A stretch of 64,000 nucleotides of DNA. Origin: an uncultured delta proteobacterium (GTDB taxonomy: Bacteria; Desulfobacterota; Binatia; UBA9968). The stretch spans positions 128,001 to 192,000 of the forward strand of contig CAVTUQ010000007.1 of assembly GCA_963737905.1 (NCBI GenBank), given 5' to 3'. The notes under the pieces were generated by a model. That model did no database searches, had not been told where the DNA came from, and saw only the letters and a program-made list of their open reading frames with translations. Of the stretch, positions 1 through 64,000 are shown piece by piece (positions within the stretch are counted from its first letter, which is position 1; the number at the start of each line of letters is the position of its first letter). The position numbers and the translations under genes were made by a program.

Positions 1-88
1 CCCGATAGATCGACAGCAAACACCGACTGCGGATGTGCAAGTTCCGGTCTTTACAGAGATGAATCCGCCTGATTACGGTGCATTTCAG

Positions 89-427
89 CTAAGCGAAACG
101 GACCAATAGAATCAACGAGGCGATGGCCATGATCAATCCAGCGATTTCATAATAGTTGAGAGATTCTCGGAAGAACACAACACCTATGGCGGTCAGCAAC
201 AACACCATCGATACGGAATACACGACGCCAATGGTCGCCAGTTTTAAGTGCTTCATTACGAAGACCCAACCAAAAGCGGTCGAGGCGTAGAGAACAAATC
301 CGATATAAAAACTCATCGTCTTTAACGAATGTTCATTTGCGCTGGCAAGCTTGAGAAAATAATCACCCACGACGCCCAATAGACTGAACGCGATCGTGAC
401 AATAACAGCGAGTAAGTTTTTTTCCAT
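89..427 (-). CDS. SMR/DMT-family small multidrug-type membrane transporter
   Basis: About 112 aa with four hydrophobic helices, GDYFLK and YSVSMVLLLTAIGVVFFRESL patterns. Start placed at ATG 427 (MEKNLL). Confidence 0.75.
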   Translation of the reverse strand: MEKNLLAVIVTIAFSLLGVVGDYFLKLASANEHSLKTMSFYIGFVLYASTAFGWVFVMKHLKLATIGVVYSVSMVLLLTAIGVVFFRESLNYYEIAGLIMAIASLILLVRFA

Positions 428-783
428 CGGCAATCTGTAGCTTCTCAATCCGAGGTATATCAAACGTTGGTTCTGTCACGCCGGCCAAGGGATTTGGCTC
501 ATCGGTGTGGATGCGTCCCGAGCCGCAAAATCGGTGAGCTTGAGAACATTTTTTCGAGGGTAGGTGACACGACCGAAAGTCGTGCGAGTTTTTCATCTCG
601 GATCCCCTTTCTTGTTGACCTTTGCCGTCTATTACACTGGCCCTCAGCTGTCAATCTGAACCTAATTTTGTCCGCACGGGAATGCCGGAGAGTTTCTTTC
701 TCTTGACTACGCGCTTCGATTTCCATTATTGGTACGGCGACCGGTCAAAGCAGCAGCTAAACGTGGAAAGGAGCGCAGTAGAA

Positions 784-1197
784 ATGGCTGAACTAACGCT
801 TGAAATGGCAGAGAAGGCGGTCAAGGCGGCGCAGGCGAAGGCACGGGAGCTAGGAACCCCGATGACGGCCACTGTGGTCGATGATGCGGGTCGCTTGGTC
901 TTGTCCGCTCGCGGTGATGGCACCGGATTTTTTACTCCTGAAACTTCGCGTGGGAAAGCTGTTGCCGCGGCGGCGTTTAAGCGCCCGACCAAAGACATGG
1001 CGCAACTCAGAGAATCGTCGCCGGCTTTTTGGGGTAATGTGACTACGGTCCTGGGTGGGGAGGCTCTTCCAAGCATTGGAGGCGTCCCGGTTGTCTCAGG
1101 TGGAAAACTGATCGGAGCTGTCGGTTGTGGTGGTGGCACGGGCGAACAGGATCACCAGTGTGCCGAAGCTGGAGCGGCGGCGATCAGCAGCAAGTAG
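784..1197 (+). CDS. GlcG/HbpS-family haem-binding protein (DUF336)
   Basis: VVDDAG, GKA, GGVPV and IGAVGCGGGTGEQD motifs. GGAAAGGAG RBS-like sequence upstream of ATG 784. Confidence 0.85.
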   Translation: MAELTLEMAEKAVKAAQAKARELGTPMTATVVDDAGRLVLSARGDGTGFFTPETSRGKAVAAAAFKRPTKDMAQLRESSPAFWGNVTTVLGGEALPSIGGVPVVSGGKLIGAVGCGGGTGEQDHQCAEAGAAAISSK

Positions 1198-1311
1198 CGT
1201 CCGCTCAAACGGGAACACACTCGGCTTTCCGCACGTTCTTTCTCCAACACGATCACGAGCCACGAATACGGCTTTCCTCACCGTTCCCGACCTTTCGCAA
1301 AGTCTGGCTTT

Positions 1312-1470
1312 CTATTTCGGCTCGGTTAGGAAATAGGTGCGATGACCGAGGCTGCATTCATAGGTCGCTAAGGCGTATCTCGCTATTTTTTTGTCTTCGA
1401 GATCGACCAGGGTCAGCGGGAGGCCGCACTCTTTACCGTCAACAAACACTGGGCACCTCTTGTCTTCCAT
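1312..1470 (-). CDS. Putative 52-aa zinc-ribbon-like microprotein (not in ORF track)
   Basis: Translated by hand: MEDKRCPVFVDGKECGLPLTLVDLEDKKIARYALATYECSLGHRTYFLTEPK. C-x8-C and C-x3-H pairs, GGGGG upstream of the ATG. Confidence 0.6.
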   Translation of the reverse strand: MEDKRCPVFVDGKECGLPLTLVDLEDKKIARYALATYECSLGHRTYFLTEPK

Positions 1471-1612
1471 GGGTCGTACCCCCATCGTGTCAGTTGTCAG
1501 CTGCTGGTTTTATTGTCGCGCCCGAAATGCGGTCGGTCAACGAGGTTGGAAAAGAAATATGCTCGCGAGAGGCCGAGCGGAACCGCCTTTAATCGACACA
1601 AACCGCCATGGC

Positions 1613-1750
1613 TTATCGAGGGGCAATTTCTTCCTTAACTTTCATGCCGTGACGCGCAGCGAACTGGCGCTGCAGCGCGTCCATACACTTTCTGAGAAGG
1701 TCTTTAACTGAATCGCGGATGTCTTTAAGTCTCGGAGAGGAGAATTGGAG
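1613..1750 (-). other. Short open frame resembling the 3594-3728 helical microprotein (degenerate or truncated paralog)
   Basis: Frame reads ...DLLRKCMDALQRQFAARHGMKVKEEIAPR*. 10 of 24 positions identical to LEKRLDELAREFAKTHDKEVEAEL. First in-frame ATG is at 1684. Confidence 0.4.
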
Positions 1751-1923
1751 TCACGCCTGATATATAATATTTGCGCGGCAGGATCTTCTGTTCGTGGGAG
1801 GAGGCAGGGGATGATCGGGCTTTGCATAGAAATAAACGGGAAGATCGGAGAAAATAGGGAACGTCCGTAAACATGGTCGTGTTCGGGCATTAGCGCTGAA
1901 AGTAATAAGGTTAGGCAAGTCTG

Positions 1924-1943
1924 ACATGAGTAAACATGAGTAA
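1924..1943. repeat. Perfect 10-bp tandem repeat (ACATGAGTAA x2) upstream of the FmdB-family gene
   Basis: Read directly. A partial third copy (GTAAACATGG) lies at 1867-1876. Confidence 0.8.
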
Positions 1944-1963
1944 GCAGACAGGAGGAATTGAAC

Positions 1964-2299
1964 ATGCCGATCTACGAATACCTGTGTCTCAATTGTAACA
2001 AGCCCTTTTCGTTTCTCGTGGGGGTCGTGGCCGACTCGGGAGAGCCCCAGTGTGCGCGCTGCGGCGGAAAGAAACTTCGCAAGCTCATTTCTCGAGTAGC
2101 GCGGGTGCGCTCTAAGGAATCATCTCTCGAAGACCTTGCCGATCCGAGCAAATTGGGCGACATGGACGATCCAAAGGCGATGGCCCGCTGGGCCAAAGAG
2201 ATGGGAAAAAGCATGGCCGACGAAACCGGGGAGGAACTCCCCGAAGATTTCGATGAGATGATGGAGAACGGGCTGAAAGGAGAAGCGGACGAGGAATGA
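1964..2299 (+). CDS. FmdB-family zinc-ribbon protein
   Basis: MPIYEYLCLNC...CARCGG signature, acidic tail, GGAGG RBS. Confidence 0.9.
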   Translation: MPIYEYLCLNCNKPFSFLVGVVADSGEPQCARCGGKKLRKLISRVARVRSKESSLEDLADPSKLGDMDDPKAMARWAKEMGKSMADETGEELPEDFDEMMENGLKGEADEE

Positions 2300-2483
2300 G
2301 AACCACGACCGCGGGCGCAATGACCGCCCGCTTTCTTTGCCCACAAGCCAGCTCGCTTATCACGTTTTCGCAATGGCGAGAACAAGAAAAAAACCGGTGC
2401 CTTGCCGGAACCTTTTTTATTGACTCGTAACGACCTGAGTGTTAACCGGGGCGTATCGCCGTCAGGGTGTCGAAGGAGGACCT

Positions 2484-3488
2484 ATGACCGCAAAGAAACG
2501 TTGGATCGTTGTCAATCTCATCATTGGCTGGATTGCTCATGCGTCCCCGGCGCTGGCCGCGGCTCAGCTCGAGACCGTCACCGTCGGCTTCTCGTCATTC
2601 TCAGGTTTCTACGGACCCCTATGGCTCGCGGTAGAAGATGGGTTAGGCAAAAAGTATGGGCTCGATCTCAAGGCCATTTACGCCGGCAGGGTGCGACCGC
2701 AGCAACTGCTGGCTAGCGGGGAGGTACCCCTAGTCATAGCTTCGGGAAGCGGCGCTGTGACCTCCCACGTCCTCGGAGTCAAGGACCAGGTCATCGTTGC
2801 ATTGATGTCGAATAAAGTCGGCGGAGGAATTTTCGCCAAGACTGAAATCAAAAAGCCCGAAGATCTGAAGGGCAAGCTTATGGCCACGGGGCGGCCCGGG
2901 GCTCTCAACGACATTATGACGCGTCACGTGCTAACGCGTAAATGGGAGCTCGTACCTGATCGAGATGTCAAGCTCATGCCGGTTGGAGAGCCGGCTCTCA
3001 TGCTCCAGGCTTTGGAGCGAGGAGTGGTGGACGCGAGTTCGTTGACGATTCCGGCCATGTTCGTGGCCAGGAACAGAGGGTTTCGAGAACTGGTCAATTA
3101 CGACAAACTCGGATTGACGTATCCGATGCACGCGGTAACAACGCTCAGATCGACCGTGACCAAGAATCCGCAGCTGATAGAGAAGGTTTTAAAATCCCTC
3201 ATCGAAGCGATTTCTGTTTTTAAAACCAACAAGGAGAAGAGCTTCGCTGTCTGGCGGAAATACATGAGGGGAGCGAGCGAAGAATTTTTGGAGGAAACCT
3301 ATCAATACACCAGTGCCGGGTTGGAAGCGGTCCCGACGCCGTCGGTGGAAGTCATCAAGAGCGCTTTGGACATTGTTTCGGCTCAGTACCCCCAAGCGAA
3401 ACAGACCGATCCGAATCTAATTGTCGATCCGTTCTTTGTCAACCAGATCGAACAGAGCGGTTTCATTGCCACGCTCTACAGAAAATAA
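2484..3488 (+). CDS. ABC transporter substrate-binding protein, NMT1/THI5/SsuA-like (orphan)
   Basis: Signal peptide, IKKPEDLKGK and LQALERGVVDA motifs. GGAGGA RBS before ATG 2484. Confidence 0.85.
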   Translation: MTAKKRWIVVNLIIGWIAHASPALAAAQLETVTVGFSSFSGFYGPLWLAVEDGLGKKYGLDLKAIYAGRVRPQQLLASGEVPLVIASGSGAVTSHVLGVKDQVIVALMSNKVGGGIFAKTEIKKPEDLKGKLMATGRPGALNDIMTRHVLTRKWELVPDRDVKLMPVGEPALMLQALERGVVDASSLTIPAMFVARNRGFRELVNYDKLGLTYPMHAVTTLRSTVTKNPQLIEKVLKSLIEAISVFKTNKEKSFAVWRKYMRGASEEFLEETYQYTSAGLEAVPTPSVEVIKSALDIVSAQYPQAKQTDPNLIVDPFFVNQIEQSGFIATLYRK

Positions 3489-3593
3489 ACGCGGCTTGCC
3501 GCTGCAGAGTGTGAGGAGCGTAAAACGAGGATCGATGCTGCCGATGAGGATCAAGTCAGAGTGTCAGAAATATGACAGTGTGACGACAGCGAC

Positions 3594-3728
3594 CTAAATC
3601 AGTCGGCTCTTCATTGCGGCAACACGCCCTCTCAATGCTTCGAGCTCCGCTTCAACTTCCTTGTCATGAGTCTTTGCGAACTCACGAGCTAATTCATCCA
3701 AGCGTTTTTCGAGTTCTTCGGTAGTCAT
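3594..3728 (-). CDS. 44-aa helical/coiled-coil microprotein (not in ORF track)
   Basis: Translated by hand: MTTEELEKRLDELAREFAKTHDKEVEAELEALRGRVAAMKSRLI. Strong amphipathic heptad pattern. Confidence 0.65.
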   Translation of the reverse strand: MTTEELEKRLDELAREFAKTHDKEVEAELEALRGRVAAMKSRLI

Positions 3729-4003
3729 TGTGGGTGGCGTAGTATGTTCCCGTCCAGCGCTAATAACAAGAGGGAGGGACTGAGCGCGTGAATCCGGGCC
3801 TCGTACTTACTTCCTATCCTGTCAGAGATCGACACGGTCATATCGAAGAACTACGTTTCGTGCAAAGAAACGGCCAAGGCTTTGAATCTGCGGTACAGCG
3901 CGTGTGCCGAGGCAGCTGTAGTCACCCACAAGATCGAAGAACCGGGCGGGACAGTCTTCTATCAGTCGGGTTCTTTAATTGCTCTTATTGGCAGCTACAG
4001 CGA

Positions 4004-4084
4004 TCACCGATGCGAGCTCCCCAAAAATATGACGAATCCAACAGAGGCAACGGCCAGAGCTGCAATGACGATTAAATCTACCAT
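4004..4084 (-). CDS. Possible 26-aa single-transmembrane peptide
   Basis: MVDLIVIAALAVASVGFVIFLGSSHR*. No clear RBS. Confidence 0.3.
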   Translation of the reverse strand: MVDLIVIAALAVASVGFVIFLGSSHR

Positions 4085-4185
4085 CGGCGTGGCTTTAATC
4101 ACACAAAGGTACCCTTGTCAACGGGGGTGCAATGACTGACGCGTTGGGGGGGCTTGGGGTTAGGCCTGAGTTGGTACTCTATTAG

Positions 4186-4815
4186 CTATGATGTCGAAAC
4201 GTTCTGCTCGCTCTCGACAGTTTTTCGCACCGTCGGCCGCTTCATCATACGGTCCTGCCATGCCGTGTAGGCGCCGAGTTCCTTCATGGGAAATCCGCCA
4301 CGCGCCCCCCAGCCATAGAAAACCAGCGCGTAAGGGTCGACGAGCGTGTACTCACTGCCCATGATCCAGTCGTTTCCTTGCAACATGGAGTCGATTTCCT
4401 GGCAATTGGCCCAGAACGATTTTCGACCCGTTTCCCTTACCGCGGATTGCGCCGCTTCGCCTTCGGCAAAACGTTCGGGCCGATGGGAGCGCTGGTACGA
4501 GGGATGCACGATACTGGAGAACCAACACATGGTCCCGATGCAGCGTGCCTCCTCGGCCGGATCGGCCGGCATCAGTTTTTTTTCCGGAAATCGCCTTGCG
4601 AGGTAAGTGAGTATCGCCGTGTTCTCGACAAGGATCTTGTCGTCGACGCTGAGCGCCGGTACTTTACCGCGCGGGTTGATCTTCAGATAAGCCTCGGTCC
4701 TCTGCTGCTGCTTGGCAAGCAGGATCGGCTTCGCCTCGTAAGGTGCGCCGGTTTCTTCGAGACCGATATGAGAGGCCAAAGAACAAGCGCCGGGACTGAA
4801 ATAGAGCGTCAGCAT
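4186..4815 (-). CDS. Glutathione S-transferase (beta-class-like)
   Basis: YFSPGACSLASHI, INPRGKVPAL, ENTAILTYL, YTLVDPY motifs. AAGGAG RBS. Confidence 0.92.
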   Translation of the reverse strand: MLTLYFSPGACSLASHIGLEETGAPYEAKPILLAKQQQRTEAYLKINPRGKVPALSVDDKILVENTAILTYLARRFPEKKLMPADPAEEARCIGTMCWFSSIVHPSYQRSHRPERFAEGEAAQSAVRETGRKSFWANCQEIDSMLQGNDWIMGSEYTLVDPYALVFYGWGARGGFPMKELGAYTAWQDRMMKRPTVRKTVESEQNVSTS

Positions 4816-5244
4816 GGGAACAACTCCTTACTTGTCGAATTGAATTGGAGCGCGCCCATGGGCGTATGACCCGGGCGTCGCTTCCGTTTGTGGAGGAGAC
4901 TATGCGCTAACGAGCCACTATGTCAACCCGACGTCGAAGATTGGGTTAGAGTGTTTGAGAGTATTGCGATCGTACGCGGTAGTACGATAGTTCTCTCCTC
5001 ATGCCAAGGATCCGCGCGGGCTGGCTAACATGTGCCATAAAACTCACGACTGCCGATCGTTTGTCTTTGCGGCGGGAGTTTTTTCGTCTCCACCAGGATG
5101 ACCAGCGTCCGACTTCAAACCATCACCCAAACTACGAATAGCTTGACACAACGAGCGGTCATTGACTACGCTCTGTCTTGACTTGGATATTTGCGGACTC
5201 CGCCAGATGAGCGGCGAAGCCGCGGAGAAGGGAGAGAGTGCGAA

Positions 5245-6267
5245 ATGTCACATCTATACGTGGCGACCAACGGGCTCTCGGTGTGGAGCAGCAGGGACCT
5301 GGGCGAGACGCTGTCGCGTATGTCGACCGGCACGGGGATGTACAGCGGCAGCCAGGTCTGGGCTCTGGCGCGCCATCCGTCGCAACCGCACACGCTTCTC
5401 GCCGGCACGAATACCGGGATCTACCGGTTGAACCAAGACGAAAATGACTGGACCCATATGCCGTCGCCGATGGACGATGTGATGCTGGTTACCGCGCTGG
5501 CCTACGCGCCGGACAACCCCAACGTCATCCTGGCCGGGACGCAGCCTGCGGGGCTCTACCGCTCCGAAGACGCGGGCAAGAGCTGGCAAAACCTGGGCGT
5601 GCCGATGAAGCCCTATGCCCTGACCGGTTACTATCTAGGTGACAACCCATTTCCCGAGGGCCACCCAGGCGCTTACGGCCGGAAGCACTGGACAAGGGTG
5701 ACGCAGATCGTGTTTGACCCTGCAGATTCCTCGTTTGTCTGGGCCGGAGTGGAAATCGACGGCGCGTGGCGGAGCATCGACGGCGGCGAACGATGGGAAA
5801 GGAGCGACCAGGGAATGAAGTCGCAGGATATTCACGGCTTTCTCGTGGTGCGCAACGGCAGGCGAGTTCTTTTCGCGACCACGGACGCCGGCCTCCATGT
5901 CAGCCACGACGACGGGGCGAACTGGACGATGCGCTCGATCGATTCGCAGTGGCAATACACCCGCTCCATCGCCGAGCGTCCGGACGCGACCGGCGTCATG
6001 TTCATGACTAACGGCAACGGCCCGCCGGGCACTGCCGGCCGGCTGTTCCGCAGCCACAATTACGGCGTCGACTGGGAGGATGCGGGGTTGCCCGGCGAGG
6101 TCGAAAGCTCGGCGTATTTTCTGGCCGTCAACCCGGCGGACCCGAAGCTCATCTACGCCGCTGCAACGCTCGGCCAGATCTACCGCAGCACGGACGGCGG
6201 CGAGAGTTGGACGGCCTTGAAGCGCCGGCTCGGCGAAATCCGCGCCCTTGCGTGGTTGCCCGACTGA
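5245..6267 (+). CDS. BNR/Asp-box repeat beta-propeller protein, no signal peptide
   Basis: Repeated S-x-D-x-G-x-x-W boxes (SEDAGKSW, SIDGGERW, SHDDGANW, STDGGESW). Confidence 0.85.
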   Translation: MSHLYVATNGLSVWSSRDLGETLSRMSTGTGMYSGSQVWALARHPSQPHTLLAGTNTGIYRLNQDENDWTHMPSPMDDVMLVTALAYAPDNPNVILAGTQPAGLYRSEDAGKSWQNLGVPMKPYALTGYYLGDNPFPEGHPGAYGRKHWTRVTQIVFDPADSSFVWAGVEIDGAWRSIDGGERWERSDQGMKSQDIHGFLVVRNGRRVLFATTDAGLHVSHDDGANWTMRSIDSQWQYTRSIAERPDATGVMFMTNGNGPPGTAGRLFRSHNYGVDWEDAGLPGEVESSAYFLAVNPADPKLIYAAATLGQIYRSTDGGESWTALKRRLGEIRALAWLPD

Positions 6268-6288
6268 TGGGGCTGAAGCTTGGCGGAA

Positions 6289-6475
6289 CAAATCCGAAAT
6301 CCGAGATCGAGATGTTTGGGATTAAAAGATAAATCGGAAAAACCGTGTCTCGCGCAAAGACGCAAAGTACGCCAAGTATTAACAAACCTGCAAAATTCGC
6401 AACTCGAAATCCGAAACGACTTCAAATCGCCAAAAATCAGAAAGCTGCAAACAAGCTCGTTTTGGATTTCGCAAT
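6289..6475. repeat. Intergenic short-repeat and inverted-repeat element (REP/MITE-like)
   Basis: AAATCCG heptamer repeats, CGCAAAGAC-GCAAAGTAC-GCCAAG run, 15-bp inverted repeat 6405-6419/6457-6471 with 1 mismatch. Confidence 0.55.
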
Positions 6476-6537
6476 ATTTGTGGATAGCTTTGACCTTCAA
6501 GATCGTTCTCAAGATTACTTAACGTTATCATAACGCG

Positions 6538-7527
6538 ATGAGTGAGAGATGGCAGGTTAAGAAGGCCGGTCCCAGCCTGGCCATCGAAGAGATGATCGCG
6601 CGCATGCTCGGGCCCGAGTTCGTGATCGAGGAGTTCGCTCCGGGGCAGTCGCTTGCGCAACAGGTGGATAAGGCGCACGTGCTCTTGGTCCGAAGCCTGC
6701 CGGTAACGCGAGAAGTGATCGACGCAGCGCCGCTCCTGCGTTTGATTCAGCGGCCGGGCGTGCATTTAGAGGCGGTCGATATCGGATGTGCTAGCGCGAG
6801 AGGAATTCCCGTGTGCAACGTGCCGGCGGGACTGACCCACGGCGGTGAGGACGTCGCAGAACATGTTATGTTCCTGGCGTTGGCCCTGGCCAAGAGATAT
6901 CGAGAAGCGGTGATCTCGCTCGGCGCACGGCGCATCGGGATACCCAGTACCCAGGTTCTCCGGGGAAAAATCTTTGGCCTGGTCGGGTTCGGGCGAACCG
7001 GAAGCGCCGTGGTTGGAATGGCCCGCGGGTTTGGAATGCGAGTCTGGGCGGTTAAGCGTACCGTGAGCGAGGGGATGCGTCAGGCGATGGGGCTGGAGTG
7101 GTTGAAGACTCACGACCATCTTCCCGAACTGTTACGGGAGAGCGATTTCGTCTCCCTCCATGTGCCGCTTAACAAAGAGACCGAAGGGTTGATCGGGCCG
7201 GCTGAGATCGCTCTGATGAAGCCTGGCGCTTTTCTCATCAACGTTGCGCGCGGCCGCGTCGTAGATCGCGCAGCGCTACTTGCGGCGCTCCGTGAGCAGC
7301 GGCTGGCCGGAGCCGGACTGGACGTCTATTGGAATGAGCCGGTCGATCCGAACGATGCGTTGCTGGCGCTGCCAAACGTGATCGCCACACCCCACGTCGC
7401 TAATATGACCGTGGAAACCATAGAGACGATCGCAAGGGAATCGGCAGACAATATCCGGCGGGTGCAGGCGGGACTGCCCCCGATGCATCAAATTCTGAAC
7501 TCTTCTCACGTTAGCAATTCGTCCTAA
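6538..7527 (+). CDS. D-isomer-specific 2-hydroxyacid dehydrogenase
   Basis: GLVGFGRTG Rossmann motif, SDFVSLHVPL, INVARG, AGLDVY..EP, TPHVA. Confidence 0.93.
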   Translation: MSERWQVKKAGPSLAIEEMIARMLGPEFVIEEFAPGQSLAQQVDKAHVLLVRSLPVTREVIDAAPLLRLIQRPGVHLEAVDIGCASARGIPVCNVPAGLTHGGEDVAEHVMFLALALAKRYREAVISLGARRIGIPSTQVLRGKIFGLVGFGRTGSAVVGMARGFGMRVWAVKRTVSEGMRQAMGLEWLKTHDHLPELLRESDFVSLHVPLNKETEGLIGPAEIALMKPGAFLINVARGRVVDRAALLAALREQRLAGAGLDVYWNEPVDPNDALLALPNVIATPHVANMTVETIETIARESADNIRRVQAGLPPMHQILNSSHVSNSS

Positions 7528-7563
7528 ATCTTTTTGCTCCGACCGTTCCTACAGGGAGGCGTC

Positions 7564-8538
7564 ATGATTCACACGCGCATTTGCGATCTGCTTGGTATCG
7601 TTTATCCGATTGTCTTAGGAGGCATGGGCACCGCCACCACGGCACCGCTGGTCGCGGCCGTATCCAACGCCGGCGGTTTTGGTACCCTTGGCACATCGGC
7701 ATTCAATGCCTCGACGCTGGAGCGCGAGGTCGCTTCGATCCGTGAGCGAACCGAAAAGCCTTTCGGCATCAATCATCTGTTGTTTCAGATCCAGGAGGAT
7801 ATGTTCGCGGTCACCTTGCGCGCTCGGCCGACGGTCGCCGCCTTTGCGTGGGCGCGCAAGGATCAGGATCTGCGCGAATATTTTCAGCGCGCTCATGATG
7901 CCGGCTGCAAAGTCATGTATATGGCCGGCGAAGTTCCTGAGGCTATTCGCGCGGCGGAAGCCGGGGCTGACGTCATCGTGGCGCAAGGCACGGAAGCTGG
8001 AGGCCATGTGGGTTGGATGGCGTCGTTGCCGCTGGTGCCAATGATGGTGAAAGCCGTGTCGCCGCTGCCGGTGCTCTCCGCGGGCGGTATCGCCGATGGC
8101 CGCGGCCTTGCGGCGGCGTTGGCTCTCGGTGCTGAAGGGGTGTTGCTCGGCACCCGTTTCATGGCCACGCCGGAAGCGCCGATTCATCCGAACTTCAAGC
8201 AAGCGATCGTTAAAAGCGACGGTCACGATACGGTGCTGACGGAGATTCCCGATCTCGCCACGCAACGCGTCTGGCCGGGCGCAATGTCGCGGGCGCAGCG
8301 CAATCAATTTATCGAACGCTGGTCGGGGCGCGAATGGGCTTTGCGCCAAAACGCTCGCGAGGTTGGCAAACAGGCTTTGGCGGCCCGTGCCGCCGGCGAT
8401 GTCGACAACGCCTCGCTTTCGTTCGGTCAAGACGCCGGCTTGATCGATTCCATCAAAAGCGTCAGGGAAGTGGTCCAAGACATAGTTAAGGAGACGGAGG
8501 CAATCATCAGAAGTCGCCTGCCGAGTTTTTTGCCGTAA
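7564..8538 (+). CDS. Nitronate monooxygenase / FabK-like flavin oxidoreductase
   Basis: PIVLGGM, AVSNAGGFG, QGTEAGGH, AGGIADGRG, GTRFMAT. Confidence 0.9.
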   Translation: MIHTRICDLLGIVYPIVLGGMGTATTAPLVAAVSNAGGFGTLGTSAFNASTLEREVASIRERTEKPFGINHLLFQIQEDMFAVTLRARPTVAAFAWARKDQDLREYFQRAHDAGCKVMYMAGEVPEAIRAAEAGADVIVAQGTEAGGHVGWMASLPLVPMMVKAVSPLPVLSAGGIADGRGLAAALALGAEGVLLGTRFMATPEAPIHPNFKQAIVKSDGHDTVLTEIPDLATQRVWPGAMSRAQRNQFIERWSGREWALRQNAREVGKQALAARAAGDVDNASLSFGQDAGLIDSIKSVREVVQDIVKETEAIIRSRLPSFLP

Positions 8539-8862
8539 AGTCAAAGCAATGTGTGATTGCAAATTGCGCGATCGCAAAAATAACAAAATCGCCGCGACAT
8601 AGCTGCGGCATTGGTTTCGAATTCTGCGGCGCACATGAGGCGAGAGTCCAGCACGTCATTGCCTCTGGGAGCGTATAATTAACCCGCCTCGTAACGAGCG
8701 CAATCTTTCCTTCCAAAAAAAGCGAACTCGGTTTTGATAGCGTCAACCTAACTGCGGGATAGTGGTAGACAGATAGCAATATAAAAGACTATTTGTAAGT
8801 ATTTGGTGGTTTATTGCCTTTTGTTCTCAAAATAGCTAAAGAAGCGCTAGAGAGACGAGGTT

Positions 8863-9765
8863 ATGCCTGAGCGGATGAACACCCGAGAAGTGGCGCGTTA
8901 TTTAGGGATCAACGAAAAGAAAGTTTATTTCCTCGCCAAAACCGGAAAGATTCCCTGCACCAGGGTTACCGGCAAGTGGACTTTCCCAAAGAAATTGATT
9001 GACCAGTGGATTGACGATAGCGCTTCGGGCGTTGTTGAACGCAAAGCAAAAGCCGGAGAGCGGGCCTTCCTGTTGGCGGCGGGGAGCGATGATCCGAGCC
9101 TCGGAATCCTGCACGATCTTTACGAAGCGCAAACCCAACCAGCTTCTTTGTTTATGACGACCGTCGGTAGCAGCGCCGGTCTAGCCGCGATTCGAAGCGG
9201 CGTAGCGGATTTTGCCACCGCACACCTTTTGGAACCGGCGCGGGCCAGCTCCAATGAGAGATCGGCGCGAGAGTTATTACCACCCGGAGCGGTGGTGGTC
9301 GAGCTTTTTTATCGCGAGATGGGGCTCGTCCTGCCGCAAGGCAATCCTAAAGGGATCAAATCGCTCCGTGATCTCGCTCGCCCGAAGCTCCAAATCATCA
9401 ATCGCCAACCCGGCTCGGGAACGCGGATCTATCTGGACCAGGAGCTTTCGCGCGCCCGGTTGAATGCCAAAAAGATCTCTGGTTACGACACCGTAGTTTC
9501 AACGCACGTTGAGGTGGGCCTGAAGGTCCTTCGGGGCGCTGCAGATGTAGGCCCGGCAACGCGGACAACGGCTCGCTTGCTGGGCCTTGAGTTTATTCCT
9601 CTTTGCCGAGAGCGTTTCGACGCTGTGATACCCAGGGAACGTTTCTTGTCGCACGCCATACAAGTCTTACTTGGAACCCTCGGCTCTCGTGAGTTCCGCC
9701 AACAAGTTGAAGCGTTGGGGGGATACGACGCTTCGGAGTCGGGACGCATTATCGCTTCGAACTAA
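8863..9765 (+). CDS. Excisionase-type HTH plus PBP-like (molybdate/tungstate-binding) transcriptional regulator
   Basis: N-terminal MNTREVARYLG...GKIP...GKWTF. C-terminal GSDD, GSSAGL, NRQPGSGTR, GGYD. Lies directly upstream of tupABC. Confidence 0.85.
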   Translation: MPERMNTREVARYLGINEKKVYFLAKTGKIPCTRVTGKWTFPKKLIDQWIDDSASGVVERKAKAGERAFLLAAGSDDPSLGILHDLYEAQTQPASLFMTTVGSSAGLAAIRSGVADFATAHLLEPARASSNERSARELLPPGAVVVELFYREMGLVLPQGNPKGIKSLRDLARPKLQIINRQPGSGTRIYLDQELSRARLNAKKISGYDTVVSTHVEVGLKVLRGAADVGPATRTTARLLGLEFIPLCRERFDAVIPRERFLSHAIQVLLGTLGSREFRQQVEALGGYDASESGRIIASN

Positions 9766-9787
9766 TTTACCGATAAAGGAGAAAGCT

Positions 9788-10642
9788 ATGCGGCAACAAA
9801 CCAAATTGCTAGTTCTCGCCGTTTTCCTCGGCTTGATGATCGGTCAGAGCGTAGAGGGAGCCGAATCGAAAGATAAGAACGTTATTCTTTCAACGACAAC
9901 GAGCACCCAGGACTCCGGCTTGCTCGACGTTCTGGTCCCGCTGTTTGAAAAGCAAACGGGATACTCCGTCAAAACGGTTTCCGTAGGGACGGGACAGGCG
10001 CTGGCCTTGGCGGCTAAAGGCGATGCCGATGTGGCGCTGGTCCATGCGCCGAGTCTGGAGAAAAAGTACGTCGCGGACGGAAAACTGCTCAACCGGCGCC
10101 TGGTGATGTACAACGATTTCGTGATCATCGGACCGAAGGAGGATCCAGCGAAGATCAAGTCGGCGAAAACGGCGCTTGGGGCGTTAAAGCTGATCGAGCA
10201 GTCCAAATCCCCCTTCGTGTCCCGGGGCGACAATTCGGGCACGCATAATCTCGAGAAGTCGCTTTGGAAACAAGCAGGGATCACGCCCAAGGGCGACTGG
10301 TACATCGAGACCGGCCAGGGAATGGGAGCGACCCTGGGCATCGCCAACGAACGGAACGCCTACACGATCACGGATCGTGGAACTTATCTGGCCTTGCGCG
10401 AGAAGCGGGTGACCTTGCCGATTTTGGTGGAAGGGGACAAGGTGCTTCTGAATATCTATTCGGTGATGGAGGTAAATCCTGCGAATGGCCCGAAAGTCAA
10501 CGCGGGCGGCGGCAAAGCCTTCGCTGACTTCATGGTCGCGCCGCAGACGCAAAACGTAATCAAAAGCTTCGGCGTGGAGAAATTCGGCCAACCGTTGTTT
10601 GTCCCGGTCGCTGGCAAGAAAGAGGAGGAGCTCGGAGCGTAG
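9788..10642 (+). CDS. tupA: Tungstate ABC transporter substrate-binding protein
   Basis: STTTSTQDSGLL (TTTS tungstate motif), GTGQAL, SRGDNSGTH, GQGMGATL. Confidence 0.93.
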   Translation: MRQQTKLLVLAVFLGLMIGQSVEGAESKDKNVILSTTTSTQDSGLLDVLVPLFEKQTGYSVKTVSVGTGQALALAAKGDADVALVHAPSLEKKYVADGKLLNRRLVMYNDFVIIGPKEDPAKIKSAKTALGALKLIEQSKSPFVSRGDNSGTHNLEKSLWKQAGITPKGDWYIETGQGMGATLGIANERNAYTITDRGTYLALREKRVTLPILVEGDKVLLNIYSVMEVNPANGPKVNAGGGKAFADFMVAPQTQNVIKSFGVEKFGQPLFVPVAGKKEEELGA

Positions 10643-10643
10643 C

Positions 10644-11357
10644 GTGGAGCTGATCTGGCAGGGAATCGTCAAGGCGATTGAACTCGTAGTCGGTTTTGAT
10701 GCCGAAGTGTGGGCGATTACCTGGCTCTCGCTCAAGATCTCCGGCATTGCGACGCTAATCTCGCTTTTGGTCGGTGTTCCCTTGGGCATCGCGCTAGCGC
10801 TGATACGATTTCGTGGGCGCAATACGACAGTGGCCCTGATCAATACCGGGATGGGGCTACCGCCGGTGGTGGTGGGACTATTTGTATCGATTTTTCTCTG
10901 GCGGAGCGGGCCGCTAGGTTTTTTGAACTTGATCTATTCGCCGACGGCAATGGTGATCGCCCAGGTAATCATCGCATTTCCTATAGTGGCCGGCTTGACC
11001 ATGGCGAGTTTTCAGGCTCTCGATCCAAAACTCGCGCTACAATTGCTCGGCATCGGCGCGTCGAAACCGCAACTTTTGTGGCTTTTGTGCAAAGAGGCAA
11101 AACTGCCGTTGCTGGCAGCGGTGATGGCCGGCTTTGGTGGCGTTATTTCTGAAGTGGGCGCGTCCATGATGGTGGGCGGCAACATCCGTGGTCAAACCCG
11201 CGTTCTCACCACCGCGACTGTGCTTGAAACCGGCAAGGGGAACTTCGATATCGCCATCGCTTTGGGTCTTATCCTCTTGGCGCTCACTTTCGCGATCAAC
11301 TTTTTTCTCACCCGCATCCAGCAGCGGGAGCAGCTCCGGTGGCCGAAACTCTCCTGA
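10644..11357 (+). CDS. tupB: Tungstate ABC transporter permease
   Basis: MGLPPVVVGL, SEVGASMMVGGNIRGQTRVLTTA. GTG start 1 nt after the tupA stop. Confidence 0.92.
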   Translation: MELIWQGIVKAIELVVGFDAEVWAITWLSLKISGIATLISLLVGVPLGIALALIRFRGRNTTVALINTGMGLPPVVVGLFVSIFLWRSGPLGFLNLIYSPTAMVIAQVIIAFPIVAGLTMASFQALDPKLALQLLGIGASKPQLLWLLCKEAKLPLLAAVMAGFGGVISEVGASMMVGGNIRGQTRVLTTATVLETGKGNFDIAIALGLILLALTFAINFFLTRIQQREQLRWPKLS

Positions 11358-12436
11358 CCTTAGACGACGTTGCTGTCCATCACGGCGAACACGTCGCCCT
11401 GCAAGGTGCTTCCTTAGAAGTTCACACCGGTGACGTCTTGGCATTGATCGGTCCCAACGGAGCCGGCAAGTCGACCTTGCTTCGGGTGATGGGGATGCTC
11501 CAGCGTCCCGACCGCGGGGAGGTTCTATTTCGCGGTCAGAATGCATTCAATGGCAATCCACTCGAGCTCAGACGGCGCATCGCCACCGTGTTTCAGGAGC
11601 CTTTGTTGCTGAACGCAACGGTTTCTCAAAACGCCGCCCTTGGATTGAAACTTCGCGGTCTTGATCAAGTTGAGATTGATCGCCGCCTCGGCCCATGGCT
11701 GGAGCGGCTCGGCATCCCGCATCTGACCGCACGCTCCGCGCGCACGCTCTCGGGCGGCGAGGCGCAGCGTACGAGCTTGGCACGGGCGCTCGTGCTCGAA
11801 CCGGAGCTACTCCTTCTCGACGAACCCTTCTCCGCTCTAGATCCCGCGACTCGCGAGGCTTTGATCCGCGACTTTCAAGGAATTCTCCAAGAAACGGCGA
11901 TAACCGCAGTGTTTGTCACCCACGACCGCCACGAAGCCTTTGCTCTCGCCAATCGCGTCGGTGTGTTGGATCAAGGCTGCCTTCTGCAACTTGGCTTGCG
12001 TGAAAATGTTTTTCTTTCCCCCGAGACGGAATCTGTTGCCGAGATCGTCGGCATTGAAAACCGTCTAGTGGGTATGGTCGAAACTTCTGACGGGGATTAT
12101 GTAACGATCAAGATCAGCGATGGAAGAGTCCACGCCAAGGGACGCTTTAGCGCGGGGACGAGGGTCGTCGCTTGTATTCGCCCGGAAGAGATATCCCTGG
12201 GTCTGAGACACTCTGAAACGAAAGATTCAAACCGACTCACAGGGAAAGTCATCACGGTATCGCCAGGCATGACCCACCACCGGATAAGTCTGGATTGCAG
12301 GGGATTCCGTTTGGTCGCGCTGGTGGACCGCAAAGAATTCTTCGACCTCAATCTTTCTGAGGGTCACGAAGTAACCGCGGTGTTCAACCCCGCCACGGTG
12401 CATGTCATCGGCGATGAAAAAAGATCGATGAGTTAG
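11339..12436 (+). CDS. tupC: Tungstate ABC transporter ATP-binding protein with C-terminal TOBE-like domain
   Basis: GPNGAGKST, LSGGEAQR, LLLDEP, VTHD, and operon context. Confidence 0.88.
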   Translation: MAETLLTLDDVAVHHGEHVALQGASLEVHTGDVLALIGPNGAGKSTLLRVMGMLQRPDRGEVLFRGQNAFNGNPLELRRRIATVFQEPLLLNATVSQNAALGLKLRGLDQVEIDRRLGPWLERLGIPHLTARSARTLSGGEAQRTSLARALVLEPELLLLDEPFSALDPATREALIRDFQGILQETAITAVFVTHDRHEAFALANRVGVLDQGCLLQLGLRENVFLSPETESVAEIVGIENRLVGMVETSDGDYVTIKISDGRVHAKGRFSAGTRVVACIRPEEISLGLRHSETKDSNRLTGKVITVSPGMTHHRISLDCRGFRLVALVDRKEFFDLNLSEGHEVTAVFNPATVHVIGDEKRSMS

Positions 12437-12461
12437 AAAGTTTGGTTTCTTGCGGGCTGCC

Positions 12462-13454
12462 TTACTGTAGGCCGGCCGCCTTGAGATATTGCAAGTCGAC
12501 GAAGCGCTCCGGCGGTGGCAGGGGCGGTTTCAGTTCGCCCGCTTCAGCCATAAACTGAATGACCTGCCCCAATCCTTTAATGTCCAGCTCGGCCTGCTTG
12601 GGTACGACGCCGCGATCAGGGTCGAAATAGAGCGCAAGAGTTTGGCGGGCAATTTCTTCAGACGAGCCCGTGACTTCGATAGCCATGCGGACGACTTCAT
12701 CGCGGTGGTTTGGGTCGCGCATGAAACGGTATGAAGACGCGAGGCCGCGGACGTAGCGCACCAGAGCATCTTTGTTTTTCTCACCCCAGGATTTCCGCAC
12801 GGCGCTCACCGTAAAGAGAAAATTGGGAACCGCGTCGGTGGAAACACCGAGCCGTTGGTAGCCTTGCTTCATGAGAACAAAGTCTTCAGGTTGGCCGAGC
12901 GGCACAGCATCGCATTCGCCTTTCCTCAAGCAGGCGGCACGCGCCGGTGTGCCGACAAGCTCTTTGACTTTAAAATCCCCCTCTTTGATACCGTTTTTCT
13001 CCATGAGCTTGCGGGTCGAGATCGAGATCGTATCGACGGCCAGAGAGAGACCGATGACTTTCCCTTTCAGATCGGCGAAGGTTTTGATCTCAGGTTTGGC
13101 GATCAAGCTATAGATAGGGGTCAGCGTTTCGCCGGCGATAGCGACGCCGTCGGAGCCCTTGAGCACGTCTTGAATCAAGTAAGGCGTTGCGGTGCGCGTG
13201 ATATCGACGACACCCTTGTTGAGGGCAACGACCATGTTGGCGGCACCCCCTTCGATGGGCATCATTTCCAAGGTAATGCCCTCCTGCGCGAAGAAGCCCT
13301 TGTGCTGGCCTATGAAAAACGAAAGCCCGGATATGCTCTTAATGGTAGATGGAATCTGTCCGTAGCGAAGTGAAACCGTCTGTGCGTCAACACTCCAAAA
13401 AGGTAACAGCAGAAAAAGAGCCCTTGCAAGCGCGGCGAAGGAAAATACTCTCAT
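12462..13454 (-). CDS. ABC transporter substrate-binding protein, NMT1/THI5/SsuA-like (orphan)
   Basis: Signal peptide, KGFFAQEG, IKTFADLKGKVIG. AGGAGG RBS before ATG 13454. Confidence 0.85.
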   Translation of the reverse strand: MRVFSFAALARALFLLLPFWSVDAQTVSLRYGQIPSTIKSISGLSFFIGQHKGFFAQEGITLEMMPIEGGAANMVVALNKGVVDITRTATPYLIQDVLKGSDGVAIAGETLTPIYSLIAKPEIKTFADLKGKVIGLSLAVDTISISTRKLMEKNGIKEGDFKVKELVGTPARAACLRKGECDAVPLGQPEDFVLMKQGYQRLGVSTDAVPNFLFTVSAVRKSWGEKNKDALVRYVRGLASSYRFMRDPNHRDEVVRMAIEVTGSSEEIARQTLALYFDPDRGVVPKQAELDIKGLGQVIQFMAEAGELKPPLPPPERFVDLQYLKAAGLQ

Positions 13455-13531
13455 TGGGCCTCCTGTGGGATGCAAGGCTAGATTTGTGACGGCTTATAAC
13501 TCACGGCTTTGCGATTTTCCAGAACAGCTTT

Positions 13532-13564
13532 GGGAGCCTCCTGGATTTGTTCCAGGAGGCTCCC
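13532..13564. terminator. Perfect 14-bp stem-loop just downstream of the minus-strand propeller gene
   Basis: GGGAGCCTCCTGGA-TTTGT-TCCAGGAGGCTCCC. The U-tract is weak, so it may be a terminator or an mRNA-stabilising hairpin. Confidence 0.65.
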
Positions 13565-13578
13565 TTTATGGAACAGCG

Positions 13579-14861
13579 TTAGTCGATCGGCAGCCGTAAT
13601 CCTGGAATTATCAGCTCCTGGTCCATGCAGGAAATTTTACCGATGTTCGGGTCCGGCTGGACTGATTTCGCCGGCTGTATTAGGGGAATTGTCTCGCCGG
13701 TTGCCGTCAGATTGGGATGTGCAGAAAAGTTTTCCGGTCAAGAAAGGGGCTCGTTGGGAATTCAAGAATGCGGGTGTTTCCTTCCGCAGTGATCAGCCGA
13801 GTTTCTCAACCCGCTCGCGTTCACCGGGTTACGGAAAACTTCAAAGACTTTTCCATGCCTTGTAACTATTGCCACCGCGTTCCGCTCGTTGGCATCCACC
13901 CAGATATTCCCAAACACATCGAGGGCGATGCCGTCGCCGCCTTCGAGAATCGGATGAGCGACGAAGACATTGCTTAGGCAGAGCGTGTTGGCTGTGAATG
14001 TGGTGTCACACCCGGTCGGACTCTTGAGATTTCCATACAGGTCGAATTCTATTTTCCATAATGCTCCGCGAGCGTATCAATAACAAACATATCTCCATCG
14101 CGATTGAAGGCAAATGCCGTTAGCGACAGGATTCAATGTGCGGTACCAGCGCGGAATGGTTGTCATGGTGCCCGTCCCACGCCGGGCAATGTCCGGCACG
14201 TCACGCCCACGCCACCGACGCGCTGGCGTCAAGATTTACAGTTTGACATCGGCTGTATCCGGAACACCTCTTCGACAGTTAACAGGCGGCGTAGCTGCGC
14301 AGTTGGCTCCGGGGCTAGTGATTTTCCAGACCCGTCCTAGGCCCGTGGTTCCGTCACCTGTCCAGAGGTTGCCGTGTCGGTCAAAAGCAATCCGTTGGTC
14401 CCCGGAACCCCCGTGGCGTAGATCGCGGCATCGGCGGATTCTTGAGCGTTGGGGTTAAAAAAATAAATGGTTCCCGCGTTTCCATCAGCGACATAGAGAT
14501 TGCCTGCTTCATCAAATGCAATGCCGCTGAAGCCGCAGTTTGCGGCGGCAGGCGGTGATGTAGGACCACGAATCCAACCGGAGTCAGGATGGGGTTCGTG
14601 GATGTTGATTCGCCAAACCGGGCAGGGAGGCGCGCCCGAACCACCGGTATACAGATTACGGTGATTGTCTCCGGTTAATCCCTCGATGGCGCGCGGTGTT
14701 GTGGTCAGGGTTGTAAAGGTAGCGTCTTTCGGGAACGGTAGTTTATCCTCGTCTCCCCAGGCTGACGCTCCGCCTAAATCTGGGACAGATTTCGGTGCCA
14801 GTAAAGAGAAGGTAGCGGTGACTGACAGGAAGACTACTAGACTAATCCATCGTGACTTCAT
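13579..14861 (-). pseudogene. Secreted SMP-30/gluconolactonase/NHL-like beta-propeller with many frameshifts (pseudogene or assembly errors)
   Basis: Signal peptide, then EGLTGD, GIAFDEAGNLYVAD, NG.AFDRHGNLW, RGALWKIEFD, EGGDGIALDVFGNIWVDANERN across shifting frames. Ends ...PGLRLPID* at 13579. Confidence 0.75.
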
Positions 14862-15336
14862 GTTTTTATCCTCCGTGTTAGTGTGACGTTTCAGATGAAT
14901 CAGTTGGGTTGGTTCATTTCTACGTCCTGATGAGTTACGTCATGGCTTTCCTCCTTTCCGAACTATCAGAGTGGACTACGGTATTAGAGGGGCTAATGGA
15001 GGTTTGATGAAGATACCCCGACAGTCCTTTTGCCGAAGCAGCCTGGCTTTATCAGAGTGGCGGCGGGAAGGCAATGGTTTTTTTCAAGCCTTGAGATTGG
15101 CGGCGGCCGGTGGAAGGTCGAAGTAACTTTGCTTGACCTCAGCCGGTTCTTATGGTGTCTTGTTGGGAACCGGTTGTGGAAAAGGCCCATCTTTTCATGG
15201 CGTTTAACTGCTTCACTCCAATGTACTAAAGGAGTAAGTCTCCGCTCGTCGATTCGTCTGCGCCCGGAGCCAGGACTTTCTGAATAGCTGGACGTGTTAG
15301 CTTTTCAAAATCTTTAAGAAATACTGCAGGTATAGA

Positions 15337-16641
15337 ATGAAGATTACAGCCATCAAAGGCTTTTCGGATATCCTGCCGGGTGAGGTCGAAATCTGGCAAG
15401 CGGTTGAAGCCAAGGCGCGCCAAGTCTTCAGCGCCTACAACTTCGCAGAGATTCGGATCCCGATATTGGAAAAGACCGAGCTTTTCAGCCGGTCCATCGG
15501 TGAGACCACGGATATTGTAGAGAAGGAGATGTACACCTTCGAGGATCGCGATAGCCGGAGGGTCGACCGAAACCGGACGTCAGTCGTGTCCTGAAAGTAG
15601 CCGGGCTTACGCTGAGGCCGGAGGGAACGGCGGGCGTGGTGCGCGCCTATGTCGAATCCGAGATGTACAAGAGCGAGCCGGTGCGCAAGCTCTACTACAT
15701 GGGACCGATGTTCCGGCGTGAGCGGCCGCAAAAGGGCAGAATGCGCCAGTTTCATCAGATCGGCGCAGAAGCGTTAGGGCGGGGCGATCCGTTCATCGAT
15801 GCTGAAATTTTGCTGCTGCTCAGCGATCTTTTTGACGCGATGGGTTTGACCGAGCCGTCGCTGCAGATCAATTCGTTGGGCGATTGGGAGTGCCGGCCCA
15901 AATATCGGGAAACGCTTTTGGCGTTCTTGAAAGAGCGACAAGACTCATTATGCGACAACTGCCGGCGGCGCATCGACCGCAATCCATTGCGAGCTCTGGA
16001 CTGCAAAGACCCCGGTTGTATCCGCGCAACGCTGGACGCGCCGTCCATACTGGATTCGCTTTGCGCCAACTGCCAGGAGCACTTTCGGACGGTGCAGCGA
16101 TTATTGCGGGAGACCAACGTGAAGTTCATTCTTAACCCGCGCATGGTGCGAGGGCTCGATTACTACTGCCGCACAACGTTCGAATGGACGACCACACAGC
16201 TGGGTTCCCAAAGCGCGGTGGCAGCGGGCGGGCGATACGACGGTTTGGTTCAAGAGCTGGGGGGTCCGGCAATTCCGGGCATAGGGTTTGCCTATGGGCG
16301 TCGAGCGCCTAACCATGCTACTCAGGATCCAGGAAATCGCCGGAGCCAGTGGCCCGTCATGTTACGTTGTGTGGGTCGGGGAAAAGGCGCGGGACTGGGC
16401 CTTTCCCCTGGTTCACCGGCTGCGGCGGAAAGGCTTGTCCGTCGAGATGGAAGCCGAGTCGCGAAGCTTAAAGAGCCAGATGAGACGCGCCGATAAACTC
16501 AAAGCGGCTTCGGTATTGATCGTCGGCGACGACGAGTTGGCAAAAGGCAAAGCGGTGTGGCGCAACATGGCGAGCAAACAGCAGGAAGAAATCAGTATGG
16601 ATAGCATCGAGGCTGATTTGATAGCGAGGAAGGCAAGTTGA
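15337..16641 (+). CDS. hisS: Histidine--tRNA ligase, with two apparent frameshifts near 15560-15605 and 16290
   Basis: [57 protein letters not shown] spread over three ORFs. Confidence 0.93.
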
Positions 16642-18449
16642 TGGCGACGGAGAGGATTTTTCCCGATCAGCTGGGGGATTGGAAGCGCAGTTGTTACTGC
16701 GGCGAGCCGCGAACAGACGCGGTGGACAAGGAGTTGACCCTTTTCGGTTGGGTCAGAACCCGGCGGGATCACGGGGGGGTCATTTTCGTCGATCTGCGCG
16801 ATCGGAGCGGCCTCTGCCAAATTGTTTTCAATCCGGAGGTCGACGCGGCGGCCCATGAAAAGGCAAAGCAACTGCGCTCCGAAGACGTGATTGCGGTTCG
16901 GGGTACTTTGTCTAAACGATCGCCGGAAACGATAAACCCCGATCTCGCCACGGGTGAAGTGGAGTTGATGGGAAAGGAGCTGCGCTTGCTCAATGCCGCA
17001 CAGGTGCCGCCGTTCATCATCGAAGATGAAACCGAGGCGAACGAAAACACACGTCTCAAGTACCGCTATCTCGATTTGCGACGGCCCCGGAGTCTTCGGC
17101 CTCTCGTGTTGCGCTATCGTATGACCAAGTTGATCCGCGACTATCTGGATGGTCTAGGATTTATCGACGTAGAGACGCCCGTGCTCACGAAGAGCACCCC
17201 CGAAGGGGCGCGCGACTACCTGGTTCCCAGCCGCATCTACCCGGGCAAATTTTACGCGCTGCCGCAGTCGCCACAGCTGTTCAAGCAGATTTTGATGGTG
17301 GGCGGGATCGACCGCTATTTTCAGATCGTCAAATGCTTCCGGGATGAGGATCTGCGGGCTGACCGACAGCCTGAATTTACTCAGCTCGACATGGAGATGT
17401 CTTTCGTCCAGCCGCAAGATGTGATGGAGGTGGTCGAAGGGATGATCTCTCTATTGTTCAAGGAACTTAAAGGTATCGAGCTTAAACGGCCCTTAGTCAA
17501 GTTGACGTATGAAGAGGCGATGAACCGTTTCGGCTCGGACAAACCGGACATGCGCTTCGGCCTGGAGCTTACGGATTTCACGGCTGCGCTGCGAAATTGC
17601 CAGGCGAGAGTCTTTGCAACGGCGATTCAAAAGGGCGGAGTCGTCAAAGGCATCCGTGTGCCTAACGGCGGAGAGCTATCACGCAAGGATCTGGACGATC
17701 TGACACCGTTTGTGGCGACGTTCGGCGCGAAAGGTATAGCGTGGACAAAGCTCACTGACGAAGGTTGGCAGTCGCCCATCGCGAAGTTTCTCTCCGAGAC
17801 CGAACAGAAAGGGGTTGAAAGGATCGCCGGCGCGACGATCGGCGATGTCATTTTATTTTCGGCGGACAGCGCAAAGATCGTACACGACGCCCTGGGGAAC
17901 TTGCGGCTCTACTTGGGCGAGAAATTGGGTCTCATTCCGGAAAATGAATACGCGCTCGTCTGGGTCGTCGACTTTCCTCTTATGGAATTTGACCCGGAAG
18001 AGAAGCGCTACGTGGCGTCGCATCATCCTTTCACCGCGCCTCACGACGAAGACTTGCCGCTACTGGATACGGAGCCCGTCAAAGTGCGCTCGAAGGCCTA
18101 CGATCTGGCTATCAACGGCATTGAGGCAGGCGGAGGAAGCGTCCGCATCCACCAGGTCGAGCTGCAGAAAAAAATTCTGGGCTTGATGGGTATCGGTCCG
18201 GAAGAGGCGGAAGCCAAGTTCGGGTTTTTTCTCGAGGCTTTGAGTTTCGGTGCGCCGCCCCATGGCGGCATTGCCTTTGGCATAGACCGGCTGGCGATGA
18301 TTCTGAGCGGCGCGCAATCCCTGAGGGATGTCATTGCTTTTCCCAAGAGCCAGCGTGCTGTGTGCATGTTGACGGACGCTCCATCAGCGGTCGATCCCAA
18401 ACAACTGCGTGAGTTGGGAATCAAAACCACCGGGACTATAAATAGATAA
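16641..18449 (+). CDS. aspS: Aspartate--tRNA ligase (His in RRDHGG may indicate the non-discriminating type)
   Basis: RRDHGGVIFVDLRD, STPEGARDY, FRDEDLRADRQPEF, GAPPHGG. TGATG overlap with hisS. Confidence 0.97.
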   Translation: MATERIFPDQLGDWKRSCYCGEPRTDAVDKELTLFGWVRTRRDHGGVIFVDLRDRSGLCQIVFNPEVDAAAHEKAKQLRSEDVIAVRGTLSKRSPETINPDLATGEVELMGKELRLLNAAQVPPFIIEDETEANENTRLKYRYLDLRRPRSLRPLVLRYRMTKLIRDYLDGLGFIDVETPVLTKSTPEGARDYLVPSRIYPGKFYALPQSPQLFKQILMVGGIDRYFQIVKCFRDEDLRADRQPEFTQLDMEMSFVQPQDVMEVVEGMISLLFKELKGIELKRPLVKLTYEEAMNRFGSDKPDMRFGLELTDFTAALRNCQARVFATAIQKGGVVKGIRVPNGGELSRKDLDDLTPFVATFGAKGIAWTKLTDEGWQSPIAKFLSETEQKGVERIAGATIGDVILFSADSAKIVHDALGNLRLYLGEKLGLIPENEYALVWVVDFPLMEFDPEEKRYVASHHPFTAPHDEDLPLLDTEPVKVRSKAYDLAINGIEAGGGSVRIHQVELQKKILGLMGIGPEEAEAKFGFFLEALSFGAPPHGGIAFGIDRLAMILSGAQSLRDVIAFPKSQRAVCMLTDAPSAVDPKQLRELGIKTTGTINR

Positions 18450-18529
18450 TAGCGCGCCGGCTATTTTGACGTTTTTTATTTCGCACTTGAGCGGTATCCT
18501 CGCTTCTGTTATTTTGTAACCCATTCCGT

Positions 18530-19186
18530 ATGTTGAGATTTCTCCCCGTCATTTTTCTCTGTGTTAGCGCGTGTAGTACCTTTGCTCCTGCGACTATGCA
18601 AAGCAAGCGGTCGACGGATCTGGAGGCCCGTAAGATCAAAAGGATCGCTGTCCTTTTGCCCAGCGGAATGGGCTTTGAACCAAAATCGCAAGCGACCTAT
18701 ACCGCTCCCACGTCTTCTGAAAAAAACCTCTCGGAGCAAGAGCTTGCGGAGCTGCTGGCCAGGCTGGTCTATTCGGCCATGGCTTCGATGCCCGATTGGC
18801 AGATTGTCTCCGAAAGTGAAGTGAAAGATATAGCGCAAAGCGTTCCGGCCGGCAGCGATACCGAGAGACTACGGAAAATCGGCCAGATGGTTTATGCCGA
18901 TGGGGTGGTGGTCGGGCGAATGCAACGCTACCGTGAAAGAATAGGGAACGAGTGGGGCGCCAAGAGCCCAGCGTCGGTGGCCTTTGTCCTCGAACTCATC
19001 GATGTTCGCCGGGGCGATGTTGTCTGGTCTGCTCGTTTTGATGAAACACAGAAGCCATTGAGCGAGAATATTTTTGCGTTGGGTAATGTTGGCGACCGTG
19101 GCATCAGATGGTTAACCGCTGAACAGCTTGCCCAGGAAGGCGTGAGAAAGGCGGTCGGTGACTTGTATCGAATCTTGGTTTCGTAA
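18530..19186 (+). CDS. Hypothetical lipoprotein (CsgG/LpoB-like fold possible)
   Basis: Lipobox VSAC, RIAVL, and LELIDVRRGDVVWS pattern. Confidence 0.7.
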   Translation: MLRFLPVIFLCVSACSTFAPATMQSKRSTDLEARKIKRIAVLLPSGMGFEPKSQATYTAPTSSEKNLSEQELAELLARLVYSAMASMPDWQIVSESEVKDIAQSVPAGSDTERLRKIGQMVYADGVVVGRMQRYRERIGNEWGAKSPASVAFVLELIDVRRGDVVWSARFDETQKPLSENIFALGNVGDRGIRWLTAEQLAQEGVRKAVGDLYRILVS

Positions 19187-19242
19187 CTGCGCTTTTTTCT
19201 ATTCTACGCGGTTGACGTAATTTCCCTTCCGATCAAACCCAG

Positions 19243-19857
19243 TTAGTGGTGGAGAAGCGGGTCGACTTCAAGCGGTGTATTTAGTCGGCTGCCAACCCGC
19301 CGACCCAACTCTTCTAGTCTCCGTAAACTGCCGCGGTCCAATAGAATCGACTCGCCTCCCATCGCGAATAAGCGAAGAGACGGCACGGGAAAAGCTTGTG
19401 CGGATGAGGAACCGGCGACGGCAAAACCACTGTATACCTGGTCAACCCCAAGCCTAAGCTTTTTGATTTCGAGGTACGCAACCGACAGTAAGGTTGTTTG
19501 GTAAAGGCTACGCTTCTTCAAGGTGACTTGTTGTGCTGAGTTGTCGATAACAATCGTCCGCCTCTGGGAGAGAAGATAAAGAGAGATGCCAAAAAGAATC
19601 ACGTTCATTAACGGAAAGTACCACAGCGAACCGGCGGCACCGACGAAGCCGTTAAGATAAATCGCATAGAGGATGGGAACGGATATGAAGAGCAGTAGGA
19701 GCGCGATACCGAGGCAAAGAAACGCGGGGAAGCGGGGCCCCTGCCAGACGAGGCGGAGTTCTTTGTCGGTTTCCTCGTCGATGCGAAAACCGAGTCGATT
19801 GCCGATCGCTTCGAACTGAGTTGGATTACCCTCCATCTGTATTTGAAACGGCGACAA
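19243..19857 (-). CDS. Hypothetical membrane protein (2 TM helices plus soluble C-terminal domain)
   Basis: Two hydrophobic segments. Start uncertain (ATG 19836 possible). Confidence 0.7.
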   Translation of the reverse strand: MSPFQIQMEGNPTQFEAIGNRLGFRIDEETDKELRLVWQGPRFPAFLCLGIALLLLFISVPILYAIYLNGFVGAAGSLWYFPLMNVILFGISLYLLSQRRTIVIDNSAQQVTLKKRSLYQTTLLSVAYLEIKKLRLGVDQVYSGFAVAGSSSAQAFPVPSLRLFAMGGESILLDRGSLRRLEELGRRVGSRLNTPLEVDPLLHH

Positions 19858-19882
19858 TCCAGGGGATAGCTTCTGAAAAGGG

Positions 19883-21178
19883 CTATTGTTTTTGTTCTTT
19901 CTGTTCCCGGTAGAAGTCTTTGAATCGGTAGTCTCTCAAGCGTATGAGATTCTGATACGATCCGAACCGGGTTGTGGAATCGTCGACGTTATCGAGAAGA
20001 TCCACGGGATTATCCTCTGACTCGAAGACGCGTATTTTCTGGTAAGTCGTCGAGCGTTCGGCCGGAATACGGCCCATTTCACGGATGAGACTTCGAAATT
20101 GGGAAGGTTTCATGAGTTGTCCATAGCCGGCGCCGGCGGCTGTCGAAATGCTTTCATTGATCAGCGTTCCGCCGAAGTCGTTAGCACCCGCTAGCAGGGC
20201 GATTTGCGAAAGCTTGGGACCTTCTTTTACCCAGGAGACCTGCAGGTTCGGAATCCAGTTATTGAGCATGAGCCGAGATACCGCATATATTTTCATGACT
20301 TCGGCCCCAGTGGCTCCAGAGCGAAGTCCCCGGATGCTTTTGCGGTGGAACATGGGAGCTTCTTCGTACACGAAACTCAGGGGTACGAATTCGGTGATAC
20401 CGCCGGTCTTCTTTTGGATGTCACGCAGGATATCGAGATGAACCGCTTTGTGATGAGACGATTCGATATGGCCATACATAATGGTCGAGGTTGTCGGGAT
20501 GCCGATCTCGTGAGCGGTCTGGATCAAGTCAATCCACTGCGCGGTGCCGATTCGGCCGGGCGAAATGTGGTGGCGTATCTCATCTACCAGAACCTCTGCA
20601 GAAGTGCCCGGGAGACTTCCCACGCCGGCCTCCTTGAGAGCGAATAGATAGTCGCGAATCGAAACGCCGCTCAGGGTGGCGCCATATAAAACTTCTTCCG
20701 GCGAAAAGCCGTGGATGTGCAGCGCCGGCAGCGTCTCCTTCAAGATGCGACAGAGGTTTACGTAATGCCAGCCGTCGATACCGGGAGCAAGACCGGCCTG
20801 CACGCAGACCTCGGTCGCGCCCAGCTCGTGGGCTTCTCGCGCGCGCCGGAGGATTTCCTCGGTGGGCAAAAAGTAGCCTTCTTCGGCCAGGTGCCCTCTG
20901 CTGAAAGCGCAGAAACCACAGGCTTTGACACACACGTTGGTGAAGTTGATATTGCGATTGACGACGTAGGTAACCACATCGCCTACGGTCTTGGCGCGGA
21001 GGTAATCCGCGGCTGCGATCAATGCCGGCAGGTCGGAACCGCCAGCGTCGAAGAGACGGGTCGCCTCCTCAACCGTAATATCCGCGCCGGCCAAAGCACG
21101 ATCCAGGATGTGGGCCACGACGGAGCTGACGGTTGAGAGCGACCGCTCCAGCGCCGTTTGCAAGTGAGGCAGACTCAT
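19883..21178 (-). CDS. cofH: FO synthase subunit CofH (radical SAM, CofH/MqnC family)
   Basis: VTYVVNRNINFTNVCVKACGFC (CxxxCxxC), TTSTIMYGH, EFVPLSF, QVSWVKEG. GANDFGGTLINESIS is CofH-type rather than MqnC/MqnE-type. Confidence 0.82.
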   Translation of the reverse strand: MSLPHLQTALERSLSTVSSVVAHILDRALAGADITVEEATRLFDAGGSDLPALIAAADYLRAKTVGDVVTYVVNRNINFTNVCVKACGFCAFSRGHLAEEGYFLPTEEILRRAREAHELGATEVCVQAGLAPGIDGWHYVNLCRILKETLPALHIHGFSPEEVLYGATLSGVSIRDYLFALKEAGVGSLPGTSAEVLVDEIRHHISPGRIGTAQWIDLIQTAHEIGIPTTSTIMYGHIESSHHKAVHLDILRDIQKKTGGITEFVPLSFVYEEAPMFHRKSIRGLRSGATGAEVMKIYAVSRLMLNNWIPNLQVSWVKEGPKLSQIALLAGANDFGGTLINESISTAAGAGYGQLMKPSQFRSLIREMGRIPAERSTTYQKIRVFESEDNPVDLLDNVDDSTTRFGSYQNLIRLRDYRFKDFYREQKEQKQ

Positions 21179-21233
21179 GCGGGGACTTTAGCCTTTCATT
21201 ACCACAAAGACAATGCGTAGAGCGGCGGCGGAT

Positions 21234-21767
21234 CTAGCGTTGCATCCAATAGCGAGCGAACTCGGTCAGAAAAGTAAGAGTGGAGAAATCGCTCATGCGG
21301 TCGAGATAGACTTTCCCGTTCAAATGGTCCCACTCATGCTGAATGACACGAGCGTGGAAATCGACGGCGATGAATTCCAATTGTTTGCCGTCTCGATCCC
21401 AAGCCCGCACCCGAATGCTCTTGTGGCGGGGGACTCGGCCGCGGATATCGGGAATGCTTAGGCAGCCTTCCCAATCCTCTTCCATTTCTTCCGTCAGGGG
21501 TTGGATCTCGGGGTTGATCAGAACGGTCAACGGAACGTTGGGCTTGTTGGGGTAACGCGGGTTCTCGGCCACTTCGATCACCGCAACTTGCTTCGATTCG
21601 TGCACCTGATCGGCCGCCAGCCCTACGCCATCGTACTCTTTCATGGTTTCAATCATGTCATCGATGAACTTTTGAAAACTCGGTGATCGGATCTCTCGGG
21701 GCGATAGGGGCGCCGCCATCTTGCGCAACACCGGATTCCCGAGGCGTGCAACCTTTAGAATCGCCAT
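21234..21767 (-). CDS. def: Peptide deformylase
   Basis: GVGLAADQ, EGCLS, QHEWDHLNG. Confidence 0.95.
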   Translation of the reverse strand: MAILKVARLGNPVLRKMAAPLSPREIRSPSFQKFIDDMIETMKEYDGVGLAADQVHESKQVAVIEVAENPRYPNKPNVPLTVLINPEIQPLTEEMEEDWEGCLSIPDIRGRVPRHKSIRVRAWDRDGKQLEFIAVDFHARVIQHEWDHLNGKVYLDRMSDFSTLTFLTEFARYWMQR

Positions 21768-21842
21768 GGGTGTTTCATAGCACAGGGAAAGGAGCCATTG
21801 AAGCATACCTTGCGAGCAGAATCCTTATTATTTTAGCTTATA

Positions 21843-21872
21843 TTGACAAAGAAGACCTAGAGAGTCTATATT
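21843..21872 (+). promoter_or_regulatory. Sigma70-type promoter of the rrf2-suf operon with an overlapping AGAC-N7-GTCT palindrome
   Basis: TTGACA at 21843-21848, 18-nt spacer, TATATT at 21867-21872. Inverted repeat at 21853-21867. Confidence 0.55.
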
Positions 21873-21922
21873 ACTTTTGAGAGATGAAACGGTCGAAAAC
21901 CAGAACAGAGAGAAGTTCATTG

Positions 21923-22372
21923 ATGAACGTCGGACGCCGTGTAGATTACGCTGTCCGAGCTCTTTCGTTTCTTGCTGGCCAACCCGCTGGGAAGATTGTT
22001 AGCCGTGCGGACATTGAAAAAAGTCAAGATATCCCATCTTTTTACCTGTCCAAGATCATGAAGGATCTGGTGGCGGGGGGATTAGTCCAGTCGCACATTG
22101 GTTCTAAAGGCGGGTTTTCGCTGGCCAAGCTCGCGGCGAGTATTAGCATCAAGGACGTCTATGAGACAGTGGAACGGCCGCTTGTGCTCATGGATTGTCT
22201 CGAGAAGGGTGCCGACTATTGCTCTTATTGTTCGGTTTGCACACAGAAGTCGATTTGGGAAGAGGCTCAGAAGGTTCTTGCGGAGTTCCTGGGAAGAATC
22301 TCCATCAACGATATCGCCGACAGGCAGGGATTGAAGGCACGATTAGTCGAAAGTCTGCAGAAGGTGGGTTGA
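21923..22372 (+). CDS. Rrf2-family (IscR/SufR-like) transcriptional regulator
   Basis: RVDYAVRAL, YLSKIMKDL, GSKGGFSLA, ISIKDV, and Cys cluster C-x7-C-x2-C-x2-C. The ORF track starts at 21884. Confidence 0.9.
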   Translation: MNVGRRVDYAVRALSFLAGQPAGKIVSRADIEKSQDIPSFYLSKIMKDLVAGGLVQSHIGSKGGFSLAKLAASISIKDVYETVERPLVLMDCLEKGADYCSYCSVCTQKSIWEEAQKVLAEFLGRISINDIADRQGLKARLVESLQKVG

Positions 22373-22392
22373 GGCTGATTCGGGAGTAGGCA

Positions 22393-23151
22393 ATGCTGGA
22401 AATAAAAAACTTACGGGCGCAGGTCGGAGAAAAGGAAATTTTACGCGGGATAGATCTACGGATCGGTGCCGGAGAAATTCACGCGATTATGGGGCCCAAC
22501 GGTTCGGGCAAAAGCACATTGGCCCATGTCCTCGCCGGACGGGAGAATTATCAGGTGACGGCTGGAGAAGTCATCTATGGCGGCAAGGATCTTTTGGCCA
22601 TGAGTCCCGAAGAGCGGGCGCGAGACGGGGTTTTCTTGGCGTTTCAGTATCCTGTGGAAATCCCGGGTATCAGCACAACCTACTTCCTCAAGGCTGCGGT
22701 CAATGCAGTGCGAAAGCACCGCGGACTCGAAGAGCTGGATGCCATGGAATTTCTTTCCCTTATCAAAGAAAAAATAAAAGTGGTTGAGATGGACGAGAAT
22801 CTCATCAACCGGCCGCTCAACGAAGGCTTTTCCGGGGGTGAAAAGAAGCGCAACGAAATTTTACAGATGGCGGTATTGGATCCGAAACTGGCCATTCTCG
22901 ACGAGACCGACTCCGGTCTCGATATCGATGCACTACGCATCGTTGCCAACGGCGTTAACGCGCTGCGCCGTCAGGACCGGGCGATGATCGTCATAACTCA
23001 CTATCAGCGATTGCTTAACTACATCGTCCCGGATTTTATCCACGTGCTCCACCAGGGGCGGATTGTCAGGTCGGGGACGAAAGAGCTCGCGCTGGAGCTC
23101 GAAGTCAAAGGCTACGACTGGATCAAGAGCGAAGCGAGCCAGCTCCAATAG
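22393..23151 (+). CDS. sufC: Fe-S cluster assembly ATPase
   Basis: GPNGSGKST, FQYPVEIPG, FSGGEKKRNE, LDETDSGLDIDAL, ITHYQRLL. Confidence 0.97.
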   Translation: MLEIKNLRAQVGEKEILRGIDLRIGAGEIHAIMGPNGSGKSTLAHVLAGRENYQVTAGEVIYGGKDLLAMSPEERARDGVFLAFQYPVEIPGISTTYFLKAAVNAVRKHRGLEELDAMEFLSLIKEKIKVVEMDENLINRPLNEGFSGGEKKRNEILQMAVLDPKLAILDETDSGLDIDALRIVANGVNALRRQDRAMIVITHYQRLLNYIVPDFIHVLHQGRIVRSGTKELALELEVKGYDWIKSEASQLQ

Positions 23152-23169
23152 CGACAGGAAAGAGCCATC

Positions 23170-24504
23170 ATGGCACTGAATCGTCAGGAAACCGAACCCT
23201 ATCTCTCTGCCTTTGAGCATTACCAAAAGAACGGTGCCGGCAGGGGGCCTGCGTGGCTGAAAGAACTCCGGCAATCTGCAATCACCAGTTTTGAAAAGTT
23301 GGGATTTCCAACCAACCGCAACGAGGATTGGAAGTATACGAGTGTTGGTTCACTGGTCGCGACCGTCTTCGAGCGAGATGAACACGGCCGCAACGACACA
23401 AAATCCGTAGCGGAGGCCGCCATCCACGTGCTGTCGTTTGCCGACTCGGTCTACAATCGTTTGGTTTTTGTCAACGGCGTCTATTTGCCGGAGCTATCAG
23501 GAGTGCGTGGATTACCCGTAGGTGCCCGGGTGGAAAGCCTGGCCAACGCGCTGCGGCGCGACGACGACATTGTGCATGCTCACTTGTCTCGATATGTTCG
23601 TTACCAGGAGCATTCGTTTGCTGCCCTCAACACGGCTTTCATCGAGGATGGCGCTTTAGTTTTTATTCCCAAAGGCGAAGTGATTGAAGAGCCTATCTAT
23701 TTGGTCTTCGTTTCGACCGGTCCATATCGACCCGTGGTCTCCCACCCGCGAAATTTGATCGTTGCGGAGGAGGGAAGCCAAGGCCGCATTGTCGAGAGTC
23801 ATGTCGGGACCGGTAGCGGCGCTTATTTCGCCAATGCGGTGACGGAAATCTTCGGCGGTGAAGGCGCATCCATCGAACATTACCTTTTGCAGCGGGGGGG
23901 CGACGCGGGTTTTCATATCGGTACGCTCGAGGCGCAATTGAGTCGTCAATGCAACCTTTCCGCGCATTCCATCACGCTGGCAGGCTCATTGGTCCGCAAT
24001 GACGTGCACGTGGTTCTCAACGGTGAAGGCTCCGAGTGTAGCCTTAACGGCCTCTATTTAATGGACGGCAAGCAGCATGTCGATAACCATACGGAAATCG
24101 AGCATTGCATGCCGCGCGCACGGAGCCAGGAACTCTATAAGGGCATTTTGAGCGGGAGTGCACGGGGGGTGTTTAACGGGAAAATTCTCGTTCACAAAGA
24201 CGCACAAAAGAGCGATGCCCGCCAGACGAATAAGAATCTGGTGCTGTCTGAAAATGCGGTCATTAACACCCAACCCCAGTTGGAAATCCATGCGGACGAC
24301 GTCAAGTGCAGCCACGGATCTACGGTTGGACAGTTGGACCGTGACTCGCTGTTCTATTTGCGGTCGCGGGGAATTGGCTCAGCGGAGGCCCAAAGTCTCC
24401 TCTGTTATGCCTTTGCCAGCGAGGTTGTTAGCAGGGTCAAGATCGGGACCATGCGGGCACAGCTCGACAATTATTTACTTAGGAAATTCAGAAGCGATCT
24501 ATAA
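23170..24504 (+). CDS. sufD: Fe-S cluster assembly protein SufD
   Basis: EDWKYT, VFNGKI, PQLEIHADDVKCSHG, LFYLRSRGI. Confidence 0.93.
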   Translation: MALNRQETEPYLSAFEHYQKNGAGRGPAWLKELRQSAITSFEKLGFPTNRNEDWKYTSVGSLVATVFERDEHGRNDTKSVAEAAIHVLSFADSVYNRLVFVNGVYLPELSGVRGLPVGARVESLANALRRDDDIVHAHLSRYVRYQEHSFAALNTAFIEDGALVFIPKGEVIEEPIYLVFVSTGPYRPVVSHPRNLIVAEEGSQGRIVESHVGTGSGAYFANAVTEIFGGEGASIEHYLLQRGGDAGFHIGTLEAQLSRQCNLSAHSITLAGSLVRNDVHVVLNGEGSECSLNGLYLMDGKQHVDNHTEIEHCMPRARSQELYKGILSGSARGVFNGKILVHKDAQKSDARQTNKNLVLSENAVINTQPQLEIHADDVKCSHGSTVGQLDRDSLFYLRSRGIGSAEAQSLLCYAFASEVVSRVKIGTMRAQLDNYLLRKFRSDL

Positions 24505-24515
24505 GCGAGTCACCC

Positions 24516-25772
24516 ATGAAAGTCGCTCACGAAATTACCATCCCCGGCCCGTTGACATTGGACGTCAGCAAGATCCGGGCCGATTTTCCAATTCTAAAGC
24601 AGAAGGTCCACGGCAAGCCCTTAGTGTACCTCGACAACGGGGCCACGAGTCAAAAGCCACAGTGTGTCATCGACACATTGAATCGCTATTACAGTGAGGA
24701 AAATTCGAATATCCACCGCGGTGTTCATTGCTTGAGCGAGCGGGCAACGGCGGCTTACGAGGCGGCGCGCCAGAAAATGAAGAGCTTCGTCAATGCCCGG
24801 AGCGAACAGGAGATTATTTTCGTTCGTGGTACCACAGAGGCGATTAACCTGGTCGCACAAAGTTATGGGAGAACGTTTCTTAAAAAGGGAGACGAGATCA
24901 TTGTCTCGGCTATGGAACATCACTCCAATATTGTTCCATGGCAGATGCTCTGTGAACAGATCGGCGCGCGACTGCAGGTGATTCCTATCAATCACGACGG
25001 AGAGCTGGTTCTGGATGAGTACCGCCGCCTGCTCGGTGAGAAGACCAAGCTGGTCGCCGTGACCCATGTTTCCAACGCTTTGGGAACCATCGCTCCGGTA
25101 AAAGAGATAGTGCGCTTGGCGCACGAGCGGAAGGTTCCGGTTTTGTTGGACGGCGCGCAGGCGGCTCCGCATCTCAAAGTTGATGTCCAAGCACTCGGCT
25201 GTGACTTCTATGCGTTTTCCGGGCACAAGCTTTTCGGTCCGACGGGGGTCGGAATCCTCTACGGGCGGTCGGAATTGCTTGACGCCATGCCGCCTTATCA
25301 GGGAGGCGGCGACATGATCAGCCTGGTTACCTTTGAGAAGACCCATTACAACGTGCTCCCTTATAAGTTTGAGGCCGGAACGCCGCACATCGCGGGCGGG
25401 ATCGGGCTTGGGGCGGCGATCGATTACTTAGCCGGATTGGATTGGGAGCGGGTCGTGGCTCATGAGCATGACCTGCTCACCTACGCGACGTCTGCCTTGT
25501 CCGACATCGAGGGGCTTAGAATCATCGGTACCGCGAAGGAAAAAGTCGGCGTAATCTCCTTTGTGTTTGATCATATTCATGCCCACGACGTCGGTACGAT
25601 TCTCGATCAAGAAGGAGTGGCGGTTCGTGCAGGGCATCATTGCGCTATGCCGGTCATGCAGCGCTTTGGCGTCCCGGCGACAACCCGGGCGTCCTTTGCT
25701 CTGTACAATACCCGGGAGGAAATCGATGTTCTCGTCAGGGGAATTCATCGGGCGTTGAAGGTGTTTAAATAA
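24516..25772 (+). CDS. sufS: Cysteine desulfurase, SufS type
   Basis: YLDNGATSQKP, SGHKLFGPTG, RAGHHCA. Confidence 0.97.
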   Translation: MKVAHEITIPGPLTLDVSKIRADFPILKQKVHGKPLVYLDNGATSQKPQCVIDTLNRYYSEENSNIHRGVHCLSERATAAYEAARQKMKSFVNARSEQEIIFVRGTTEAINLVAQSYGRTFLKKGDEIIVSAMEHHSNIVPWQMLCEQIGARLQVIPINHDGELVLDEYRRLLGEKTKLVAVTHVSNALGTIAPVKEIVRLAHERKVPVLLDGAQAAPHLKVDVQALGCDFYAFSGHKLFGPTGVGILYGRSELLDAMPPYQGGGDMISLVTFEKTHYNVLPYKFEAGTPHIAGGIGLGAAIDYLAGLDWERVVAHEHDLLTYATSALSDIEGLRIIGTAKEKVGVISFVFDHIHAHDVGTILDQEGVAVRAGHHCAMPVMQRFGVPATTRASFALYNTREEIDVLVRGIHRALKVFK

Positions 25773-26224
25773 TGTCGGAACTCGACGAACTCTACCAAGA
25801 AGTCATCCTCGACCATAACCGAAGTCCGCGTAACTACCGGGTGATGGCGAATGCTAACCGTAAAGCACAGGGATACAACCCGCTTTGCGGTGATCATGTG
25901 GCGGTCTACCTCGACCTGGAAGAAGGAGTGATCAAAGACATTAGTTTTCAAGGGTCGGGCTGCGCCATTTCCAAGGCCTCCGCATCGATGATGACGGCGG
26001 AATTGAAAGGTAAAACCGAAGCCGAAGCCAAAGAGCTTTTTGAGAATGTGCATAAAATGCTAACAGGTGAATCCAATGAGCAGGGAGGTCCAACAGGCGT
26101 CGGCAAGCTTAAGATTCTCTCCGGGGTGTGCAAGTTTCCCGCGCGGGTCAAGTGCGCGAGTCTCGCCTGGCATACGGTCAGTTCGGCCCTAAAAGGCGGA
26201 GAGGAAATGGCATCCACTGAATAA
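25772..26224 (+). CDS. sufU: SUF system NifU-like sulfur-transfer protein
   Basis: LYQEVILDH, NPLCGD, GCAISKAS, RVKCA, with the SufU-type insert. Confidence 0.93.
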   Translation: MSELDELYQEVILDHNRSPRNYRVMANANRKAQGYNPLCGDHVAVYLDLEEGVIKDISFQGSGCAISKASASMMTAELKGKTEAEAKELFENVHKMLTGESNEQGGPTGVGKLKILSGVCKFPARVKCASLAWHTVSSALKGGEEMASTE

Positions 26225-26253
26225 TTCACGGATCCGATGAAAGAGGGGCCCAT

Positions 26254-26811
26254 ATGAACCGCGAAAAGTCGATTATCGTTAGGCGCGATTGCCCGGCCGT
26301 TATGATTCCCAGCGGCGAGCGGACTACGCTGATCCCGGGCAGCTCCGTTTGGGTGACTCAATCTCTTGGCGGCATCTATACAGTTATGACGGACCGCGGC
26401 TACATGGTACGCATCGATGGCATGGATGGCGATGCCATCGGCATGGCGCGAGTCCCAGAGAGCCCGCATGAGGCCGCCGGGGCGGCGGATAGCGATGAAG
26501 AGATAGAGCGGCGCGTTTGGGAGCAATTAAAATCCTGCTTCGATCCCGAGATTCCGGTGAATATCGTTGATCTGGGCTTGATTTATCATTGCGCCGTCAC
26601 GCCTCTCTCCGGAGGCGGATACAAAGCAGCCGTGCGCTTTACTCTAACGGCTCAAGGTTGTGGCATGGGCCAGTTTCTAAAGGCAGATATACAAAAAAAA
26701 CTGTTAGGCGTTTCAGGTGTGCAGGAGGTTGATGTCGAGATCGTTTGGGACCCCCCTTGGAACCAAAGCATGATCTCCGGGGCTGCGAAACAGCAATTGG
26801 GAATTTCATGA
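26254..26811 (+). CDS. sufT: Fe-S assembly protein SufT (long form, N-terminal domain plus DUF59)
   Basis: TQSLGG, FDPEIPVNIVDLGL, TLTAQGCGMG, WDPPW. Confidence 0.85.
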   Translation: MNREKSIIVRRDCPAVMIPSGERTTLIPGSSVWVTQSLGGIYTVMTDRGYMVRIDGMDGDAIGMARVPESPHEAAGAADSDEEIERRVWEQLKSCFDPEIPVNIVDLGLIYHCAVTPLSGGGYKAAVRFTLTAQGCGMGQFLKADIQKKLLGVSGVQEVDVEIVWDPPWNQSMISGAAKQQLGIS

Positions 26812-26841
26812 AGAGAGACGGCATTTCAAAAGGATAAGATC

Positions 26842-27162
26842 ATGAGTTCAATTAATAACCTTGTCATGGAAGCGCAAGTCTTGGATGCACTGCGCACCTG
26901 CTATGATCCTGAAATACCCGTTAACATCTACGAATTAGGACTCGTGTACGAGGTGAATGCTGACGATGCGGGTATTGTATCTATTAAGATGACGCTCACG
27001 TCCCCGCACTGTCCCGCTGTGCAGTCCTTGCCTGCGGAAATCGAAAATAAGGTGAGAACGGTTTCGGGTGTGACCGACGTGAAACTCGACCTCGTGTGGG
27101 ATCCTCCATGGGATCCTAGCAAGATGTCCGAAGCCGCCAGACTTCAACTCGGAATGATATAG
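26842..27162 (+). CDS. DUF59/MIP18-family Fe-S assembly protein (short form)
   Basis: YDPEIPVNIYELGL, MTLTSPHCP, WDPPWDPSKMSEAARLQLG. Confidence 0.9.
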   Translation: MSSINNLVMEAQVLDALRTCYDPEIPVNIYELGLVYEVNADDAGIVSIKMTLTSPHCPAVQSLPAEIENKVRTVSGVTDVKLDLVWDPPWDPSKMSEAARLQLGMI

Positions 27163-27223
27163 TCACTCTTTGGCGACGATCCTTTCTGAGACAAGGAGTT
27201 CTATAAACTACTGAATTTAACCT

Positions 27224-27634
27224 ATGGATCAGACTTCTTTCGAGCAACTCGGAGGCGAGCAACAACTGAGACTGATCATTAACACCTTCATTGACCGCGT
27301 CTTCGATGATCGGATGATTGGCTTTTTCTTTCGCAAGGCAGATCGTCAGCGCATCAAAGATATGGAGTATCAATTGGCGGCTCATTTCCTCGGGGCTCAG
27401 GTGGAATATCAGGGTCGCCCATTGGACCAAGTCCACTCAAAACATCCCATTATGGGCGGCCATTTCGCCCGGCGACGGCAGATCCTAAAGGAGACACTGG
27501 ATTTCTACCATGTGCCTGCCCCCATCATACAGGATTGGTTAGCACACACGGATGCATTGAGACCCCTGATTACTTCCCAAAAAGACTCGGAATGCGATCC
27601 AAAGGCTCTGGGACAAAAGGTCAAATCGGGCTAA
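27224..27634 (+). CDS. Group I truncated haemoglobin
   Basis: FEQLGG, FIDRV, FFF (CD1), LGA..YQGR, proximal His in QVH. Confidence 0.85.
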   Translation: MDQTSFEQLGGEQQLRLIINTFIDRVFDDRMIGFFFRKADRQRIKDMEYQLAAHFLGAQVEYQGRPLDQVHSKHPIMGGHFARRRQILKETLDFYHVPAPIIQDWLAHTDALRPLITSQKDSECDPKALGQKVKSG

Positions 27635-27740
27635 CGGTTTGTGAAGCCCCCTCTGAGGCTTCTATGACTGTTTGTGACCTAGGATAAAATTGTGTTATTA
27701 ATTAGTATCCACCGAAGGTTGTCATCAAGGATTCGCCTGC

Positions 27741-28604
27741 GTGAAATTAGCCGACCTGTATGCCCGGCCCGAGTTGACCCTATCGGTTGAATTCTTTCCT
27801 CCAAAGACGGACAAAGGCGAGGAAAACCTCTTTAGCGAAATCGAAATTATCAAGAGGCTGAATCCTGCCTTTTGCTCGGTCACGTACGGGGCGGGCGGAA
27901 GCACGCGCGAAAAAACCGTCGGGCTGGTCGATCGAATCCATCGCACATACGGCTTGGAGGTTATGTGCCATTTAACCGTTGTCGGCCAATCCAAAGACGA
28001 AGCCAGATCCGTACTCAGGACGCTAAAGGAAAAAGGTATCGAGAATATTATTGCGCTCGGCGGTGATCCGCCTCAGGGGACGATGGATTGGCAGCCGCAT
28101 CCGGACGGTTTTCAGCATGCGGCGGAACTTGTGCGCGAGGCGGTCGCGATCGGCGGGTTCTCCATTGCGGTGGCGGGCTTTCCTGAGGTTCACCCAAGGG
28201 CTGAGAGCCGGGCCTCCGATCATAGATATCTAAAGGAGAAAGTCGATGCAGGCGCGGCGGCGATTATTACGCAGCTCTTTTTCGACAACGACGAGTACTA
28301 TCGCTATGTGGAGGATGTGAGAAAACTGGGAATCCGCGTGCCGATCGTGCCGGGAGTTTTGCCGGTTCTTTCCGCGTCACAGATTCGCCGTTTCACGTCC
28401 CTCTGTTGCGCCAAGATCCCGGCAGAGTTGGAACGTGAGTTGGTCAAGGTCGAGAAGGATGACGAGGCCGCCGTGCAATTAGGGATCGACTATGCAACCC
28501 GTCAGTGTGAAGGATTGATCAAATTCGGCGTTCCCGGCCTGCACTTCTATTCTCTCAACAAATCGTATTCTATCCAGGCCCTTTGCAAAAACCTCAATTT
28601 ATAG
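27741..28604 (+). CDS. metF: 5,10-methylenetetrahydrofolate reductase
   Basis: SVEFFPPK, SVTYGAGG, HLT, GDPP, FPEVHP, ITQLFFD, HFYSLN. Confidence 0.95.
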   Translation: MKLADLYARPELTLSVEFFPPKTDKGEENLFSEIEIIKRLNPAFCSVTYGAGGSTREKTVGLVDRIHRTYGLEVMCHLTVVGQSKDEARSVLRTLKEKGIENIIALGGDPPQGTMDWQPHPDGFQHAAELVREAVAIGGFSIAVAGFPEVHPRAESRASDHRYLKEKVDAGAAAIITQLFFDNDEYYRYVEDVRKLGIRVPIVPGVLPVLSASQIRRFTSLCCAKIPAELERELVKVEKDDEAAVQLGIDYATRQCEGLIKFGVPGLHFYSLNKSYSIQALCKNLNL

Positions 28605-28645
28605 GTTTCCGCTTCGGGGACCTATCGCGTCAATCACCAGCAACG

Positions 28646-30151
28646 ATGTCAAAGTCAGAAAAAAATCATCCGGAATCCTCTCTCGAGCAAGTCGAAGTGC
28701 GTCGACAAAAGCTCGCCAAGCTCAAAGAGACTGGCGGCTCTCTTTATCCCAACGATTTTCGGCCGAGCCATACGACCCGGGATATTCTCGCCGACTACGG
28801 AAGTTTGACCGACCAAGAGTTAGGCGACTTGTCGGTCGAGCCCCATGCAGCGGGCCGGATCATGGGAATCCGGAAAATGGGGAAAGCCGCATTTTTTCAT
28901 ATCCAGGATCGGCATGGACGGATCCAGATTTACGCACGAAAAGACCGGCTCGGAGATGAGGTTTATGCCCTGTTTCAGTCCCTAGATATAGGTGACATTG
29001 TCGGCGTTTGGGGTCATCTGTTCCGCACCAAGACGAAAGAATTGACGATCGAGGCCGTTGGATTGCGCCTGTTGACCAAGTGTCTGCGACCCCTGCCTGA
29101 AAAGTGGCACGGTCTTGCGGATGTCGAGGCGCGTTATCGCCAACGGTACGTCGATTTGATGGTAAATCCCGAAGTCAGAGATCTGTTCGAAAAACGTTCG
29201 CGCATCGTTCGTCTCGTTCGGCGCTTTTTCGAGGAGCGGGATTTTTTGGAGGTGGAGACGCCGATGATGCAGGCGATTCCCGGGGGGGCCGCGGCGCGAC
29301 CTTTCATTACGCACCACAACGCCCTGAACATGGATCTGTATCTTCGCGTGGCGCCGGAGCTTTTTTTGAAGCGCCTTCTGGTGGGCGGGTTCGAAAGAGT
29401 CTTTGAGCTGAATCGAAACTTTCGCAACGAAGGGGTCTCGGTGCGCCACAACCCGGAATTCACCATGTTGGAGTTCTATCAGGCCTATGCCACTTACGAC
29501 GATTTGATGCGTCTCACAGAAGAGCTTTTTATCGGCCTTGCCGAAGAAGTTGCGGGCACGCTGCAAGTGCCCTATGCGGATCACGTTATCGATCTCAAAG
29601 CGCCCTGGCAAAGGCTTACCCTCAAGGAGGCGGTGGTGAAACATGGCGGGGCCGACGAGCAAGAGATTGGAACACTTGAGGGGTTGCAGCGCTTGGCCAA
29701 GCGGGACGCCTTGCACGTCGACCTCAACGCCCCTTATGGCAATCTCCTGGTCGAGGTTTTCGAACAGGTTGCCGAGTCCCGATTAATCCAGCCGACGTTC
29801 ATCACCGGGTACCCGTTAGAGGTTTCACCGCTGGCAAGGAAGAGCGATGCGAATCCGGCCCTGGTGGACCGTTTCGAGCTCTACATCGGAGGTCGAGAGT
29901 TGGCCAATGCTTTCTCAGAGCTGAACGATCCGGCAGATCAACGTCAGCGGTTCCTCCAGCAAGTGGAGGCGAGAAAGGCCGGTGATGACACCGCCAACCC
30001 CATCGATGACGATTACGTCCGGGCTCTGGAGTATGGTATGCCTCCTGCGGCCGGCGAAGGGATCGGTATGGATCGGCTCATCATGTTTCTTACGGACTCG
30101 CCGTCTATTAGAGACGTCATTCTTTTTCCGCTGCTCCGGTCTCAACGCTGA
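28646..30151 (+). CDS. lysS: Lysine--tRNA ligase (class II)
   Basis: RYRQRYVDL, GGAAARPF, FRNEG, ELANAFSELND, GMPPAAGEGIGMDRL. Confidence 0.97.
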   Translation: MSKSEKNHPESSLEQVEVRRQKLAKLKETGGSLYPNDFRPSHTTRDILADYGSLTDQELGDLSVEPHAAGRIMGIRKMGKAAFFHIQDRHGRIQIYARKDRLGDEVYALFQSLDIGDIVGVWGHLFRTKTKELTIEAVGLRLLTKCLRPLPEKWHGLADVEARYRQRYVDLMVNPEVRDLFEKRSRIVRLVRRFFEERDFLEVETPMMQAIPGGAAARPFITHHNALNMDLYLRVAPELFLKRLLVGGFERVFELNRNFRNEGVSVRHNPEFTMLEFYQAYATYDDLMRLTEELFIGLAEEVAGTLQVPYADHVIDLKAPWQRLTLKEAVVKHGGADEQEIGTLEGLQRLAKRDALHVDLNAPYGNLLVEVFEQVAESRLIQPTFITGYPLEVSPLARKSDANPALVDRFELYIGGRELANAFSELNDPADQRQRFLQQVEARKAGDDTANPIDDDYVRALEYGMPPAAGEGIGMDRLIMFLTDSPSIRDVILFPLLRSQR

Positions 30152-30171
30152 AACTGCGGCGACACCCCTTT

Positions 30172-31422
30172 ATGCGATATGAACTTTTCATCGGCCTTAG
30201 ATATTTGCGCGCCCGCCGGCGCGAAACCTTTATCTCCCTAATTACCGTCATTTCAGTGCTGGGTGTCATGATTGGTGTCATGACTTTGAACGTCGTCATG
30301 GCGGTGATGACGGGTTTTGAAGAAACGTTGCGGGACCGGTTGCTTGGAATCAATGCACACGTGGCGCTGGTTAAATCCGGTGACCAGCTCAGGGACTACG
30401 AGAAACTTCTTGCGGAGGTGCAAAAAACAAAAGGGGTGGTTGCAGCTTCGCCGTCCATTTATGGACAGGTCATGCTGACTTCCGGACCCCGAGTCTCCGG
30501 GGTCGTTGTCCGTGGCGTTGATCCCGACAAAGTCAATCGAGTCGTGGATATCGAACGTTACATTAAACAGGGCAGCCTGCAAAACCTCAAGGAGCAACAA
30601 CCGCTTCAGGTCCAGGGTCGCACAATTCTGTTGCCGGGGGTTATCATAGGAACCCGGTTGGCCAATCAACTGGGTGTCTTTCTTGGGAGTCCCATCCAGG
30701 TGGTCTCTCCCCTCGGTAGTCCAACCGCCATCGGTGTCATCCCGAAAGTTCGCCGCTTTGTTGTTGTTGGGATTTTTGATTCCGGGATGAGCGAGATTGA
30801 CTCCACCTTGGTTTACATGAATTTGCAGGACGCGCAGAAGTTCTTTGAGCTTGGAGATGCGGTCACCAATATCGAAATTCGGGTGCAAGATGTCTACCGT
30901 GCTCAGAGCGTGGCCCAGGAGATTCAACGGCGATTGGGATTTCCCTACCTGACGGAAGACTGGTCCCGTCTTTGGCCCAACCTGTTTTCTGCTCTGAGAC
31001 TTGAGAAAACGGTTTATTTTTTGGTCTTGCTCCTGATGGTGCTGATCGGCGCATTTAATATTGTATCCACCTTGATCATGGTTGTGATGGAGAAGCGGAA
31101 GGACATTGCAATTCTTCAGTCGATGGGTGCGACTCGAGAGAGTATTCGAAGGATATTCCTCATCAAGGGCTGCGTCATCGGTGTGGTGGGAACCCTGCTC
31201 GGTGTACTTTTGGGACTGGCCATTTGCATATTGATTCAAAAATATAGCTTCATTGAGCTTCCCAAAGATGTCTTTCTCATTTCCACGGTCCCGGTGAGAA
31301 TTTACTTGAGCAATTTCCTGCTCGTGGGTTTGGCTTCGCTTCTTGTATGCCTGGTCGCCAGTATCTATCCGGCACGGCAGGCAGCAAAGCTGGATCCGGT
31401 TGAAATCATCCGGTATGAGTAA
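30172..31422 (+). CDS. lolE: Lipoprotein-releasing ABC transporter permease (single LolC/E-type)
   Basis: FIGLRYLRA, VMTGF, FNIVSTLIMVVMEK, IYPARQAAKLDPVEIIRYE. Confidence 0.9.
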   Translation: MRYELFIGLRYLRARRRETFISLITVISVLGVMIGVMTLNVVMAVMTGFEETLRDRLLGINAHVALVKSGDQLRDYEKLLAEVQKTKGVVAASPSIYGQVMLTSGPRVSGVVVRGVDPDKVNRVVDIERYIKQGSLQNLKEQQPLQVQGRTILLPGVIIGTRLANQLGVFLGSPIQVVSPLGSPTAIGVIPKVRRFVVVGIFDSGMSEIDSTLVYMNLQDAQKFFELGDAVTNIEIRVQDVYRAQSVAQEIQRRLGFPYLTEDWSRLWPNLFSALRLEKTVYFLVLLLMVLIGAFNIVSTLIMVVMEKRKDIAILQSMGATRESIRRIFLIKGCVIGVVGTLLGVLLGLAICILIQKYSFIELPKDVFLISTVPVRIYLSNFLLVGLASLLVCLVASIYPARQAAKLDPVEIIRYE

Positions 31423-32092
31423 TCTCCTGACAGTAAGAGATCTTCACAAATCGTTTGTCGAGGGCGGCGAAGTGATAGAGGTTTTGCGAGGGTTAGACCT
31501 TGAATTAAAACCGGGCGAACGGCTCGCGGTGATTGGGGAGTCGGGAGTGGGGAAGAGTACATTGTTGCATGTTCTCGGGACCCTCGATCGGCCGACTGCG
31601 GGCCACATTCTATATCACGGCAAAGAAATTCCGCTGAATGACGAAGCCGCCTTATCCCATTTTCGGAATCGGGAACTCGGTTTTGTTTTTCAGTTTCATT
31701 ATCTGTTGCCGGATTTTACGGCATTGGAAAATGTTATGTTTCCGGCGCTGATTCAGGGAATCGAAACGCAACGTGCCAAGCGCGAGGCGGAACAATTGCT
31801 GGAAGCGGTTGGCCTGAAAGATCGCATAAATCATCGGCCGGGAAAATTATCGGGTGGGGAGCAGCAGCGGGTGGCGGTAGCGCGCTCGGTGATTTTACAA
31901 CCCAAGCTCATTTTAGCGGATGAGCCTACGGGTTCATTGGATCTAAGAATCGGCGAGGAAGTCCAGGATCTACTCTTTCGATTGAATGAGGAGAAAGGCA
32001 TAGCCTTGATTGTCGCTACTCATAATCGGGAATTCGCCCAGAGAATTGGTCGTCAGGTGGAGCTTCAAAGCGGGAAGCTGGTCCGTTCATGA
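31415..32092 (+). CDS. lolD: Lipoprotein-releasing ABC transporter ATPase
   Basis: GESGVGKST, FQFHYLLPDFTALENV, LSGGEQQR, ADEPTG. Confidence 0.93.
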   Translation: MSNLLTVRDLHKSFVEGGEVIEVLRGLDLELKPGERLAVIGESGVGKSTLLHVLGTLDRPTAGHILYHGKEIPLNDEAALSHFRNRELGFVFQFHYLLPDFTALENVMFPALIQGIETQRAKREAEQLLEAVGLKDRINHRPGKLSGGEQQRVAVARSVILQPKLILADEPTGSLDLRIGEEVQDLLFRLNEEKGIALIVATHNREFAQRIGRQVELQSGKLVRS

Positions 32093-32181
32093 GATCGAGC
32101 CGAAGAATTAGCTTTACAAAAGTATTTGAATTTGTTACAAAAAGAGACCTTAGACGCGATTCCCATGGCTATCTACCGGTC

Positions 32182-34563
32182 ATGAAACCCCGATCAGAAT
32201 TCCATCGATTTTGGTTTCTAATTTTTCTCCTTATACTCGGTCCTTTAATGGGCTCTTCTAGTACGGGTATCGCCCAAGACAAGGTCGTCTTGAAAGAGGT
32301 CAAGATTTCGGGAAACCTGAGAGTTGAGGAGGACGGGATTCGCCTGCACATCAAGAACCGTCCGGGAGAGCTATTCGATCGGGCCGTCGTTGAGCAAGAC
32401 GTCAAGGCTATTTATCGCATGGGTTTCTTTGAAGATGTTCAAGCGGAAATTTCACCGGACGGTGTTTTGACCTATACGGTGAAGGAAAAGCCCTACGTCC
32501 GGGAAATTAAGATACAGGGCAATTCGCAGATTGGACGAGACAAGATCGAGACAGCCCTTGGAGTAACTCCCAGAACGATTCTTGACCGCGGTAGAGTAGC
32601 GGAGGGAGTAGACAAGGTTAGAAAGCTTTATAACGAGCAGGGCTATGTCAATGCTAAAGTGGACTATGCGCTTTCTGTCGAGTCCAGCAATCAAGCGGTG
32701 TTGGTGTTGGATATTATTGAAGGAACTCGACTTCTTATCAAAAAGATTTCATTTGAGGGTAATCGAACCTTCAGCGGCGGGGAACTCAAGGGATTGATGG
32801 CCACGAAAGAGGAGTGGATTTTCTCTTTTGTAACCAATCGTGGAGTTTTGGACCGTGATATCCTGACGAACGATATCGCGATCTTGTCAAATCATTATTA
32901 TGATCACGGCTATATCGATCATAAAATCGATGAGCCGATTATCCTCAGAGATCGAGACGGGCTTGAAGTGGTCATCCGGGTCGACGAGGGACAACAGTAC
33001 CGTGTGGGCAAGGTCGAGATTGGCGGCGAACTCATACAAGACGGCAAGCAGATGTTAAAGCAAGTGAAGCTGACAACAGGGCAGATTTTCCGGGGAAGCC
33101 GCCTCCGCGAAGACATTTCCTCGATCACGGATATGTATTCCGATAAGGGCTTCGCGTTTGTGCAGGTAGATCCTGTCACTAAAGTCAACGCGTCAGAGAA
33201 AAAGGTCGATGTAGCCTTGGTCATTACCAAAGGACCGCCGGTTTACTTCAACCGCGTCCTGATTGCCGGAAATACGAAGACTAGGGACAAAGTCGTGCGC
33301 CGAGAGCTCGAGGCAACGGAACAAGAACTCTATTCCGGCGCTAAGATTACGCAGAGCCGTAATGCCCTTCAACGAACGGGATATTTTGAAGACGTTCAAT
33401 TGACGACTAAGAAAACCGCTCAACCAGACACGGTTGACTTGCTGGTGGACGTCAAGGAGGGACCCACCGGGACCTTCAGCATCGGGGCGGGATACAGCGG
33501 CGGTAATGGGTTCTTGTTCAACGCGGGCATCTCGGAAAAAAATCTTTTCGGCCGTGGGCAAAGCGTCAACGGAAACTTTGCAATCGGATCCAAGCAACAG
33601 GATTTTGTCTTTAGCTTTAACGAGCCCTATCTCAATGATACCAAGGTCGCTTTGGGAGTCACGGGCTATAATACGCAGACGGACTATCCTGACTTTAATG
33701 AGAGAAAACTCGGCATGGCTGTGAGCACCAGTTATCCGTTAAAGGGCTTTACGTTTCCGGTTTGGGGGGACCGCAAGACCGAAGCGTCAATAGGGAGCGA
33801 CGAATTGAATCGCGACCCTCCCCTGACCATGTGGGATTACATGCGCGGCACGATGGCCTATGAATTTACAAAAGATACGATAAGCAACATTGAATCCGGG
33901 GCACCCGCTTCCATAGTCGATGCCAAGGGGAGTTCTCTGACCAGCGCGGTAATACCGGGTTTCACCTATGACAGCCGGGATCATTTCTTCAATCCGACAG
34001 AAGGAACCAAGTCCCTTTTCTCGGTCAAGTTGGCCGGATTGGGCGGCGATAGTCGCTTCATAAAAACTGACCTCGGTGCCCGCTGGTATTATCCGCTCTT
34101 CAAAGATCCTAACTGGGGAGGATCCTACGTTTTGTCCTTGGGCGGGGCGTTGGGTTATGGTATTGGATACGCCAATTCTAGCAGCGCGGGTCACGATCTT
34201 CCCCTCTTCGAGCGCTACTTCCCTGGCGGAATCAATTCCGTGCGGGGTTATGCCGATCGGAGCTTAGGTCCCAAAGAAAACGGTGACGTTGTCGGTGGTG
34301 ACAAGCAGGCCATTGCGAATGTTGAAATTCTGTTTCCAATCGCCGAGCAGTTCGGCCTGCGGGGCGTAGCTTTTTTTGATATCGGTCAAGCCTTTGCATC
34401 ATACCAGGACATAAGTTGGGGTGAGTTCCGCAGGTCCGTTGGGTTTGGCGCGCGTTGGATGTCTCCTTTTGGCCCTCTCAGAGTGGAACTCGGATTCCCG
34501 CTTAACAAAAAACCCGGCGATGACACTTCCGTGCTCGGGTTTTCGGCTGGCAATCTGCCGTAG
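32182..34563 (+). CDS. bamA: Outer membrane protein assembly factor BamA
   Basis: POTRA repeats (ISGN, IQGN, FEGN, IAGNTKTRD), NLFGRGQ, SVRGY, SPFGPLR. Start uncertain (the ORF opens at 32089). Confidence 0.95.
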   Translation: MKPRSEFHRFWFLIFLLILGPLMGSSSTGIAQDKVVLKEVKISGNLRVEEDGIRLHIKNRPGELFDRAVVEQDVKAIYRMGFFEDVQAEISPDGVLTYTVKEKPYVREIKIQGNSQIGRDKIETALGVTPRTILDRGRVAEGVDKVRKLYNEQGYVNAKVDYALSVESSNQAVLVLDIIEGTRLLIKKISFEGNRTFSGGELKGLMATKEEWIFSFVTNRGVLDRDILTNDIAILSNHYYDHGYIDHKIDEPIILRDRDGLEVVIRVDEGQQYRVGKVEIGGELIQDGKQMLKQVKLTTGQIFRGSRLREDISSITDMYSDKGFAFVQVDPVTKVNASEKKVDVALVITKGPPVYFNRVLIAGNTKTRDKVVRRELEATEQELYSGAKITQSRNALQRTGYFEDVQLTTKKTAQPDTVDLLVDVKEGPTGTFSIGAGYSGGNGFLFNAGISEKNLFGRGQSVNGNFAIGSKQQDFVFSFNEPYLNDTKVALGVTGYNTQTDYPDFNERKLGMAVSTSYPLKGFTFPVWGDRKTEASIGSDELNRDPPLTMWDYMRGTMAYEFTKDTISNIESGAPASIVDAKGSSLTSAVIPGFTYDSRDHFFNPTEGTKSLFSVKLAGLGGDSRFIKTDLGARWYYPLFKDPNWGGSYVLSLGGALGYGIGYANSSSAGHDLPLFERYFPGGINSVRGYADRSLGPKENGDVVGGDKQAIANVEILFPIAEQFGLRGVAFFDIGQAFASYQDISWGEFRRSVGFGARWMSPFGPLRVELGFPLNKKPGDDTSVLGFSAGNLP

Positions 34564-34621
34564 CGTGGCGCGTATTTTCGTTATTTCACCTGCCTAAATC
34601 GCAGCAATTCGGAGGACCCAA

Positions 34622-35134
34622 GTGAGATATTTTCTAGTTGTTATCTGTTTGTTTCTCTCTGCTGGAGTCGGTTGGTCGCAAGACAAGGTCAAGATCGGAT
34701 TCATCGACGTTCAACGTGCCATCAGCGAGTCGCAAGCCGGAAAGCGAGCTAAGGAAAGGTTCCAGGCCCAGGTTAAAAAAGCCGAGGCCGATCTGTTAAG
34801 AGAAAAACAGGAAATCGAACGGTTGAAGGCCGATCTCGACAAGAAGGGGCCTCTGATCAAAGACGAAGAAAAACGAAATTTAGAAGCCGACCTTCAGCGG
34901 CGCTATGTCAGTTATCAACGAGGCATGCAGGATCAGCAGCAGGACCTCCGGCAGAAAGAAGGTGAAATGACCACCGATATACTCAAAGAATTGGAGAAAA
35001 TTGTCAACGAGGTGGGGAAGGCGGAAAAATTTACTTTGATTTTGGAGCGCTCACAGATCCTGTACAGCGACCAGGGTATTGATATCACGAACCGAGTCAT
35101 AGAAGCTTATAATGCTCGAAGTAAGTCCAAGTGA
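34622..35134 (+). CDS. skp: OmpH/Skp periplasmic chaperone
   Basis: Signal peptide, KIGFIDVQR, coiled coil, DITNRVI. Sits between bamA and lpxD. Confidence 0.92.
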   Translation: MRYFLVVICLFLSAGVGWSQDKVKIGFIDVQRAISESQAGKRAKERFQAQVKKAEADLLREKQEIERLKADLDKKGPLIKDEEKRNLEADLQRRYVSYQRGMQDQQQDLRQKEGEMTTDILKELEKIVNEVGKAEKFTLILERSQILYSDQGIDITNRVIEAYNARSKSK

Positions 35135-36189
35135 CTGCGGCAGGGAAAACTCTATCTGAACTAGCCCAGCAGGTCGGGGGAAGAGTTGTCGGCGACGGGC
35201 GCATCGTCATCCGCAAGGCTGCGTCGATCGAAGAGGCTGGGCCCGGTGAAATTACTTTCCTCGCAAACCCTCGCTATCAGCCCTTGCTCGCCTCTTGTAA
35301 GGCGAGCGCGGTCATCGTAGGCCCCGGCATCGCTCTTGAATCCCGACACCACAGGAATTATCTAGAGGCTTCGGATCCCTATGTCGCCTTCGCCAAGATT
35401 TTGCAGTTATTCAATCCGCCGGCGAGTTACAATGAAAGTATCAGTTCCCAGACGAATATCGATCCTGCAGCCGCTTTAGAAGCGGGGGTGACAATCTTCC
35501 CTCACGTCTTTGTGGGTAAAGGAGCACGCGTGGGGGCAAGGAGCGTACTTTATCCAGGTGTATTTCTGGGAGAACACGTTCAAGTTGGACAAGATTGTGT
35601 GCTGCATCCGAATGTCGTTGTCCGCGACGGATGTCGGATTGGAAACCGCGTGGTATTGCATGCCGGAGTCGTCATAGGAAGCGATGGGTTTGGATATGCG
35701 GGGGAGGGTAAGCTGCGGGTTAAAATTCCACAAGTGGGAATCGTGGAATTAGAAGACGATGTGGAGATAGGTGCCAACACCACAGTAGACCGTGCTACCC
35801 TTGGAAGAACCCTCATTGGCAGGGGCGTCAAAATCGACAACCTGGTCCAGATCGCGCATAATGTCCTTGTCGGTGAAAATTCGATTATTGCCGCGCAAGC
35901 GGGCATAGCCGGAAGCACTCGAATCGGTAAGGATGTTATGCTGGGCGGCCGCGTTGGCATCATCAATCACTTGACCATAGGGGATGGCGCCAGGATTGGA
36001 CCGGGGTCGGGTATTCTCCAGTCCGTTCCACCTGGAGTTATGCGGTCGAGCGGGCTCCATGCTGCGCCTCATCGAGAATGGCTTAAGGTCATTACGCTCT
36101 TGCCGCAATTGCCGAGATTGTGGGCTGCTGTCCGGCATCTGGAGAAGAAGGTGTCTGAGCTAATCAAGTCAAGCCACAAGGAATCGTAA
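35131..36189 (+). CDS. lpxD: UDP-3-O-acyl-glucosamine N-acyltransferase
   Basis: Hexapeptide repeats, GSDGFGY, IPQVG, KIDNLVQIAHNV. Confidence 0.96.
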   Translation: MTAAGKTLSELAQQVGGRVVGDGRIVIRKAASIEEAGPGEITFLANPRYQPLLASCKASAVIVGPGIALESRHHRNYLEASDPYVAFAKILQLFNPPASYNESISSQTNIDPAAALEAGVTIFPHVFVGKGARVGARSVLYPGVFLGEHVQVGQDCVLHPNVVVRDGCRIGNRVVLHAGVVIGSDGFGYAGEGKLRVKIPQVGIVELEDDVEIGANTTVDRATLGRTLIGRGVKIDNLVQIAHNVLVGENSIIAAQAGIAGSTRIGKDVMLGGRVGIINHLTIGDGARIGPGSGILQSVPPGVMRSSGLHAAPHREWLKVITLLPQLPRLWAAVRHLEKKVSELIKSSHKES

Positions 36190-36193
36190 ACAG

Positions 36194-36631
36194 ATGCTGG
36201 ACGTTAAAGAGATTCTTAAATATATCCCTCACCGCTACCCGTTTCTGCTTGTAGACCGTATCGTCGAAATACACGGGGAAGACAGAATTGTCGGGATTAA
36301 GAATGTTTCCTTTAACGAACCTTTCTTTCAGGGGCATTTTCCCGCCCGCCCGGTTATGCCCGGAGTTCTTATATGCGAAGCCATGGCACAAGTCGGGGCG
36401 ATATTTGCACACAACGCACGCGGCGGAATGAATAGCGGCAAAGTCTTCGTCTTAACAGGGCTCGAACGCGTGAAGTTCAAGCGCCCGGTGGAACCGGGCG
36501 ATCAACTGCGATTGGAATTGTCCTGTTTGAAACGTCGCGGCTCCTTCTGGAAAATGCAAGGCGTCGCCACCGTCGATGGGAAAGTTGTTGCGCAAGCTGA
36601 AATCTCCGCCATGGAAATAGATATGCTTTAG
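36194..36631 (+). CDS. fabZ: 3-hydroxyacyl-ACP dehydratase
   Basis: PHRYPFLLVDR, FFQGHFP, MPGVLICEAMAQ. Confidence 0.97.
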   Translation: MLDVKEILKYIPHRYPFLLVDRIVEIHGEDRIVGIKNVSFNEPFFQGHFPARPVMPGVLICEAMAQVGAIFAHNARGGMNSGKVFVLTGLERVKFKRPVEPGDQLRLELSCLKRRGSFWKMQGVATVDGKVVAQAEISAMEIDML

Positions 36632-36658
36632 CCTTTCGGGTGAAGGACTGTTCCAAGC

Positions 36659-37435
36659 ATGACAAGGATTCATGAAACGGCCGTGGTTGACCGGCGTGCG
36701 GAGATCGATTCTGATGTCGAGATTGGACCGTATTCAATTGTCGGTGGATGCGTAAGGATCGGCAGGGGGTCACGGATCAAATCTCACGTCGTGATCGAAG
36801 GGCGAACGACTCTGGGCGAGGGTAACGTCATTTTTCAGTTCGCCACGGTGGGTTCGGTGCCCCAGGATTTGAAATACAAAGGAGAGCCTAGCGAGCTTAT
36901 TGTCGGCAATCGCAATACGATTCGCGAGTTCGTTTCCATCAATCCTGGAACCCAGGGAGGTGGAATGGTAACCCGGATTGGGGACCGCAACCTACTCATG
37001 ATGTATTGCCATATCGCCCATGACTGCCTCTTGGGTAACCATAATATCATCGCTAATGGAGCAACATTAGGAGGGCACGTCGTGATCGAAGACTATGTCA
37101 TCGTCGGCGGGCTCGTCGGAATTCATCAGTTTACGAGGATCGGCAGCGGGGTTATTTTAGGCGCAGGGTCGATGGTGTCGAAGGACGTGCCACCCTATTG
37201 TAATGCGACCGGCGATCGGGCCCGGCTGCGGGGCCTCAATTTGGAGGGGCTGAAGCGCCGGCGGGTGGAAAAGGAAACAGTTGAAGCGTTAAGGAAAGCG
37301 TATCGAATTTTGTTCCGCTCAAAATTAAAGACCCGAGATGCGATCGTGAAAGTTCGACAAGAATTGCCCGGCTGTGCCGAGGCGGAGCAGTTGGTGACCT
37401 TCGTCGAAAACTCCCAACGAGGCGTCTGTCGTTAA
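36659..37435 (+). CDS. lpxA: UDP-N-acetylglucosamine acyltransferase
   Basis: PQDLKYKGE, HIAHDC, LGGHV, HQF, GLNLEGLKRR. Confidence 0.96.
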   Translation: MTRIHETAVVDRRAEIDSDVEIGPYSIVGGCVRIGRGSRIKSHVVIEGRTTLGEGNVIFQFATVGSVPQDLKYKGEPSELIVGNRNTIREFVSINPGTQGGGMVTRIGDRNLLMMYCHIAHDCLLGNHNIIANGATLGGHVVIEDYVIVGGLVGIHQFTRIGSGVILGAGSMVSKDVPPYCNATGDRARLRGLNLEGLKRRRVEKETVEALRKAYRILFRSKLKTRDAIVKVRQELPGCAEAEQLVTFVENSQRGVCR

Positions 37436-37463
37436 CGGCCGGCAGCCCGTTTTATTACCACCC

Positions 37464-38270
37464 GTGAAAAAATTAGGGTTGATTGCGGGGAATGGAAAGT
37501 TTCCCCTTATTTTCGCGGAGCAAGCAACCAAGGAAGGCTATTCCTTGGTGGCCGTTGCGCATCGAGGCGAAACCGTCAAAGAAATAGACGATCTTCTGGA
37601 AGATGTTACGTGGATCTATGTCGGGCAGTTAGGAAAAATGATCCGGACATTTCTCCGTGCCGGAATTACGGAGGCGGTGATGGCCGGGGGGATTCATAAA
37701 GTTAAATTTCTGGAGAATTTTCGACCCGACCTGCGCGGGGCGAGGTTTTTGGCTCGGATCAAGAGCAAGGACGATGACGCGTTGCTTCGAGGTGTGGCTG
37801 AAGAGTTGGAAAGTGAAGGAATCAAGATTTTAAAGTCGACCCTCTGTGTGCCTCAGATCGTTGCCTCCGAAGGAGTCTTAACCCTACGCTCGCCGAGCGC
37901 AGCGGAGTGGGAGGATGTCCGGTTTGGGTTTCGCGTTGCCAAGGAAATCGGTCGCCTCGGTATAGGACAAACGATCGTGGTCAAGAAGCAAATCGTTGTC
38001 GCCGTGGAGGCCTTGGAAGGAACGGACGCCGCTATTGAGCGAGGCGGCAAGTTAGCCAGGTCAGGGTTTGTAGTCGTCAAAGTGAGCAAACCAGAGCAGG
38101 ATCTTCGATTCGATGTCCCGGCCGTCGGCGTTGCAACTCTGAGGCAACTTCGTGAGGCGGGTGGAACCGTGCTGGCCGTGGAGGCTGGCAAGACGATTCT
38201 TCTGGAGAAGGAGTTGTTACTCAAAAAGGCCGAGGAGCTCGGAGTTTCAGTGGTGGCACTCTGTGATTGA
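37464..38270 (+). CDS. lpxI: UDP-2,3-diacylglucosamine diphosphatase LpxI
   Basis: LGLIAGNGKFP, GQTIVV, VEALEGTD, KPEQDLRFDVP. Confidence 0.92.
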   Translation: MKKLGLIAGNGKFPLIFAEQATKEGYSLVAVAHRGETVKEIDDLLEDVTWIYVGQLGKMIRTFLRAGITEAVMAGGIHKVKFLENFRPDLRGARFLARIKSKDDDALLRGVAEELESEGIKILKSTLCVPQIVASEGVLTLRSPSAAEWEDVRFGFRVAKEIGRLGIGQTIVVKKQIVVAVEALEGTDAAIERGGKLARSGFVVVKVSKPEQDLRFDVPAVGVATLRQLREAGGTVLAVEAGKTILLEKELLLKKAEELGVSVVALCD

Positions 38271-39195
38271 TCCGTCCAAAGTCGCCACCGCCGTTGTCGG
38301 CGTGGGCTATGTGGGAAAGTTCCACGCGGAAAAGTATGCAAGTTCCGGAAAGGCGAGTCTAGTCGCGGTAGCAGATATTGACAAAGGGCGGGCGGAGTCG
38401 GTGGCGAGTCAACTGGGCACGGCGACGCTTACGGACTATCGGGAGTTGGTGGGGCGAGTTCGGTGCGTCAGCGTCGCCGTGCCGACGCGCCTGCACTATG
38501 AAATTGCGAGTTATTTCCTCAAAAATGGCATAGATGTTTTGGTCGAGAAGCCAATCGCAGCCGATATCGACCAGGGCCGAGAGCTGGTGGATTTGGCAGG
38601 CGTCAAAGGACTCATTCTCCAAGTAGGGCATCTGGAACGCTTTAATCCCGCTATCCGTCGCCTCGAAAATGTCATTCAAGAACCTCGATTCGTGGAGTGC
38701 CATCGGCTCGCGCCGTTCGTCGAACGAGGCACGGATGTGGATGTGGTCTTGGATCTCATGATCCACGACATCGATGTCATCGCCAGCCTGGTACGCTCCA
38801 CCGTTGATCAGGTAGAAGCCGTCGGGGTGGCGGTGCTGACGGACAAGCCCGATATAGCGAACGCACGAATCAAATTCTCGAACGGTTGTATCGCCAATAT
38901 AACCGCGAGCCGCGTCTCCATAAAGCGCGAGCGTAAGATCCGATTCTTTCAACCGGACGCCTATCTTTCCATCGACTATGATCAGAGACGGGCGCAAATT
39001 TTTCACAAGCCGCCCCCAGGCGGAGGGTGGACGGATATTCGTGCTGAAACGATCGAGATTAAGGAGGCCGATGCCTTGGCCGACGAGATCGATTCGTTTC
39101 TTGATTGTGTGCGAACCCGATCGCTCCCATTGGTCAGTGGCGCGGAAGGACTACGGGCTCTGGAAATTGCGTCGATGATCAGCGAGCAACTGTAA
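38263..39195 (+). CDS. Gfo/Idh/MocA oxidoreductase, probably a GnnA-like UDP-GlcNAc 3-dehydrogenase
   Basis: VVGVG..G..HA, LVEKP, VGHLERFNP, DVVLDLMIHDID. Lies between lpxA/lpxI and lpxB. Confidence 0.82.
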   Translation: MIDPSKVATAVVGVGYVGKFHAEKYASSGKASLVAVADIDKGRAESVASQLGTATLTDYRELVGRVRCVSVAVPTRLHYEIASYFLKNGIDVLVEKPIAADIDQGRELVDLAGVKGLILQVGHLERFNPAIRRLENVIQEPRFVECHRLAPFVERGTDVDVVLDLMIHDIDVIASLVRSTVDQVEAVGVAVLTDKPDIANARIKFSNGCIANITASRVSIKRERKIRFFQPDAYLSIDYDQRRAQIFHKPPPGGGWTDIRAETIEIKEADALADEIDSFLDCVRTRSLPLVSGAEGLRALEIASMISEQL

Positions 39196-39221
39196 GATGC
39201 GGTTTAGAGTCCGGTTTCAAA

Positions 39222-40394
39222 ATGGTCAGACAATCAAAGCAAGTCATGCTGGTCGTGGGAGAAGCCTCCGGAGATGTTCATGGTGCTCATCTGGTCAAGG
39301 CGCTCCGGGATAAGGATCAAACGCTGCGATTTTTCGGTGTTGCGGGTGAACAATTAAAGCAGACCCATTTTGAGGCGCTTTTTGACGTATCAGAACTCGC
39401 CGGCATGGGATTGGTCGAACTTGCCGGCCATCTGCGTAATATTTGGCGGGCCTACCTTACTTTGCGCCATGCCCTGCGCGACCGAAGACCGGACCTGTTG
39501 GTGTTGATTGATTTTCCGGAATTTAATTTGAGGTTGGCGAAACTTGCCAAGCAACTAAAGATACCTGTTCTTTATTACATTAGCCCACAGATCTGGGCAT
39601 GGCGACGAGGTCGGGTTCGTCAGATCGCCAGATATGTCGATCATATGGCTGTCGTGTTTCCGTTTGAAGTGCCGTTTTACGAAAAGCGGAGGGTCCAAGT
39701 CAGCTTTGTCGGTCACCCTTTGCTCGATATCGTTCATTCGCGAGAGCCCCGCGAGTCTGTGTTAGGACGGCTCGCTTTGGATGCGGGGAAGCGAACCATC
39801 GCCATTCTGCCGGGGAGTCGTCGGGGCGAAGTCTCGTATCATCTCCCGGTGTTGCTGGACGCGGCATTGCGACTCAGTAAGGTCTCAGAGATCCAGTTTT
39901 TTGTGATTCGCGCCAGCACGGTGGGTCGTCAAGAGGTAGAATCGCTTTTGGATCGGGTTCCCTTAAAGATTCCGATCGTTGAAGACAAGCGCTACGACGC
40001 CTTGAATGCCTGTGATTTGGCATGGACGGCATCAGGCACGGTTACCCTGGAGGCGGCATTGCTTTTGAAGCCTATGATTGTTGTTTACCGGTTGTCGTGG
40101 CTCACCTACTCCCTCGCGAGAATGCTGGTCAAGATTAGACATGTCGGGATTGTAAATATTATGGTGGGTAAGGAGATCGTCCCTGAACTCATCCAAGCTG
40201 ATTTTACAGCGGCGGGAATTGTAAAGGAAACACGGAGTTTACTGGAGAACCAGGACCTGCGGGACAGAATGGTTAGAAAGCTGATCACCTTGCGAGAAAA
40301 ACTGGGCACGCCCGGGGCGGCCGATCGGGTCGCCGATATCGCCCTGTCCATCATGGGTAAAGCCCCCCGCGTGGCGATCGAGGAGATTTCTTGA
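39222..40394 (+). CDS. lpxB: Lipid-A-disaccharide synthase
   Basis: GEASGD, IDFPEFN, YISPQIWAWR, VGHPL, LPGSR, SGTVTLE. Confidence 0.96.
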   Translation: MVRQSKQVMLVVGEASGDVHGAHLVKALRDKDQTLRFFGVAGEQLKQTHFEALFDVSELAGMGLVELAGHLRNIWRAYLTLRHALRDRRPDLLVLIDFPEFNLRLAKLAKQLKIPVLYYISPQIWAWRRGRVRQIARYVDHMAVVFPFEVPFYEKRRVQVSFVGHPLLDIVHSREPRESVLGRLALDAGKRTIAILPGSRRGEVSYHLPVLLDAALRLSKVSEIQFFVIRASTVGRQEVESLLDRVPLKIPIVEDKRYDALNACDLAWTASGTVTLEAALLLKPMIVVYRLSWLTYSLARMLVKIRHVGIVNIMVGKEIVPELIQADFTAAGIVKETRSLLENQDLRDRMVRKLITLREKLGTPGAADRVADIALSIMGKAPRVAIEEIS

Positions 40395-42145
40395 AAAATT
40401 ACTTGCGATTGTTGCAATATCTCAGACCCTATGTCTGGCCCTATTTCGTGTTGGCGATGGCCTGCATGCTGGGCTACAGCGCTACAGAAGGGGCGTTGCC
40501 CTTTTTGGTCCAGTGGATGATGGATGACGTATTTGTCAAAAAAGATGTGGTCATGCTCTATTACCTTCCACCGACGATTGTCGCGATCTTTGCAATCCGG
40601 GGACTCCTGAATTTTGGCCAAGGTTATTTGAGTGATTATGTCGGACTGCGGATCATCCGGGACGTCCGGGATCTGATGGCCAGGCATCTGCAATTCATGT
40701 CCTTGTCTTTTTTTTCCCGTCATCCCAGCGGCACCTTGATTTCTCGGGTCGCCAGCGATGTTACGCTTCTGCGCTCCGCTTTGACTGATGCCATGGCTTC
40801 GTTTTTGAAGGACACGACCTCGCTTCTCGTACTGGTCGCGGTGGCCTTCATCAAGGATTGGTTTTTGGCGTCGCTGGCGTTTGTGGTTTTTCCGGCCTCC
40901 GTGTTGCCGGTCATGCGGCTAAGTAAGAAAATTAAAAGATTTGCCAGGCGTGGGCAGATCAGTACGGGTAAGTTGACCGTCTTTTTACAGGAGAGCATTC
41001 AAGGCAACCGAATCGTGAAAGCTTTTGGGATGGAAGAGTACGAGCTCCAAAGATTCGCCAAGGAGAATTTCCGGCTATTCAAACAATCCCTACGAGCCAG
41101 CCGCGTCAGAGGGATCGTGACGCCGATGATGGAGTTGCTTGCCGCTTTTGGCATCGGCACCGTCGTGTGGTACGGCGGATCGAGCGTCGTTGCCGGCGGC
41201 CGTACGCCCGGCGAATTCATGGCCTTTATGGCGGCTATGTTTCTCATGTACCAGCCGTTCAAAAACCTCACCCGCACGTACACCGTGCTTCATCAAGGAC
41301 TTGCGGGGGCAGAGCGCGTGTTTGAGATCCTTGACGAACCTCCGAGCATCAAAGACAAGCCAGACGCTAAGATGGCCCCGCGCTTTTCGAAGGCGATCGA
41401 GTTTCATGACGTGAGCTTTGCCTACGGAGCAAAGCCGGTGCTGAGCCGCATTAATCTAACGATCCGAGCGGGCGAGGTGGTTGCCTTGGTGGGCATAAGC
41501 GGTGCCGGGAAAAGCACCCTGGCCGATCTGATTCCTCGCTTCTATGATGTGAACGCGGGCCAAATTACGATTGATGGAATCGATATTCGGGACGTCAGTT
41601 TGGCAACGTTGCGCTCGCAAATCGGCATCGTAACACAACACACGTTTCTCTTTGACGACACGGTACGAAACAATATCGCGTACGGCGATCCGGATCGGGG
41701 TATGGACGCTGTCGTCGCCGCGGCTAAGGCAGCTCATGCGGACGAGTTCATAAGGTCTATGCCAAACGGATACGATTCCCAAATCGGCGAGATGGGCATG
41801 CAGCTGTCCGGGGGCCAGCGGCAAAGGCTGGCGATTGCGCGGGCACTCCTTAAAGATGCGCCGATTCTAATTCTTGACGAAGCCACCTCGGCGCTCGATT
41901 CGGATTCAGAACGAATGGTTCAGGAAGCTCTGGAACATTTGATGACGGAGCGCACGACGCTCGTTATCGCCCATCGCTTATCGACGATAAGGAATGCGGA
42001 TCGCATCCTAGTCTTGGTTGACGGAGCCATCGCCGAGGAGGGAACGCACGAAGAATTGTTGGCTCGAAAGAGCGAATACAGCCGACTTTATTCGTTGCAG
42101 ATGTTGGAGGAAGAAAACTCCCTCAACCCGGAGACGCTTCATTGA
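40391..42145 (+). CDS. msbA: Lipid A export ABC transporter
   Basis: Six-helix TM domain plus GISGAGKST, LSGGQRQR, LDEATSALD, and lpx operon context. Confidence 0.9.
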   Translation: MKNYLRLLQYLRPYVWPYFVLAMACMLGYSATEGALPFLVQWMMDDVFVKKDVVMLYYLPPTIVAIFAIRGLLNFGQGYLSDYVGLRIIRDVRDLMARHLQFMSLSFFSRHPSGTLISRVASDVTLLRSALTDAMASFLKDTTSLLVLVAVAFIKDWFLASLAFVVFPASVLPVMRLSKKIKRFARRGQISTGKLTVFLQESIQGNRIVKAFGMEEYELQRFAKENFRLFKQSLRASRVRGIVTPMMELLAAFGIGTVVWYGGSSVVAGGRTPGEFMAFMAAMFLMYQPFKNLTRTYTVLHQGLAGAERVFEILDEPPSIKDKPDAKMAPRFSKAIEFHDVSFAYGAKPVLSRINLTIRAGEVVALVGISGAGKSTLADLIPRFYDVNAGQITIDGIDIRDVSLATLRSQIGIVTQHTFLFDDTVRNNIAYGDPDRGMDAVVAAAKAAHADEFIRSMPNGYDSQIGEMGMQLSGGQRQRLAIARALLKDAPILILDEATSALDSDSERMVQEALEHLMTERTTLVIAHRLSTIRNADRILVLVDGAIAEEGTHEELLARKSEYSRLYSLQMLEEENSLNPETLH

Positions 42146-42161
42146 TCTCTGAAGAAAACAG

Positions 42162-43454
42162 GTGACGTACTGGGTTTACAACGCGCTAGCGAGCGCATTA
42201 TTACTGATCGGTCTGCTTTTCTCACCGGTGCTATATCTGTTGGGGAAGCGATACAGCATGGGTTTCGGCGAGCGTATCGGGTTTTATGGTCGGGAGATTA
42301 GAAAGTCTGTTAGAAATACGCGACCGGTATGGATCCATGCGGCTTCTGTGGGTGAAGCCGTATGCGCCGGCCGTCTCGTAGAGGAGATTAGGAAGCGGTT
42401 TCCCTCGCGGAAGATTGTTGTTTCGGCATTTACGCATACGGGTTATGAGACCGCTCATCGGGTTATACCCGATGCCTCGGTGATTTTTTTTCCCTTGGAT
42501 CACCCGTGGATTGTCAAAAAAGCCTTGTCCACCTTTGATCCGTCAGTGATGGTTTTTTTGGAGACCGAAATCTGGCCGAATATGCTGCGCTTGGCTCATC
42601 GGAAGGGAACTCCGATCCTGCTCCTGAGTGGGCGGCTTTCTCCACGGTCGTTCAACAAATATTCTTTATTGTCATGGTTCTTTCGCCGTGTCGTCCGAAA
42701 CTTTGCGTCGATGGGAATGCAGAGCGAGGAAGATGCCAGCCGTGTCAAAAGGCTTGGAGCCGATCCCAGAAAGGTGGTCGTCACAGGTAATTTGAAGCTC
42801 ATGGGGTCGGGAAGTGATGTTCATTGCAACGGCATGACCGCCGATTTTTTTAGCTTGAAAAGAAAAGCCACCGGGCGCTTGCTGGTGGCGGGGAGTTCAC
42901 ACCGCGGGGAAGAAGCAATCCTCCTGGATGCGTTTCGCCGTTTGAAGCAGGCCTTTCCCGATTTCCAAATGGTTTTGGCCCCCAGGCATCCGCAGCGTTT
43001 TCCAGAGGTGGAAAGTTTACTCAAGGCGAGCGGCATGGCGTATGGAAAGAAGAGCGAGATCAATGGACGGGCGACTTTGCTGCCGGATATTTTGCTTTTG
43101 GATACCCTCGGGGATCTTCAAGAGTTTTACGCCCTGGGAGATATTGCTTTTGTGGGCGGTAGCCTTTTCGATGCCGGGGGACACAATTTGCTGGAGCCGG
43201 CACGTGTACGCAGTCCGATGTTATTCGGGCCGCACATGACCAATTTTGCAGCGATCGCCGAAGCGATGAAAGAAAGAGGAGGAGGGGTCGAAGTTCGGGG
43301 GGTAGAGGACCTGGTTCGCGAGATCACCGGTCTGCTGAACGATACGGCCAAACGTCTGACCATGGGTGAGAAAGCTTACCAAGTTGCGGCGGATGAACAG
43401 CGTGTCGGCGAGCGTACTTCCGAATTATTGTCCCGTTATCTTCAACCGCTATGA
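42162..43454 (+). CDS. waaA: Kdo transferase
   Basis: WIHAASVGE, ETEIWPN, GNLK, APRHPQR, GGHNLLEP. Confidence 0.95.
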   Translation: MTYWVYNALASALLLIGLLFSPVLYLLGKRYSMGFGERIGFYGREIRKSVRNTRPVWIHAASVGEAVCAGRLVEEIRKRFPSRKIVVSAFTHTGYETAHRVIPDASVIFFPLDHPWIVKKALSTFDPSVMVFLETEIWPNMLRLAHRKGTPILLLSGRLSPRSFNKYSLLSWFFRRVVRNFASMGMQSEEDASRVKRLGADPRKVVVTGNLKLMGSGSDVHCNGMTADFFSLKRKATGRLLVAGSSHRGEEAILLDAFRRLKQAFPDFQMVLAPRHPQRFPEVESLLKASGMAYGKKSEINGRATLLPDILLLDTLGDLQEFYALGDIAFVGGSLFDAGGHNLLEPARVRSPMLFGPHMTNFAAIAEAMKERGGGVEVRGVEDLVREITGLLNDTAKRLTMGEKAYQVAADEQRVGERTSELLSRYLQPL

Positions 43455-43485
43455 GGCTGCAAATCAAAGCCGTGATTCGAGTTAG

Positions 43486-44550
43486 ATGAGCGGCAGGTGG
43501 ATTCGTCGAGTTTGGGAACGTCGTGGAGTTTGGGGAAGACTTTTGTGGATCTTGTTTTTACCCGTATCCTGCCTTTATTGGTTGGGTGTACAAACTCGTA
43601 ACGCCCTCTATTCCGCTGGCTGGAAAACGACCCAAAACCTTAATCCATTTGTGGTTAGTATCGGCAACTTGACAGTAGGCGGCACGGGGAAAACACCCAC
43701 CGTTGTTTGGGTCGCTCAGGAGTTGCAAAAAAAAGGCTTCAAAATCGTTGTGCTCAGTCGGGGTTATAGAAGAAAAGGAAATCAACCTGTGGTGCTGGCT
43801 GCTAACCTCCCTGCGAACGTCGATGACTTCGGCGATGAACCGTCGATGATGGCCCGACTTTTCGGATTGACCGTTGCGGTCGCGAGCCCGCGTTATAAGG
43901 GGGCTCTCGAGGCAGTTAAGAATTATGCTGTGGATGTTTTTATTCTTGATGACGGCTTTCAACACCGGCAACTGAGGAGGGACCTGGATCTCGTACTCCT
44001 GGGATCCGATTCAACGGGCTGGGTTCTTCCGTCCGGTCCCTTTCGCGAATCTAGAAAAGCGATCGGTCGGGCCGGCTTTTTGCTGATTACGGGCGGACAA
44101 GAAAAATGGCAACATGTAATCGCCAAAGCCGACCGGCAGTCTATTTTCTATGGTTCCCTCGAGCCCGCGGTTTTGATCGGAATGGAGTCACGACGTTGGA
44201 AAGAATATCCATTGAGTCTTATGGCGCGCCGGAAAATCGTGGTTGTCACGGCTATTGCGAATCCAGGGCCGGTTTATGGGATCATTCACGACTGGGAGGG
44301 TGAGATCATGGATGTGCTCGAATTCGCGGATCACCATCACTACTCCTCGCGGGATTGGCAACGCATTAATCGGGCTGCCCGCGACGCCGATCTGATCATT
44401 ACCACCGAGAAGGATATCCTCAAGCTGATCCGGTTTCCATTTGGGCGCGGCAAACTCTTCGCCCTGCGAGTGGCGATGGTCGTCGAAAACGGAGACATTC
44501 TCGTTCAGGCAATCGTTGATCGTATTCAAAAGAAGGCTAAAAGCAATTAG
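43486..44550 (+). CDS. lpxK: Tetraacyldisaccharide 4'-kinase
   Basis: GNLTVGGTGKTP, SRGY, GDEP, LDDGFQH, TTEKD. Confidence 0.95.
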   Translation: MSGRWIRRVWERRGVWGRLLWILFLPVSCLYWLGVQTRNALYSAGWKTTQNLNPFVVSIGNLTVGGTGKTPTVVWVAQELQKKGFKIVVLSRGYRRKGNQPVVLAANLPANVDDFGDEPSMMARLFGLTVAVASPRYKGALEAVKNYAVDVFILDDGFQHRQLRRDLDLVLLGSDSTGWVLPSGPFRESRKAIGRAGFLLITGGQEKWQHVIAKADRQSIFYGSLEPAVLIGMESRRWKEYPLSLMARRKIVVVTAIANPGPVYGIIHDWEGEIMDVLEFADHHHYSSRDWQRINRAARDADLIITTEKDILKLIRFPFGRGKLFALRVAMVVENGDILVQAIVDRIQKKAKSN

Positions 44551-44610
44551 AATAGGGGGAACCGTTGGCGCTGCGGTATTCGGACTGCCGCCATTTAAGA
44601 AAGGCATTCA

Positions 44611-45552
44611 ATGAGAGCATTGATCACTGGGGTTGCCGGCTTTATCGGCTCTCACCTGGCCGAGAAGCTCCTTGGGTTAGGGCACGAAGTCGTGGGTGTG
44701 GACAAATTCTTGGACAATTACGCACGCGACTTCAAAGAAGCAAATTTGGCGCCATTCCTCCAGCATCCGTCCTTCAAGTTTATCAACGATGATCTCGTCA
44801 ACATTGGATTGCGCCAACTACTCAGTCAAACGGATTATGTGTTTCATTTAGCTGCCCAGCCGGGGGTTCGCTCGAGTTGGGGGGAGGAGTTTTCTCATTA
44901 CCTGCACAACAATATATCCGCGACGCAGGTTTTGTTAGAAGCGTGCAAGGAGGTCGCGGTCAGAAAGTTCGTTTACGCCTCGTCTTCTTCTGTCTATGGA
45001 GATACCGACGACCTGCCGATGAGGGAGAGTGGCGGAACCCGCCCTGTATCCCCCTATGGGGTTAGCAAACTGGCCGCCGAGCATCTGTGTTACCTGTACT
45101 GGAAGGCGTTTGGGATTCCAACAGTTTCGCTCCGTTTTTTCACCGTTTACGGGCCGCGGCAGCGGCCTGATATGTTTTTTCATATTCTGATGCGGCATCT
45201 GCTTCTTGACGACGAAATCCCCTTATATGACGACGGTGAACAAAGCCGTGATTTTACGTATTGCGCGGATATCCTAGAAGGATTGACCGGGGCGGCATTT
45301 TACCCGGGATCCGGGGAGGTATTTAACTTAGGCGGCGGCGGCGAGATTACCTTGCTCAATGCAATCGCTTTGATCGAGCAAATAAGCGGCCGCAAGGCAA
45401 AGCTCAAAAGACTCGATCGTCAAAGGGGCGACGTACGCCGTACCCGTGCGAGCTTAGATCTGGCAGGAAAGAAAATCGGTTATAAGCCACTCGTTTCATT
45501 GGAAGAGGGCTTGTCGCGTCAATGGGAGTGGATTGCCGCAATAAGAAAATAA
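44611..45552 (+). CDS. NAD-dependent epimerase (UDP-glucuronate 4-epimerase-like)
   Basis: TGVAGFIG, HLAAQPGVR, YASSSSVYG, YGVSK, RFFTVYGPRQRPDM. Confidence 0.85.
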   Translation: MRALITGVAGFIGSHLAEKLLGLGHEVVGVDKFLDNYARDFKEANLAPFLQHPSFKFINDDLVNIGLRQLLSQTDYVFHLAAQPGVRSSWGEEFSHYLHNNISATQVLLEACKEVAVRKFVYASSSSVYGDTDDLPMRESGGTRPVSPYGVSKLAAEHLCYLYWKAFGIPTVSLRFFTVYGPRQRPDMFFHILMRHLLLDDEIPLYDDGEQSRDFTYCADILEGLTGAAFYPGSGEVFNLGGGGEITLLNAIALIEQISGRKAKLKRLDRQRGDVRRTRASLDLAGKKIGYKPLVSLEEGLSRQWEWIAAIRK

Positions 45553-45617
45553 AACTCTTACGAATGACAGTGGCCTTTCAAAGGTTAATCTAGGCCCTTT
45601 GAGAAAAGGAGTGTTCG

Positions 45618-45785
45618 ATGTCGATCAGTAAAGAGTTATTGGATATCCTGGCGTGCCCCAAGTGTAAGGGGGATATTCATCTAAACGAGCACGGCGATGG
45701 TTTGATCTGTGATGCCTGCCGCCTCCTGTATCCCATCAAGGATGATATTCCGGTGATGTTGATCGACGAGGCCGTGCGACTGTAA
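45618..45785 (+). CDS. ycaR: Trm112/YcaR-family protein (55 aa, not in ORF track)
   Basis: MSISKELLDILACPKCKG...CDAC..YPIKDDIPVML. AAGGAG RBS. Confidence 0.9.
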   Translation: MSISKELLDILACPKCKGDIHLNEHGDGLICDACRLLYPIKDDIPVMLIDEAVRL

Positions 45786-45788
45786 ATC

Positions 45789-46889
45789 ATGGATCCACGC
45801 ATTTGGGATAAGGTCTTGGTGGTTCAGACGAGCTTTCTCGGCGATACCGTTCTAACGGTCCCGTTGCTATACGAGATCAAACGGCGTTTCCCTAAGTCGA
45901 AGCTCAGTCTTCTTTGCACGCCGCTGGGGCAGGAGCTATTGTCGGATCATCCCGCCGTTGATGAGATTATCGTCGACGACAAAAAAAAACGCGACCGTGG
46001 GTGGACGGGTTTGTGGCGAAAGGCGGGGCTTCTTAGGCGTCAGGGATTTACGATGGCCTTGTGCCCGCATAAATCCTTTCGTAGTGGCTTGCTCTTGTTT
46101 CTGGCAAGAATACCTCTCCGGGTGGGCTTCGCCCAAAGCAAGAGCTTTTTCCTCTTCCCTGTGCGCGTCAACCGCAATGCAAAGCGACACGACGTGGATC
46201 GCACCCTTTCCGTTCTCGAGGGATTAGGGATACGGACCGAAGAGTGCGAACGCGTATTGGATATTCCGATCACAGCGGATGCGCGGGAAGATGTTATTCG
46301 GGAGTTCCACTCCTTGGGTCTGGACACGTCGAAGATGCTGATCGGACTGCATCCGGGATCGGTATGGGCCACGAAGCGATGGTCGGCGGAGGGTTTTGCG
46401 CGACTCATAGAGTTGCTGAAGGAAAGATACACTTGTGAGATACTCCTATTCGGCGGTCCCGAGGACGGGGAGGTCGTTGCCAAAGTTCAAAACCTTTGCG
46501 CCGGTGGCGCAGTGAGCCTGGTTGATCGGATTGGACTCCGCGAGCTTCCTGCAGCTTTAAGCCAGTGCAGGATTCTCATCACGAATGATAGTGGGCCTAT
46601 GCATATCGCCGTCGCGGAAGCTGTGCCGGTGATCGCAATCTTTTGCGCAACCACCCCCTCGCTCGGTTTCTATCCATACTCATCCAGAGCGATGGTGTTG
46701 GAAAAGAATCTATCGTGCCGTCCATGTAGCTCCCATGGCGGGCGGCGTTGCCCCCTGGGCACTGAAGATTGTATCCGTCTGATTGGCCCTGCACAGGTTT
46801 TTCAGGCGGTGGAGCGACTCCTCGAAGAAACGAGCCGGCCGGATTTCGTGATGGCGAATCGTTACGTGCCGCAGTTCGTAGCGGTCTGA
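45789..46889 (+). CDS. waaF: LPS heptosyltransferase II-like (GT9)
   Basis: TSFLGD, HPGSVWATKRW, TNDSGPMHIA, CRPC. Confidence 0.8.
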   Translation: MDPRIWDKVLVVQTSFLGDTVLTVPLLYEIKRRFPKSKLSLLCTPLGQELLSDHPAVDEIIVDDKKKRDRGWTGLWRKAGLLRRQGFTMALCPHKSFRSGLLLFLARIPLRVGFAQSKSFFLFPVRVNRNAKRHDVDRTLSVLEGLGIRTEECERVLDIPITADAREDVIREFHSLGLDTSKMLIGLHPGSVWATKRWSAEGFARLIELLKERYTCEILLFGGPEDGEVVAKVQNLCAGGAVSLVDRIGLRELPAALSQCRILITNDSGPMHIAVAEAVPVIAIFCATTPSLGFYPYSSRAMVLEKNLSCRPCSSHGGRRCPLGTEDCIRLIGPAQVFQAVERLLEETSRPDFVMANRYVPQFVAV

Positions 46890-46977
46890 TCTTCCTCTGC
46901 GTAAACAGTTGCCAACTTCACCAGCTTAAAATAAAGCCTTAGCAATTTGGGCTTGTAACGGCGAATCGCGGGGGGAC

Positions 46978-47787
46978 ATGAGTCGTGGATATTGGATAAT
47001 GTCGACTTCCCGAGATTGGCCGTGGGGCGTTGTTCCGCCAGGGTTCAGAAGAGTGGTCGATGGACGCGGGAGCCTGATGATCGTTCGAGAGGATGTTGCA
47101 GAATTTCTTACCATCGAGGAATGCACGAAAGAGAACCCTGAAGATGACCACGAGCCCGCCGTCTTCCAGGGAAGGGGAAGGTTACGGGCTATTAAGCTTC
47201 GCAATGGTGATGCGGCGCTGGTCCGACCCTATCGACACGGGGGCTTGTTTCGTCATTTGCTGGACGGGATTTTTTTTACTTGGCCGCCACGGCCCTTTAG
47301 GGAATTAGCGATCACCGAAGAGGTGCGCCGACGCGGCATCCCCACGGTTGAGGTCTTCGGTGCCTGCGTGAAGCGTATTGGCGGGCCGTGTTACCGTGGC
47401 TGGCTGGTGACACGACAGTTGAATGGCGGCGAGGATCTATGGACGGCCATTCGAGACGGTCTCGTTCGTCGGGCAGGAGCCCAGAAAGTTTTGGACGCGG
47501 TGGCAGGGAGCCTTCGGGCTTTGCATCGTGAGGGTATCTATCATCGGGACCTGAACCTGAAGAATATCATGGTACGTCGTGAGTCCGACGGGGTGAAGGG
47601 ATACATCATCGACTTTGACCGGGCTATGCTCTTCTTGGGAGAGGTTCCACCGAACCGGGCGCAGCGAAACCTCAACCGTCTCCTCCGGTCGGCGAATAAG
47701 TTGGACTCGAAGCGGGAGTATTTCTCCGTCGATGATTGGAAGAGGTTCGTCGATTCATATCGTGGGCACAATGCGGCCGAGCCCTAA
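46978..47787 (+). CDS. Kdo kinase-like LPS kinase (KdkA/WaaP family)
   Basis: RPYRHGG, RPFREL, HRDLNLKN, IIDFD, NLNRLLRS, resembling KdkA. Confidence 0.8.
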   Translation: MSRGYWIMSTSRDWPWGVVPPGFRRVVDGRGSLMIVREDVAEFLTIEECTKENPEDDHEPAVFQGRGRLRAIKLRNGDAALVRPYRHGGLFRHLLDGIFFTWPPRPFRELAITEEVRRRGIPTVEVFGACVKRIGGPCYRGWLVTRQLNGGEDLWTAIRDGLVRRAGAQKVLDAVAGSLRALHREGIYHRDLNLKNIMVRRESDGVKGYIIDFDRAMLFLGEVPPNRAQRNLNRLLRSANKLDSKREYFSVDDWKRFVDSYRGHNAAEP

Positions 47788-48826
47788 ACCAAAGAAAATT
47801 CTCGTGGTTCTTCATGGATCCATCGGTGATGTGACCCGTGCCTTGCCGCTGGCCAATCTTATTCACCGTGGTTTTCCCGGGGCGACCCTCGCGTGGGCTG
47901 TCGAACCGCCCTCTCTGCCGCTGGTGGAGCATCATCCCGCCGTGGATGAAGTCATTCTTTTTGATCGTCCCCGCTGGTGGAGCCAACTGGGTCCGTTCCT
48001 GCGGAGAATTCGCGCCGAACGCTTCGATTTGGTGTTGGATCTTCAACGCCATCTAAAAAGCGGCCTGATCAGTCGCTGGAGCGGGGCGCCGCACCGTTTG
48101 GGCTTTCACAGGATTGACAGCAAGGAATGCAACTGGCTGTTCAACAATCACTACATTCCAGCTGCGGGTCACGGCATATCCAAGTTCAACCATTATCTCA
48201 AGTTCGCTGAATATCTTGGTCTTGTTCCGGAGCCGGTGGAATGGAAGCTTTCGTTGACCAAGGAGGAGCAGGTTTGCGTTGACCATCAACTGGAAAAGGT
48301 GCGCGGCGAATTTGCCACGCTGTTTGTAGGCAGTCGATGGGAGAGTAAGGGATGGTTCGCGGCCCAAATATCGTCGTGCGCGAACCTTATCCAGGAGCGT
48401 TACGGCTTTAGCATTGTTTTGCTCGGCAGCGAACAAGACGCGATCCTCGCAAGGGAAGTCGAGGTCTCTTGCGGTCAAGGCACCACGAACCTGGTGGGCC
48501 GTACCTCGCTGAAGGAAGCCGTAGGGATCATCGCCCGGGCAAAGGTCGCAGTGGGACCCGATACCGGTTTAATGCACATTGCTGCTGCAGTGGGTACACC
48601 GGTCGTATCATTGTGGGGCGCTACGAATCCGTCTCGCGCCGGGCCGTATGGGTTCGAGGAACTAGTGATTCAAGGAGAGGCGGAGTGTTCGCCCTGCTAC
48701 CGCAAGCGGTGCCCTATTGGGCGAGTCTGCATGCAATCGATCGAAGTCGAAACCATCATGGCAAAAATTGAGATCGGCCTCTCACGCGAGCGAAACTGTC
48801 CGTCGGCCTATGAAACTCGGCTCTGA
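47771..48826 (+). CDS. Glycosyltransferase family 9 (heptosyltransferase I-like)
   Basis: SIGDV, DLQRHLKS, GPDTGLMHIAAA, CSPC. Confidence 0.85.
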   Translation: MRPSPKPKKILVVLHGSIGDVTRALPLANLIHRGFPGATLAWAVEPPSLPLVEHHPAVDEVILFDRPRWWSQLGPFLRRIRAERFDLVLDLQRHLKSGLISRWSGAPHRLGFHRIDSKECNWLFNNHYIPAAGHGISKFNHYLKFAEYLGLVPEPVEWKLSLTKEEQVCVDHQLEKVRGEFATLFVGSRWESKGWFAAQISSCANLIQERYGFSIVLLGSEQDAILAREVEVSCGQGTTNLVGRTSLKEAVGIIARAKVAVGPDTGLMHIAAAVGTPVVSLWGATNPSRAGPYGFEELVIQGEAECSPCYRKRCPIGRVCMQSIEVETIMAKIEIGLSRERNCPSAYETRL

Positions 48827-49701
48827 CCACTATTACCTGCGCAAAGATGGAGGATGGTCGCTTTGGATTCTCCCTGAGGAATGGACGGAAGAACTCTGGC
48901 AGGTCGTCTTGGCGCTCGTAGAAAAGCAGCCATCCTCCAAGCACCCGCAAACGCTGCAAGTAAAAGCTCCCTTTGCTGCGGATGGTGAATTACTTTTTTT
49001 GAAAGTGTTTCACGGTTCCTCCGGCATGGGCGCGCTCAAGGGGTTCTTCCGAGATTCCAAGGCTTTTTGCTCCATGGGCCAAGCGGCCGCGTTGGCGCGG
49101 TTCAATTTCAAGGTGCCGATTACGGTGGCTGCCGGAGAAAAGAGGGAGCATCGCTTCTTACGAAAGGCATTCGTCTTGACCGTGGCAGTGAAGGGCCAAT
49201 CCTTGCCCGCTTTCCTTGGACAATACGGCTTGGGTTGTAGCGGTATTTCGCTGTTTGACAAAGCGCAACGGTTTAAAGGAGTTAGCTATGGAAGTTCGAC
49301 GCTTACATGACCTGGGCTTTGTGCACGGCGATCTTGTTCCCACGAACATCTTCGTATCCCGGGCTCCCGGAAAGGGAAGCGGTTTTTTTTTCATGGACAA
49401 TGATCGCACCCATCATTATCCGAAATGGATTCCGCAACCTTTTTGGCGGCGCAATCTGGTACAGCTAAATCGCATTCCGCTTCCTGGAATAACCCTTCAA
49501 GATCGCGTGCGGTTCTTGCGCCATTACCTCGGGGCAAGCGAATGGGGAAACAAGGAACGTCAACTGCTTGCATGGCTCGAACAGAAGACCCGTCAACGCC
49601 GTGTAGAGTGTGACGCGGTGGATTCGAGCTTGAGTTTCAGGGAGCTGATGCGGTGGCAAGAGTTAGGGCAGTGTTCTCATGAAAATCGCGCTCGTTCATA
49701 A
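48810..49701 (+). CDS. LPS kinase (InaA/WaaP/Kdo family) with an apparent +1 frameshift near 49260
   Basis: N-terminal half contains FLKVF. C-terminal half contains LHDLGFVHGDLVPTN, MDND and RNLVQLN in the adjacent frame. Confidence 0.75.
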
Positions 49702-50833
49702 GCGATTAGATAGAAGGGGCGGAACCGAATTAGACTTCTATCGGACCGCCAGCGGTCTAAAAGATCTCGGCCACGAGGTTCATTTATTTTGTAGCGAATT
49801 TGCAATTGAGCCGCCACCGGGCACTTATACGCATTCCATACCCATCGTGCCGCTAGGGCGCACGGCGCGACTGTGGAGTTTTGCCAGAGGTGCTCCAAAG
49901 ATAATGCGTCCGTTCCCATGTGACGTGGTTGTCAGCTTCGGACGTATGATCTCGCAAGATGTTCTTCGCAGCGGCGGCGGTTCCCATCGGGCATTTTTGC
50001 AGAAGTCGGGTGCGGAGGGTGGGCTCGGACGGCGACTGTGGCAAGATCTGAGCCCGTACCACCGGACCCTTCTTGCTTTAGAACAGCGACAATTTCAGCC
50101 AGATCATTACAAACGAATCCTCGCGGTATCCGAAGAGGTCAAGCGGGAACTGTTGGGTACCTATGCTATCCCCGAAGACAAAATCACTGTGATTTATAAC
50201 GGCGTGGACGAGCAGCGATTTGATTTCAGCTTAGGCGATAAATTTCGTGCGCCTATAAGACAACAATGGCATATTCCATTGGATGCGCCTGTGGTCTTAT
50301 TTGTCGGAAACGGCTTTCGCCGGAAAGGCTTGGATCGTTTGCTGAAAGCATGGAGTTCACCGCAAATGAAAGACACGTACCTTGTGGTAGTTGGGGAAGA
50401 CGCGCAACGGGCCAGGTACAAAGCGCTAGCCGAGGAGCGGGCCAGGGGTAAGGTTATCTTCGTCGGAAGACGCGACGACGTCGAGAAGTATTACGGCGCA
50501 GCGGATCTGCTGGTGCTACCGGCAGTCCAAGAGGCTTTTGGCAATGTGGTTTTGGAGGGCTTGGCGGCGGGATTGCCCGCTGTGGTGAGCGCAGTCGTCG
50601 GTGCATCCGAGATTCTCGAGGGTGGACTGGCGGAAGGGATCATCGCCCATCCAGAGGATCCGAAGGACATGGCAGCCAAGCTGTTGACGATGCTCGAGCG
50701 AGGCCGCAATCGGGCGTTTTCCGTGGAGGCCAGAAGGTTGGCTGAAGGGTATTCATGGAACAACCATTTCAAGAAGTTAGACGGGTTCCTTAAAGACCTT
50801 GTTGAAGAGGGTGGGTGTGGATCACCAGCCTGA
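49679..50833 (+). CDS. Glycosyltransferase family 4 (WaaG-like)
   Basis: GGTE, YNGVD, FVGNGFRRKGL, EAFGNVVLEGLAAGLP. Confidence 0.88.
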   Translation: MKIALVHKRLDRRGGTELDFYRTASGLKDLGHEVHLFCSEFAIEPPPGTYTHSIPIVPLGRTARLWSFARGAPKIMRPFPCDVVVSFGRMISQDVLRSGGGSHRAFLQKSGAEGGLGRRLWQDLSPYHRTLLALEQRQFQPDHYKRILAVSEEVKRELLGTYAIPEDKITVIYNGVDEQRFDFSLGDKFRAPIRQQWHIPLDAPVVLFVGNGFRRKGLDRLLKAWSSPQMKDTYLVVVGEDAQRARYKALAEERARGKVIFVGRRDDVEKYYGAADLLVLPAVQEAFGNVVLEGLAAGLPAVVSAVVGASEILEGGLAEGIIAHPEDPKDMAAKLLTMLERGRNRAFSVEARRLAEGYSWNNHFKKLDGFLKDLVEEGGCGSPA

Positions 50834-51695
50834 ATTTGTCTTGGAGAAGCGGGGATCGCTGTCGATACGGGTGGCACGGACTTTCGCCAACGACCTAGTA
50901 CCTGACATCGCGCCCGATCCGGATCGCCTGTTTCACTTACCGGGATGCGTGATCATCAAGGACCAGAGAAAAATTAAAGTCGCGCGTATCAAGGTGAAAA
51001 TTCAAGGGAACGCGAAAACGGTCTATCTCAAACGTTATAATACCTTCTCTTGGCGCTATCGGTTCGGATCTATCTTTCAGTTCTCCGGGGCCGTCAGGTC
51101 ACTCCATGGAGCTGCAATTTTGTCCCAATCCGGCATCGCGACGGCGCGTCCATTGGCTGCGGTCGACTCGAGATCATGGGGAATGTTGGACGGAAGTTTT
51201 TTTCTATCGGAGGAGATCGAGAATGGGAAGACCGCGGACGCGTATTGGCGGGAAGAACTGGTGACTATCAAAGGGAAAGAGGGAATGCAGAGGCGCAACC
51301 GGTTCTTACGACGAATGGGTGAGTTGTTTCGTCGCCTGCATGATCAAGACGTTTATCATAACGATCTCAAGGACGCCAATATTCTCGTCTGTCGAGATTC
51401 TAGTGGAGGCGCCGAGCACTTTTATCTCCTCGATCTGGAAGGCATTCGCCGCTATCGGAAGTTGAATCGGCGGCGGCAGGTTAAGAATCTGGTCCAGTTA
51501 AACCGCACGCTGGGCAAGTATCTACGAGCGACAGACAAGCTTCGCTTCCTTGAAAGCTACATGGGGTCGTCGTTTTCAAATCGAATCGATAAGAGAGATT
51601 GGGTCGCAAGCGTTCTCACACAAAGTAACCGTCTGGATCGCCTTCAAAACATCAAGGTGTCGTCTATTGCAATGGCAGGAAACACCGGCGCGTGA
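50817..51695 (+). CDS. LPS kinase (InaA/WaaP/Kdo family)
   Basis: VYLKRY, LHDQDVYHNDLKDANIL, LLDLE, KNLVQLN. Confidence 0.82.
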   Translation: MDHQPEFVLEKRGSLSIRVARTFANDLVPDIAPDPDRLFHLPGCVIIKDQRKIKVARIKVKIQGNAKTVYLKRYNTFSWRYRFGSIFQFSGAVRSLHGAAILSQSGIATARPLAAVDSRSWGMLDGSFFLSEEIENGKTADAYWREELVTIKGKEGMQRRNRFLRRMGELFRRLHDQDVYHNDLKDANILVCRDSSGGAEHFYLLDLEGIRRYRKLNRRRQVKNLVQLNRTLGKYLRATDKLRFLESYMGSSFSNRIDKRDWVASVLTQSNRLDRLQNIKVSSIAMAGNTGA

Positions 51696-51713
51696 ATCCT
51701 GATTTTATTCTAA

Positions 51714-52283
51714 ATGGCCTTTAAGTTTCAGCCACTAGAAATCCCAGACGTAGTCTTGATTGAAGCTCAGGCTTTCGCAGATGAGCGCGGCTTATTTATG
51801 GAGAGCTACAAGAGATCCGCGTTCTCGGCCCATGGGATTCACGACACCTTTATACAGGACAACTACTCTCATTCACGTCAGGGAGTACTCCGAGGGCTCC
51901 ATTACCAGAAACTGCCTAAGGCTCAGGCTAAACTGGTAACCGTTTTGAGAGGGCAAATTTTTGACGTCGCGGTGGATATCCGGCGGGACTCCCCGACTTA
52001 TCGCCGATGGGTGGGAAAGGCAATCTCCGCTCAGGATGGTTGCTTGCTTTATATCCCGGTGGGTTTTGCGCATGGTTTTTGTGTGCTCAGCGAAGAAGCC
52101 GATGTTTTTTATAAAGTCACGGCAGAGTATGCCCCGGAGCTAGATCGAGGCGTCATTTGGGACGACCCCGACATCGGTATTCGTTGGCCCATCCGCGCTC
52201 CGACGGTTTCCCTCAAAGATGCCAAGCTCCCTTTGCTTAAATCATCCGACAACGATTTTCTATACGAGGAGACGGCCTTGTGA
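51714..52283 (+). CDS. rfbC: dTDP-4-dehydrorhamnose 3,5-epimerase
   Basis: DERG.FME, QDNYSHS, LRGLHYQ, DVAVDIR, GFAHGF. Confidence 0.93.
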   Translation: MAFKFQPLEIPDVVLIEAQAFADERGLFMESYKRSAFSAHGIHDTFIQDNYSHSRQGVLRGLHYQKLPKAQAKLVTVLRGQIFDVAVDIRRDSPTYRRWVGKAISAQDGCLLYIPVGFAHGFCVLSEEADVFYKVTAEYAPELDRGVIWDDPDIGIRWPIRAPTVSLKDAKLPLLKSSDNDFLYEETAL

Positions 52284-52341
52284 ATATCTTGCCTAGGGAT
52301 CGTCTGCCCCCGATTGGAAGCCAGGGAAGGAGATCCTCAAC

Positions 52342-53223
52342 GTGATGCGAGTCGCCGTCATCGGCAGCACGGGACAATTGGGGACCGACCTTCTAGATGT
52401 TTTGGTGGAAGCCGGACACTATGAAGTGTTCGGACTCAGACATCACGAAATCGAATGCACCGATCCGGTATCGATAAGAAAGGCATTTAAAACGGCGCGC
52501 CCGGACATCGTCGTCAATTGTGCCGCCTTTGTCCGGGTTGATGAATCCGAGGATCGTCCGGACGATGCCTTTCGGGTGAACAGCCTGGGCGCCCTCGCTG
52601 TGGCGCGGGCTTGCGCAGAGATGGGCGCCGTCTGTGTTTACATCAGCACTGACTACGTTTTTGATGGCAAAAACGGATCTCCCTATACGGAAAGCGACGC
52701 GCCGCATCCGATCAACATTTACGGCGTCTCCAAACTGGCGGGAGAATACCTCGTTCAGCAGGCTTGTTCCCGCTGGCTCGTAGCGCGAATGGCGAGCCTA
52801 TTTGGAAAAGCCGGTTCCAGCGGGAAGGGCGGAAACTTCGTAGAAACAATCTTGGCCAAAGCAAAAGCCGGCGAGCCGTTGAGGTTAGTCGACGATATCC
52901 GAATGTCCCCCACATACACCCGAGACGCGGCACTGGCCTTGGAAAGACTTCTTCGGGAAGGGGCTCTAGGGCTTTTTCATTTGGTGAATGCCGGCAATTG
53001 CACCTGGTATGAGTTTGCCTGCAAAGCTCTGGAAGTCGCGGGGCTGCGTCACAGAATCGAGCCAATATTGTCTTCGAGCTACCCGATGAGAGCCCGCCGT
53101 CCTAAAGATTCCAGCTTGGAAAGCACGAAACTCAATCGGTCTCTGAAGGAGTGTCTCCGTCCCTGGGAGGACGCCCTCGAATCCTATTTGCGGGGGAAAG
53201 GCTATCGGTCCTCGTCGGCCTAA
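52342..53223 (+). CDS. rfbD: dTDP-4-dehydrorhamnose reductase
   Basis: GSTGQLG, NCAA, ISTDYVFDG, YGVSKLAGE, SPTY, RP..S.L. Confidence 0.92.
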   Translation: MMRVAVIGSTGQLGTDLLDVLVEAGHYEVFGLRHHEIECTDPVSIRKAFKTARPDIVVNCAAFVRVDESEDRPDDAFRVNSLGALAVARACAEMGAVCVYISTDYVFDGKNGSPYTESDAPHPINIYGVSKLAGEYLVQQACSRWLVARMASLFGKAGSSGKGGNFVETILAKAKAGEPLRLVDDIRMSPTYTRDAALALERLLREGALGLFHLVNAGNCTWYEFACKALEVAGLRHRIEPILSSSYPMRARRPKDSSLESTKLNRSLKECLRPWEDALESYLRGKGYRSSSA

Positions 53224-53332
53224 AGATTACTGGTGCTGAAGTTCTGAGTAGGCGGCATCGGTAAAGTATGCTATAGAGTAACCCTACATTCGAAAATAAC
53301 CTTAAGTCTCTAAAAATTTTCCCAACCCATCC

Positions 53333-54271
53333 ATGAATTTGCATGTTCTCGTCACCGGCGGTGCTGGCTATCTGGGGTCTGTGTTATGCGAGCGTCTGCT
53401 CGCCGCCGGATACCGGGTAACAGCCGTGGATGATCTGATGTATCAACAGCGAAGCTTGCTTCACCTCTGTGCCAACCCACACTTCGATTTTGTCTTGGGA
53501 GATGCGCGGGACAAAGAGCTGATGCAGCGTCTGGTGAAAGAGGCCGATGTGCTGATTCCCCTTGCCGCCATCGTAGGAGCACCCGCGTGCGACCGAGACC
53601 CGTTGCTGGCACGGTCAGTCAATCTGGAAGCCGTTCGACTCCTCAATGATTTGCGGAGTGCTCAACAGCCGATCATCTATCCGACTACCAATAGCGGCTA
53701 CGGTACGCAGTCCGGCGACCTCTTTTGCACGGAAGATACGCCACTGCAGCCGATCTCACTTTACGGTCAGACCAAGAGTCAAGCTGAGGCAGAACTATTA
53801 GAGGCGCATAATGTGATTACGTTAAGATTGGCGACGGTGTTCGGCATGTCGCCGCGCATGCGTCTTGACTTGTTGGTCAACCATTTTGTCCATGCGGCCA
53901 TCACGGATGGTTACCTTGTCATTTTCGAGAAGGACTTTAAGCGCAATTACATTCATATTCGCGACGTGTCGGATTGCTTTGTCCATTGCATCGATAACTT
54001 TAAAAGAATGGCGGGGCGACCCTACAATGCCGGCCTGGACGCCGCCAACCTGTCCAAGGAAGAATTGGCATTGAAGATCAAAGCGTACGTGCCCAATTTC
54101 TACATTCACTTCGCCCAGGTAGGATCCGATCCGGATAAGCGCAATTACGTCGTTTCGAATCAGCGATTGCGTGAGGCTGGCTTTGAAGCCCGGCGCTCGC
54201 TGGACGATGGAATTGGAGAGCTGCTCAAAGGATATCGGATGACGGGACGGGCTCGGTTTAAGAACGTTTGA
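53333..54271 (+). CDS. Extended SDR resembling GDP-D-glycero-D-manno-heptose 4-dehydrogenase (Campylobacter Cj1427-like)
   Basis: TGGAGYLGS, PLAAIVGAP, YPTTNSGYG, YGQTK, RLATVFG.SPRMRLDLLVN, DPDKR. Similarity to Cj1427 is from recall, not a computed alignment. Confidence 0.75.
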   Translation: MNLHVLVTGGAGYLGSVLCERLLAAGYRVTAVDDLMYQQRSLLHLCANPHFDFVLGDARDKELMQRLVKEADVLIPLAAIVGAPACDRDPLLARSVNLEAVRLLNDLRSAQQPIIYPTTNSGYGTQSGDLFCTEDTPLQPISLYGQTKSQAEAELLEAHNVITLRLATVFGMSPRMRLDLLVNHFVHAAITDGYLVIFEKDFKRNYIHIRDVSDCFVHCIDNFKRMAGRPYNAGLDAANLSKEELALKIKAYVPNFYIHFAQVGSDPDKRNYVVSNQRLREAGFEARRSLDDGIGELLKGYRMTGRARFKNV

Positions 54272-55050
54272 AAGGCCATGGCGCAGTGCCAACGGAAATG
54301 TCAACTTCGAACTTGCGACGAACCGATGCCGTGCGTGAATTAACTGAGGTCACGGCGGCGATACTCGTTGGGGGACTGGGGAGCCGGTTGCGTCCCGCGG
54401 TGACCGGTCGTGCGAAGGCGCTTGCCAACGTGGGAGAACGACCCTTTCTCACCTATCTGTTCGATCAGCTCGTTGCGGCGGGCACGAGAGACGTCGTGTT
54501 GTGCACAGGATACCTAGGCGATCAGATACCCATGATATTCGGTGAATCCTATGGCACCCTCCGCCTTAGCTATTCCCGGGAATCCACGCCACTGGGGACG
54601 GCAGGTGCGCTTAGATTGGCGCTGCCATTGTTCAACTCCAATCCTGTGTTGGTGATGAATGGCGATTCGTATTGCGACGCAAACCTCAAGGAGTTTTGGT
54701 TTTGGCACGGTAGGAGGCAGGCGGCGGCGACGTTGTTTCTCACCAAGGTTTTGGATAGCGAGCGTTTTGGGCAAGTACAAGTCGATCACTATGGCCTGGT
54801 AACCGACTTTAAAGAGAAGGGCAGCGGAGGGGGCTTGGGTTGGATTAGTTCGGGTATTTATCTGCTAAGCCGTGATTTGCTGGCGGAGATTCCAGCGGAT
54901 CGCGCCGTCTCTCTGGAGCGAGAGGTTTTCCCGAACTGGATCGGCCGCCGACTTTATGGCTTTCAACGGGAGGCCCGATTTATAGATATCGGAACGCCGG
55001 AAGCCTATGAGAGCGCACAATCGTTTTTCGCTACGGGTTTGGGGAGATGA
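54268..55050 (+). CDS. hddC: Nucleotidyltransferase, HddC-like heptose-1-phosphate guanylyltransferase
   Basis: ILVGGLGSRLR, PLGTAGAL, NGDS, SLEREVF, FIDIGTPE. Adjacent to gmhB and hddA. Start uncertain. Confidence 0.75.
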   Translation: MKGHGAVPTEMSTSNLRRTDAVRELTEVTAAILVGGLGSRLRPAVTGRAKALANVGERPFLTYLFDQLVAAGTRDVVLCTGYLGDQIPMIFGESYGTLRLSYSRESTPLGTAGALRLALPLFNSNPVLVMNGDSYCDANLKEFWFWHGRRQAAATLFLTKVLDSERFGQVQVDHYGLVTDFKEKGSGGGLGWISSGIYLLSRDLLAEIPADRAVSLEREVFPNWIGRRLYGFQREARFIDIGTPEAYESAQSFFATGLGR

Positions 55051-55616
55051 AGCGGCGGCCATTCGTATTGCTGGATCGCGATGGAACCATCATCGTTGAG
55101 CGCCATTATCTTGCAGACCCGCGGCAGATTGAATTTTTGCCCGGGGCAATCAACGGCCTGCGTCAAATGCGCACCCTGGGACTTGGGTTAGTGGTGGTAA
55201 CCAATCAGTCTGCAGTCGGACGCGGCTTCTTTGATGAGAGCCACTTGAATCTCATTCATCGCCATCTCTGCGAACTCCTGAAAGACGAGGGCATCCAGCT
55301 AGGAGGCATCTTTTTTTGTCCCCATACGCCCGAGACGAATTGTTCCTGCCGCAAGCCTCGCCCCGGTCTGGCCGAGCGAGCGGCCCAAGAGCTGGCATTT
55401 GATCTGCAAGCGAGTTTTCTCATCGGTGATAAACCCGCCGATATTGAATTGGGGCGAAATGTCGGGGCAACGACATTTCTAGTGCGCACGGGTTATGGTG
55501 CGGGCTTTGTGAACGATCCGACCGTCCATCCAGACTACGTCGCCAATGATTTGTCGGCGGCGGCTCAAATCATGGAGAGCTTGCTCGATGCCAATGAGCG
55601 CAACGTGGTGCCATGA
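55047..55616 (+). CDS. gmhB: D-glycero-D-manno-heptose-1,7-bisphosphate 7-phosphatase
   Basis: LDRDGT, TNQS, CPH...CSCRKP, IGDK..D. Confidence 0.9.
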   Translation: MKRRPFVLLDRDGTIIVERHYLADPRQIEFLPGAINGLRQMRTLGLGLVVVTNQSAVGRGFFDESHLNLIHRHLCELLKDEGIQLGGIFFCPHTPETNCSCRKPRPGLAERAAQELAFDLQASFLIGDKPADIELGRNVGATTFLVRTGYGAGFVNDPTVHPDYVANDLSAAAQIMESLLDANERNVVP

Positions 55617-56689
55617 TCATTAGCAGGACGCCATTTCGTGTTTCTTTTTTCGGTGGCGGAACCGACTACCCGGTATGGTACCGCACCTATGGTGGAGCGG
55701 TGCTGGCCACGACCATCGACAAGTATTGCTATCTAACTTGCCGTTATTTGCCGCCCTTTTTCGAACACAAGATTCGCGTCGTCTATTCGAAAATCGAGAA
55801 TTGCCACAGCGTTGAGGACATCGCCCATCCGGCTGTGCGGGAGATACTACGCTACTGTAGGATCGATCGTGGTGTGGAAATTCATCATGATGGCGATCTG
55901 CCCGCCCGCAGCGGAATGGGCACGAGTTCATCTTTCACCGTGGGCCTGTTGCATGCTCTTTATGCTCTCAAAGGACAGATGCCGTCCAAAGCGCAACTGG
56001 CTAGGGAAAGCATCGGTATCGAGCAGGAGATTCTCAAGGAGACCGTGGGGTCTCAGGATCAAGTCTTGGCGGCCCACGGCGGTCTCAATCATGTGGTTTT
56101 CCATACCAGCGGTGAAATTACGGTGAAGCCCGTAACGGCAACTGTGGGACGGGTCAACGAGCTCAATCGGCACTTGATGCTGTTCTATACCGGGATTCGG
56201 CGGACAGCCTCCGATGTTGCGGAAAGCTACGTTAATGGTCTGGAGGACAGGGAGAGGCAACTCCGAATTATTGGCGACCTGACAAACGAAGGTGTGTCGG
56301 TTCTTTGCGGCAAGAGCAAAATCTTTGTTTTTGGCGAATTGTTGCATAAAGCCTGGCAAGTAAAGCGGGATCTCAGCTCTAAAGTTTCGAATTCGGAGAT
56401 TGAAGAGATCTACACCGAAGCGATGTCAGCTGGGGCGGTTGGTGGAAAACTGCTGGGCGCCGGTGGGGGCGGGTTTATTCTTTTTTTTGTGCCCCCTGCC
56501 AAACACACTGCCGTGAAGCGAAGACTCAACAAGCTAATTTATGTTCCCTTCAAGTTTGAATCCTCGGGTAGCCAAATTATTTTTTTTGATCCGGAACAGG
56601 ATTATTCTCGAGAGGAAAGGGCGCGCATATTTCCACCTGACTTGGTCTTTCGGGAGCTTTCGATCAAGGCCATCAATCATAAACCGTGA
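55613..56689 (+). CDS. hddA: GHMP kinase, D-glycero-alpha-D-manno-heptose-7-phosphate kinase-like
   Basis: RTPFRVSFFGGGTD, DLPARSGMGTSS, GSQDQ, GKLLGAGGGG. Confidence 0.82.
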   Translation: MIISRTPFRVSFFGGGTDYPVWYRTYGGAVLATTIDKYCYLTCRYLPPFFEHKIRVVYSKIENCHSVEDIAHPAVREILRYCRIDRGVEIHHDGDLPARSGMGTSSSFTVGLLHALYALKGQMPSKAQLARESIGIEQEILKETVGSQDQVLAAHGGLNHVVFHTSGEITVKPVTATVGRVNELNRHLMLFYTGIRRTASDVAESYVNGLEDRERQLRIIGDLTNEGVSVLCGKSKIFVFGELLHKAWQVKRDLSSKVSNSEIEEIYTEAMSAGAVGGKLLGAGGGGFILFFVPPAKHTAVKRRLNKLIYVPFKFESSGSQIIFFDPEQDYSREERARIFPPDLVFRELSIKAINHKP

Positions 56690-57624
56690 AGCAAACCGAT
56701 CGTATCTACGTTGCCGGCAGTGAGACTCTCGTCGGAAAAGGGCTCCTGTGTCGATTGGCTTTGGCCGGCTATTCTAATGTCGTCGATACTTCGTCCGTAG
56801 AGCCAGACCTGACCGATGGCGCGAAGGTCAATGCGTATTTCGAAGCCACGAAGCCGGATTATGTCTTTCTCGCGGCCGGCACGTCGGGAGGTATTGGAGC
56901 CAATCAAAAGTATCCCGCCGACTTGATGCTCAATAATCTATTGATTCAATGCCAGATCATTCGCAGCGCCCAACGGCATGGTGTCCGAAAGCTCTTATAT
57001 TTGGCAAGCTCCTGTACCTATCCGCGCTCCAGTCCGCAGCCGATGCAAGTCAAATCCCTGATGACAGGGCCATTGGAGGCTACCAGCGAAGCCTACGCGA
57101 TGGCAAAGATTGCCGGCATCAAGCTATGTCAGGCGTACCGCCAGCAACATGGTGCGGATATGATTAGCGTAATCCCGGGTGATGTCTTTGGGCCCGGCGA
57201 TGATTTCAGCTTGGAGGACGGCCATGTCATCGCCGCCCTCATTCGTAGAATGCATCAAGCAAAAATTGACGGCGCGCAAACGATCGAAGTCTGGGGCTCA
57301 GGTTCGCCGCGGCGGGAATTCATCTTTGTCGATGACGTTGCGGATGCGGCCATCTTCTTGATGCAACGCTATAGCGATCCGACGCCCGTCAACGTGGGCA
57401 ACGGAGCTGAGATGTCGATCAAGGATATTGCCGAGCTGATTCGAAGAGTGGTCGGCTACGAGGGCCAGTTGCGATTTGATCCCGCAAAGCCGGATGGCAT
57501 GCCGCTGAAAGCGCTCGACTCCAGCGAGCTGATGGCGATGGGATGGCGGCCAAAAGTTTCTCTGCGGGCCGGTTTGGAAGAAACCTATCGCTGGTTCATG
57601 GATACCAACAAAGATGCCGTCTAA
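56686..57624 (+). CDS. GDP-L-fucose synthase-like epimerase/reductase (Fcl/WcaG/ColC family)
   Basis: GGIGAN, SSCTYP, YAMAK, HVIAALI, WGSGSPRREF, KPDGMP. Confidence 0.85.
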   Translation: MKQTDRIYVAGSETLVGKGLLCRLALAGYSNVVDTSSVEPDLTDGAKVNAYFEATKPDYVFLAAGTSGGIGANQKYPADLMLNNLLIQCQIIRSAQRHGVRKLLYLASSCTYPRSSPQPMQVKSLMTGPLEATSEAYAMAKIAGIKLCQAYRQQHGADMISVIPGDVFGPGDDFSLEDGHVIAALIRRMHQAKIDGAQTIEVWGSGSPRREFIFVDDVADAAIFLMQRYSDPTPVNVGNGAEMSIKDIAELIRRVVGYEGQLRFDPAKPDGMPLKALDSSELMAMGWRPKVSLRAGLEETYRWFMDTNKDAV

Positions 57625-58567
57625 AGAGATATACGAGAGGCTCTACCGATCGCTCTACCGGATTCGGCGGGCAGAGGAGGAGATTGCGCGAATCTATCCC
57701 AGCGACAAGATCAAGAGTCCGGTACACCTTTCCATCGGGCAGGAAGCGGTTTCCGTTGGAGTCTGCGAAGCCCTGCGGCCACAGGATGTGGTTTTTGGGA
57801 CCTACAGGAGCCATGCCTATTATTTGGCAAAGGGTGGCGATCTAAAAAAGATGATTGCCGAACTTTACGGCAAAGCCACGGGTTGCGCCAAAGGGAAGGG
57901 AGGTTCCATGCATCTTATCGACGCAGCTCATGGGATCATGGGCGCTTCGGCCGTGGTGGGGACGACGATCCCCAATGCCGTCGGTTATGCCTACGCGCTA
58001 AAGCTGCAAAGAAAAGACTCTATTGTGGTTAGCTTCTTCGGGGACGGCGCGACGGACGAGGGAGTCTTTTACGAAAGTCTAAATTTTGCCGCACTGAAGC
58101 AGCTGCCGATTATTTTTGTGTGTGAGAATAATTTTTACGCCATTCATACCCATTTGCTGCACCGGCACAGAGACGTGAATTTATGCGAACGGGTAAGCGC
58201 CTACGGCATTCCCGCCGAACAGATCGCGGCCAACGACATACTCAAGATTAATGAACGGGTAAAGGCTGTTGTTGACCTGTTGCGCGCCAACCAAGCTGGA
58301 CCGTTCTTCTTCGAATGCTTGACCTATCGCTGGAAAGAGCATGTTGGACCCAACGATGATTTCCATTTAGGCTACCGCAGTTACGAGGAGGCTCGTCCCT
58401 GGATAGAGGGAGACCAGGTTAGGCGGCTGTCGGCTCTTATGGCGCCGGAAAGCCGTGGGGGTATAGAGGCCCAGGTGGAGGAAGAAATCCAAGCGGCCTT
58501 CGCCTGTGCGGAGAATGATGCCTTCCCGCAGGCACACGAGTTGCTGACCGATGTGACTGGAGACTAG
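57614..58567 (+). CDS. ThDP-dependent enzyme, E1-alpha-like subunit
   Basis: HLSIGQEA, YRSH, GKGGSMH, GDG...ENN ThDP motif, YRWKEHVGP. Confidence 0.9.
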   Translation: MPSKEIYERLYRSLYRIRRAEEEIARIYPSDKIKSPVHLSIGQEAVSVGVCEALRPQDVVFGTYRSHAYYLAKGGDLKKMIAELYGKATGCAKGKGGSMHLIDAAHGIMGASAVVGTTIPNAVGYAYALKLQRKDSIVVSFFGDGATDEGVFYESLNFAALKQLPIIFVCENNFYAIHTHLLHRHRDVNLCERVSAYGIPAEQIAANDILKINERVKAVVDLLRANQAGPFFFECLTYRWKEHVGPNDDFHLGYRSYEEARPWIEGDQVRRLSALMAPESRGGIEAQVEEEIQAAFACAENDAFPQAHELLTDVTGD

Positions 58568-58569
58568 AC

Positions 58570-59616
58570 GTGGAGCGCCTTTTATCCTACGTGGATGCGA
58601 TTCGTGAAGCCACGGATCAGCAGATGGCAGAAGATCCTTCCGTCGTTGTGTTTGGGCTCGACGTGGACGATCCTAAAGCCATACAGGGAACGACCCGGGG
58701 GTTGGCAGAGAAGTATGGCCCCGAGAGGGTTTTTGGCACCCCACTTTCCGAGGAAGCGATGACCGGCGCGGCCATCGGTATGGCCCTGGCTGGCTTACGT
58801 CCCATCCATGTCCATATCCGGATGGATTTTCTCATGCTGGCGATGAACCAGCTCGTCAATGTCGCTGCCAAAAGTCGCTATATGTACGGCGGGCAAGTTC
58901 ATGTGCCGATGGTGGTTCGCTGCATGATCGGCAAGAGTTGGGGCCAAGGAGCGCAGCACTCGCAAGGGTTGCATTCTTTTTTTATGCACGTTCCCGGGCT
59001 GAAGGTCGTCGCTCCCACCAATCCCTACGATGCCAAAGGCTGTTTGATACAGGCGATCAGAGACAATGATCCTGTGATTTACGTCGAGCATCGCATTCTT
59101 CACTTCCAAAAGGGAATCGTGCCCGAGCCGCTCTACGGGATTCCACCCGGGAAGGCGCGTGTGTTGGAGGAAGGGAAAGACGTCACCCTGGTCGGCATTT
59201 CCTACATGCTGACGGAATGTCTGAGAGCGCGGCGCTACCTTGAGACTGTCCACGTTCAGGCGGAGGTGATCGACCCGATCTGGCTGAGTCCCTTGGATAC
59301 CGAGACAATCGTCCAGTCGGTCAAGAAGACCGGGAGGTTGTGCGTCGTCGACAACGGCTGGACTACGTGCGGTGCCAGCGCCGAAATCGTGAGCCGCGTC
59401 ATTGAGCGATTGCAAGGCGAAAGGCAGGTCGTCATCCATCGCATGGGGTACGCGCCCGCGACGTGTCCGCCGACACCTTCGCTCGAAGATCTCTATTATC
59501 CGAACGCCCGCACTATCGCCTCGGCCGCCTACGATTTGGTCAAGGGCGGCCATAATCGCTGGTTGCCGCAAGAGCGCGAAGAGCTTCAGGAGATGGAATT
59601 CCGGGGTCCGTTTTAA
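58570..59616 (+). CDS. ThDP-dependent enzyme, E1-beta/transketolase-C-like subunit
   Basis: TPLSE, G.RP, NVAAK, GAQHSQ, PGLKVV, DPIWLSPLD. Confidence 0.9.
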   Translation: MERLLSYVDAIREATDQQMAEDPSVVVFGLDVDDPKAIQGTTRGLAEKYGPERVFGTPLSEEAMTGAAIGMALAGLRPIHVHIRMDFLMLAMNQLVNVAAKSRYMYGGQVHVPMVVRCMIGKSWGQGAQHSQGLHSFFMHVPGLKVVAPTNPYDAKGCLIQAIRDNDPVIYVEHRILHFQKGIVPEPLYGIPPGKARVLEEGKDVTLVGISYMLTECLRARRYLETVHVQAEVIDPIWLSPLDTETIVQSVKKTGRLCVVDNGWTTCGASAEIVSRVIERLQGERQVVIHRMGYAPATCPPTPSLEDLYYPNARTIASAAYDLVKGGHNRWLPQEREELQEMEFRGPF

Positions 59617-59624
59617 CTGCAACG

Positions 59625-60816
59625 GTGGACACTCCGACAAATCTCGATTGGCCCTTGATGAAAAACAATATCTCAAGGGCGGACCTCGCTGTTGTTATTA
59701 GTTTCCTTCAGCAGGATGATCCGATTCTCACTCAAGCCAGCCAAGTGCAAGCGTTCGAGAAAGAATGGTCGGCTTGGCTTGGCGTGAAACACAGCGTTTT
59801 CGTAAACTCCGGTTCCTCGGCCAATCTGTTGACGATCGCTGCCCTTCGAGAGCGATACGGTTTGGGGGAGATCATCGTTCCAACGCTAACCTGGGTATCG
59901 GATATTGCGTCGGTCATTCAGTGCGGATTCAAGCCTGTTTTCGTGGATATAGATCGTCGCACCCTGGGGATGGATAACGCAGAGATAATCGGCAAGATCA
60001 CATCCCAGACTAAAGCGGTCTTTTTGACCCACGTGCTGGGGTATAATGCCCTCAGTCAATCTCTGATGGACGAATTGGACGCGCGTAAAATTCCCCTGAT
60101 CGAGGATGTTTGCGAGTCTTACGGGGCGACTTTTGCCGGTCGAAAGCTCGGCACCTTCGGACTCATGGCTGATTTCTCCTTCTACTACGCGCATCATCTA
60201 ACGACGGTCGAAGGAGGAATGATATCCACCAACGATGGGGACTTGTACGAGACTCTTCGGATGCTTCGCTCCCATGGAATGGTGCGCGAGTCGAGCTCCG
60301 CTGCATTGCGGCAATCCTATGCGGAGAAGCATCCTGACCTAAACCCGGATTTTATCTTTGCCTTCCCGGCTTATAACATGCGCAGTACGGAGATAAGCGC
60401 TGTCATGGGTCGCTCACAAATCAAGCGTCTTGATGAAAACAATAGGCTCCGATCCGAGAATCTGGCCCTGTTCCTGAAGAGTCTGGATCCTGCAAAGTAT
60501 CGGATCGATTTTGAAACGGCAGGCAACTGTAACTATGCGTTCACACTCGTACTCAAGCGACCAGACCCTGTGCTTTGTGATAAAGTCATGAAAACGCTGG
60601 ACTGCTATGGCGTCGAATATCGTCGGGGCACCTCCGGAGGGGGAAATCAACTTCGCCAACCTTATTTAAAACGACTGTTGGGCGGGCCGGACCTCAAGGC
60701 AATTTCCCAACGTGGAACATATCCATTTTTACGGTTTTTATATTGGCAACTATCCTGGACTGGAGCGTGAAAAGATTCTCGCCTTGTGTTCGCTATTGAA
60801 CAGTATTAAGGAGTGA
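59625..60816 (+). CDS. DegT/DnrJ-fold PLP enzyme, ColD-like NDP-4-keto-sugar 3-dehydratase, with an apparent +1 frameshift near 60700
   Basis: VNSGSSANL, IEDVCES, SFYYAHHLTTVEGG (His at the Schiff-base Lys position). C-terminus continues in the next frame as FPNVEHIHFYGFYIGNYP...IKE*. Confidence 0.82.
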
Positions 60817-60863
60817 CGACTCTGCCCGAGAGTTCAAGTGTTTTTTCAGAGTCAAATTCTCGG

Positions 60864-62369
60864 ATGACAAACCGCAAATTGGACCTCGTGTTGGTTAACT
60901 CTGGTAATCGAAGACAGGTGTTTCAGTCGCTCGCAGAGGATTTGGCGGCCGTTGAGCCTCCCGTTTGGGCAGGGTTGATAGCCACGTTTATTCGGGCCCG
61001 CGGTTTTGCGGTTCAAATCGTGGACGCTGAAGGGGAGGGGCTGAGCTTCGATGAAACAGCAAATCGAATTATCGATATGGATCCCACCCTCACAGCGGTC
61101 ATCGTTTACGGCCACCAACCTTCCGCATCCACACAAAACATGCCGGCGGCGGGGGAACTGTGTACGGCACTCAGGGAGAGAGCTCCCAATCTTAAGACGA
61201 TCCTGGTGGGAGGCCATGTAGCGGCCCTACCGGAACGTACTCTGCTTGAAGAAAATGTTGATTTCACCTGCGACGGCGAAGGGCCTCATACGATCCTCCA
61301 ATTGCTTCAAGCTCTGACGAACAAGGAAACCGAGCTCCGAAAAGTCGGCGGCCTGGTGTACCGGAGCGGGGGGACGATTGCCCGGTCTGGTCCAGCAGCG
61401 CTGGTCAGCGACTTGGATACAGAAATGCCGGGCATGGCTTGGGACCTCTTGCCGATGCAGAATTATAGGGCGCATAATTGGCATTGTTTTGGTGATTTGG
61501 TACGCCAGCCCTATGCTTCGTTGTACACGACTTTAGGCTGCCCCTTCCGTTGTAGTTTTTGTTGTATTCAGTCGCCTTTCAAATCGGGCGAATCGTTAAT
61601 GGGACTCAAGGCTGCGACGAATAGCTATCGACTGTGGAAACCGAAGACGATTATTACTGAAATTGACAAGCTCGTGAATCAGTATGGGGTTCGTAATATC
61701 AAAGTAGCGGATGAACTGTTTGTTCTTAATCCTAAACACGTGACCGATCTTTGTGATCTCCTCATTGAGCGGAATTATGATCTCAATATCTGGGCCTATG
61801 CGAGAGTCGACACGGTCAAAGAGGCAATGGTGGAAAAGCTCAAACGAGCCGGCGTTAACTGGCTTGCCTTTGGAATTGAAGCCGCGAGTGAACGAGTCCG
61901 CGATGATGTCGCAAAAGGCTTTGATCAGAATGATATCGCAACAACCATCGGCAAAGTCAGGGCTTCGGGTATTAACGTGATCGGCAATTTTATTTTCGGC
62001 CTGCCTGAGGACAACCTGTCGTCTATGCAGGCGACTCTCGATCTCGCGGTAGAACTCAATTGCGAGTTTGCAAATTTCTACGTCGCTATGGCCTATCCAG
62101 GCTCCCAGCTCTACAACGATGCTGTCCGGAACGGTTGGCCTTTGCCTGAGACTTGGAATGGCTATTCCCAGCATGCGGTGGATACGCTTCCCCTGCCGAC
62201 GAAATATCTGTCTGCTGGGGAAGTTTTGCGGTTTCGCGATGATGCGTTTCGGGTGTACTTCAAAAATCCCAACTATTTGACCATGATATCCAGGAAGTTC
62301 GGGCCCCAGACCTGCGCGCATATTGATGAAATGGCCTCCCATCGCCTCGAACGGCGTTACGCTTCCTGA
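60864..62369 (+). CDS. Cobalamin-binding radical SAM protein (class B methyltransferase-like)
   Basis: N-terminal B12-binding domain (PPVW, VGGHV..LPE), GCPFRCSFC, FGIEA, FIFGLPED, YPGS.LY. Confidence 0.88.
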   Translation: MTNRKLDLVLVNSGNRRQVFQSLAEDLAAVEPPVWAGLIATFIRARGFAVQIVDAEGEGLSFDETANRIIDMDPTLTAVIVYGHQPSASTQNMPAAGELCTALRERAPNLKTILVGGHVAALPERTLLEENVDFTCDGEGPHTILQLLQALTNKETELRKVGGLVYRSGGTIARSGPAALVSDLDTEMPGMAWDLLPMQNYRAHNWHCFGDLVRQPYASLYTTLGCPFRCSFCCIQSPFKSGESLMGLKAATNSYRLWKPKTIITEIDKLVNQYGVRNIKVADELFVLNPKHVTDLCDLLIERNYDLNIWAYARVDTVKEAMVEKLKRAGVNWLAFGIEAASERVRDDVAKGFDQNDIATTIGKVRASGINVIGNFIFGLPEDNLSSMQATLDLAVELNCEFANFYVAMAYPGSQLYNDAVRNGWPLPETWNGYSQHAVDTLPLPTKYLSAGEVLRFRDDAFRVYFKNPNYLTMISRKFGPQTCAHIDEMASHRLERRYAS

Positions 62370-62418
62370 ATTCAAAGCTCTATTAGGTCGGTTGATGGAG
62401 ATTTTGTTTCAGTCGAAT

Positions 62419-63336
62419 ATGGCGAGTCCTCTAGTCACCGTTATTCTTTTCGCCCACGCTCCCTACGCGAAGTTTTTGCCGTCTTCGTTGGAATCCATAC
62501 TCCATCAATCGTATCGCGATTTGGAGGTCCTAGTTTTAACAGATGGAAGCAAGGACGTCGGGATTGTGATTGAGCGATATATGGATGATGGGCGGGTCAA
62601 GCTCTGCGCCCAGGCGCACCCGTACTTCCTGGAAACAGCGAATGAATTGATGATGGAGTCTAAAGGGGAATATCTCGGCACGTGGAATAGTGACGACATC
62701 TATAATGACAAACATGTCGAGCTGCTCGTTCAGGCCTTGGTGAATGACCCCGAGGTGGGAGGCGCATTCGATAATACCGAATATTTCAGGGAGTCGGAGC
62801 GAAGTGAAATAAGCGAGGGCTTGATTGTGCCCGAGGACAGCGCAAAAACATTATCTTCGCGGCGCCTATCGGTTCAGCATATTTTCAACGAAAATATCAT
62901 GACCGGTCCTTCTTCGCTCATCAAAAAGGCCGCATTTGAACGTGTCGGTGGTTATGACCGCAAAATCCGGCTCAACTGCGACCTGCACTGGTTTTATCGG
63001 CTCGGAGCCTACTTCCCTATTCGGTTCGTGAACTATGTTGGAGTGAGAAAACGGATTCATCCCCTGAATAACACCGCTGTGAATCCCCATTATGAGTTTG
63101 GCGTGACAGAGCTAGAGGACATTCGCGATTACTATCCTGAAGTCTACCAGCGGATTGGTAAAAGTGTTTTCAACAGGAAGCTTGGGAGAAAATATTTTCG
63201 CCTCGGATCTTATTACGAGGCGCGGGGTCAGCTCGCCCAAGCACGGCAGGCCTATAGAAAGGCGATGATCCTCCGCAAGCTTAGTTTCCGTTATAGTTGG
63301 GAGTATTGTCGATCCGCTTTCTTCCCTGGTTCCTAG
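62419..63336 (+). CDS. Glycosyltransferase family 2 with a C-terminal TPR-like helix pair
   Basis: SLESILHQSY, WNSDD, VGGYD, C-terminal YFRLGSYYEARGQLAQARQAYRKA. Start uncertain. Confidence 0.85.
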   Translation: MASPLVTVILFAHAPYAKFLPSSLESILHQSYRDLEVLVLTDGSKDVGIVIERYMDDGRVKLCAQAHPYFLETANELMMESKGEYLGTWNSDDIYNDKHVELLVQALVNDPEVGGAFDNTEYFRESERSEISEGLIVPEDSAKTLSSRRLSVQHIFNENIMTGPSSLIKKAAFERVGGYDRKIRLNCDLHWFYRLGAYFPIRFVNYVGVRKRIHPLNNTAVNPHYEFGVTELEDIRDYYPEVYQRIGKSVFNRKLGRKYFRLGSYYEARGQLAQARQAYRKAMILRKLSFRYSWEYCRSAFFPGS

Positions 63337-63461
63337 AGAGAATCGGCTGTTTCTCACTTTCGCCTAGAATTGAAATCCACAGCCCACGGCACTGGCGGGT
63401 GCAACGACGAGTTAGACCGTTCTCTACGAGTTCACCAGGTCCGGTGCGATTCTAAATGTTC

Positions 63462-64000
63462 ATGGCTTCGCTTCCCCATGTAAGTGTCATTGTGCCGACG
63501 TATAATCGAGGCGAAAGCTTGGAAAGGTTACTCACAAGTCTGGGCGCGTTGGAGCAGTCGGATTCGATCCTGGCTGAAGTGATTATTGTTGATAACGGCT
63601 CGACGGATAATACTGGAGAAATCCTGCTTCGGGAGAAGAGAAAGCGAAATCGATTTGATTTACGGGTGTCGAAGGAAGAGACCAAGGGCAAATCGAGCGC
63701 ATTGAACCAAGGTATCGGTCTCGCCCGGGGGGAAATCCTGATTGTTGTGGATGACGATGTCGTGGTGGACCATCGGTGGATGACTGAACATTGGGAGTGT
63801 CACCATGTCAGTGAGTTTGGCGCGGTTCAAGGCCGGGTTCTTCCGGGGGTGGACCCCCAAGGACGGCCAGCAGATCCGAGCCGGCTTCGGGAATATAATA
63901 TCCCCATCGTAGATTATGGCGGCGGCATTCGGCCCATCCGTGGATTCACCGGGACGAACGTTTCATTCAAGCGGGATATCGTTAGGCAAGTGGGGCTTTT
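63462..64000 (+). CDS. Glycosyltransferase family 2 (runs off the window end, not in ORF track)
   Basis: Translated by hand: MASLPHVSVIVPTYNR...VDNGSTD...ALNQG...VDDDV...GTNVSFKR. Confidence 0.88.
   Translation, partial: MASLPHVSVIVPTYNRGESLERLLTSLGALEQSDSILAEVIIVDNGSTDNTGEILLREKRKRNRFDLRVSKEETKGKSSALNQGIGLARGEILIVVDDDVVVDHRWMTEHWECHHVSEFGAVQGRVLPGVDPQGRPADPSRLREYNIPIVDYGGGIRPIRGFTGTNVSFKRDIVRQVGL

Follow-up and report, generated by a model that had tools for sequence, protein, structure and literature searches.

What does a tightly coupled run of sugar-modifying genes, lying downstream of lipid A and core genes, make for the surface of its host? A preliminary description of this DNA had read the run as a pathway for a deoxy, carbon-branched and perhaps C-methylated heptose. 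Our analysis of the window, meaning the whole 64-kb stretch of DNA, supports this interpretation in part. All the open reading frames (ORFs) that it named are present on the + strand where it placed them, each family assignment holds, and comparisons with Pfam, NCBIfam and PDB upheld the gene identities. The heptose origin and the Cj1427-type and ColD-type steps also stood, whereas the inclusion of rmlC and rmlD (its rfbC and rfbD) did not, and methylation gained no specific support. On balance, we think that the run is a self-contained, horizontally spread cassette, producing an unusual GDP-sugar from D-glycero-D-manno-heptose 7-phosphate for neighbouring, locus-variable glycosyltransferases. 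The product is probably a deoxy, carbon-branched, perhaps ring-closed cell-surface sugar derived from an activated seven-carbon sugar.

The run comprises nine genes on the + strand (53333-62369), from an SDR gene to that of a B12-binding-domain radical SAM enzyme, with successive junctions of -4, -4, -4, -4, -11, +2, +8 and +42 nt. Scanning species-representative genomes with the radical SAM protein gave 447 relatives. The best 80 loci were examined, and 54 of them, flanked by 8 kb or more upstream and 3 kb or more downstream, were counted as full loci. These best 80 span about 15 or more phylum-level groups. What had been treated as a single locus is in fact widespread: the nine genes form a conserved cassette found across many phyla, of which our literature searches found no description. 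When run, the synteny check proposed in the preliminary description showed strong synteny from phylum to phylum. The complete gene order of the window is repeated in 10 of the best 80 loci, and the E1 alpha, E1 beta, DegT-family and radical SAM genes are contiguous in 41. A ThDP pair occurs in all 54 full loci, as E1 in 49 and as a split transketolase in six, one locus having both. This replacement of E1 argues that the conserved function is ThDP-dependent C2 transfer. The DegT-family gene and the kinase gene are each present in 51/54 full loci, and the Cj1427-like SDR in 45; the four core partners are found all together in 40. The HddC-like gene is present in 29.

The setting is that of a surface glycan. 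On the 5' side of the cassette lie lpxD, lpxA, lpxI, lpxB, msbA, kdtA and lpxK, with two GT9 genes, Kdo-kinase-family ORFs and one GT4 gene; at other loci the flanks hold Wzm/Wzt, glycosyltransferases and methyltransferases. Directly upstream, as previously described, stand rmlC (51714-52283, +; TIGR01221, 238 bits) and rmlD (52342-53223, +; TIGR01214, 294.5 bits), both above cutoff. However, rmlC is present in none of the best 80 of the 447 related loci and rmlD in only two, so we regard them as glycan-locus neighbours outside the conserved unit. On the other side, a GT2 gene with a weak TPR match (Pfam; 62323-63336, +) encodes a candidate transferase for the product. It has a homologue in only two of the same 80 loci, being specific to this locus and outside the conserved cassette. 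A second GT2 gene (Pfam; 63456-63998, +), which runs off the window end, has homologues in four and is likewise outside it.

The proposed route would start with a GmhA isomerase encoded elsewhere in this genome. As the preliminary description had noted, neither a gmhA (SIS) match nor an assignable 4,6-dehydratase is found within the 64-kb window. A gmhA-like SIS gene does lie inside the cassette in nine of the best 80 related loci, some of them cyanobacterial, and this supports the heptose origin. In one such cyanobacterial cassette (L006), which also encloses a NUDIX gene, it scores 203.8 bits against TIGR00441 (cutoff 209.45). The activation genes follow the SDR gene. The HddC-like sugar-1-phosphate guanylyltransferase (54268-55050, +; Pfam NTP_transferase) has as top PDB matches 6jq8 and 5xhw, titled '6-deoxy-D-mannoheptose pathway protein', and reaches 129.5 bits against NCBIfam HddC (cutoff 300). 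Its true start may be further downstream, since the Pfam domain does not start before residue 30. The GmhB-like heptose 1,7-bisphosphate phosphatase (55047-55616, +; NF006506, 164.8 bits, below the cutoff of 178) was detected in 10 of the 54 full loci at the thresholds used and is fused to hddC at locus L001. In PDB, the HddA-like GHMP heptose-7-phosphate kinase (55613-56689, +) is matched best by three heptose kinases (3k85, 4n3o and 4usk, 121-125 bits). Matches to HddA, HddC, GmhB, Fcl, E1 and RfbH all fall below the NCBIfam equivalog cutoffs.

Homology to characterised enzymes likewise predicts the next two steps. The extended SDR (53333-54271, +), putatively a Cj1427-like GDP-heptose C4-dehydrogenase, matches PDB 6vo6 over its full length (residues 2-311, 362.5 bits). 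This entry, titled 'putative sugar-nucleotide epimerase/dehydratase', we take to be Cj1427. The SDR would oxidise C4 with retention of the 6-OH. A His-type PLP/PMP sugar 3-dehydratase of the DegT family (ColD/RfbH-like; 59625-60770, +) would then strip the 3-OH, giving GDP-3-deoxy-4-keto-heptose. Its top PDB match is ColD 2gms (174 bits), and its His aligns with the catalytic Lys/His position of ColD, replaced by Asn in the mutant entry 3b8x. His occupies the Lys position in 60 of 68 DegT-family ORFs of related loci; of the other eight, one is truncated and seven have Lys, the latter being second copies located away from the cassette. The copy adjoining the ThDP genes is His-type wherever it was read.

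The capsular GDP-heptose pathways of Campylobacter jejuni comprise HddA/GmhB/HddC, the C4-dehydrogenase Cj1427, the HS:5 C3-dehydratase and Fcl-like C4-reductases. They share with the cassette the entry pathway, the type of C4-dehydrogenase and PLP-dependent C3 deoxygenation. According to the available text of PMC10680097, Cj1427 and the C3-dehydratase together yield GDP-D-glycero-4-keto-3-deoxy-heptose in vitro, which is the intermediate that the previously proposed pathway requires. In the same text, however, the partner of the C. jejuni 3-dehydratase is a 4,6-dehydratase, the 3-deoxy-D-glycero series is obtained only from enzymes mixed in vitro, and the heptose-modifying enzymes as listed there include no ThDP or radical SAM enzyme. 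In the cassette, dehydrogenase and 3-dehydratase are natural neighbours, joined by the ThDP pair and the B12 radical SAM enzyme.

The ThDP enzyme consists of an E1 alpha-type subunit (57614-58567, +; PF00676, 201.9 bits), with the GDG...NN ThDP motif at residue 143, and an E1 beta-type subunit (58570-59616, +; Transket_pyr and Transketolase_C), which scores 273.7 bits against NF006667 (cutoff 321). The nearest named relatives of both are PDH E1 subunits, as family-level matches only. By analogy at family level, the pair is predicted to decarboxylate pyruvate and add an acetyl-anion equivalent onto the C4 ketone. The resulting 4-C-acetyl tertiary alcohol would recall yersiniose and the branched sugars of actinomycetes. 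Branching enzymes of the alpha-KADH2 type, such as those for aldgarose, kibdelomycin KbDH, AviB1/B2 and Pau11/12, belong to Gram-positive secondary-metabolite clusters and act on deoxyhexoses. Unlike them, the cassette pair has a surface-glycan setting, a presumed GDP-heptose substrate and a distribution over many phyla. In the available text of PMC12247030, the addition of a C2 branch to keto sugars by E1 alpha/beta-type ThDP enzymes is established for actinomycete antibiotics, and as described there and in the available text of PMC4753412 these enzymes are like the cassette pair in being two-subunit, using pyruvate as C2 donor and working free of E2. The yersiniose A pathway, whose relatives are those of erwiniose and caryophyllose, proceeds from CDP-3,6-dideoxy-4-keto-glucose through ThDP branching by YerE and reduction by YerF, and shows the same order as the proposed route, namely 4-keto, 3-deoxy and ThDP acyl addition at C4 (PMC9306805). 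YerE and ErwE are nevertheless assigned to the 'DC superfamily' of ThDP enzymes in the available text of PMC12247030, in contrast to the E1 alpha/beta type of the cassette. Their substrate is a CDP-hexose from a 4,6-dehydratase, in a pathway without a radical SAM step.

The fate of the 4-C-acetyl intermediate would be decided by the B12-domain radical SAM enzyme (60813-62369, +; PF02310 and PF04055), which, given homologues of about 501 aa, probably starts with the ATG at 60864. It carries CPFRCSFC at residue 243, and all of 24 aligned sequences keep CxxxCxxC. The methylation previously proposed for it is possible but not specifically supported. Its top curated-family matches are HpnJ (154 bits, cutoff 577.6) and BchE (149 bits); every NCBIfam family is below cutoff, these two far below. 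An AF2 model searched with Foldseek gave AprD4, TsrM, OxsB and MgmA as nearest structures. Among solved structures the top match is the diol dehydratase AprD4, which scores 77.9 bits against the family profile (TM-scores 0.60-0.68), though it is distant at 19-20% identity. Query-normalised TM-scores are similar for AprD4, TsrM, OxsB, MgmA, CysS and TokK (0.53-0.62). HpnJ, BchE, calditol synthase, AprD4 and OxsB share with the cassette enzyme a B12-type N-terminal domain and a radical SAM barrel. Comparison of sequence and modelled fold does not separate the chemistries considered for it.

We infer, tentatively, a redox-neutral radical ring closure, which we slightly favour for this step. Abstraction of hydrogen from C7 would leave a radical that attacks the acetyl carbonyl C8, and the new C7-C8 bond would give a caryose-type 4,8-cyclo-3,9-dideoxynonose. 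The name of caryose implies a 3-deoxy position, a C9 methyl and a C4-C8 bond, and GDP-caryose is by computation isomeric with the 4-C-acetyl intermediate (C19H29N5O17P2). The closeness of HpnJ and BchE among curated families also counts for ring closure. Against it, caryose is to our knowledge reported only from one Burkholderia (now Trinickia) species. The available text of a 2022 review (PMC9092360), which gives caryose as 4,8-cyclo-3,9-dideoxynonose, calls its biosynthesis unknown and offers precedent for cyclopentitol formation by radical SAM enzymes.

C-methylation at this step is slightly less likely in our view. Taken as a whole, the corresponding account is possible but improbable: the same route would lead to a 4-C-acetyl (or hydroxyethyl) 3-deoxyheptose, the radical SAM enzyme would be a class B C-methyltransferase, and the Fcl-like enzyme would reduce the branch ketone like YerF, yielding a methylated heptose analogue of yersiniose. 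The pairing of B12-binding domain and radical SAM core agrees with this, as do the methylases TsrM, MgmA, CysS and TokK among the structural and profile neighbours; characterised enzymes of the class are mostly methylases. However, no curated methylase family scores above cutoff, neither HpnJ and BchE nor AprD4 is a methylase, and we know of no such sugar. The Fcl-like GDP-4-keto-sugar epimerase/reductase (56686-57624, +) bears on the matter as well. It scores 404 bits against NF047922 (cutoff 500) and matches the GDP-fucose synthases 8du0 (287 bits) and E. coli GFS (279 bits). It keeps the catalytic Ser/Cys, Tyr/Lys and His residues, so that its epimerase and reductase sets are complete and it may be more than a plain branch reductase. 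The residues for C4 reduction count against the favoured route too, since the enzyme would draw on the very 4-keto intermediate that the ThDP enzyme needs. The Fcl-like gene is found in 37 of the 54 full loci, and in the 17 that lack it the methylation account would leave the branch ketone unreduced. In the favoured route, we infer that this enzyme sets the C5 stereochemistry and/or reduces a ketone in about two thirds of loci.

The relationship to AprD4 suggests a less likely course, in which the radical SAM enzyme would dehydrate the exocyclic C6-C7 diol to a 7-aldehyde or 6-ketone. There, much as DXS does, the ThDP enzyme would lengthen the chain, while Cj1427-, ColD- and Fcl-like enzymes would finish the ring as in colitose, yielding a linear deoxy-nonose. 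ColD together with an Fcl-like enzyme is indeed the logic of the colitose pathway, the Fcl-like residues for epimerisation and reduction fit it, and aldehydes are the usual ThDP acceptors. But the AprD4 match is distant, loci without the Fcl-like gene would retain an unreduced 4-keto group, and the yersiniose parallel is simpler. Very improbable is a division of the run into separate pathways, a GDP-3-deoxy-L-heptose or fucose-like sugar beside an unrelated E1/radical SAM function, with E1 possibly part of a conventional 2-oxoacid or acetoin dehydrogenase, as its PDH relatives would allow: the ThDP pair accompanies the radical SAM gene in every full locus across many phyla, no E2/lipoyl protein was seen among the scanned window ORFs or among 40 non-core ORFs of six loci, and the -11 nt overlap from the Fcl-like to the E1 alpha gene spans the supposed boundary.

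We therefore return to the GDP-heptose cassette with branching at C4. If its radical SAM enzyme closes the ring, both the nucleotide-sugar substrate and the C7-C8 closure would be new with respect to enzymes of the HpnJ, BchE and AprD4 type.

The plus-strand gene run of the preliminary description was borne out by ORF listing and by Pfam/NCBIfam scans. After rmlC (51714-52283) and rmlD (52342-53223) come nine coupled genes, here called the cassette (53333-62369): an extended SDR resembling Cj1427 (53333-54271), an HddC-like nucleotidyltransferase (54268-55050), a GmhB-like HAD phosphatase (55047-55616), an HddA-like GHMP kinase (55613-56689), an Fcl-like SDR (56686-57624), the alpha (57614-58567) and beta (58570-59616) subunits of a ThDP-dependent E1-type enzyme, a DegT-family protein (59625-60770) and a B12-domain radical SAM protein, hereafter rSAM (60813-62369). 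From the SDR to the rSAM gene the junctions measure -4, -4, -4, -4, -11, +2, +8 and +42 nt, and two GT2 genes follow on the same strand (62323-63336, and 63456 to the window end). All NCBIfam matches of the nine cassette genes lie below the equivalog cutoffs, and the assignments are made at family level.

Our results confirm that the run is a conserved nucleotide-sugar cassette of wide distribution, apparently uncharacterised so far, and more than a single-locus oddity. One scan of species-representative genomes with rSAM gave 447 relatives, and further analysis covered the 80 best-matching loci, at 58-69% identity. According to record titles, these best 80 of 447 belong to Cyanobacteria, Planctomycetota (including Kuenenia), Acidobacteriota, Nitrospirota, Omnitrophota, Binatia, deltaproteobacterial lineages, Myxococcota, Chloroflexi, Poribacteria, KSB1, Spirochaetales, Verrucomicrobiota, Elusimicrobia, Rokubacteria, Hydrogenedentota and a Cytophagia MAG; titles also name culturable carriers such as Floridaenema fluviatile BLCC-F154 and Tumidithrix elongata BACA0141. 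In tblastn searches with the window proteins, the DegT-family gene was found in 68 of the 80 loci, the kinase in 62, E1 alpha and E1 beta in 61 each, the Cj1427-like SDR in 56, the Fcl-like gene in 45, the HddC-like gene in 35 and the GmhB-like gene in 12. The neighbouring genes were found in few or none (rmlC 0/80, rmlD 2/80, the GT2 at 62323-63336 2/80, the GT2 starting at 63456 4/80). To allow for the shortness of many of these contigs, the count was repeated in the 54 loci whose sequence extends from the rSAM gene by at least 8 kb upstream and at least 3 kb downstream. All 54 contain a ThDP pair (E1 in 49 and a split transketolase in 6, one locus having both), and the DegT-family gene and the kinase are each present in 51, the SDR in 45 and the Fcl-like gene in 37. 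Co-occurrence across genomes, proposed as a check in the preliminary description, was found: SDR, kinase, DegT-family gene and ThDP pair stand jointly beside rSAM in 40 of the 54 loci, and in several of the 14 exceptions (L003 and L007, for example) the cassette extends beyond the 10 kb flank.

The complete gene order of the window recurs in 10 of the 80 loci and the contiguous order E1 alpha-E1 beta-DegT-rSAM in 41. Between phyla, cassette proteins are 58-82% identical in loci with the window's own cassette form. The flanking genes vary by locus (Wzm/Wzt, GT2, GT4, methyltransferases, pilin genes), and in crude ORF clustering every additional gene family was confined to 13 loci or fewer. At L036, from a Candidatus Kuenenia stuttgartiensis MAG, the cassette is present at 4620-13336. 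At L008, from a deltaproteobacterial MAG, the cassette has a SPASM radical SAM gene upstream and is followed directly (12588-15329) by genes for a prepilin peptidase and for pilin-like proteins bearing N-terminal methylation motifs; pilin might be decorated with the cassette sugar there. A diverged rSAM sub-family (51-56% identity) is carried by Azospirillum plasmids. According to incomplete PLSDB gene tables, it is accompanied by Fcl-like, kinase and NUDIX genes on A. lipoferum 4B plasmid AZO_p6 (L081) and, among IS elements, by a split transketolase, a second cobalamin-dependent protein, an oxidoreductase and a kinase on A. argentinense Az39 plasmid p5 (L082).

In the window, the cassette stands downstream of genes predicted to serve lipid A and core synthesis: lpxD, lpxA, lpxI, a Gfo-type dehydrogenase, lpxB, msbA, kdtA, lpxK, an SDR, two GT9 genes, Kdo-kinase-family ORFs and a GT4 gene; the initial 27 kb hold housekeeping genes. 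At 37464-39195, lpxI is found where lpxH might be expected, and the Gfo/UDP-GlcNAc 3-dehydrogenase-like gene between lpxI and lpxB (208.6 bits against a cutoff of 450) hints at a lipid A built on 2,3-diamino-2,3-dideoxyglucose. Two ORFs overlap at 48717-49701: a 197-aa ORF lacks any Pfam match, and a 161-aa ORF matches the Kdo/WaaP kinase domain in its C-terminal half alone. They look like the two pieces of a single LPS kinase gene interrupted by a frameshift, or like mis-called starts; two intact paralogues lie at 46978-47787 and 50799-51695. The extended SDR at 44611-45552, which follows lpxK and precedes both GT9 genes, was considered as a hidden 4,6-dehydratase and could not be assigned, every NCBIfam match being below cutoff (GalE 146 bits, LegB 141, heptose 6-epimerase 108).

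For heptose activation, the best solved relatives of the GHMP kinase are three heptose kinases. The nucleotidyltransferase matches guanylyltransferases best, and its best solved relative is a Yersinia '6-deoxy-D-mannoheptose pathway protein'. Against their equivalog cutoffs, the HddA-, GmhB- and HddC-like proteins score 149 against 600, 165 against 178 and 130 against 300. The preliminary description had recognised neither gmhA nor a 4,6-dehydratase in the window, and our Pfam/NCBIfam scans and ORF check likewise found there no gmhA and no assignable 4,6-dehydratase. A gmhA-like gene is located inside the cassette in 9 of the 80 related loci. At L006, from the cyanobacterium Floridaenema fluviatile, the genes between gmhB and hddA (3483-4573) encode a NUDIX hydrolase and a gmhA-like isomerase, which scores 203.8 bits (cutoff 209.45); two NUDIX types were observed, each in 5 of the 80 loci. 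The GT9 heptosyltransferase genes upstream of the window's cassette suggest that the source genome synthesises heptose.

The SDR at 53333-54271 aligns over residues 2-311 of 312 with PDB entry 6vo6 (362.5 bits; runner-up 87 bits). We take this entry, whose PDB name is generic, to be the GDP-heptose C4-dehydrogenase Cj1427, and on that assumption the SDR is a close, full-length relative of it; a literature search for the code '6VO6' found no paper containing it. The DegT-family protein is closest to ColD (174 bits). Its YAHHLTT aligns with YSHHIAT of ColD, the first His being the residue changed to Asn in the mutant entry 3b8x, and thus has His in place of the Schiff-base Lys of DegT aminotransferases. 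In the alignment of 68 DegT-family ORFs this His is present in 60. Of the other eight, one is truncated and seven have Lys, each of these seven being a second copy remote from the cassette. A form close to the window's (at least 55% identity) occurs in 37 loci and a divergent form (24-38%), with RfbH as best-scoring family, in 31. GDP-fucose synthases match the Fcl-like protein at 279-287 bits and Campylobacter-type entries at 190 bits; its score on the Fcl equivalog falls short of the cutoff (404 bits against 500). Aligned with the E. coli synthase 1bws, the protein retains the Ser/Cys, Tyr/Lys and His positions that presumably are, by residue number and role, the catalytic Ser/Tyr/Lys and the Cys/His epimerisation pair. 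The window scans gave no Gmd partner that could supply GDP-4-keto-6-deoxymannose; on TIGR01472 the SDR at 44611-45552 reaches just 59 bits.

The conserved core would consist of a heptose kinase, a C4-dehydrogenase, a His-type 3-dehydratase, a ThDP C2-transfer enzyme and a B12-domain radical SAM enzyme, as predicted from sequence. The putative kinase, C4-dehydrogenase and 3-dehydratase steps have direct biochemical precedent. According to the accessible text of PMC10680097, Cj1427-type dehydrogenases hold NADH tightly and recycle it with 2-oxoglutarate, and Cj1427 together with an HS:5 C3-dehydratase forms GDP-D-glycero-4-keto-3-deoxy-heptose in vitro. The pathway logic of the preliminary description stands as far as this 3-deoxy-4-keto intermediate, and the C2 branch that it placed next is plausible.

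E1 alpha has the GDG...NN motif for ThDP, and no E2 or lipoyl domain was found among the scanned ORFs of the window or among 40 non-core ORFs from six related loci; the arrangement is that of alpha-KADH2 sugar-branching enzymes, an E1 alpha/beta pair and no E2/E3 partner in the cluster. YerE, in yersiniose biosynthesis, uses a 3-deoxy-4-keto sugar as acceptor (PMC9306805), and E1 alpha/beta-type enzymes put pyruvate-derived C2 branches on keto sugars in the aldgamycin, kibdelomycin and related pathways, according to the accessible portions of PMC12247030 and PMC4753412. At L077, from a Nitrospira defluvii MAG, a split transketolase (Transketolase_N, then Transket_pyr plus Transketolase_C) adjoins the radical SAM gene in place of the E1 pair (8012-9986); L030, L043 and L045, among others, also have this arrangement. 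Because of the acceptor type of YerE, the precedent for E1 branching, the missing E2/lipoyl gene and the transketolase-type replacement, we think that the fourth step is, on balance, most likely C2 addition at C4 by the ThDP enzyme. A ketose donor at the split-transketolase loci could give a glycolyl rather than an acetyl branch.

For rSAM, the ATG at 60864 is probably the start codon, since homologues have about 501 aa. The protein combines an N-terminal B12-binding domain (PF02310, 48.6 bits) with a radical SAM domain (PF04055, 67 bits) and the motif CPFRCSFC, whose CxxxCxxC is invariant in an alignment of 24 sequences, as in class B enzymes. Its homologues number thousands; the best 120, at 66-88% identity, bear generic names only, and no curated NCBIfam family names it. 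All 28 NCBIfam matches are below cutoff, the best being HpnJ (154 bits) and BchE (149 bits), neither of which is a methylase family; methylase families score lower. A family profile retrieved AprD4 (77.9 bits) from the PDB, then MgmA, TsrM, OxsB, CysS and TokK, and Foldseek with an AF2 model (pLDDT 73, pTM 0.77) retrieved the same structures with query-normalised TM-scores of 0.53-0.62. The predicted fold is that of a B12-type radical SAM enzyme; these comparisons are not decisive for its chemistry, methylases and non-methylases matching about equally.

A possible, if rather doubtful, product of the cassette is a GDP-linked carbocyclic nonose of the caryose type, a 4,8-cyclo-3,9-dideoxynonose, onto which the core gene set could be mapped retro-biosynthetically. 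The heptose would provide C1-C7, the ColD-type step the deoxy C3, and the E1/ThDP step a pyruvate-derived acetyl unit (C8-C9) joined to C4. As a relative of HpnJ and BchE, rSAM would then join C7 to C8 to close the cyclopentane ring, a bond that would require chemistry at an unactivated carbinol carbon. If hydrogen were abstracted from C7 and the radical then added to the acetyl carbonyl, the reaction would be redox-neutral and would yield both tertiary alcohols of caryose; by formula and mass, GDP-caryose and the 4-C-acetyl intermediate are isomers. Judging from configurational prefixes, caryose and D-glycero-D-manno-heptose would differ at C5, a change that the Fcl-like epimerase could make. 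Other cyclopentitols (calditol, the BHT cyclitol ether) are thought to be radical SAM products, according to the accessible text of PMC9092360.

The main alternative to ring closure is C-methylation by rSAM, as in the preliminary description. The absence of rSAM from every curated methylase family above cutoff leaves that step unsupported. Against a caryose-type product, most characterised B12 radical SAM enzymes are, to our knowledge, methylases, and we know of caryose from one species only. A tblastn search of plasmids for the cassette in Trinickia (Burkholderia) caryophylli returned four records, three from Azospirillum and one from Solidesulfovibrio, and none from Trinickia; among the 120 matches listed for an Azospirillum rSAM homologue, few were named, and those were alphaproteobacterial. 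The yersiniose pathway (YerE/YerF) differs from the cassette in its ThDP enzyme, which is of the DC superfamily whereas the cassette has a two-subunit E1 type, and in its CDP-hexose substrate, as opposed to a guanylyltransferase-like transferase. Erwiniose and caryophyllose, considered as heptose plus a methyl group, were dropped because PMC9306805 explains both by YerE-type enzymes with long 2-oxoacid donors and a CDP-hexose acceptor. The accessible text of PMC5088730 reports in the Kuenenia S-layer O-glycan an unassigned 174.09 Da residue, for the authors a putative dimethyl-deoxyhexose; this mass (C8H14O4) is equally the residue formula of a yersiniose-type sugar, and it misfits a C9 product (218.08 Da), so that no link can be claimed. 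For bradyrhizose, the accessible text of PMC4743980 names only a dTDP-glucose 4,6-dehydratase in the 11-gene cluster, and no link to the cassette was shown.

The enzyme types of the cassette are known singly; in a literature search whose coverage excluded most subscription journals, we found no description of their combination, substrate or distribution, nor of PLP-dependent deoxygenation, E1-type ThDP branching outside actinomycetes and B12 radical SAM chemistry acting together on one nucleotide sugar. Since the cassette is conserved and widespread (at least 447 species-representative genomes have rSAM relatives), its radical SAM protein lacks a curated family name and no description was found, it points to a common unrecognised surface sugar. 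Its carriers include ecologically important groups such as filamentous cyanobacteria, anammox Kuenenia, Nitrospira, soil Acidobacteriota and Binatia. The cassette makes caryose biosynthesis a testable question. If the product is of the caryose type, the orphan biosynthesis of caryose would be solved and a new radical SAM carbocyclase acting on a nucleotide sugar would be added; carbocyclic sugars, so far from one plant pathogen, would then be present on the surfaces of cyanobacteria, planctomycetes (including anammox bacteria), acidobacteria, Nitrospira and many uncultured phyla.

Follow-up and report, generated by a model that had tools for sequence, protein, structure and literature searches.

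An E1-type alpha/beta gene pair in a heptose-sugar cassette: a probable two-carbon branching enzyme for a seven-carbon cell-surface sugar

Results

Gene content of the cassette

The window, by which we mean the whole 64,000-nucleotide stretch of DNA analysed here, contains a sugar-gene cassette in the order 6vo6-like SDR, HddC-, GmhB- and HddA-like genes, Fcl-like SDR, E1 alpha, E1 beta, ColD-type dehydratase and B12 radical-SAM enzyme. The arrangement is operon-like, in that the genes between 53333 and 60770 overlap or are separated by at most 8 bases; the end of the Fcl-like gene overlaps the start of the alpha gene by 11 bases. An initial annotation of this DNA had placed the E1 pair between the Fcl-like and ColD-like genes at 57614..59616, and the two open reading frames lie exactly there. 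The features are as follows.

53333..54271, plus strand: SDR, probable GDP-heptose C4-dehydrogenase (4-keto sugar, C6 hydroxyl kept); PDB 6vo6/6vo8
54268..55050, plus strand: HddC-like sugar-1-phosphate guanylyltransferase; NTP_transferase; NCBIfam HddC 129.5 bits, below the cut-off of 300
55047..55616, plus strand: GmhB-like heptose 1,7-bisphosphate phosphatase; NCBIfam NF006506 164.8 bits (cut-off 178)
55613..56689, plus strand: HddA-like GHMP heptose-7-phosphate kinase; GHMP_kinases_N and _C
56686..57624, plus strand: Fcl-like SDR (epimerase/reductase); NCBIfam GDP-L-fucose synthase 404 bits, below the cut-off of 500
57614..58567, plus strand: E1 alpha-like ThDP (diphosphate-binding) subunit, 317 aa; Pfam E1_dh, E 1.4e-59
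58040..58132, plus strand: ThDP-binding motif GDG...NN, alpha residues 143-173
58325..58351, plus strand: alpha loop YRWKEHVGP, residues 238-246, within the family signature TYRWKEHVGPN(D/E)DFHLGYR
58570..59616, plus strand: E1 beta-like (pyrimidine-binding) subunit, 348 aa; Transket_pyr 7.1e-35, Transketolase_C 3e-28
59539..59613, plus strand: C-terminal tail of beta, about 25 residues long, with EFRGPF at its end
59625..60770, plus strand: ColD-type PLP/PMP-dependent NDP-4-keto-sugar 3-dehydratase; best PDB match ColD 2gms, E 2.8e-50
60813..62369, plus strand: B12-binding radical SAM enzyme; B12-binding and Radical_SAM domains
62323-63336 and 63456-63998 (the latter truncated where the window ends), plus strand: two GT2 glycosyltransferase genes; Glycos_transf_2

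The first SDR aligned with PDB 6vo6/6vo8 without gaps over residues 2-311 (E 1.7e-107, 362 bits), the next match reaching 87 bits; the 6vo6 entry is named 'Putative sugar-nucleotide epimerase/dehydratease', and we take it to be Cj1427. The best PDB match of the HddC-like protein was 6jq8/5xhw, a 'putative 6-deoxy-D-mannoheptose pathway protein' (E 5e-28), the GmhB-like protein scored 124 bits against TIGR00213 GmhB_yaeD (cut-off 149.6), and the top four PDB matches of the HddA-like protein were all heptose phosphate kinases (3k85, 4n3o, 4usk and 4usm, E 2.5e-35 to 2e-33). For the Fcl-like SDR the best matches were the GDP-fucose synthases 8du0 and 1bws (E 2e-84). In the ColD-type protein a His replaces the Schiff-base Lys, as is typical of 3-dehydratases of this kind: His190 aligns with ColD His188, the residue altered in the H188N/K entries 3b8x and 2r0t. 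The radical-SAM protein had the diol dehydratase AprD4 (6fd2, E 3.4e-16) as its best PDB match, and among NCBIfam models it scored 154 bits with HpnJ, 149 with BchE and 73.5 with AprD4, all far below cut-off; ring closure, methylation or dehydration may each be its role. HpnJ and BchE, its nearest named relatives, both form five-membered carbocycles. The two GT2 glycosyltransferases are possible transferases for the cassette product, but their membership of the cassette is weak because they are conserved only at locus L002.

The pair has an intact E1-type active site

Both E1-like reading frames are intact, with Pfam matches far above chance level. In an alignment of 85 rows, alpha G143, N172 and N173 of the ThDP motif were invariant (85/85), as were alpha H243, the catalytic His of the loop, and beta E61 and H130. 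The catalytic machinery thus formed by GDG...NN, beta Glu61, alpha His243 and beta His130 is, as judged from the aligned residues, intact, and the pair has the two subunits, ThDP motif, activating Glu and catalytic His of a heterotetramer-type E1.

Scores, gene context and trees set the pair apart from dehydrogenase E1 components

Against the NCBIfam models for pyruvate dehydrogenase E1, alpha scored 286.1 bits with TIGR03182 (cut-off 393.85) and beta 273.7 bits with NF006667 (cut-off 321), so that assignment as a pyruvate dehydrogenase E1 equivalog was rejected for both subunits. Other ThDP enzymes were rejected as well: the pair scored 34 and 76 bits against a transketolase cut-off of 488 and 27 and 54 bits against a DXP synthase (DXS) cut-off of 466, and a YerE-like lyase was dismissed on finding neither TPP_enzyme_N nor _M in the pair and a marginal TPP_enzyme_C match in alpha (21.5 bits, E 2e-4).

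The initial annotation had reported no E2 or E3 gene in the window. This was borne out: of the 57 window ORFs scanned (16 + 41, setting aside ORFs shorter than 150 aa in 1-48000 and those overlapping annotated genes), none carried a domain of the lipoyl, 2-oxoacid_dh or pyridine-nucleotide-disulfide oxidoreductase type. Nor was an E2 or E3 found beside related loci, in 89 plus-strand ORFs of at least 250 aa located 1.5-6.5 kb downstream of the alpha start at 80 loci.

A phylogeny including dehydrogenase E1 components had been among the checks proposed for the assignment. We used 7 E1 pairs as controls and sole outgroup, all plasmid-borne and each adjoining an annotated E2 gene, and built two trees from concatenated alpha and beta, both by quick search. 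In the first, a branch with SH-aLRT 100 lay between the 7 E2-linked rows and 78 stand-alone rows, and the window pair fell inside a 70-row clade (SH-aLRT 100, stem length 0.89); the second, with 60 rows, gave the same split, again at SH-aLRT 100. The pair thus stood apart from the E2-linked pairs in both trees, whereas the aco-type pairs L084 and L086 fell on the E2-linked side. Identity to the 7 E2-linked pairs was 29-40% for alpha and 36-46% for beta.

Family signatures in the alpha loop and the beta tail

The alpha loop YRWKEHVGP, to which the initial annotation had drawn attention, is present at alpha residues 238-246, but the motif with which it had been contrasted, YRxxGHSxSD, is not the usual one for pyruvate dehydrogenases at large. 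It is the mitochondrial form, because bacterial E2-adjacent E1 pairs read YRxxGHxxxD; human PDH E1 alpha has YRYHGHSMSD at the same alignment position. At most columns of the loop signature the consensus residue occurred in at least 90% of the 70 family rows, and the family loop is 2-3 residues longer than that of the 7 E2-linked rows. The motif F(K/R)GPF terminates every family beta that reaches its own stop codon, the only rows without it being the contig-truncated L005 and L059 and the incomplete beta matches L030, L031, L038 and L047; the tail was absent from all 7 E2-linked rows.

Two further pairs bear on these signatures. A plasmid of S. magneticus RS-1 has the same cassette with an out-of-family E1 pair that carries neither loop nor tail signature, and the cassette pathway therefore does not require them. 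The pair of S. griseofuscus pSGRIFU1 (L090), the sole actinomycete stand-alone pair sampled, fell on the stand-alone side of the tree and shares the alpha loop and a similar tail, within a cluster that is non-sugar.

Conservation of the family and its cassette

The E1 pair family is tight, with 70 rows spread over 16 phylum labels at 72-97% identity, and more than 523 loci occur in one-genome-per-species data. Cassette genes were counted within 9 kb of the pair at 72 family loci, from 80 loci fetched in total. At least one cassette sugar gene was found at 67 of the 72. A ColD-like gene was present at 60, and at 38 of the 40 loci that are well flanked, having 5 kb or more on each side; the 12 loci without one include many short contigs, although it was missing from 2 well-flanked loci as well. 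At 60/60 family loci with a DegT-like gene, a copy carries the dehydratase His (the ColD catalytic residue) and not the aminotransferase Lys. HddA was present at 44/72, the Fcl-like gene at 37/72, the radical-SAM gene at 37/72 (23/40 well-flanked), the 6vo6-like SDR, at 50% identity or more, at 35/72, and either a 6vo6-like or a Gmd-like SDR at 49/72; a GmhA-like SIS gene lies inside the cassette at 16 loci. As in known sugar-branching systems, then, the pair stands alone in a nucleotide-sugar cluster, with neighbours predicted to supply an NDP-keto-sugar acceptor.

Mis-annotation as a dehydrogenase had been predicted, and family members do carry such names in public sources: 'TPP-dependent pyruvate/acetoin dehydrogenase alpha subunit', '2-oxoisovalerate dehydrogenase E1 component', 'pyruvate dehydrogenase E1 component alpha subunit' and 'acetoin dehydrogenase'.

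Discussion

Relation to known systems

That E1-like pairs branch keto-sugars is already in print (PMC12247030; PMC4425429), so the idea itself is not new. As described in PMC12247030, keto-sugars receive two-carbon branches from pyruvate through E1-type 'alpha-KADH2' pairs, of which KbDH-alpha/beta branches ketone analogues in vitro; the same branching has been proposed, with knock-out support, for AviB1/B2 and Pau11/12 (PMC4425429, PMC4753412). We liken the window pair to KbDH-alpha/beta (kibdelomycin), AviB1/AviB2 (avilamycin), Pau11/Pau12 (paulomycin) and EvdU5/EvdS3 (everninomicin) by description, not by sequence. In the published accounts these actinomycete pairs are, like ours, stand-alone E1 alpha/beta subunits with no E2/E3, encoded in a deoxysugar cluster beside NDP-keto-sugar enzymes, and the expected chemistry is common to both, namely addition of a C2 unit from pyruvate to a ring ketone to give a tertiary alcohol, with ketoreduction as the next step (PMC12247030; PMC4425429; PMC4753412; PMC10338323). 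They differ in substrate, a predicted GDP-heptose here as against TDP/UDP hexoses or pentoses, in setting, an LPS region here and a family under 16 phylum labels as against actinomycete antibiotic clusters, and in the B12 radical-SAM gene of the window cassette. What is new, on the evidence of the alignments, is the family-wide alpha loop and the beta C-terminal tail ending F(K/R)GPF.

According to a 2025 review, alpha-KADH2 enzymes belong 'mainly' to antimicrobial natural products, and LPS sugars are assigned to YerE-like enzymes. YerE, ErwE and MMAR_2332 (yersiniose, erwiniose, caryophyllose) are acetolactate-synthase-like ThDP flavoenzymes with the same proposed reaction type as the window pair. 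As outlined in PMC9306805, their substrate is equivalent to that predicted here, an NDP-3,6-dideoxy-4-keto sugar made by a PMP-dependent 3-dehydratase for Gram-negative LPS, and the reductase YerF follows. Their fold, however, is unrelated, a single TPP_enzyme_N/M/C chain rather than E1_dh with a transketolase-like beta, and YerE substrates are CDP-hexoses; they are analogues of the window pair, not homologues. PdhAB, AcoAB and BkdAB, by contrast, are like it in fold and in having the ThDP motif, the activating Glu and both catalytic His, but differ in their E2/E3 partners, in the sub-cut-off scores and separate clade of the window pair, and in its longer alpha loop and beta tail. The neighbours of the pair match the types of the Campylobacter jejuni GDP-heptose enzymes (Cj1427 C4-dehydrogenase, HS:5 C3-dehydratase, C4-reductases) and of ColD and ColC of colitose synthesis. 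Cj1427 with a C3-dehydratase is reported to give GDP-D-glycero-3-deoxy-4-keto-heptose in vitro (PMC10680097). Neither a ThDP nor a radical-SAM step appears in the relevant passages on the C. jejuni and colitose pathways, whereas the window cassette has genes for both enzyme types.

Proposed pathway

We propose that the pair is an E2-independent enzyme of heterotetrameric E1 fold acting at one step of GDP-heptose modification for a cell-surface glycan. With modest confidence, and judging from sequence and gene context, we favour a stand-alone ThDP carboligase that would decarboxylate pyruvate and transfer the C2 unit to C-4 of a GDP-3-deoxy-4-keto-heptose. The initial annotation had suggested a carboligase on a keto-sugar, and the sub-threshold pyruvate dehydrogenase scores, missing E2/E3, separate clade and cassette linkage support it in silico, the activity being one that we infer. 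The neighbouring enzymes, to which the pair is tightly linked, should make an NDP-3-deoxy-4-keto sugar: the 6vo6-like SDR would oxidise C4, and the ColD-type enzyme would take off the C3 hydroxyl to give GDP-3-deoxy-4-keto-heptose, after which C4 would be the sole carbonyl attainable with the known enzyme types of the cassette. The E1 pair would then convert pyruvate to hydroxyethyl-ThDP and add this to the C4 ketone, yielding a nine-carbon skeleton in which C4 bears a tertiary alcohol and an acetyl branch. The putative role of the Fcl-like SDR is reduction of the branch ketone, epimerisation at C5 or both, the B12 radical-SAM enzyme would modify the branched product further, and glycosyltransferases would attach the sugar to LPS or another glycan. 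In this scheme we infer which compound is the donor, which carbon accepts the C2 unit, in what order the steps run, and what the Fcl-like and radical-SAM enzymes do.

Several points weigh against this scheme, among them the family loci that lack a ColD-like gene. By analogy, the Fcl-like protein, SDR and ColD-type enzyme would already form a complete colitose-like route to GDP-3-deoxyheptose, and the pair would therefore find no C4 ketone unless it acted before the reduction. The radical-SAM enzyme, given its match to a diol dehydratase, could also create a different acceptor, a side-chain carbonyl.

A more specific form of C4 branching, which we regard as a long shot, is that the cassette makes a carbocyclic nonose, with C1-C7 from the heptose, C8 and the C9 methyl from the acetyl group that the E1 pair would place at C4, and C7 joined to C8 by the radical-SAM enzyme. 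C4 oxidation by the 6vo6-like SDR without 6-deoxygenation and C3 deoxygenation by the ColD-type enzyme would set up the acceptor, and this would account for each feature of 4,8-cyclo-3,9-dideoxy-nonose (caryose), the biosynthesis of which is given as unknown in a 2022 review (PMC9092360).

Alternative explanations

The pair could instead extend the chain, which the initial annotation had also allowed: the radical-SAM enzyme would dehydrate the heptose side chain at its C6-C7 diol, leaving an aldehyde or methyl ketone to which the pair would add its C2 unit, in the manner of DXP synthase. The product would be a linear nine-carbon deoxy-keto sugar. Colitose-like 3-deoxygenation and C4 reduction would be a separate task, for which the SDR, ColD-type and Fcl-like enzymes would suffice by themselves. 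Aldehyde acceptors are generally preferred by ThDP enzymes, and the PDB match to AprD4 points the same way. The radical-SAM protein nevertheless scored higher with HpnJ and BchE than with AprD4, the pair is tied more closely to the ColD-type gene than to the radical-SAM gene, among all and well-flanked loci alike, and the sugar-cluster E1-type enzymes described in PMC12247030 all use ring ketones, at C3 or C4. We consider chain extension unlikely. Rather less likely still is the same chemistry with a donor other than pyruvate, such as acetoin, methylacetoin, a diketone or another 2-oxo acid. Such donors would be compatible with the present data, and acetoin dehydrogenase E1 (Ao:DCPIP oxidoreductase), itself an E1 alpha/beta enzyme, is described as making tertiary alcohols from such donors (PMC12247030). 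Against this, the same source describes KbDH-alpha/beta as pyruvate-limited and the aldgamycin donor as pyruvate by feeding experiments, the sampled aco-type pairs lie on the E2-linked side of the tree, and the cassette has no gene for synthesis of a special donor.

The pair might, finally, be an ordinary 2-oxoacid or acetoin dehydrogenase E1 whose E2 and E3 are encoded elsewhere, present here by chance or supplying acetyl-CoA for O-acetylation. Its fold, cofactor motif and catalytic His are all E1-type, and the E2/E3 scan covered 64 kb of the genome; but scores below the equivalog cut-offs, a sugar-gene cassette kept across so many phylum labels, no E2/E3 beside any of the 80 loci, the SH-aLRT 100 branch, and a loop and tail absent from E2-linked pairs together make this very improbable. 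Addition of a two-carbon branch to a seven-carbon sugar destined for the cell surface is, from the sequence-based comparisons, the most likely function.

Conclusions

The alpha loop and the F(K/R)GPF beta tail offer a simple annotation test for telling these enzymes from true E1 components. If branching is correct, a gene pair labelled pyruvate, acetoin or 2-oxoisovalerate dehydrogenase would mark a pathway, widespread among bacteria, that places a nine-carbon heptose derivative not yet described, C-branched or cyclised, on their surfaces, and would provide a compact, highly conserved ThDP catalyst for tertiary alcohols on nucleotide sugars. Should the caryose-like reading hold, such sugars would be common among uncultured bacteria, given the spread of the cassette. 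On the branching reading alone, E1-type sugar branching would move from an actinomycete antibiotic speciality to general envelope biology.

Sequence features of the E1-like pair

Two adjacent genes of the window encode alpha-like and beta-like subunits of a ThDP-dependent E1, which together make up a textbook pair:

57614-58567, + strand: E1 alpha-like subunit, 317 aa (Pfam E1_dh, E 1.4e-59)
58570-59616, + strand: E1 beta-like subunit, 348 aa (Transket_pyr 7.1e-35, Transketolase_C 3e-28)

E1 alpha/beta enzymes remove CO2 from a 2-oxo acid and so form a ThDP-bound acyl-anion equivalent, which in the complexes is handed to lipoamide. The closest solved structures are PDH E1 alpha 1ni4 for the alpha subunit (E 8.6e-44) and E1 beta 3duf for the beta subunit (E 3.1e-64), and both subunits miss the NCBI curated PDH E1 cut-offs (286.1 vs 393.85 for alpha; 273.7 vs 321 for beta). 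The ThDP motif (G143...N172 N173) does not vary across the 85 aligned rows, nor do beta Glu61, alpha His243 and beta His130, so the apparatus needed to generate the ThDP carbanion and put it to use is, as judged from these residues, intact. The loop YRWKEHVGP, to which the initial annotation had drawn attention, occupies alpha residues 238-246, unlike the YRYHGHSMSD aligned with it in human E1 alpha. An argument from the E2-binding residues of E1 beta was dropped, as the residue numbers assumed for them did not fit the alignment.

Relatives and family signatures

The alpha protein search returned at least 8000 candidates at E 1e-10, with the best 120 listed being 72-97% identical; a second search was made with the Azospirillum alpha, and in both the best 120 matches listed are all close family members. 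The source names of the listed alpha relatives are pyruvate/acetoin or 2-oxoisovalerate dehydrogenase, the mis-annotation that had been foreseen. For beta, 19,065 matches at E <=0.001 were found among 1.84 billion cluster representatives, alpha-beta fusions included. Scanning a single genome for each species gave at least 600 stretches, at least 523 of them encoding a relative; the best 80 of these loci were kept (45-89% identity), and in 72 of the 80, hereafter the family, alpha shares 54% or more identity with the window alpha. A DNA search with 2 kb against 20,395 E. coli records gave no match.

Two features set the family apart. One is the alpha signature TYRWKEHVGPN(D/E)DFHLGYR, most columns of which are at least 90% conserved in 70 rows, with a loop that exceeds its YRxxGHxxxD counterpart in E2-linked pairs by 2-3 residues. 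The other is a beta tail:

59539-59613: beta C-terminal extension of ~25 extra residues ending F(K/R)GPF, family-wide (e.g. L001-L069)

The F(K/R)GPF tail is present in all family beta sequences that run to the stop codon, a count that leaves out two contig-truncated rows and four with incomplete beta matches. An F-x-GPF-like ending is present in four of the eight deep-branching rows, and the tail is found in none of the E2-linked rows.

Natural alpha-beta fusions of 672-686 aa also occur in the family, in two cyanobacteria and one verrucomicrobial bin (L004:10001-12037, L017:9989-12049, L043:9995-12013), and there are GPF-tailed fused representatives among P0125-P0218. An AlphaFold2 model of the L017 fusion from a 10-row alignment has a mean pLDDT of 82.8 and a pTM of 0.86, with values under 50 in the linker and at the final three residues.

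Phylogenetic placement

The first tree was built from concatenated alpha and beta (85 rows, 656 columns; IQ-TREE LG+C20 PMSF, quick search), with a small outgroup of seven plasmid-borne E1 pairs as controls, each having an E2 gene annotated beside it. The seven E2-linked pairs split from all 78 stand-alone rows with an SH-aLRT of 100. The window pair falls inside a 70-row clade (support 100, stem length 0.89), nearest to L001 (92% identity) and L002; this clade carries 16 phylum labels, all assigned to metagenome bins, so that some may reflect errors in binning.

A second tree of 60 rows took in four further pairs. Those of a Streptomyces griseofuscus plasmid (L090) and a Solidesulfovibrio magneticus RS-1 plasmid fall on the stand-alone side, the latter adjoining L076 outside the family, while the Azospirillum lipoferum 4B plasmid pair (L091; AZOLI_RS29260/RS29255) lies within the family clade beside L054, and the Thermus 'acoA' pair on the E2-linked side. 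Four loci (L030, L031, L038, L048) were kept out of both trees because their beta match was short or missing, the Thermus pair L085 out of the first because of a short alpha match, and 32 family loci, A. ramasamyi L081 included, out of the second.

A heptose-type gene cassette around the pair

The genes at 53333-60770 are operon-like, with overlaps of 4-11 bases or gaps of at most 8 bases. In gene order, the neighbours of the pair are:

53333-54271, first cassette gene, upstream of the pair: SDR; 310-residue gap-free alignment to PDB 6vo6/6vo8 (E 1.7e-107)
5' of the pair, after the SDR: HddC-like nucleotidyltransferase; best solved relatives are '6-deoxy-D-mannoheptose pathway' proteins
5' of the pair, after the HddC-like gene: GmhB-like phosphatase; 164.8 bits, cut-off 178
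5' of the pair, after the GmhB-like gene: HddA-like GHMP kinase; best four solved relatives all heptose phosphate kinases
5' of the pair, after the HddA-like gene: Fcl-like SDR; 404 bits, cut-off 500
3' of the pair: DegT-family gene; closest to ColD 2gms (E 2.8e-50)
60813-62369, 3' of the DegT-family gene: B12-binding radical SAM gene (rSAM)
3' of the rSAM gene: two GT2 genes

The pair thus does lie between Fcl-like and ColD-like genes, as first described. The second-best PDB match of the first SDR reaches only 87 bits; 6vo6 we take to be Cj1427, a GDP-heptose C4-dehydrogenase. At the site of the H188N and H188K changes in ColD entries, the DegT-family protein carries His and is, on this residue, of the 3-dehydratase type rather than an aminotransferase. 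The nearest named families of the rSAM, HpnJ (154 bits) and BchE (149 bits), are both far under cut-off, among solved structures it is closest to the diol dehydratase AprD4, and ESM Atlas returned generic B12-rSAM clusters only. In one ESM Atlas cluster of close rSAM look-alikes, 60% of the members that have a record are viral (Uroviricota).

The initial annotation had reported no lipoyl-domain or E3 gene in the window, and indeed a scan of 57 window ORFs turned up no lipoyl, E2 catalytic or E3 domain. Such domains were likewise found in none of 89 otherwise unmatched plus-strand ORFs across the 80 loci (at least 250 aa, 1.5-6.5 kb from the alpha start).

The remaining window genes encode BamA, Skp, LpxD, LpxA, LpxI, LpxB, an MsbA-like transporter, KdtA, LpxK, heptosyltransferases and WaaP-family kinases; the window is an LPS region. 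The first nine of these lie in one contiguous envelope block (32089-47787), with LpxI and not LpxH, and with the transporter an ABC exporter. Between its LpxI and LpxB genes lies one for a GFO/IDH/MocA oxidoreductase; an SDR and two GT9 heptosyltransferases belong to the block as well, and two Kdo/WaaP-family kinases are encoded at 46978-47787 and 50799-51695.

Cassette genes were counted within 9 kb of the pair in the 72 family loci and in the 40 of these with at least 5 kb on each side.

Table. Cassette genes near the pair (gene; family loci; well-flanked loci)
ColD-like; 60/72; 38/40
HddA-like; 44/72; 30/40
rSAM; 37/72; 23/40
Fcl-like; 37/72; 22/40
6vo6-like SDR; 35/72; 22/40
HddC-like; 26/72; 18/40
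GmhB-like; 12/72; 8/40
Any one or more; 67/72

The order SDR, HddC, GmhB, HddA, Fcl, E1 alpha, E1 beta, ColD, rSAM is repeated in loci labelled Chloroflexota, Cyanobacteriota, Binatota and Acidobacteriota, among others. Within the cassette, 16 loci have a GmhA-like SIS gene. Near the pair, 22 loci have a Gmd-family SDR, which substitutes for or accompanies the 6vo6-like SDR in 18 of the family loci. Wherever a DegT-like gene occurs within 9 kb in a family locus (60 loci), a copy bears the dehydratase His; both deep-branching loci with DegT-like genes (L078, L080) have Lys there.

Several further genes were noted at individual loci. A NUDIX hydrolase gene adjoins the kinase gene within the cassettes of the cyanobacterial loci L004 (7490-7969), L010 and L017 and of the RS-1 plasmid (L092:5406-5885). 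Two deep-branching loci have a second ThDP enzyme alongside the pair, acetolactate-synthase-like in one (L070:13626-15602) and a split transketolase in the other (L074:14623-16350). In one Reyranella locus (L060:6704-7705) the cassette is followed by an aldo/keto reductase gene, which we liken to Pau7, the paulomycin reductase acting on the C4-acetyl branch.

Plasmid-borne relatives

No antibiotic sugar cluster was among the results of the plasmid search. The whole cassette is present in a cultured strain, S. magneticus RS-1, on the 58.7-kb plasmid pDMC1 (L092, locus 2076-14762), with identities to the window of 48% (rSAM), 63% (kinase), 49% (Fcl), 51% (SDR) and 46% (NTP-transferase). The E1 pair there belongs to a separate lineage and has neither the loop nor the tail signature; since the RS-1 cassette operates with a non-family E1, the family loop and tail are not required by the pathway. 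The RS-1 cassette is followed by a glycosyltransferase annotated as 'phospholipid carrier-dependent' (GO term protein O-linked glycosylation).

The S. griseofuscus pair (plasmid pSGRIFU1, 8917-10963) has the loop YRWREHVGP and a tail ending FAGPY. Beside it are genes for a condensation-domain protein, an ACP and a PPTase, and no sugar genes, a context that suggests another E2-independent use of the clade.

A variant cassette with a 6vo6-like SDR, a His-type DegT gene and a fused HAD-IIIA/nucleotidyltransferase was seen in A. lipoferum 4B (plasmid AZO_p6) and A. ramasamyi. Both also have MtnA-like genes, sulfotransferases and a WavE LPS gene, with an MTAP-like gene in A. lipoferum only; no HddA or rSAM match was found near either pair. 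On Thermus thermophilus plasmid pTF21b (3986-5937), an acoA/beta-annotated pair has no E2 annotated beside it and is followed by TRAP transporter genes, yet it groups with the E2-linked pairs.

Proposed mechanism and alternatives

E1-type pairs without E2, termed alpha-KADH2, are described in PMC12247030 as adding a C2 branch from pyruvate onto C3 or C4 keto-sugars in antibiotic pathways, with KbDH-alpha/beta performing C2 branching in vitro on ketone analogues. AviB1/B2 and Pau11/Pau12 are the classical proposals, paulomycin being lost in a pau11 mutant (PMC4425429, PMC4753412); EvdU5/EvdS3 branching was still a hypothesis in 2023 (PMC10338323); and Cj1427 with a C3-dehydratase gives GDP-D-glycero-3-deoxy-4-keto-heptose in vitro, a product of m/z 616.08 (PMC10680097). 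From these precedents, the cassette enzymes should yield that same GDP-linked 4-keto sugar, at whose C4 carbonyl the pair would then add hydroxyethyl-ThDP. For reduction of the branch ketone (the role of YerF or Pau7) or for C5 epimerisation, the candidate is the Fcl-like SDR. By analogy with these systems, we regard C2 addition at C4 as somewhat probable.

The C2 unit may instead extend the chain at the side chain, since the SDR, ColD-type and Fcl-like enzymes could alone complete a colitose-like route and the rSAM could make a side-chain carbonyl; we consider this extension unlikely. Use of a donor other than pyruvate seems to us rather less likely still. A conventional E1 served by a distantly encoded E2 and E3, with 64 kb of genome examined, is very improbable.

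Under addition at C4, one conceivable product, put forward as a long shot, is caryose (4,8-cyclo-3,9-dideoxy-nonose), the origin of which is called unknown in a 2022 review (PMC9092360). Each of its features can be assigned to the cassette: derivation from a heptose, oxidation at C4 that keeps the C6 hydroxyl, C3 deoxygenation, a pyruvate-derived acetyl at C4 and radical C7-C8 closure. The known caryose producer is Burkholderia/Trinickia caryophylli; the best 120 matches listed for the Azospirillum alpha include no Burkholderia or Trinickia, a search too shallow to weigh against caryose. A bradyrhizose lead was dropped, the published account of its 11-gene cluster being without a gene list.

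Relation to published work

The enzyme type and its chemistry are already known. The published work searched gave no account of the heptose cassette or of an E1-type branching enzyme in LPS loci; the cassette may already be in the set of Krug et al. 2024 (Angew. Chem. e202403535), which reportedly comprises about 120 BGCs and is said to be the source of the KbDH assays. Literature on branched sugars with pyruvate dehydrogenase-type or thiamine enzymes yielded antibiotic and YerE cases only, and that on GDP-heptose, radical SAM enzymes and O-antigens a single unrelated paper. In a 2025 review YerE-like enzymes serve LPS and alpha-KADH2 enzymes mainly antimicrobial products. Whichever carbon it acts on, the pair is probably an E2-independent carboligase of a nucleotide-heptose pathway.
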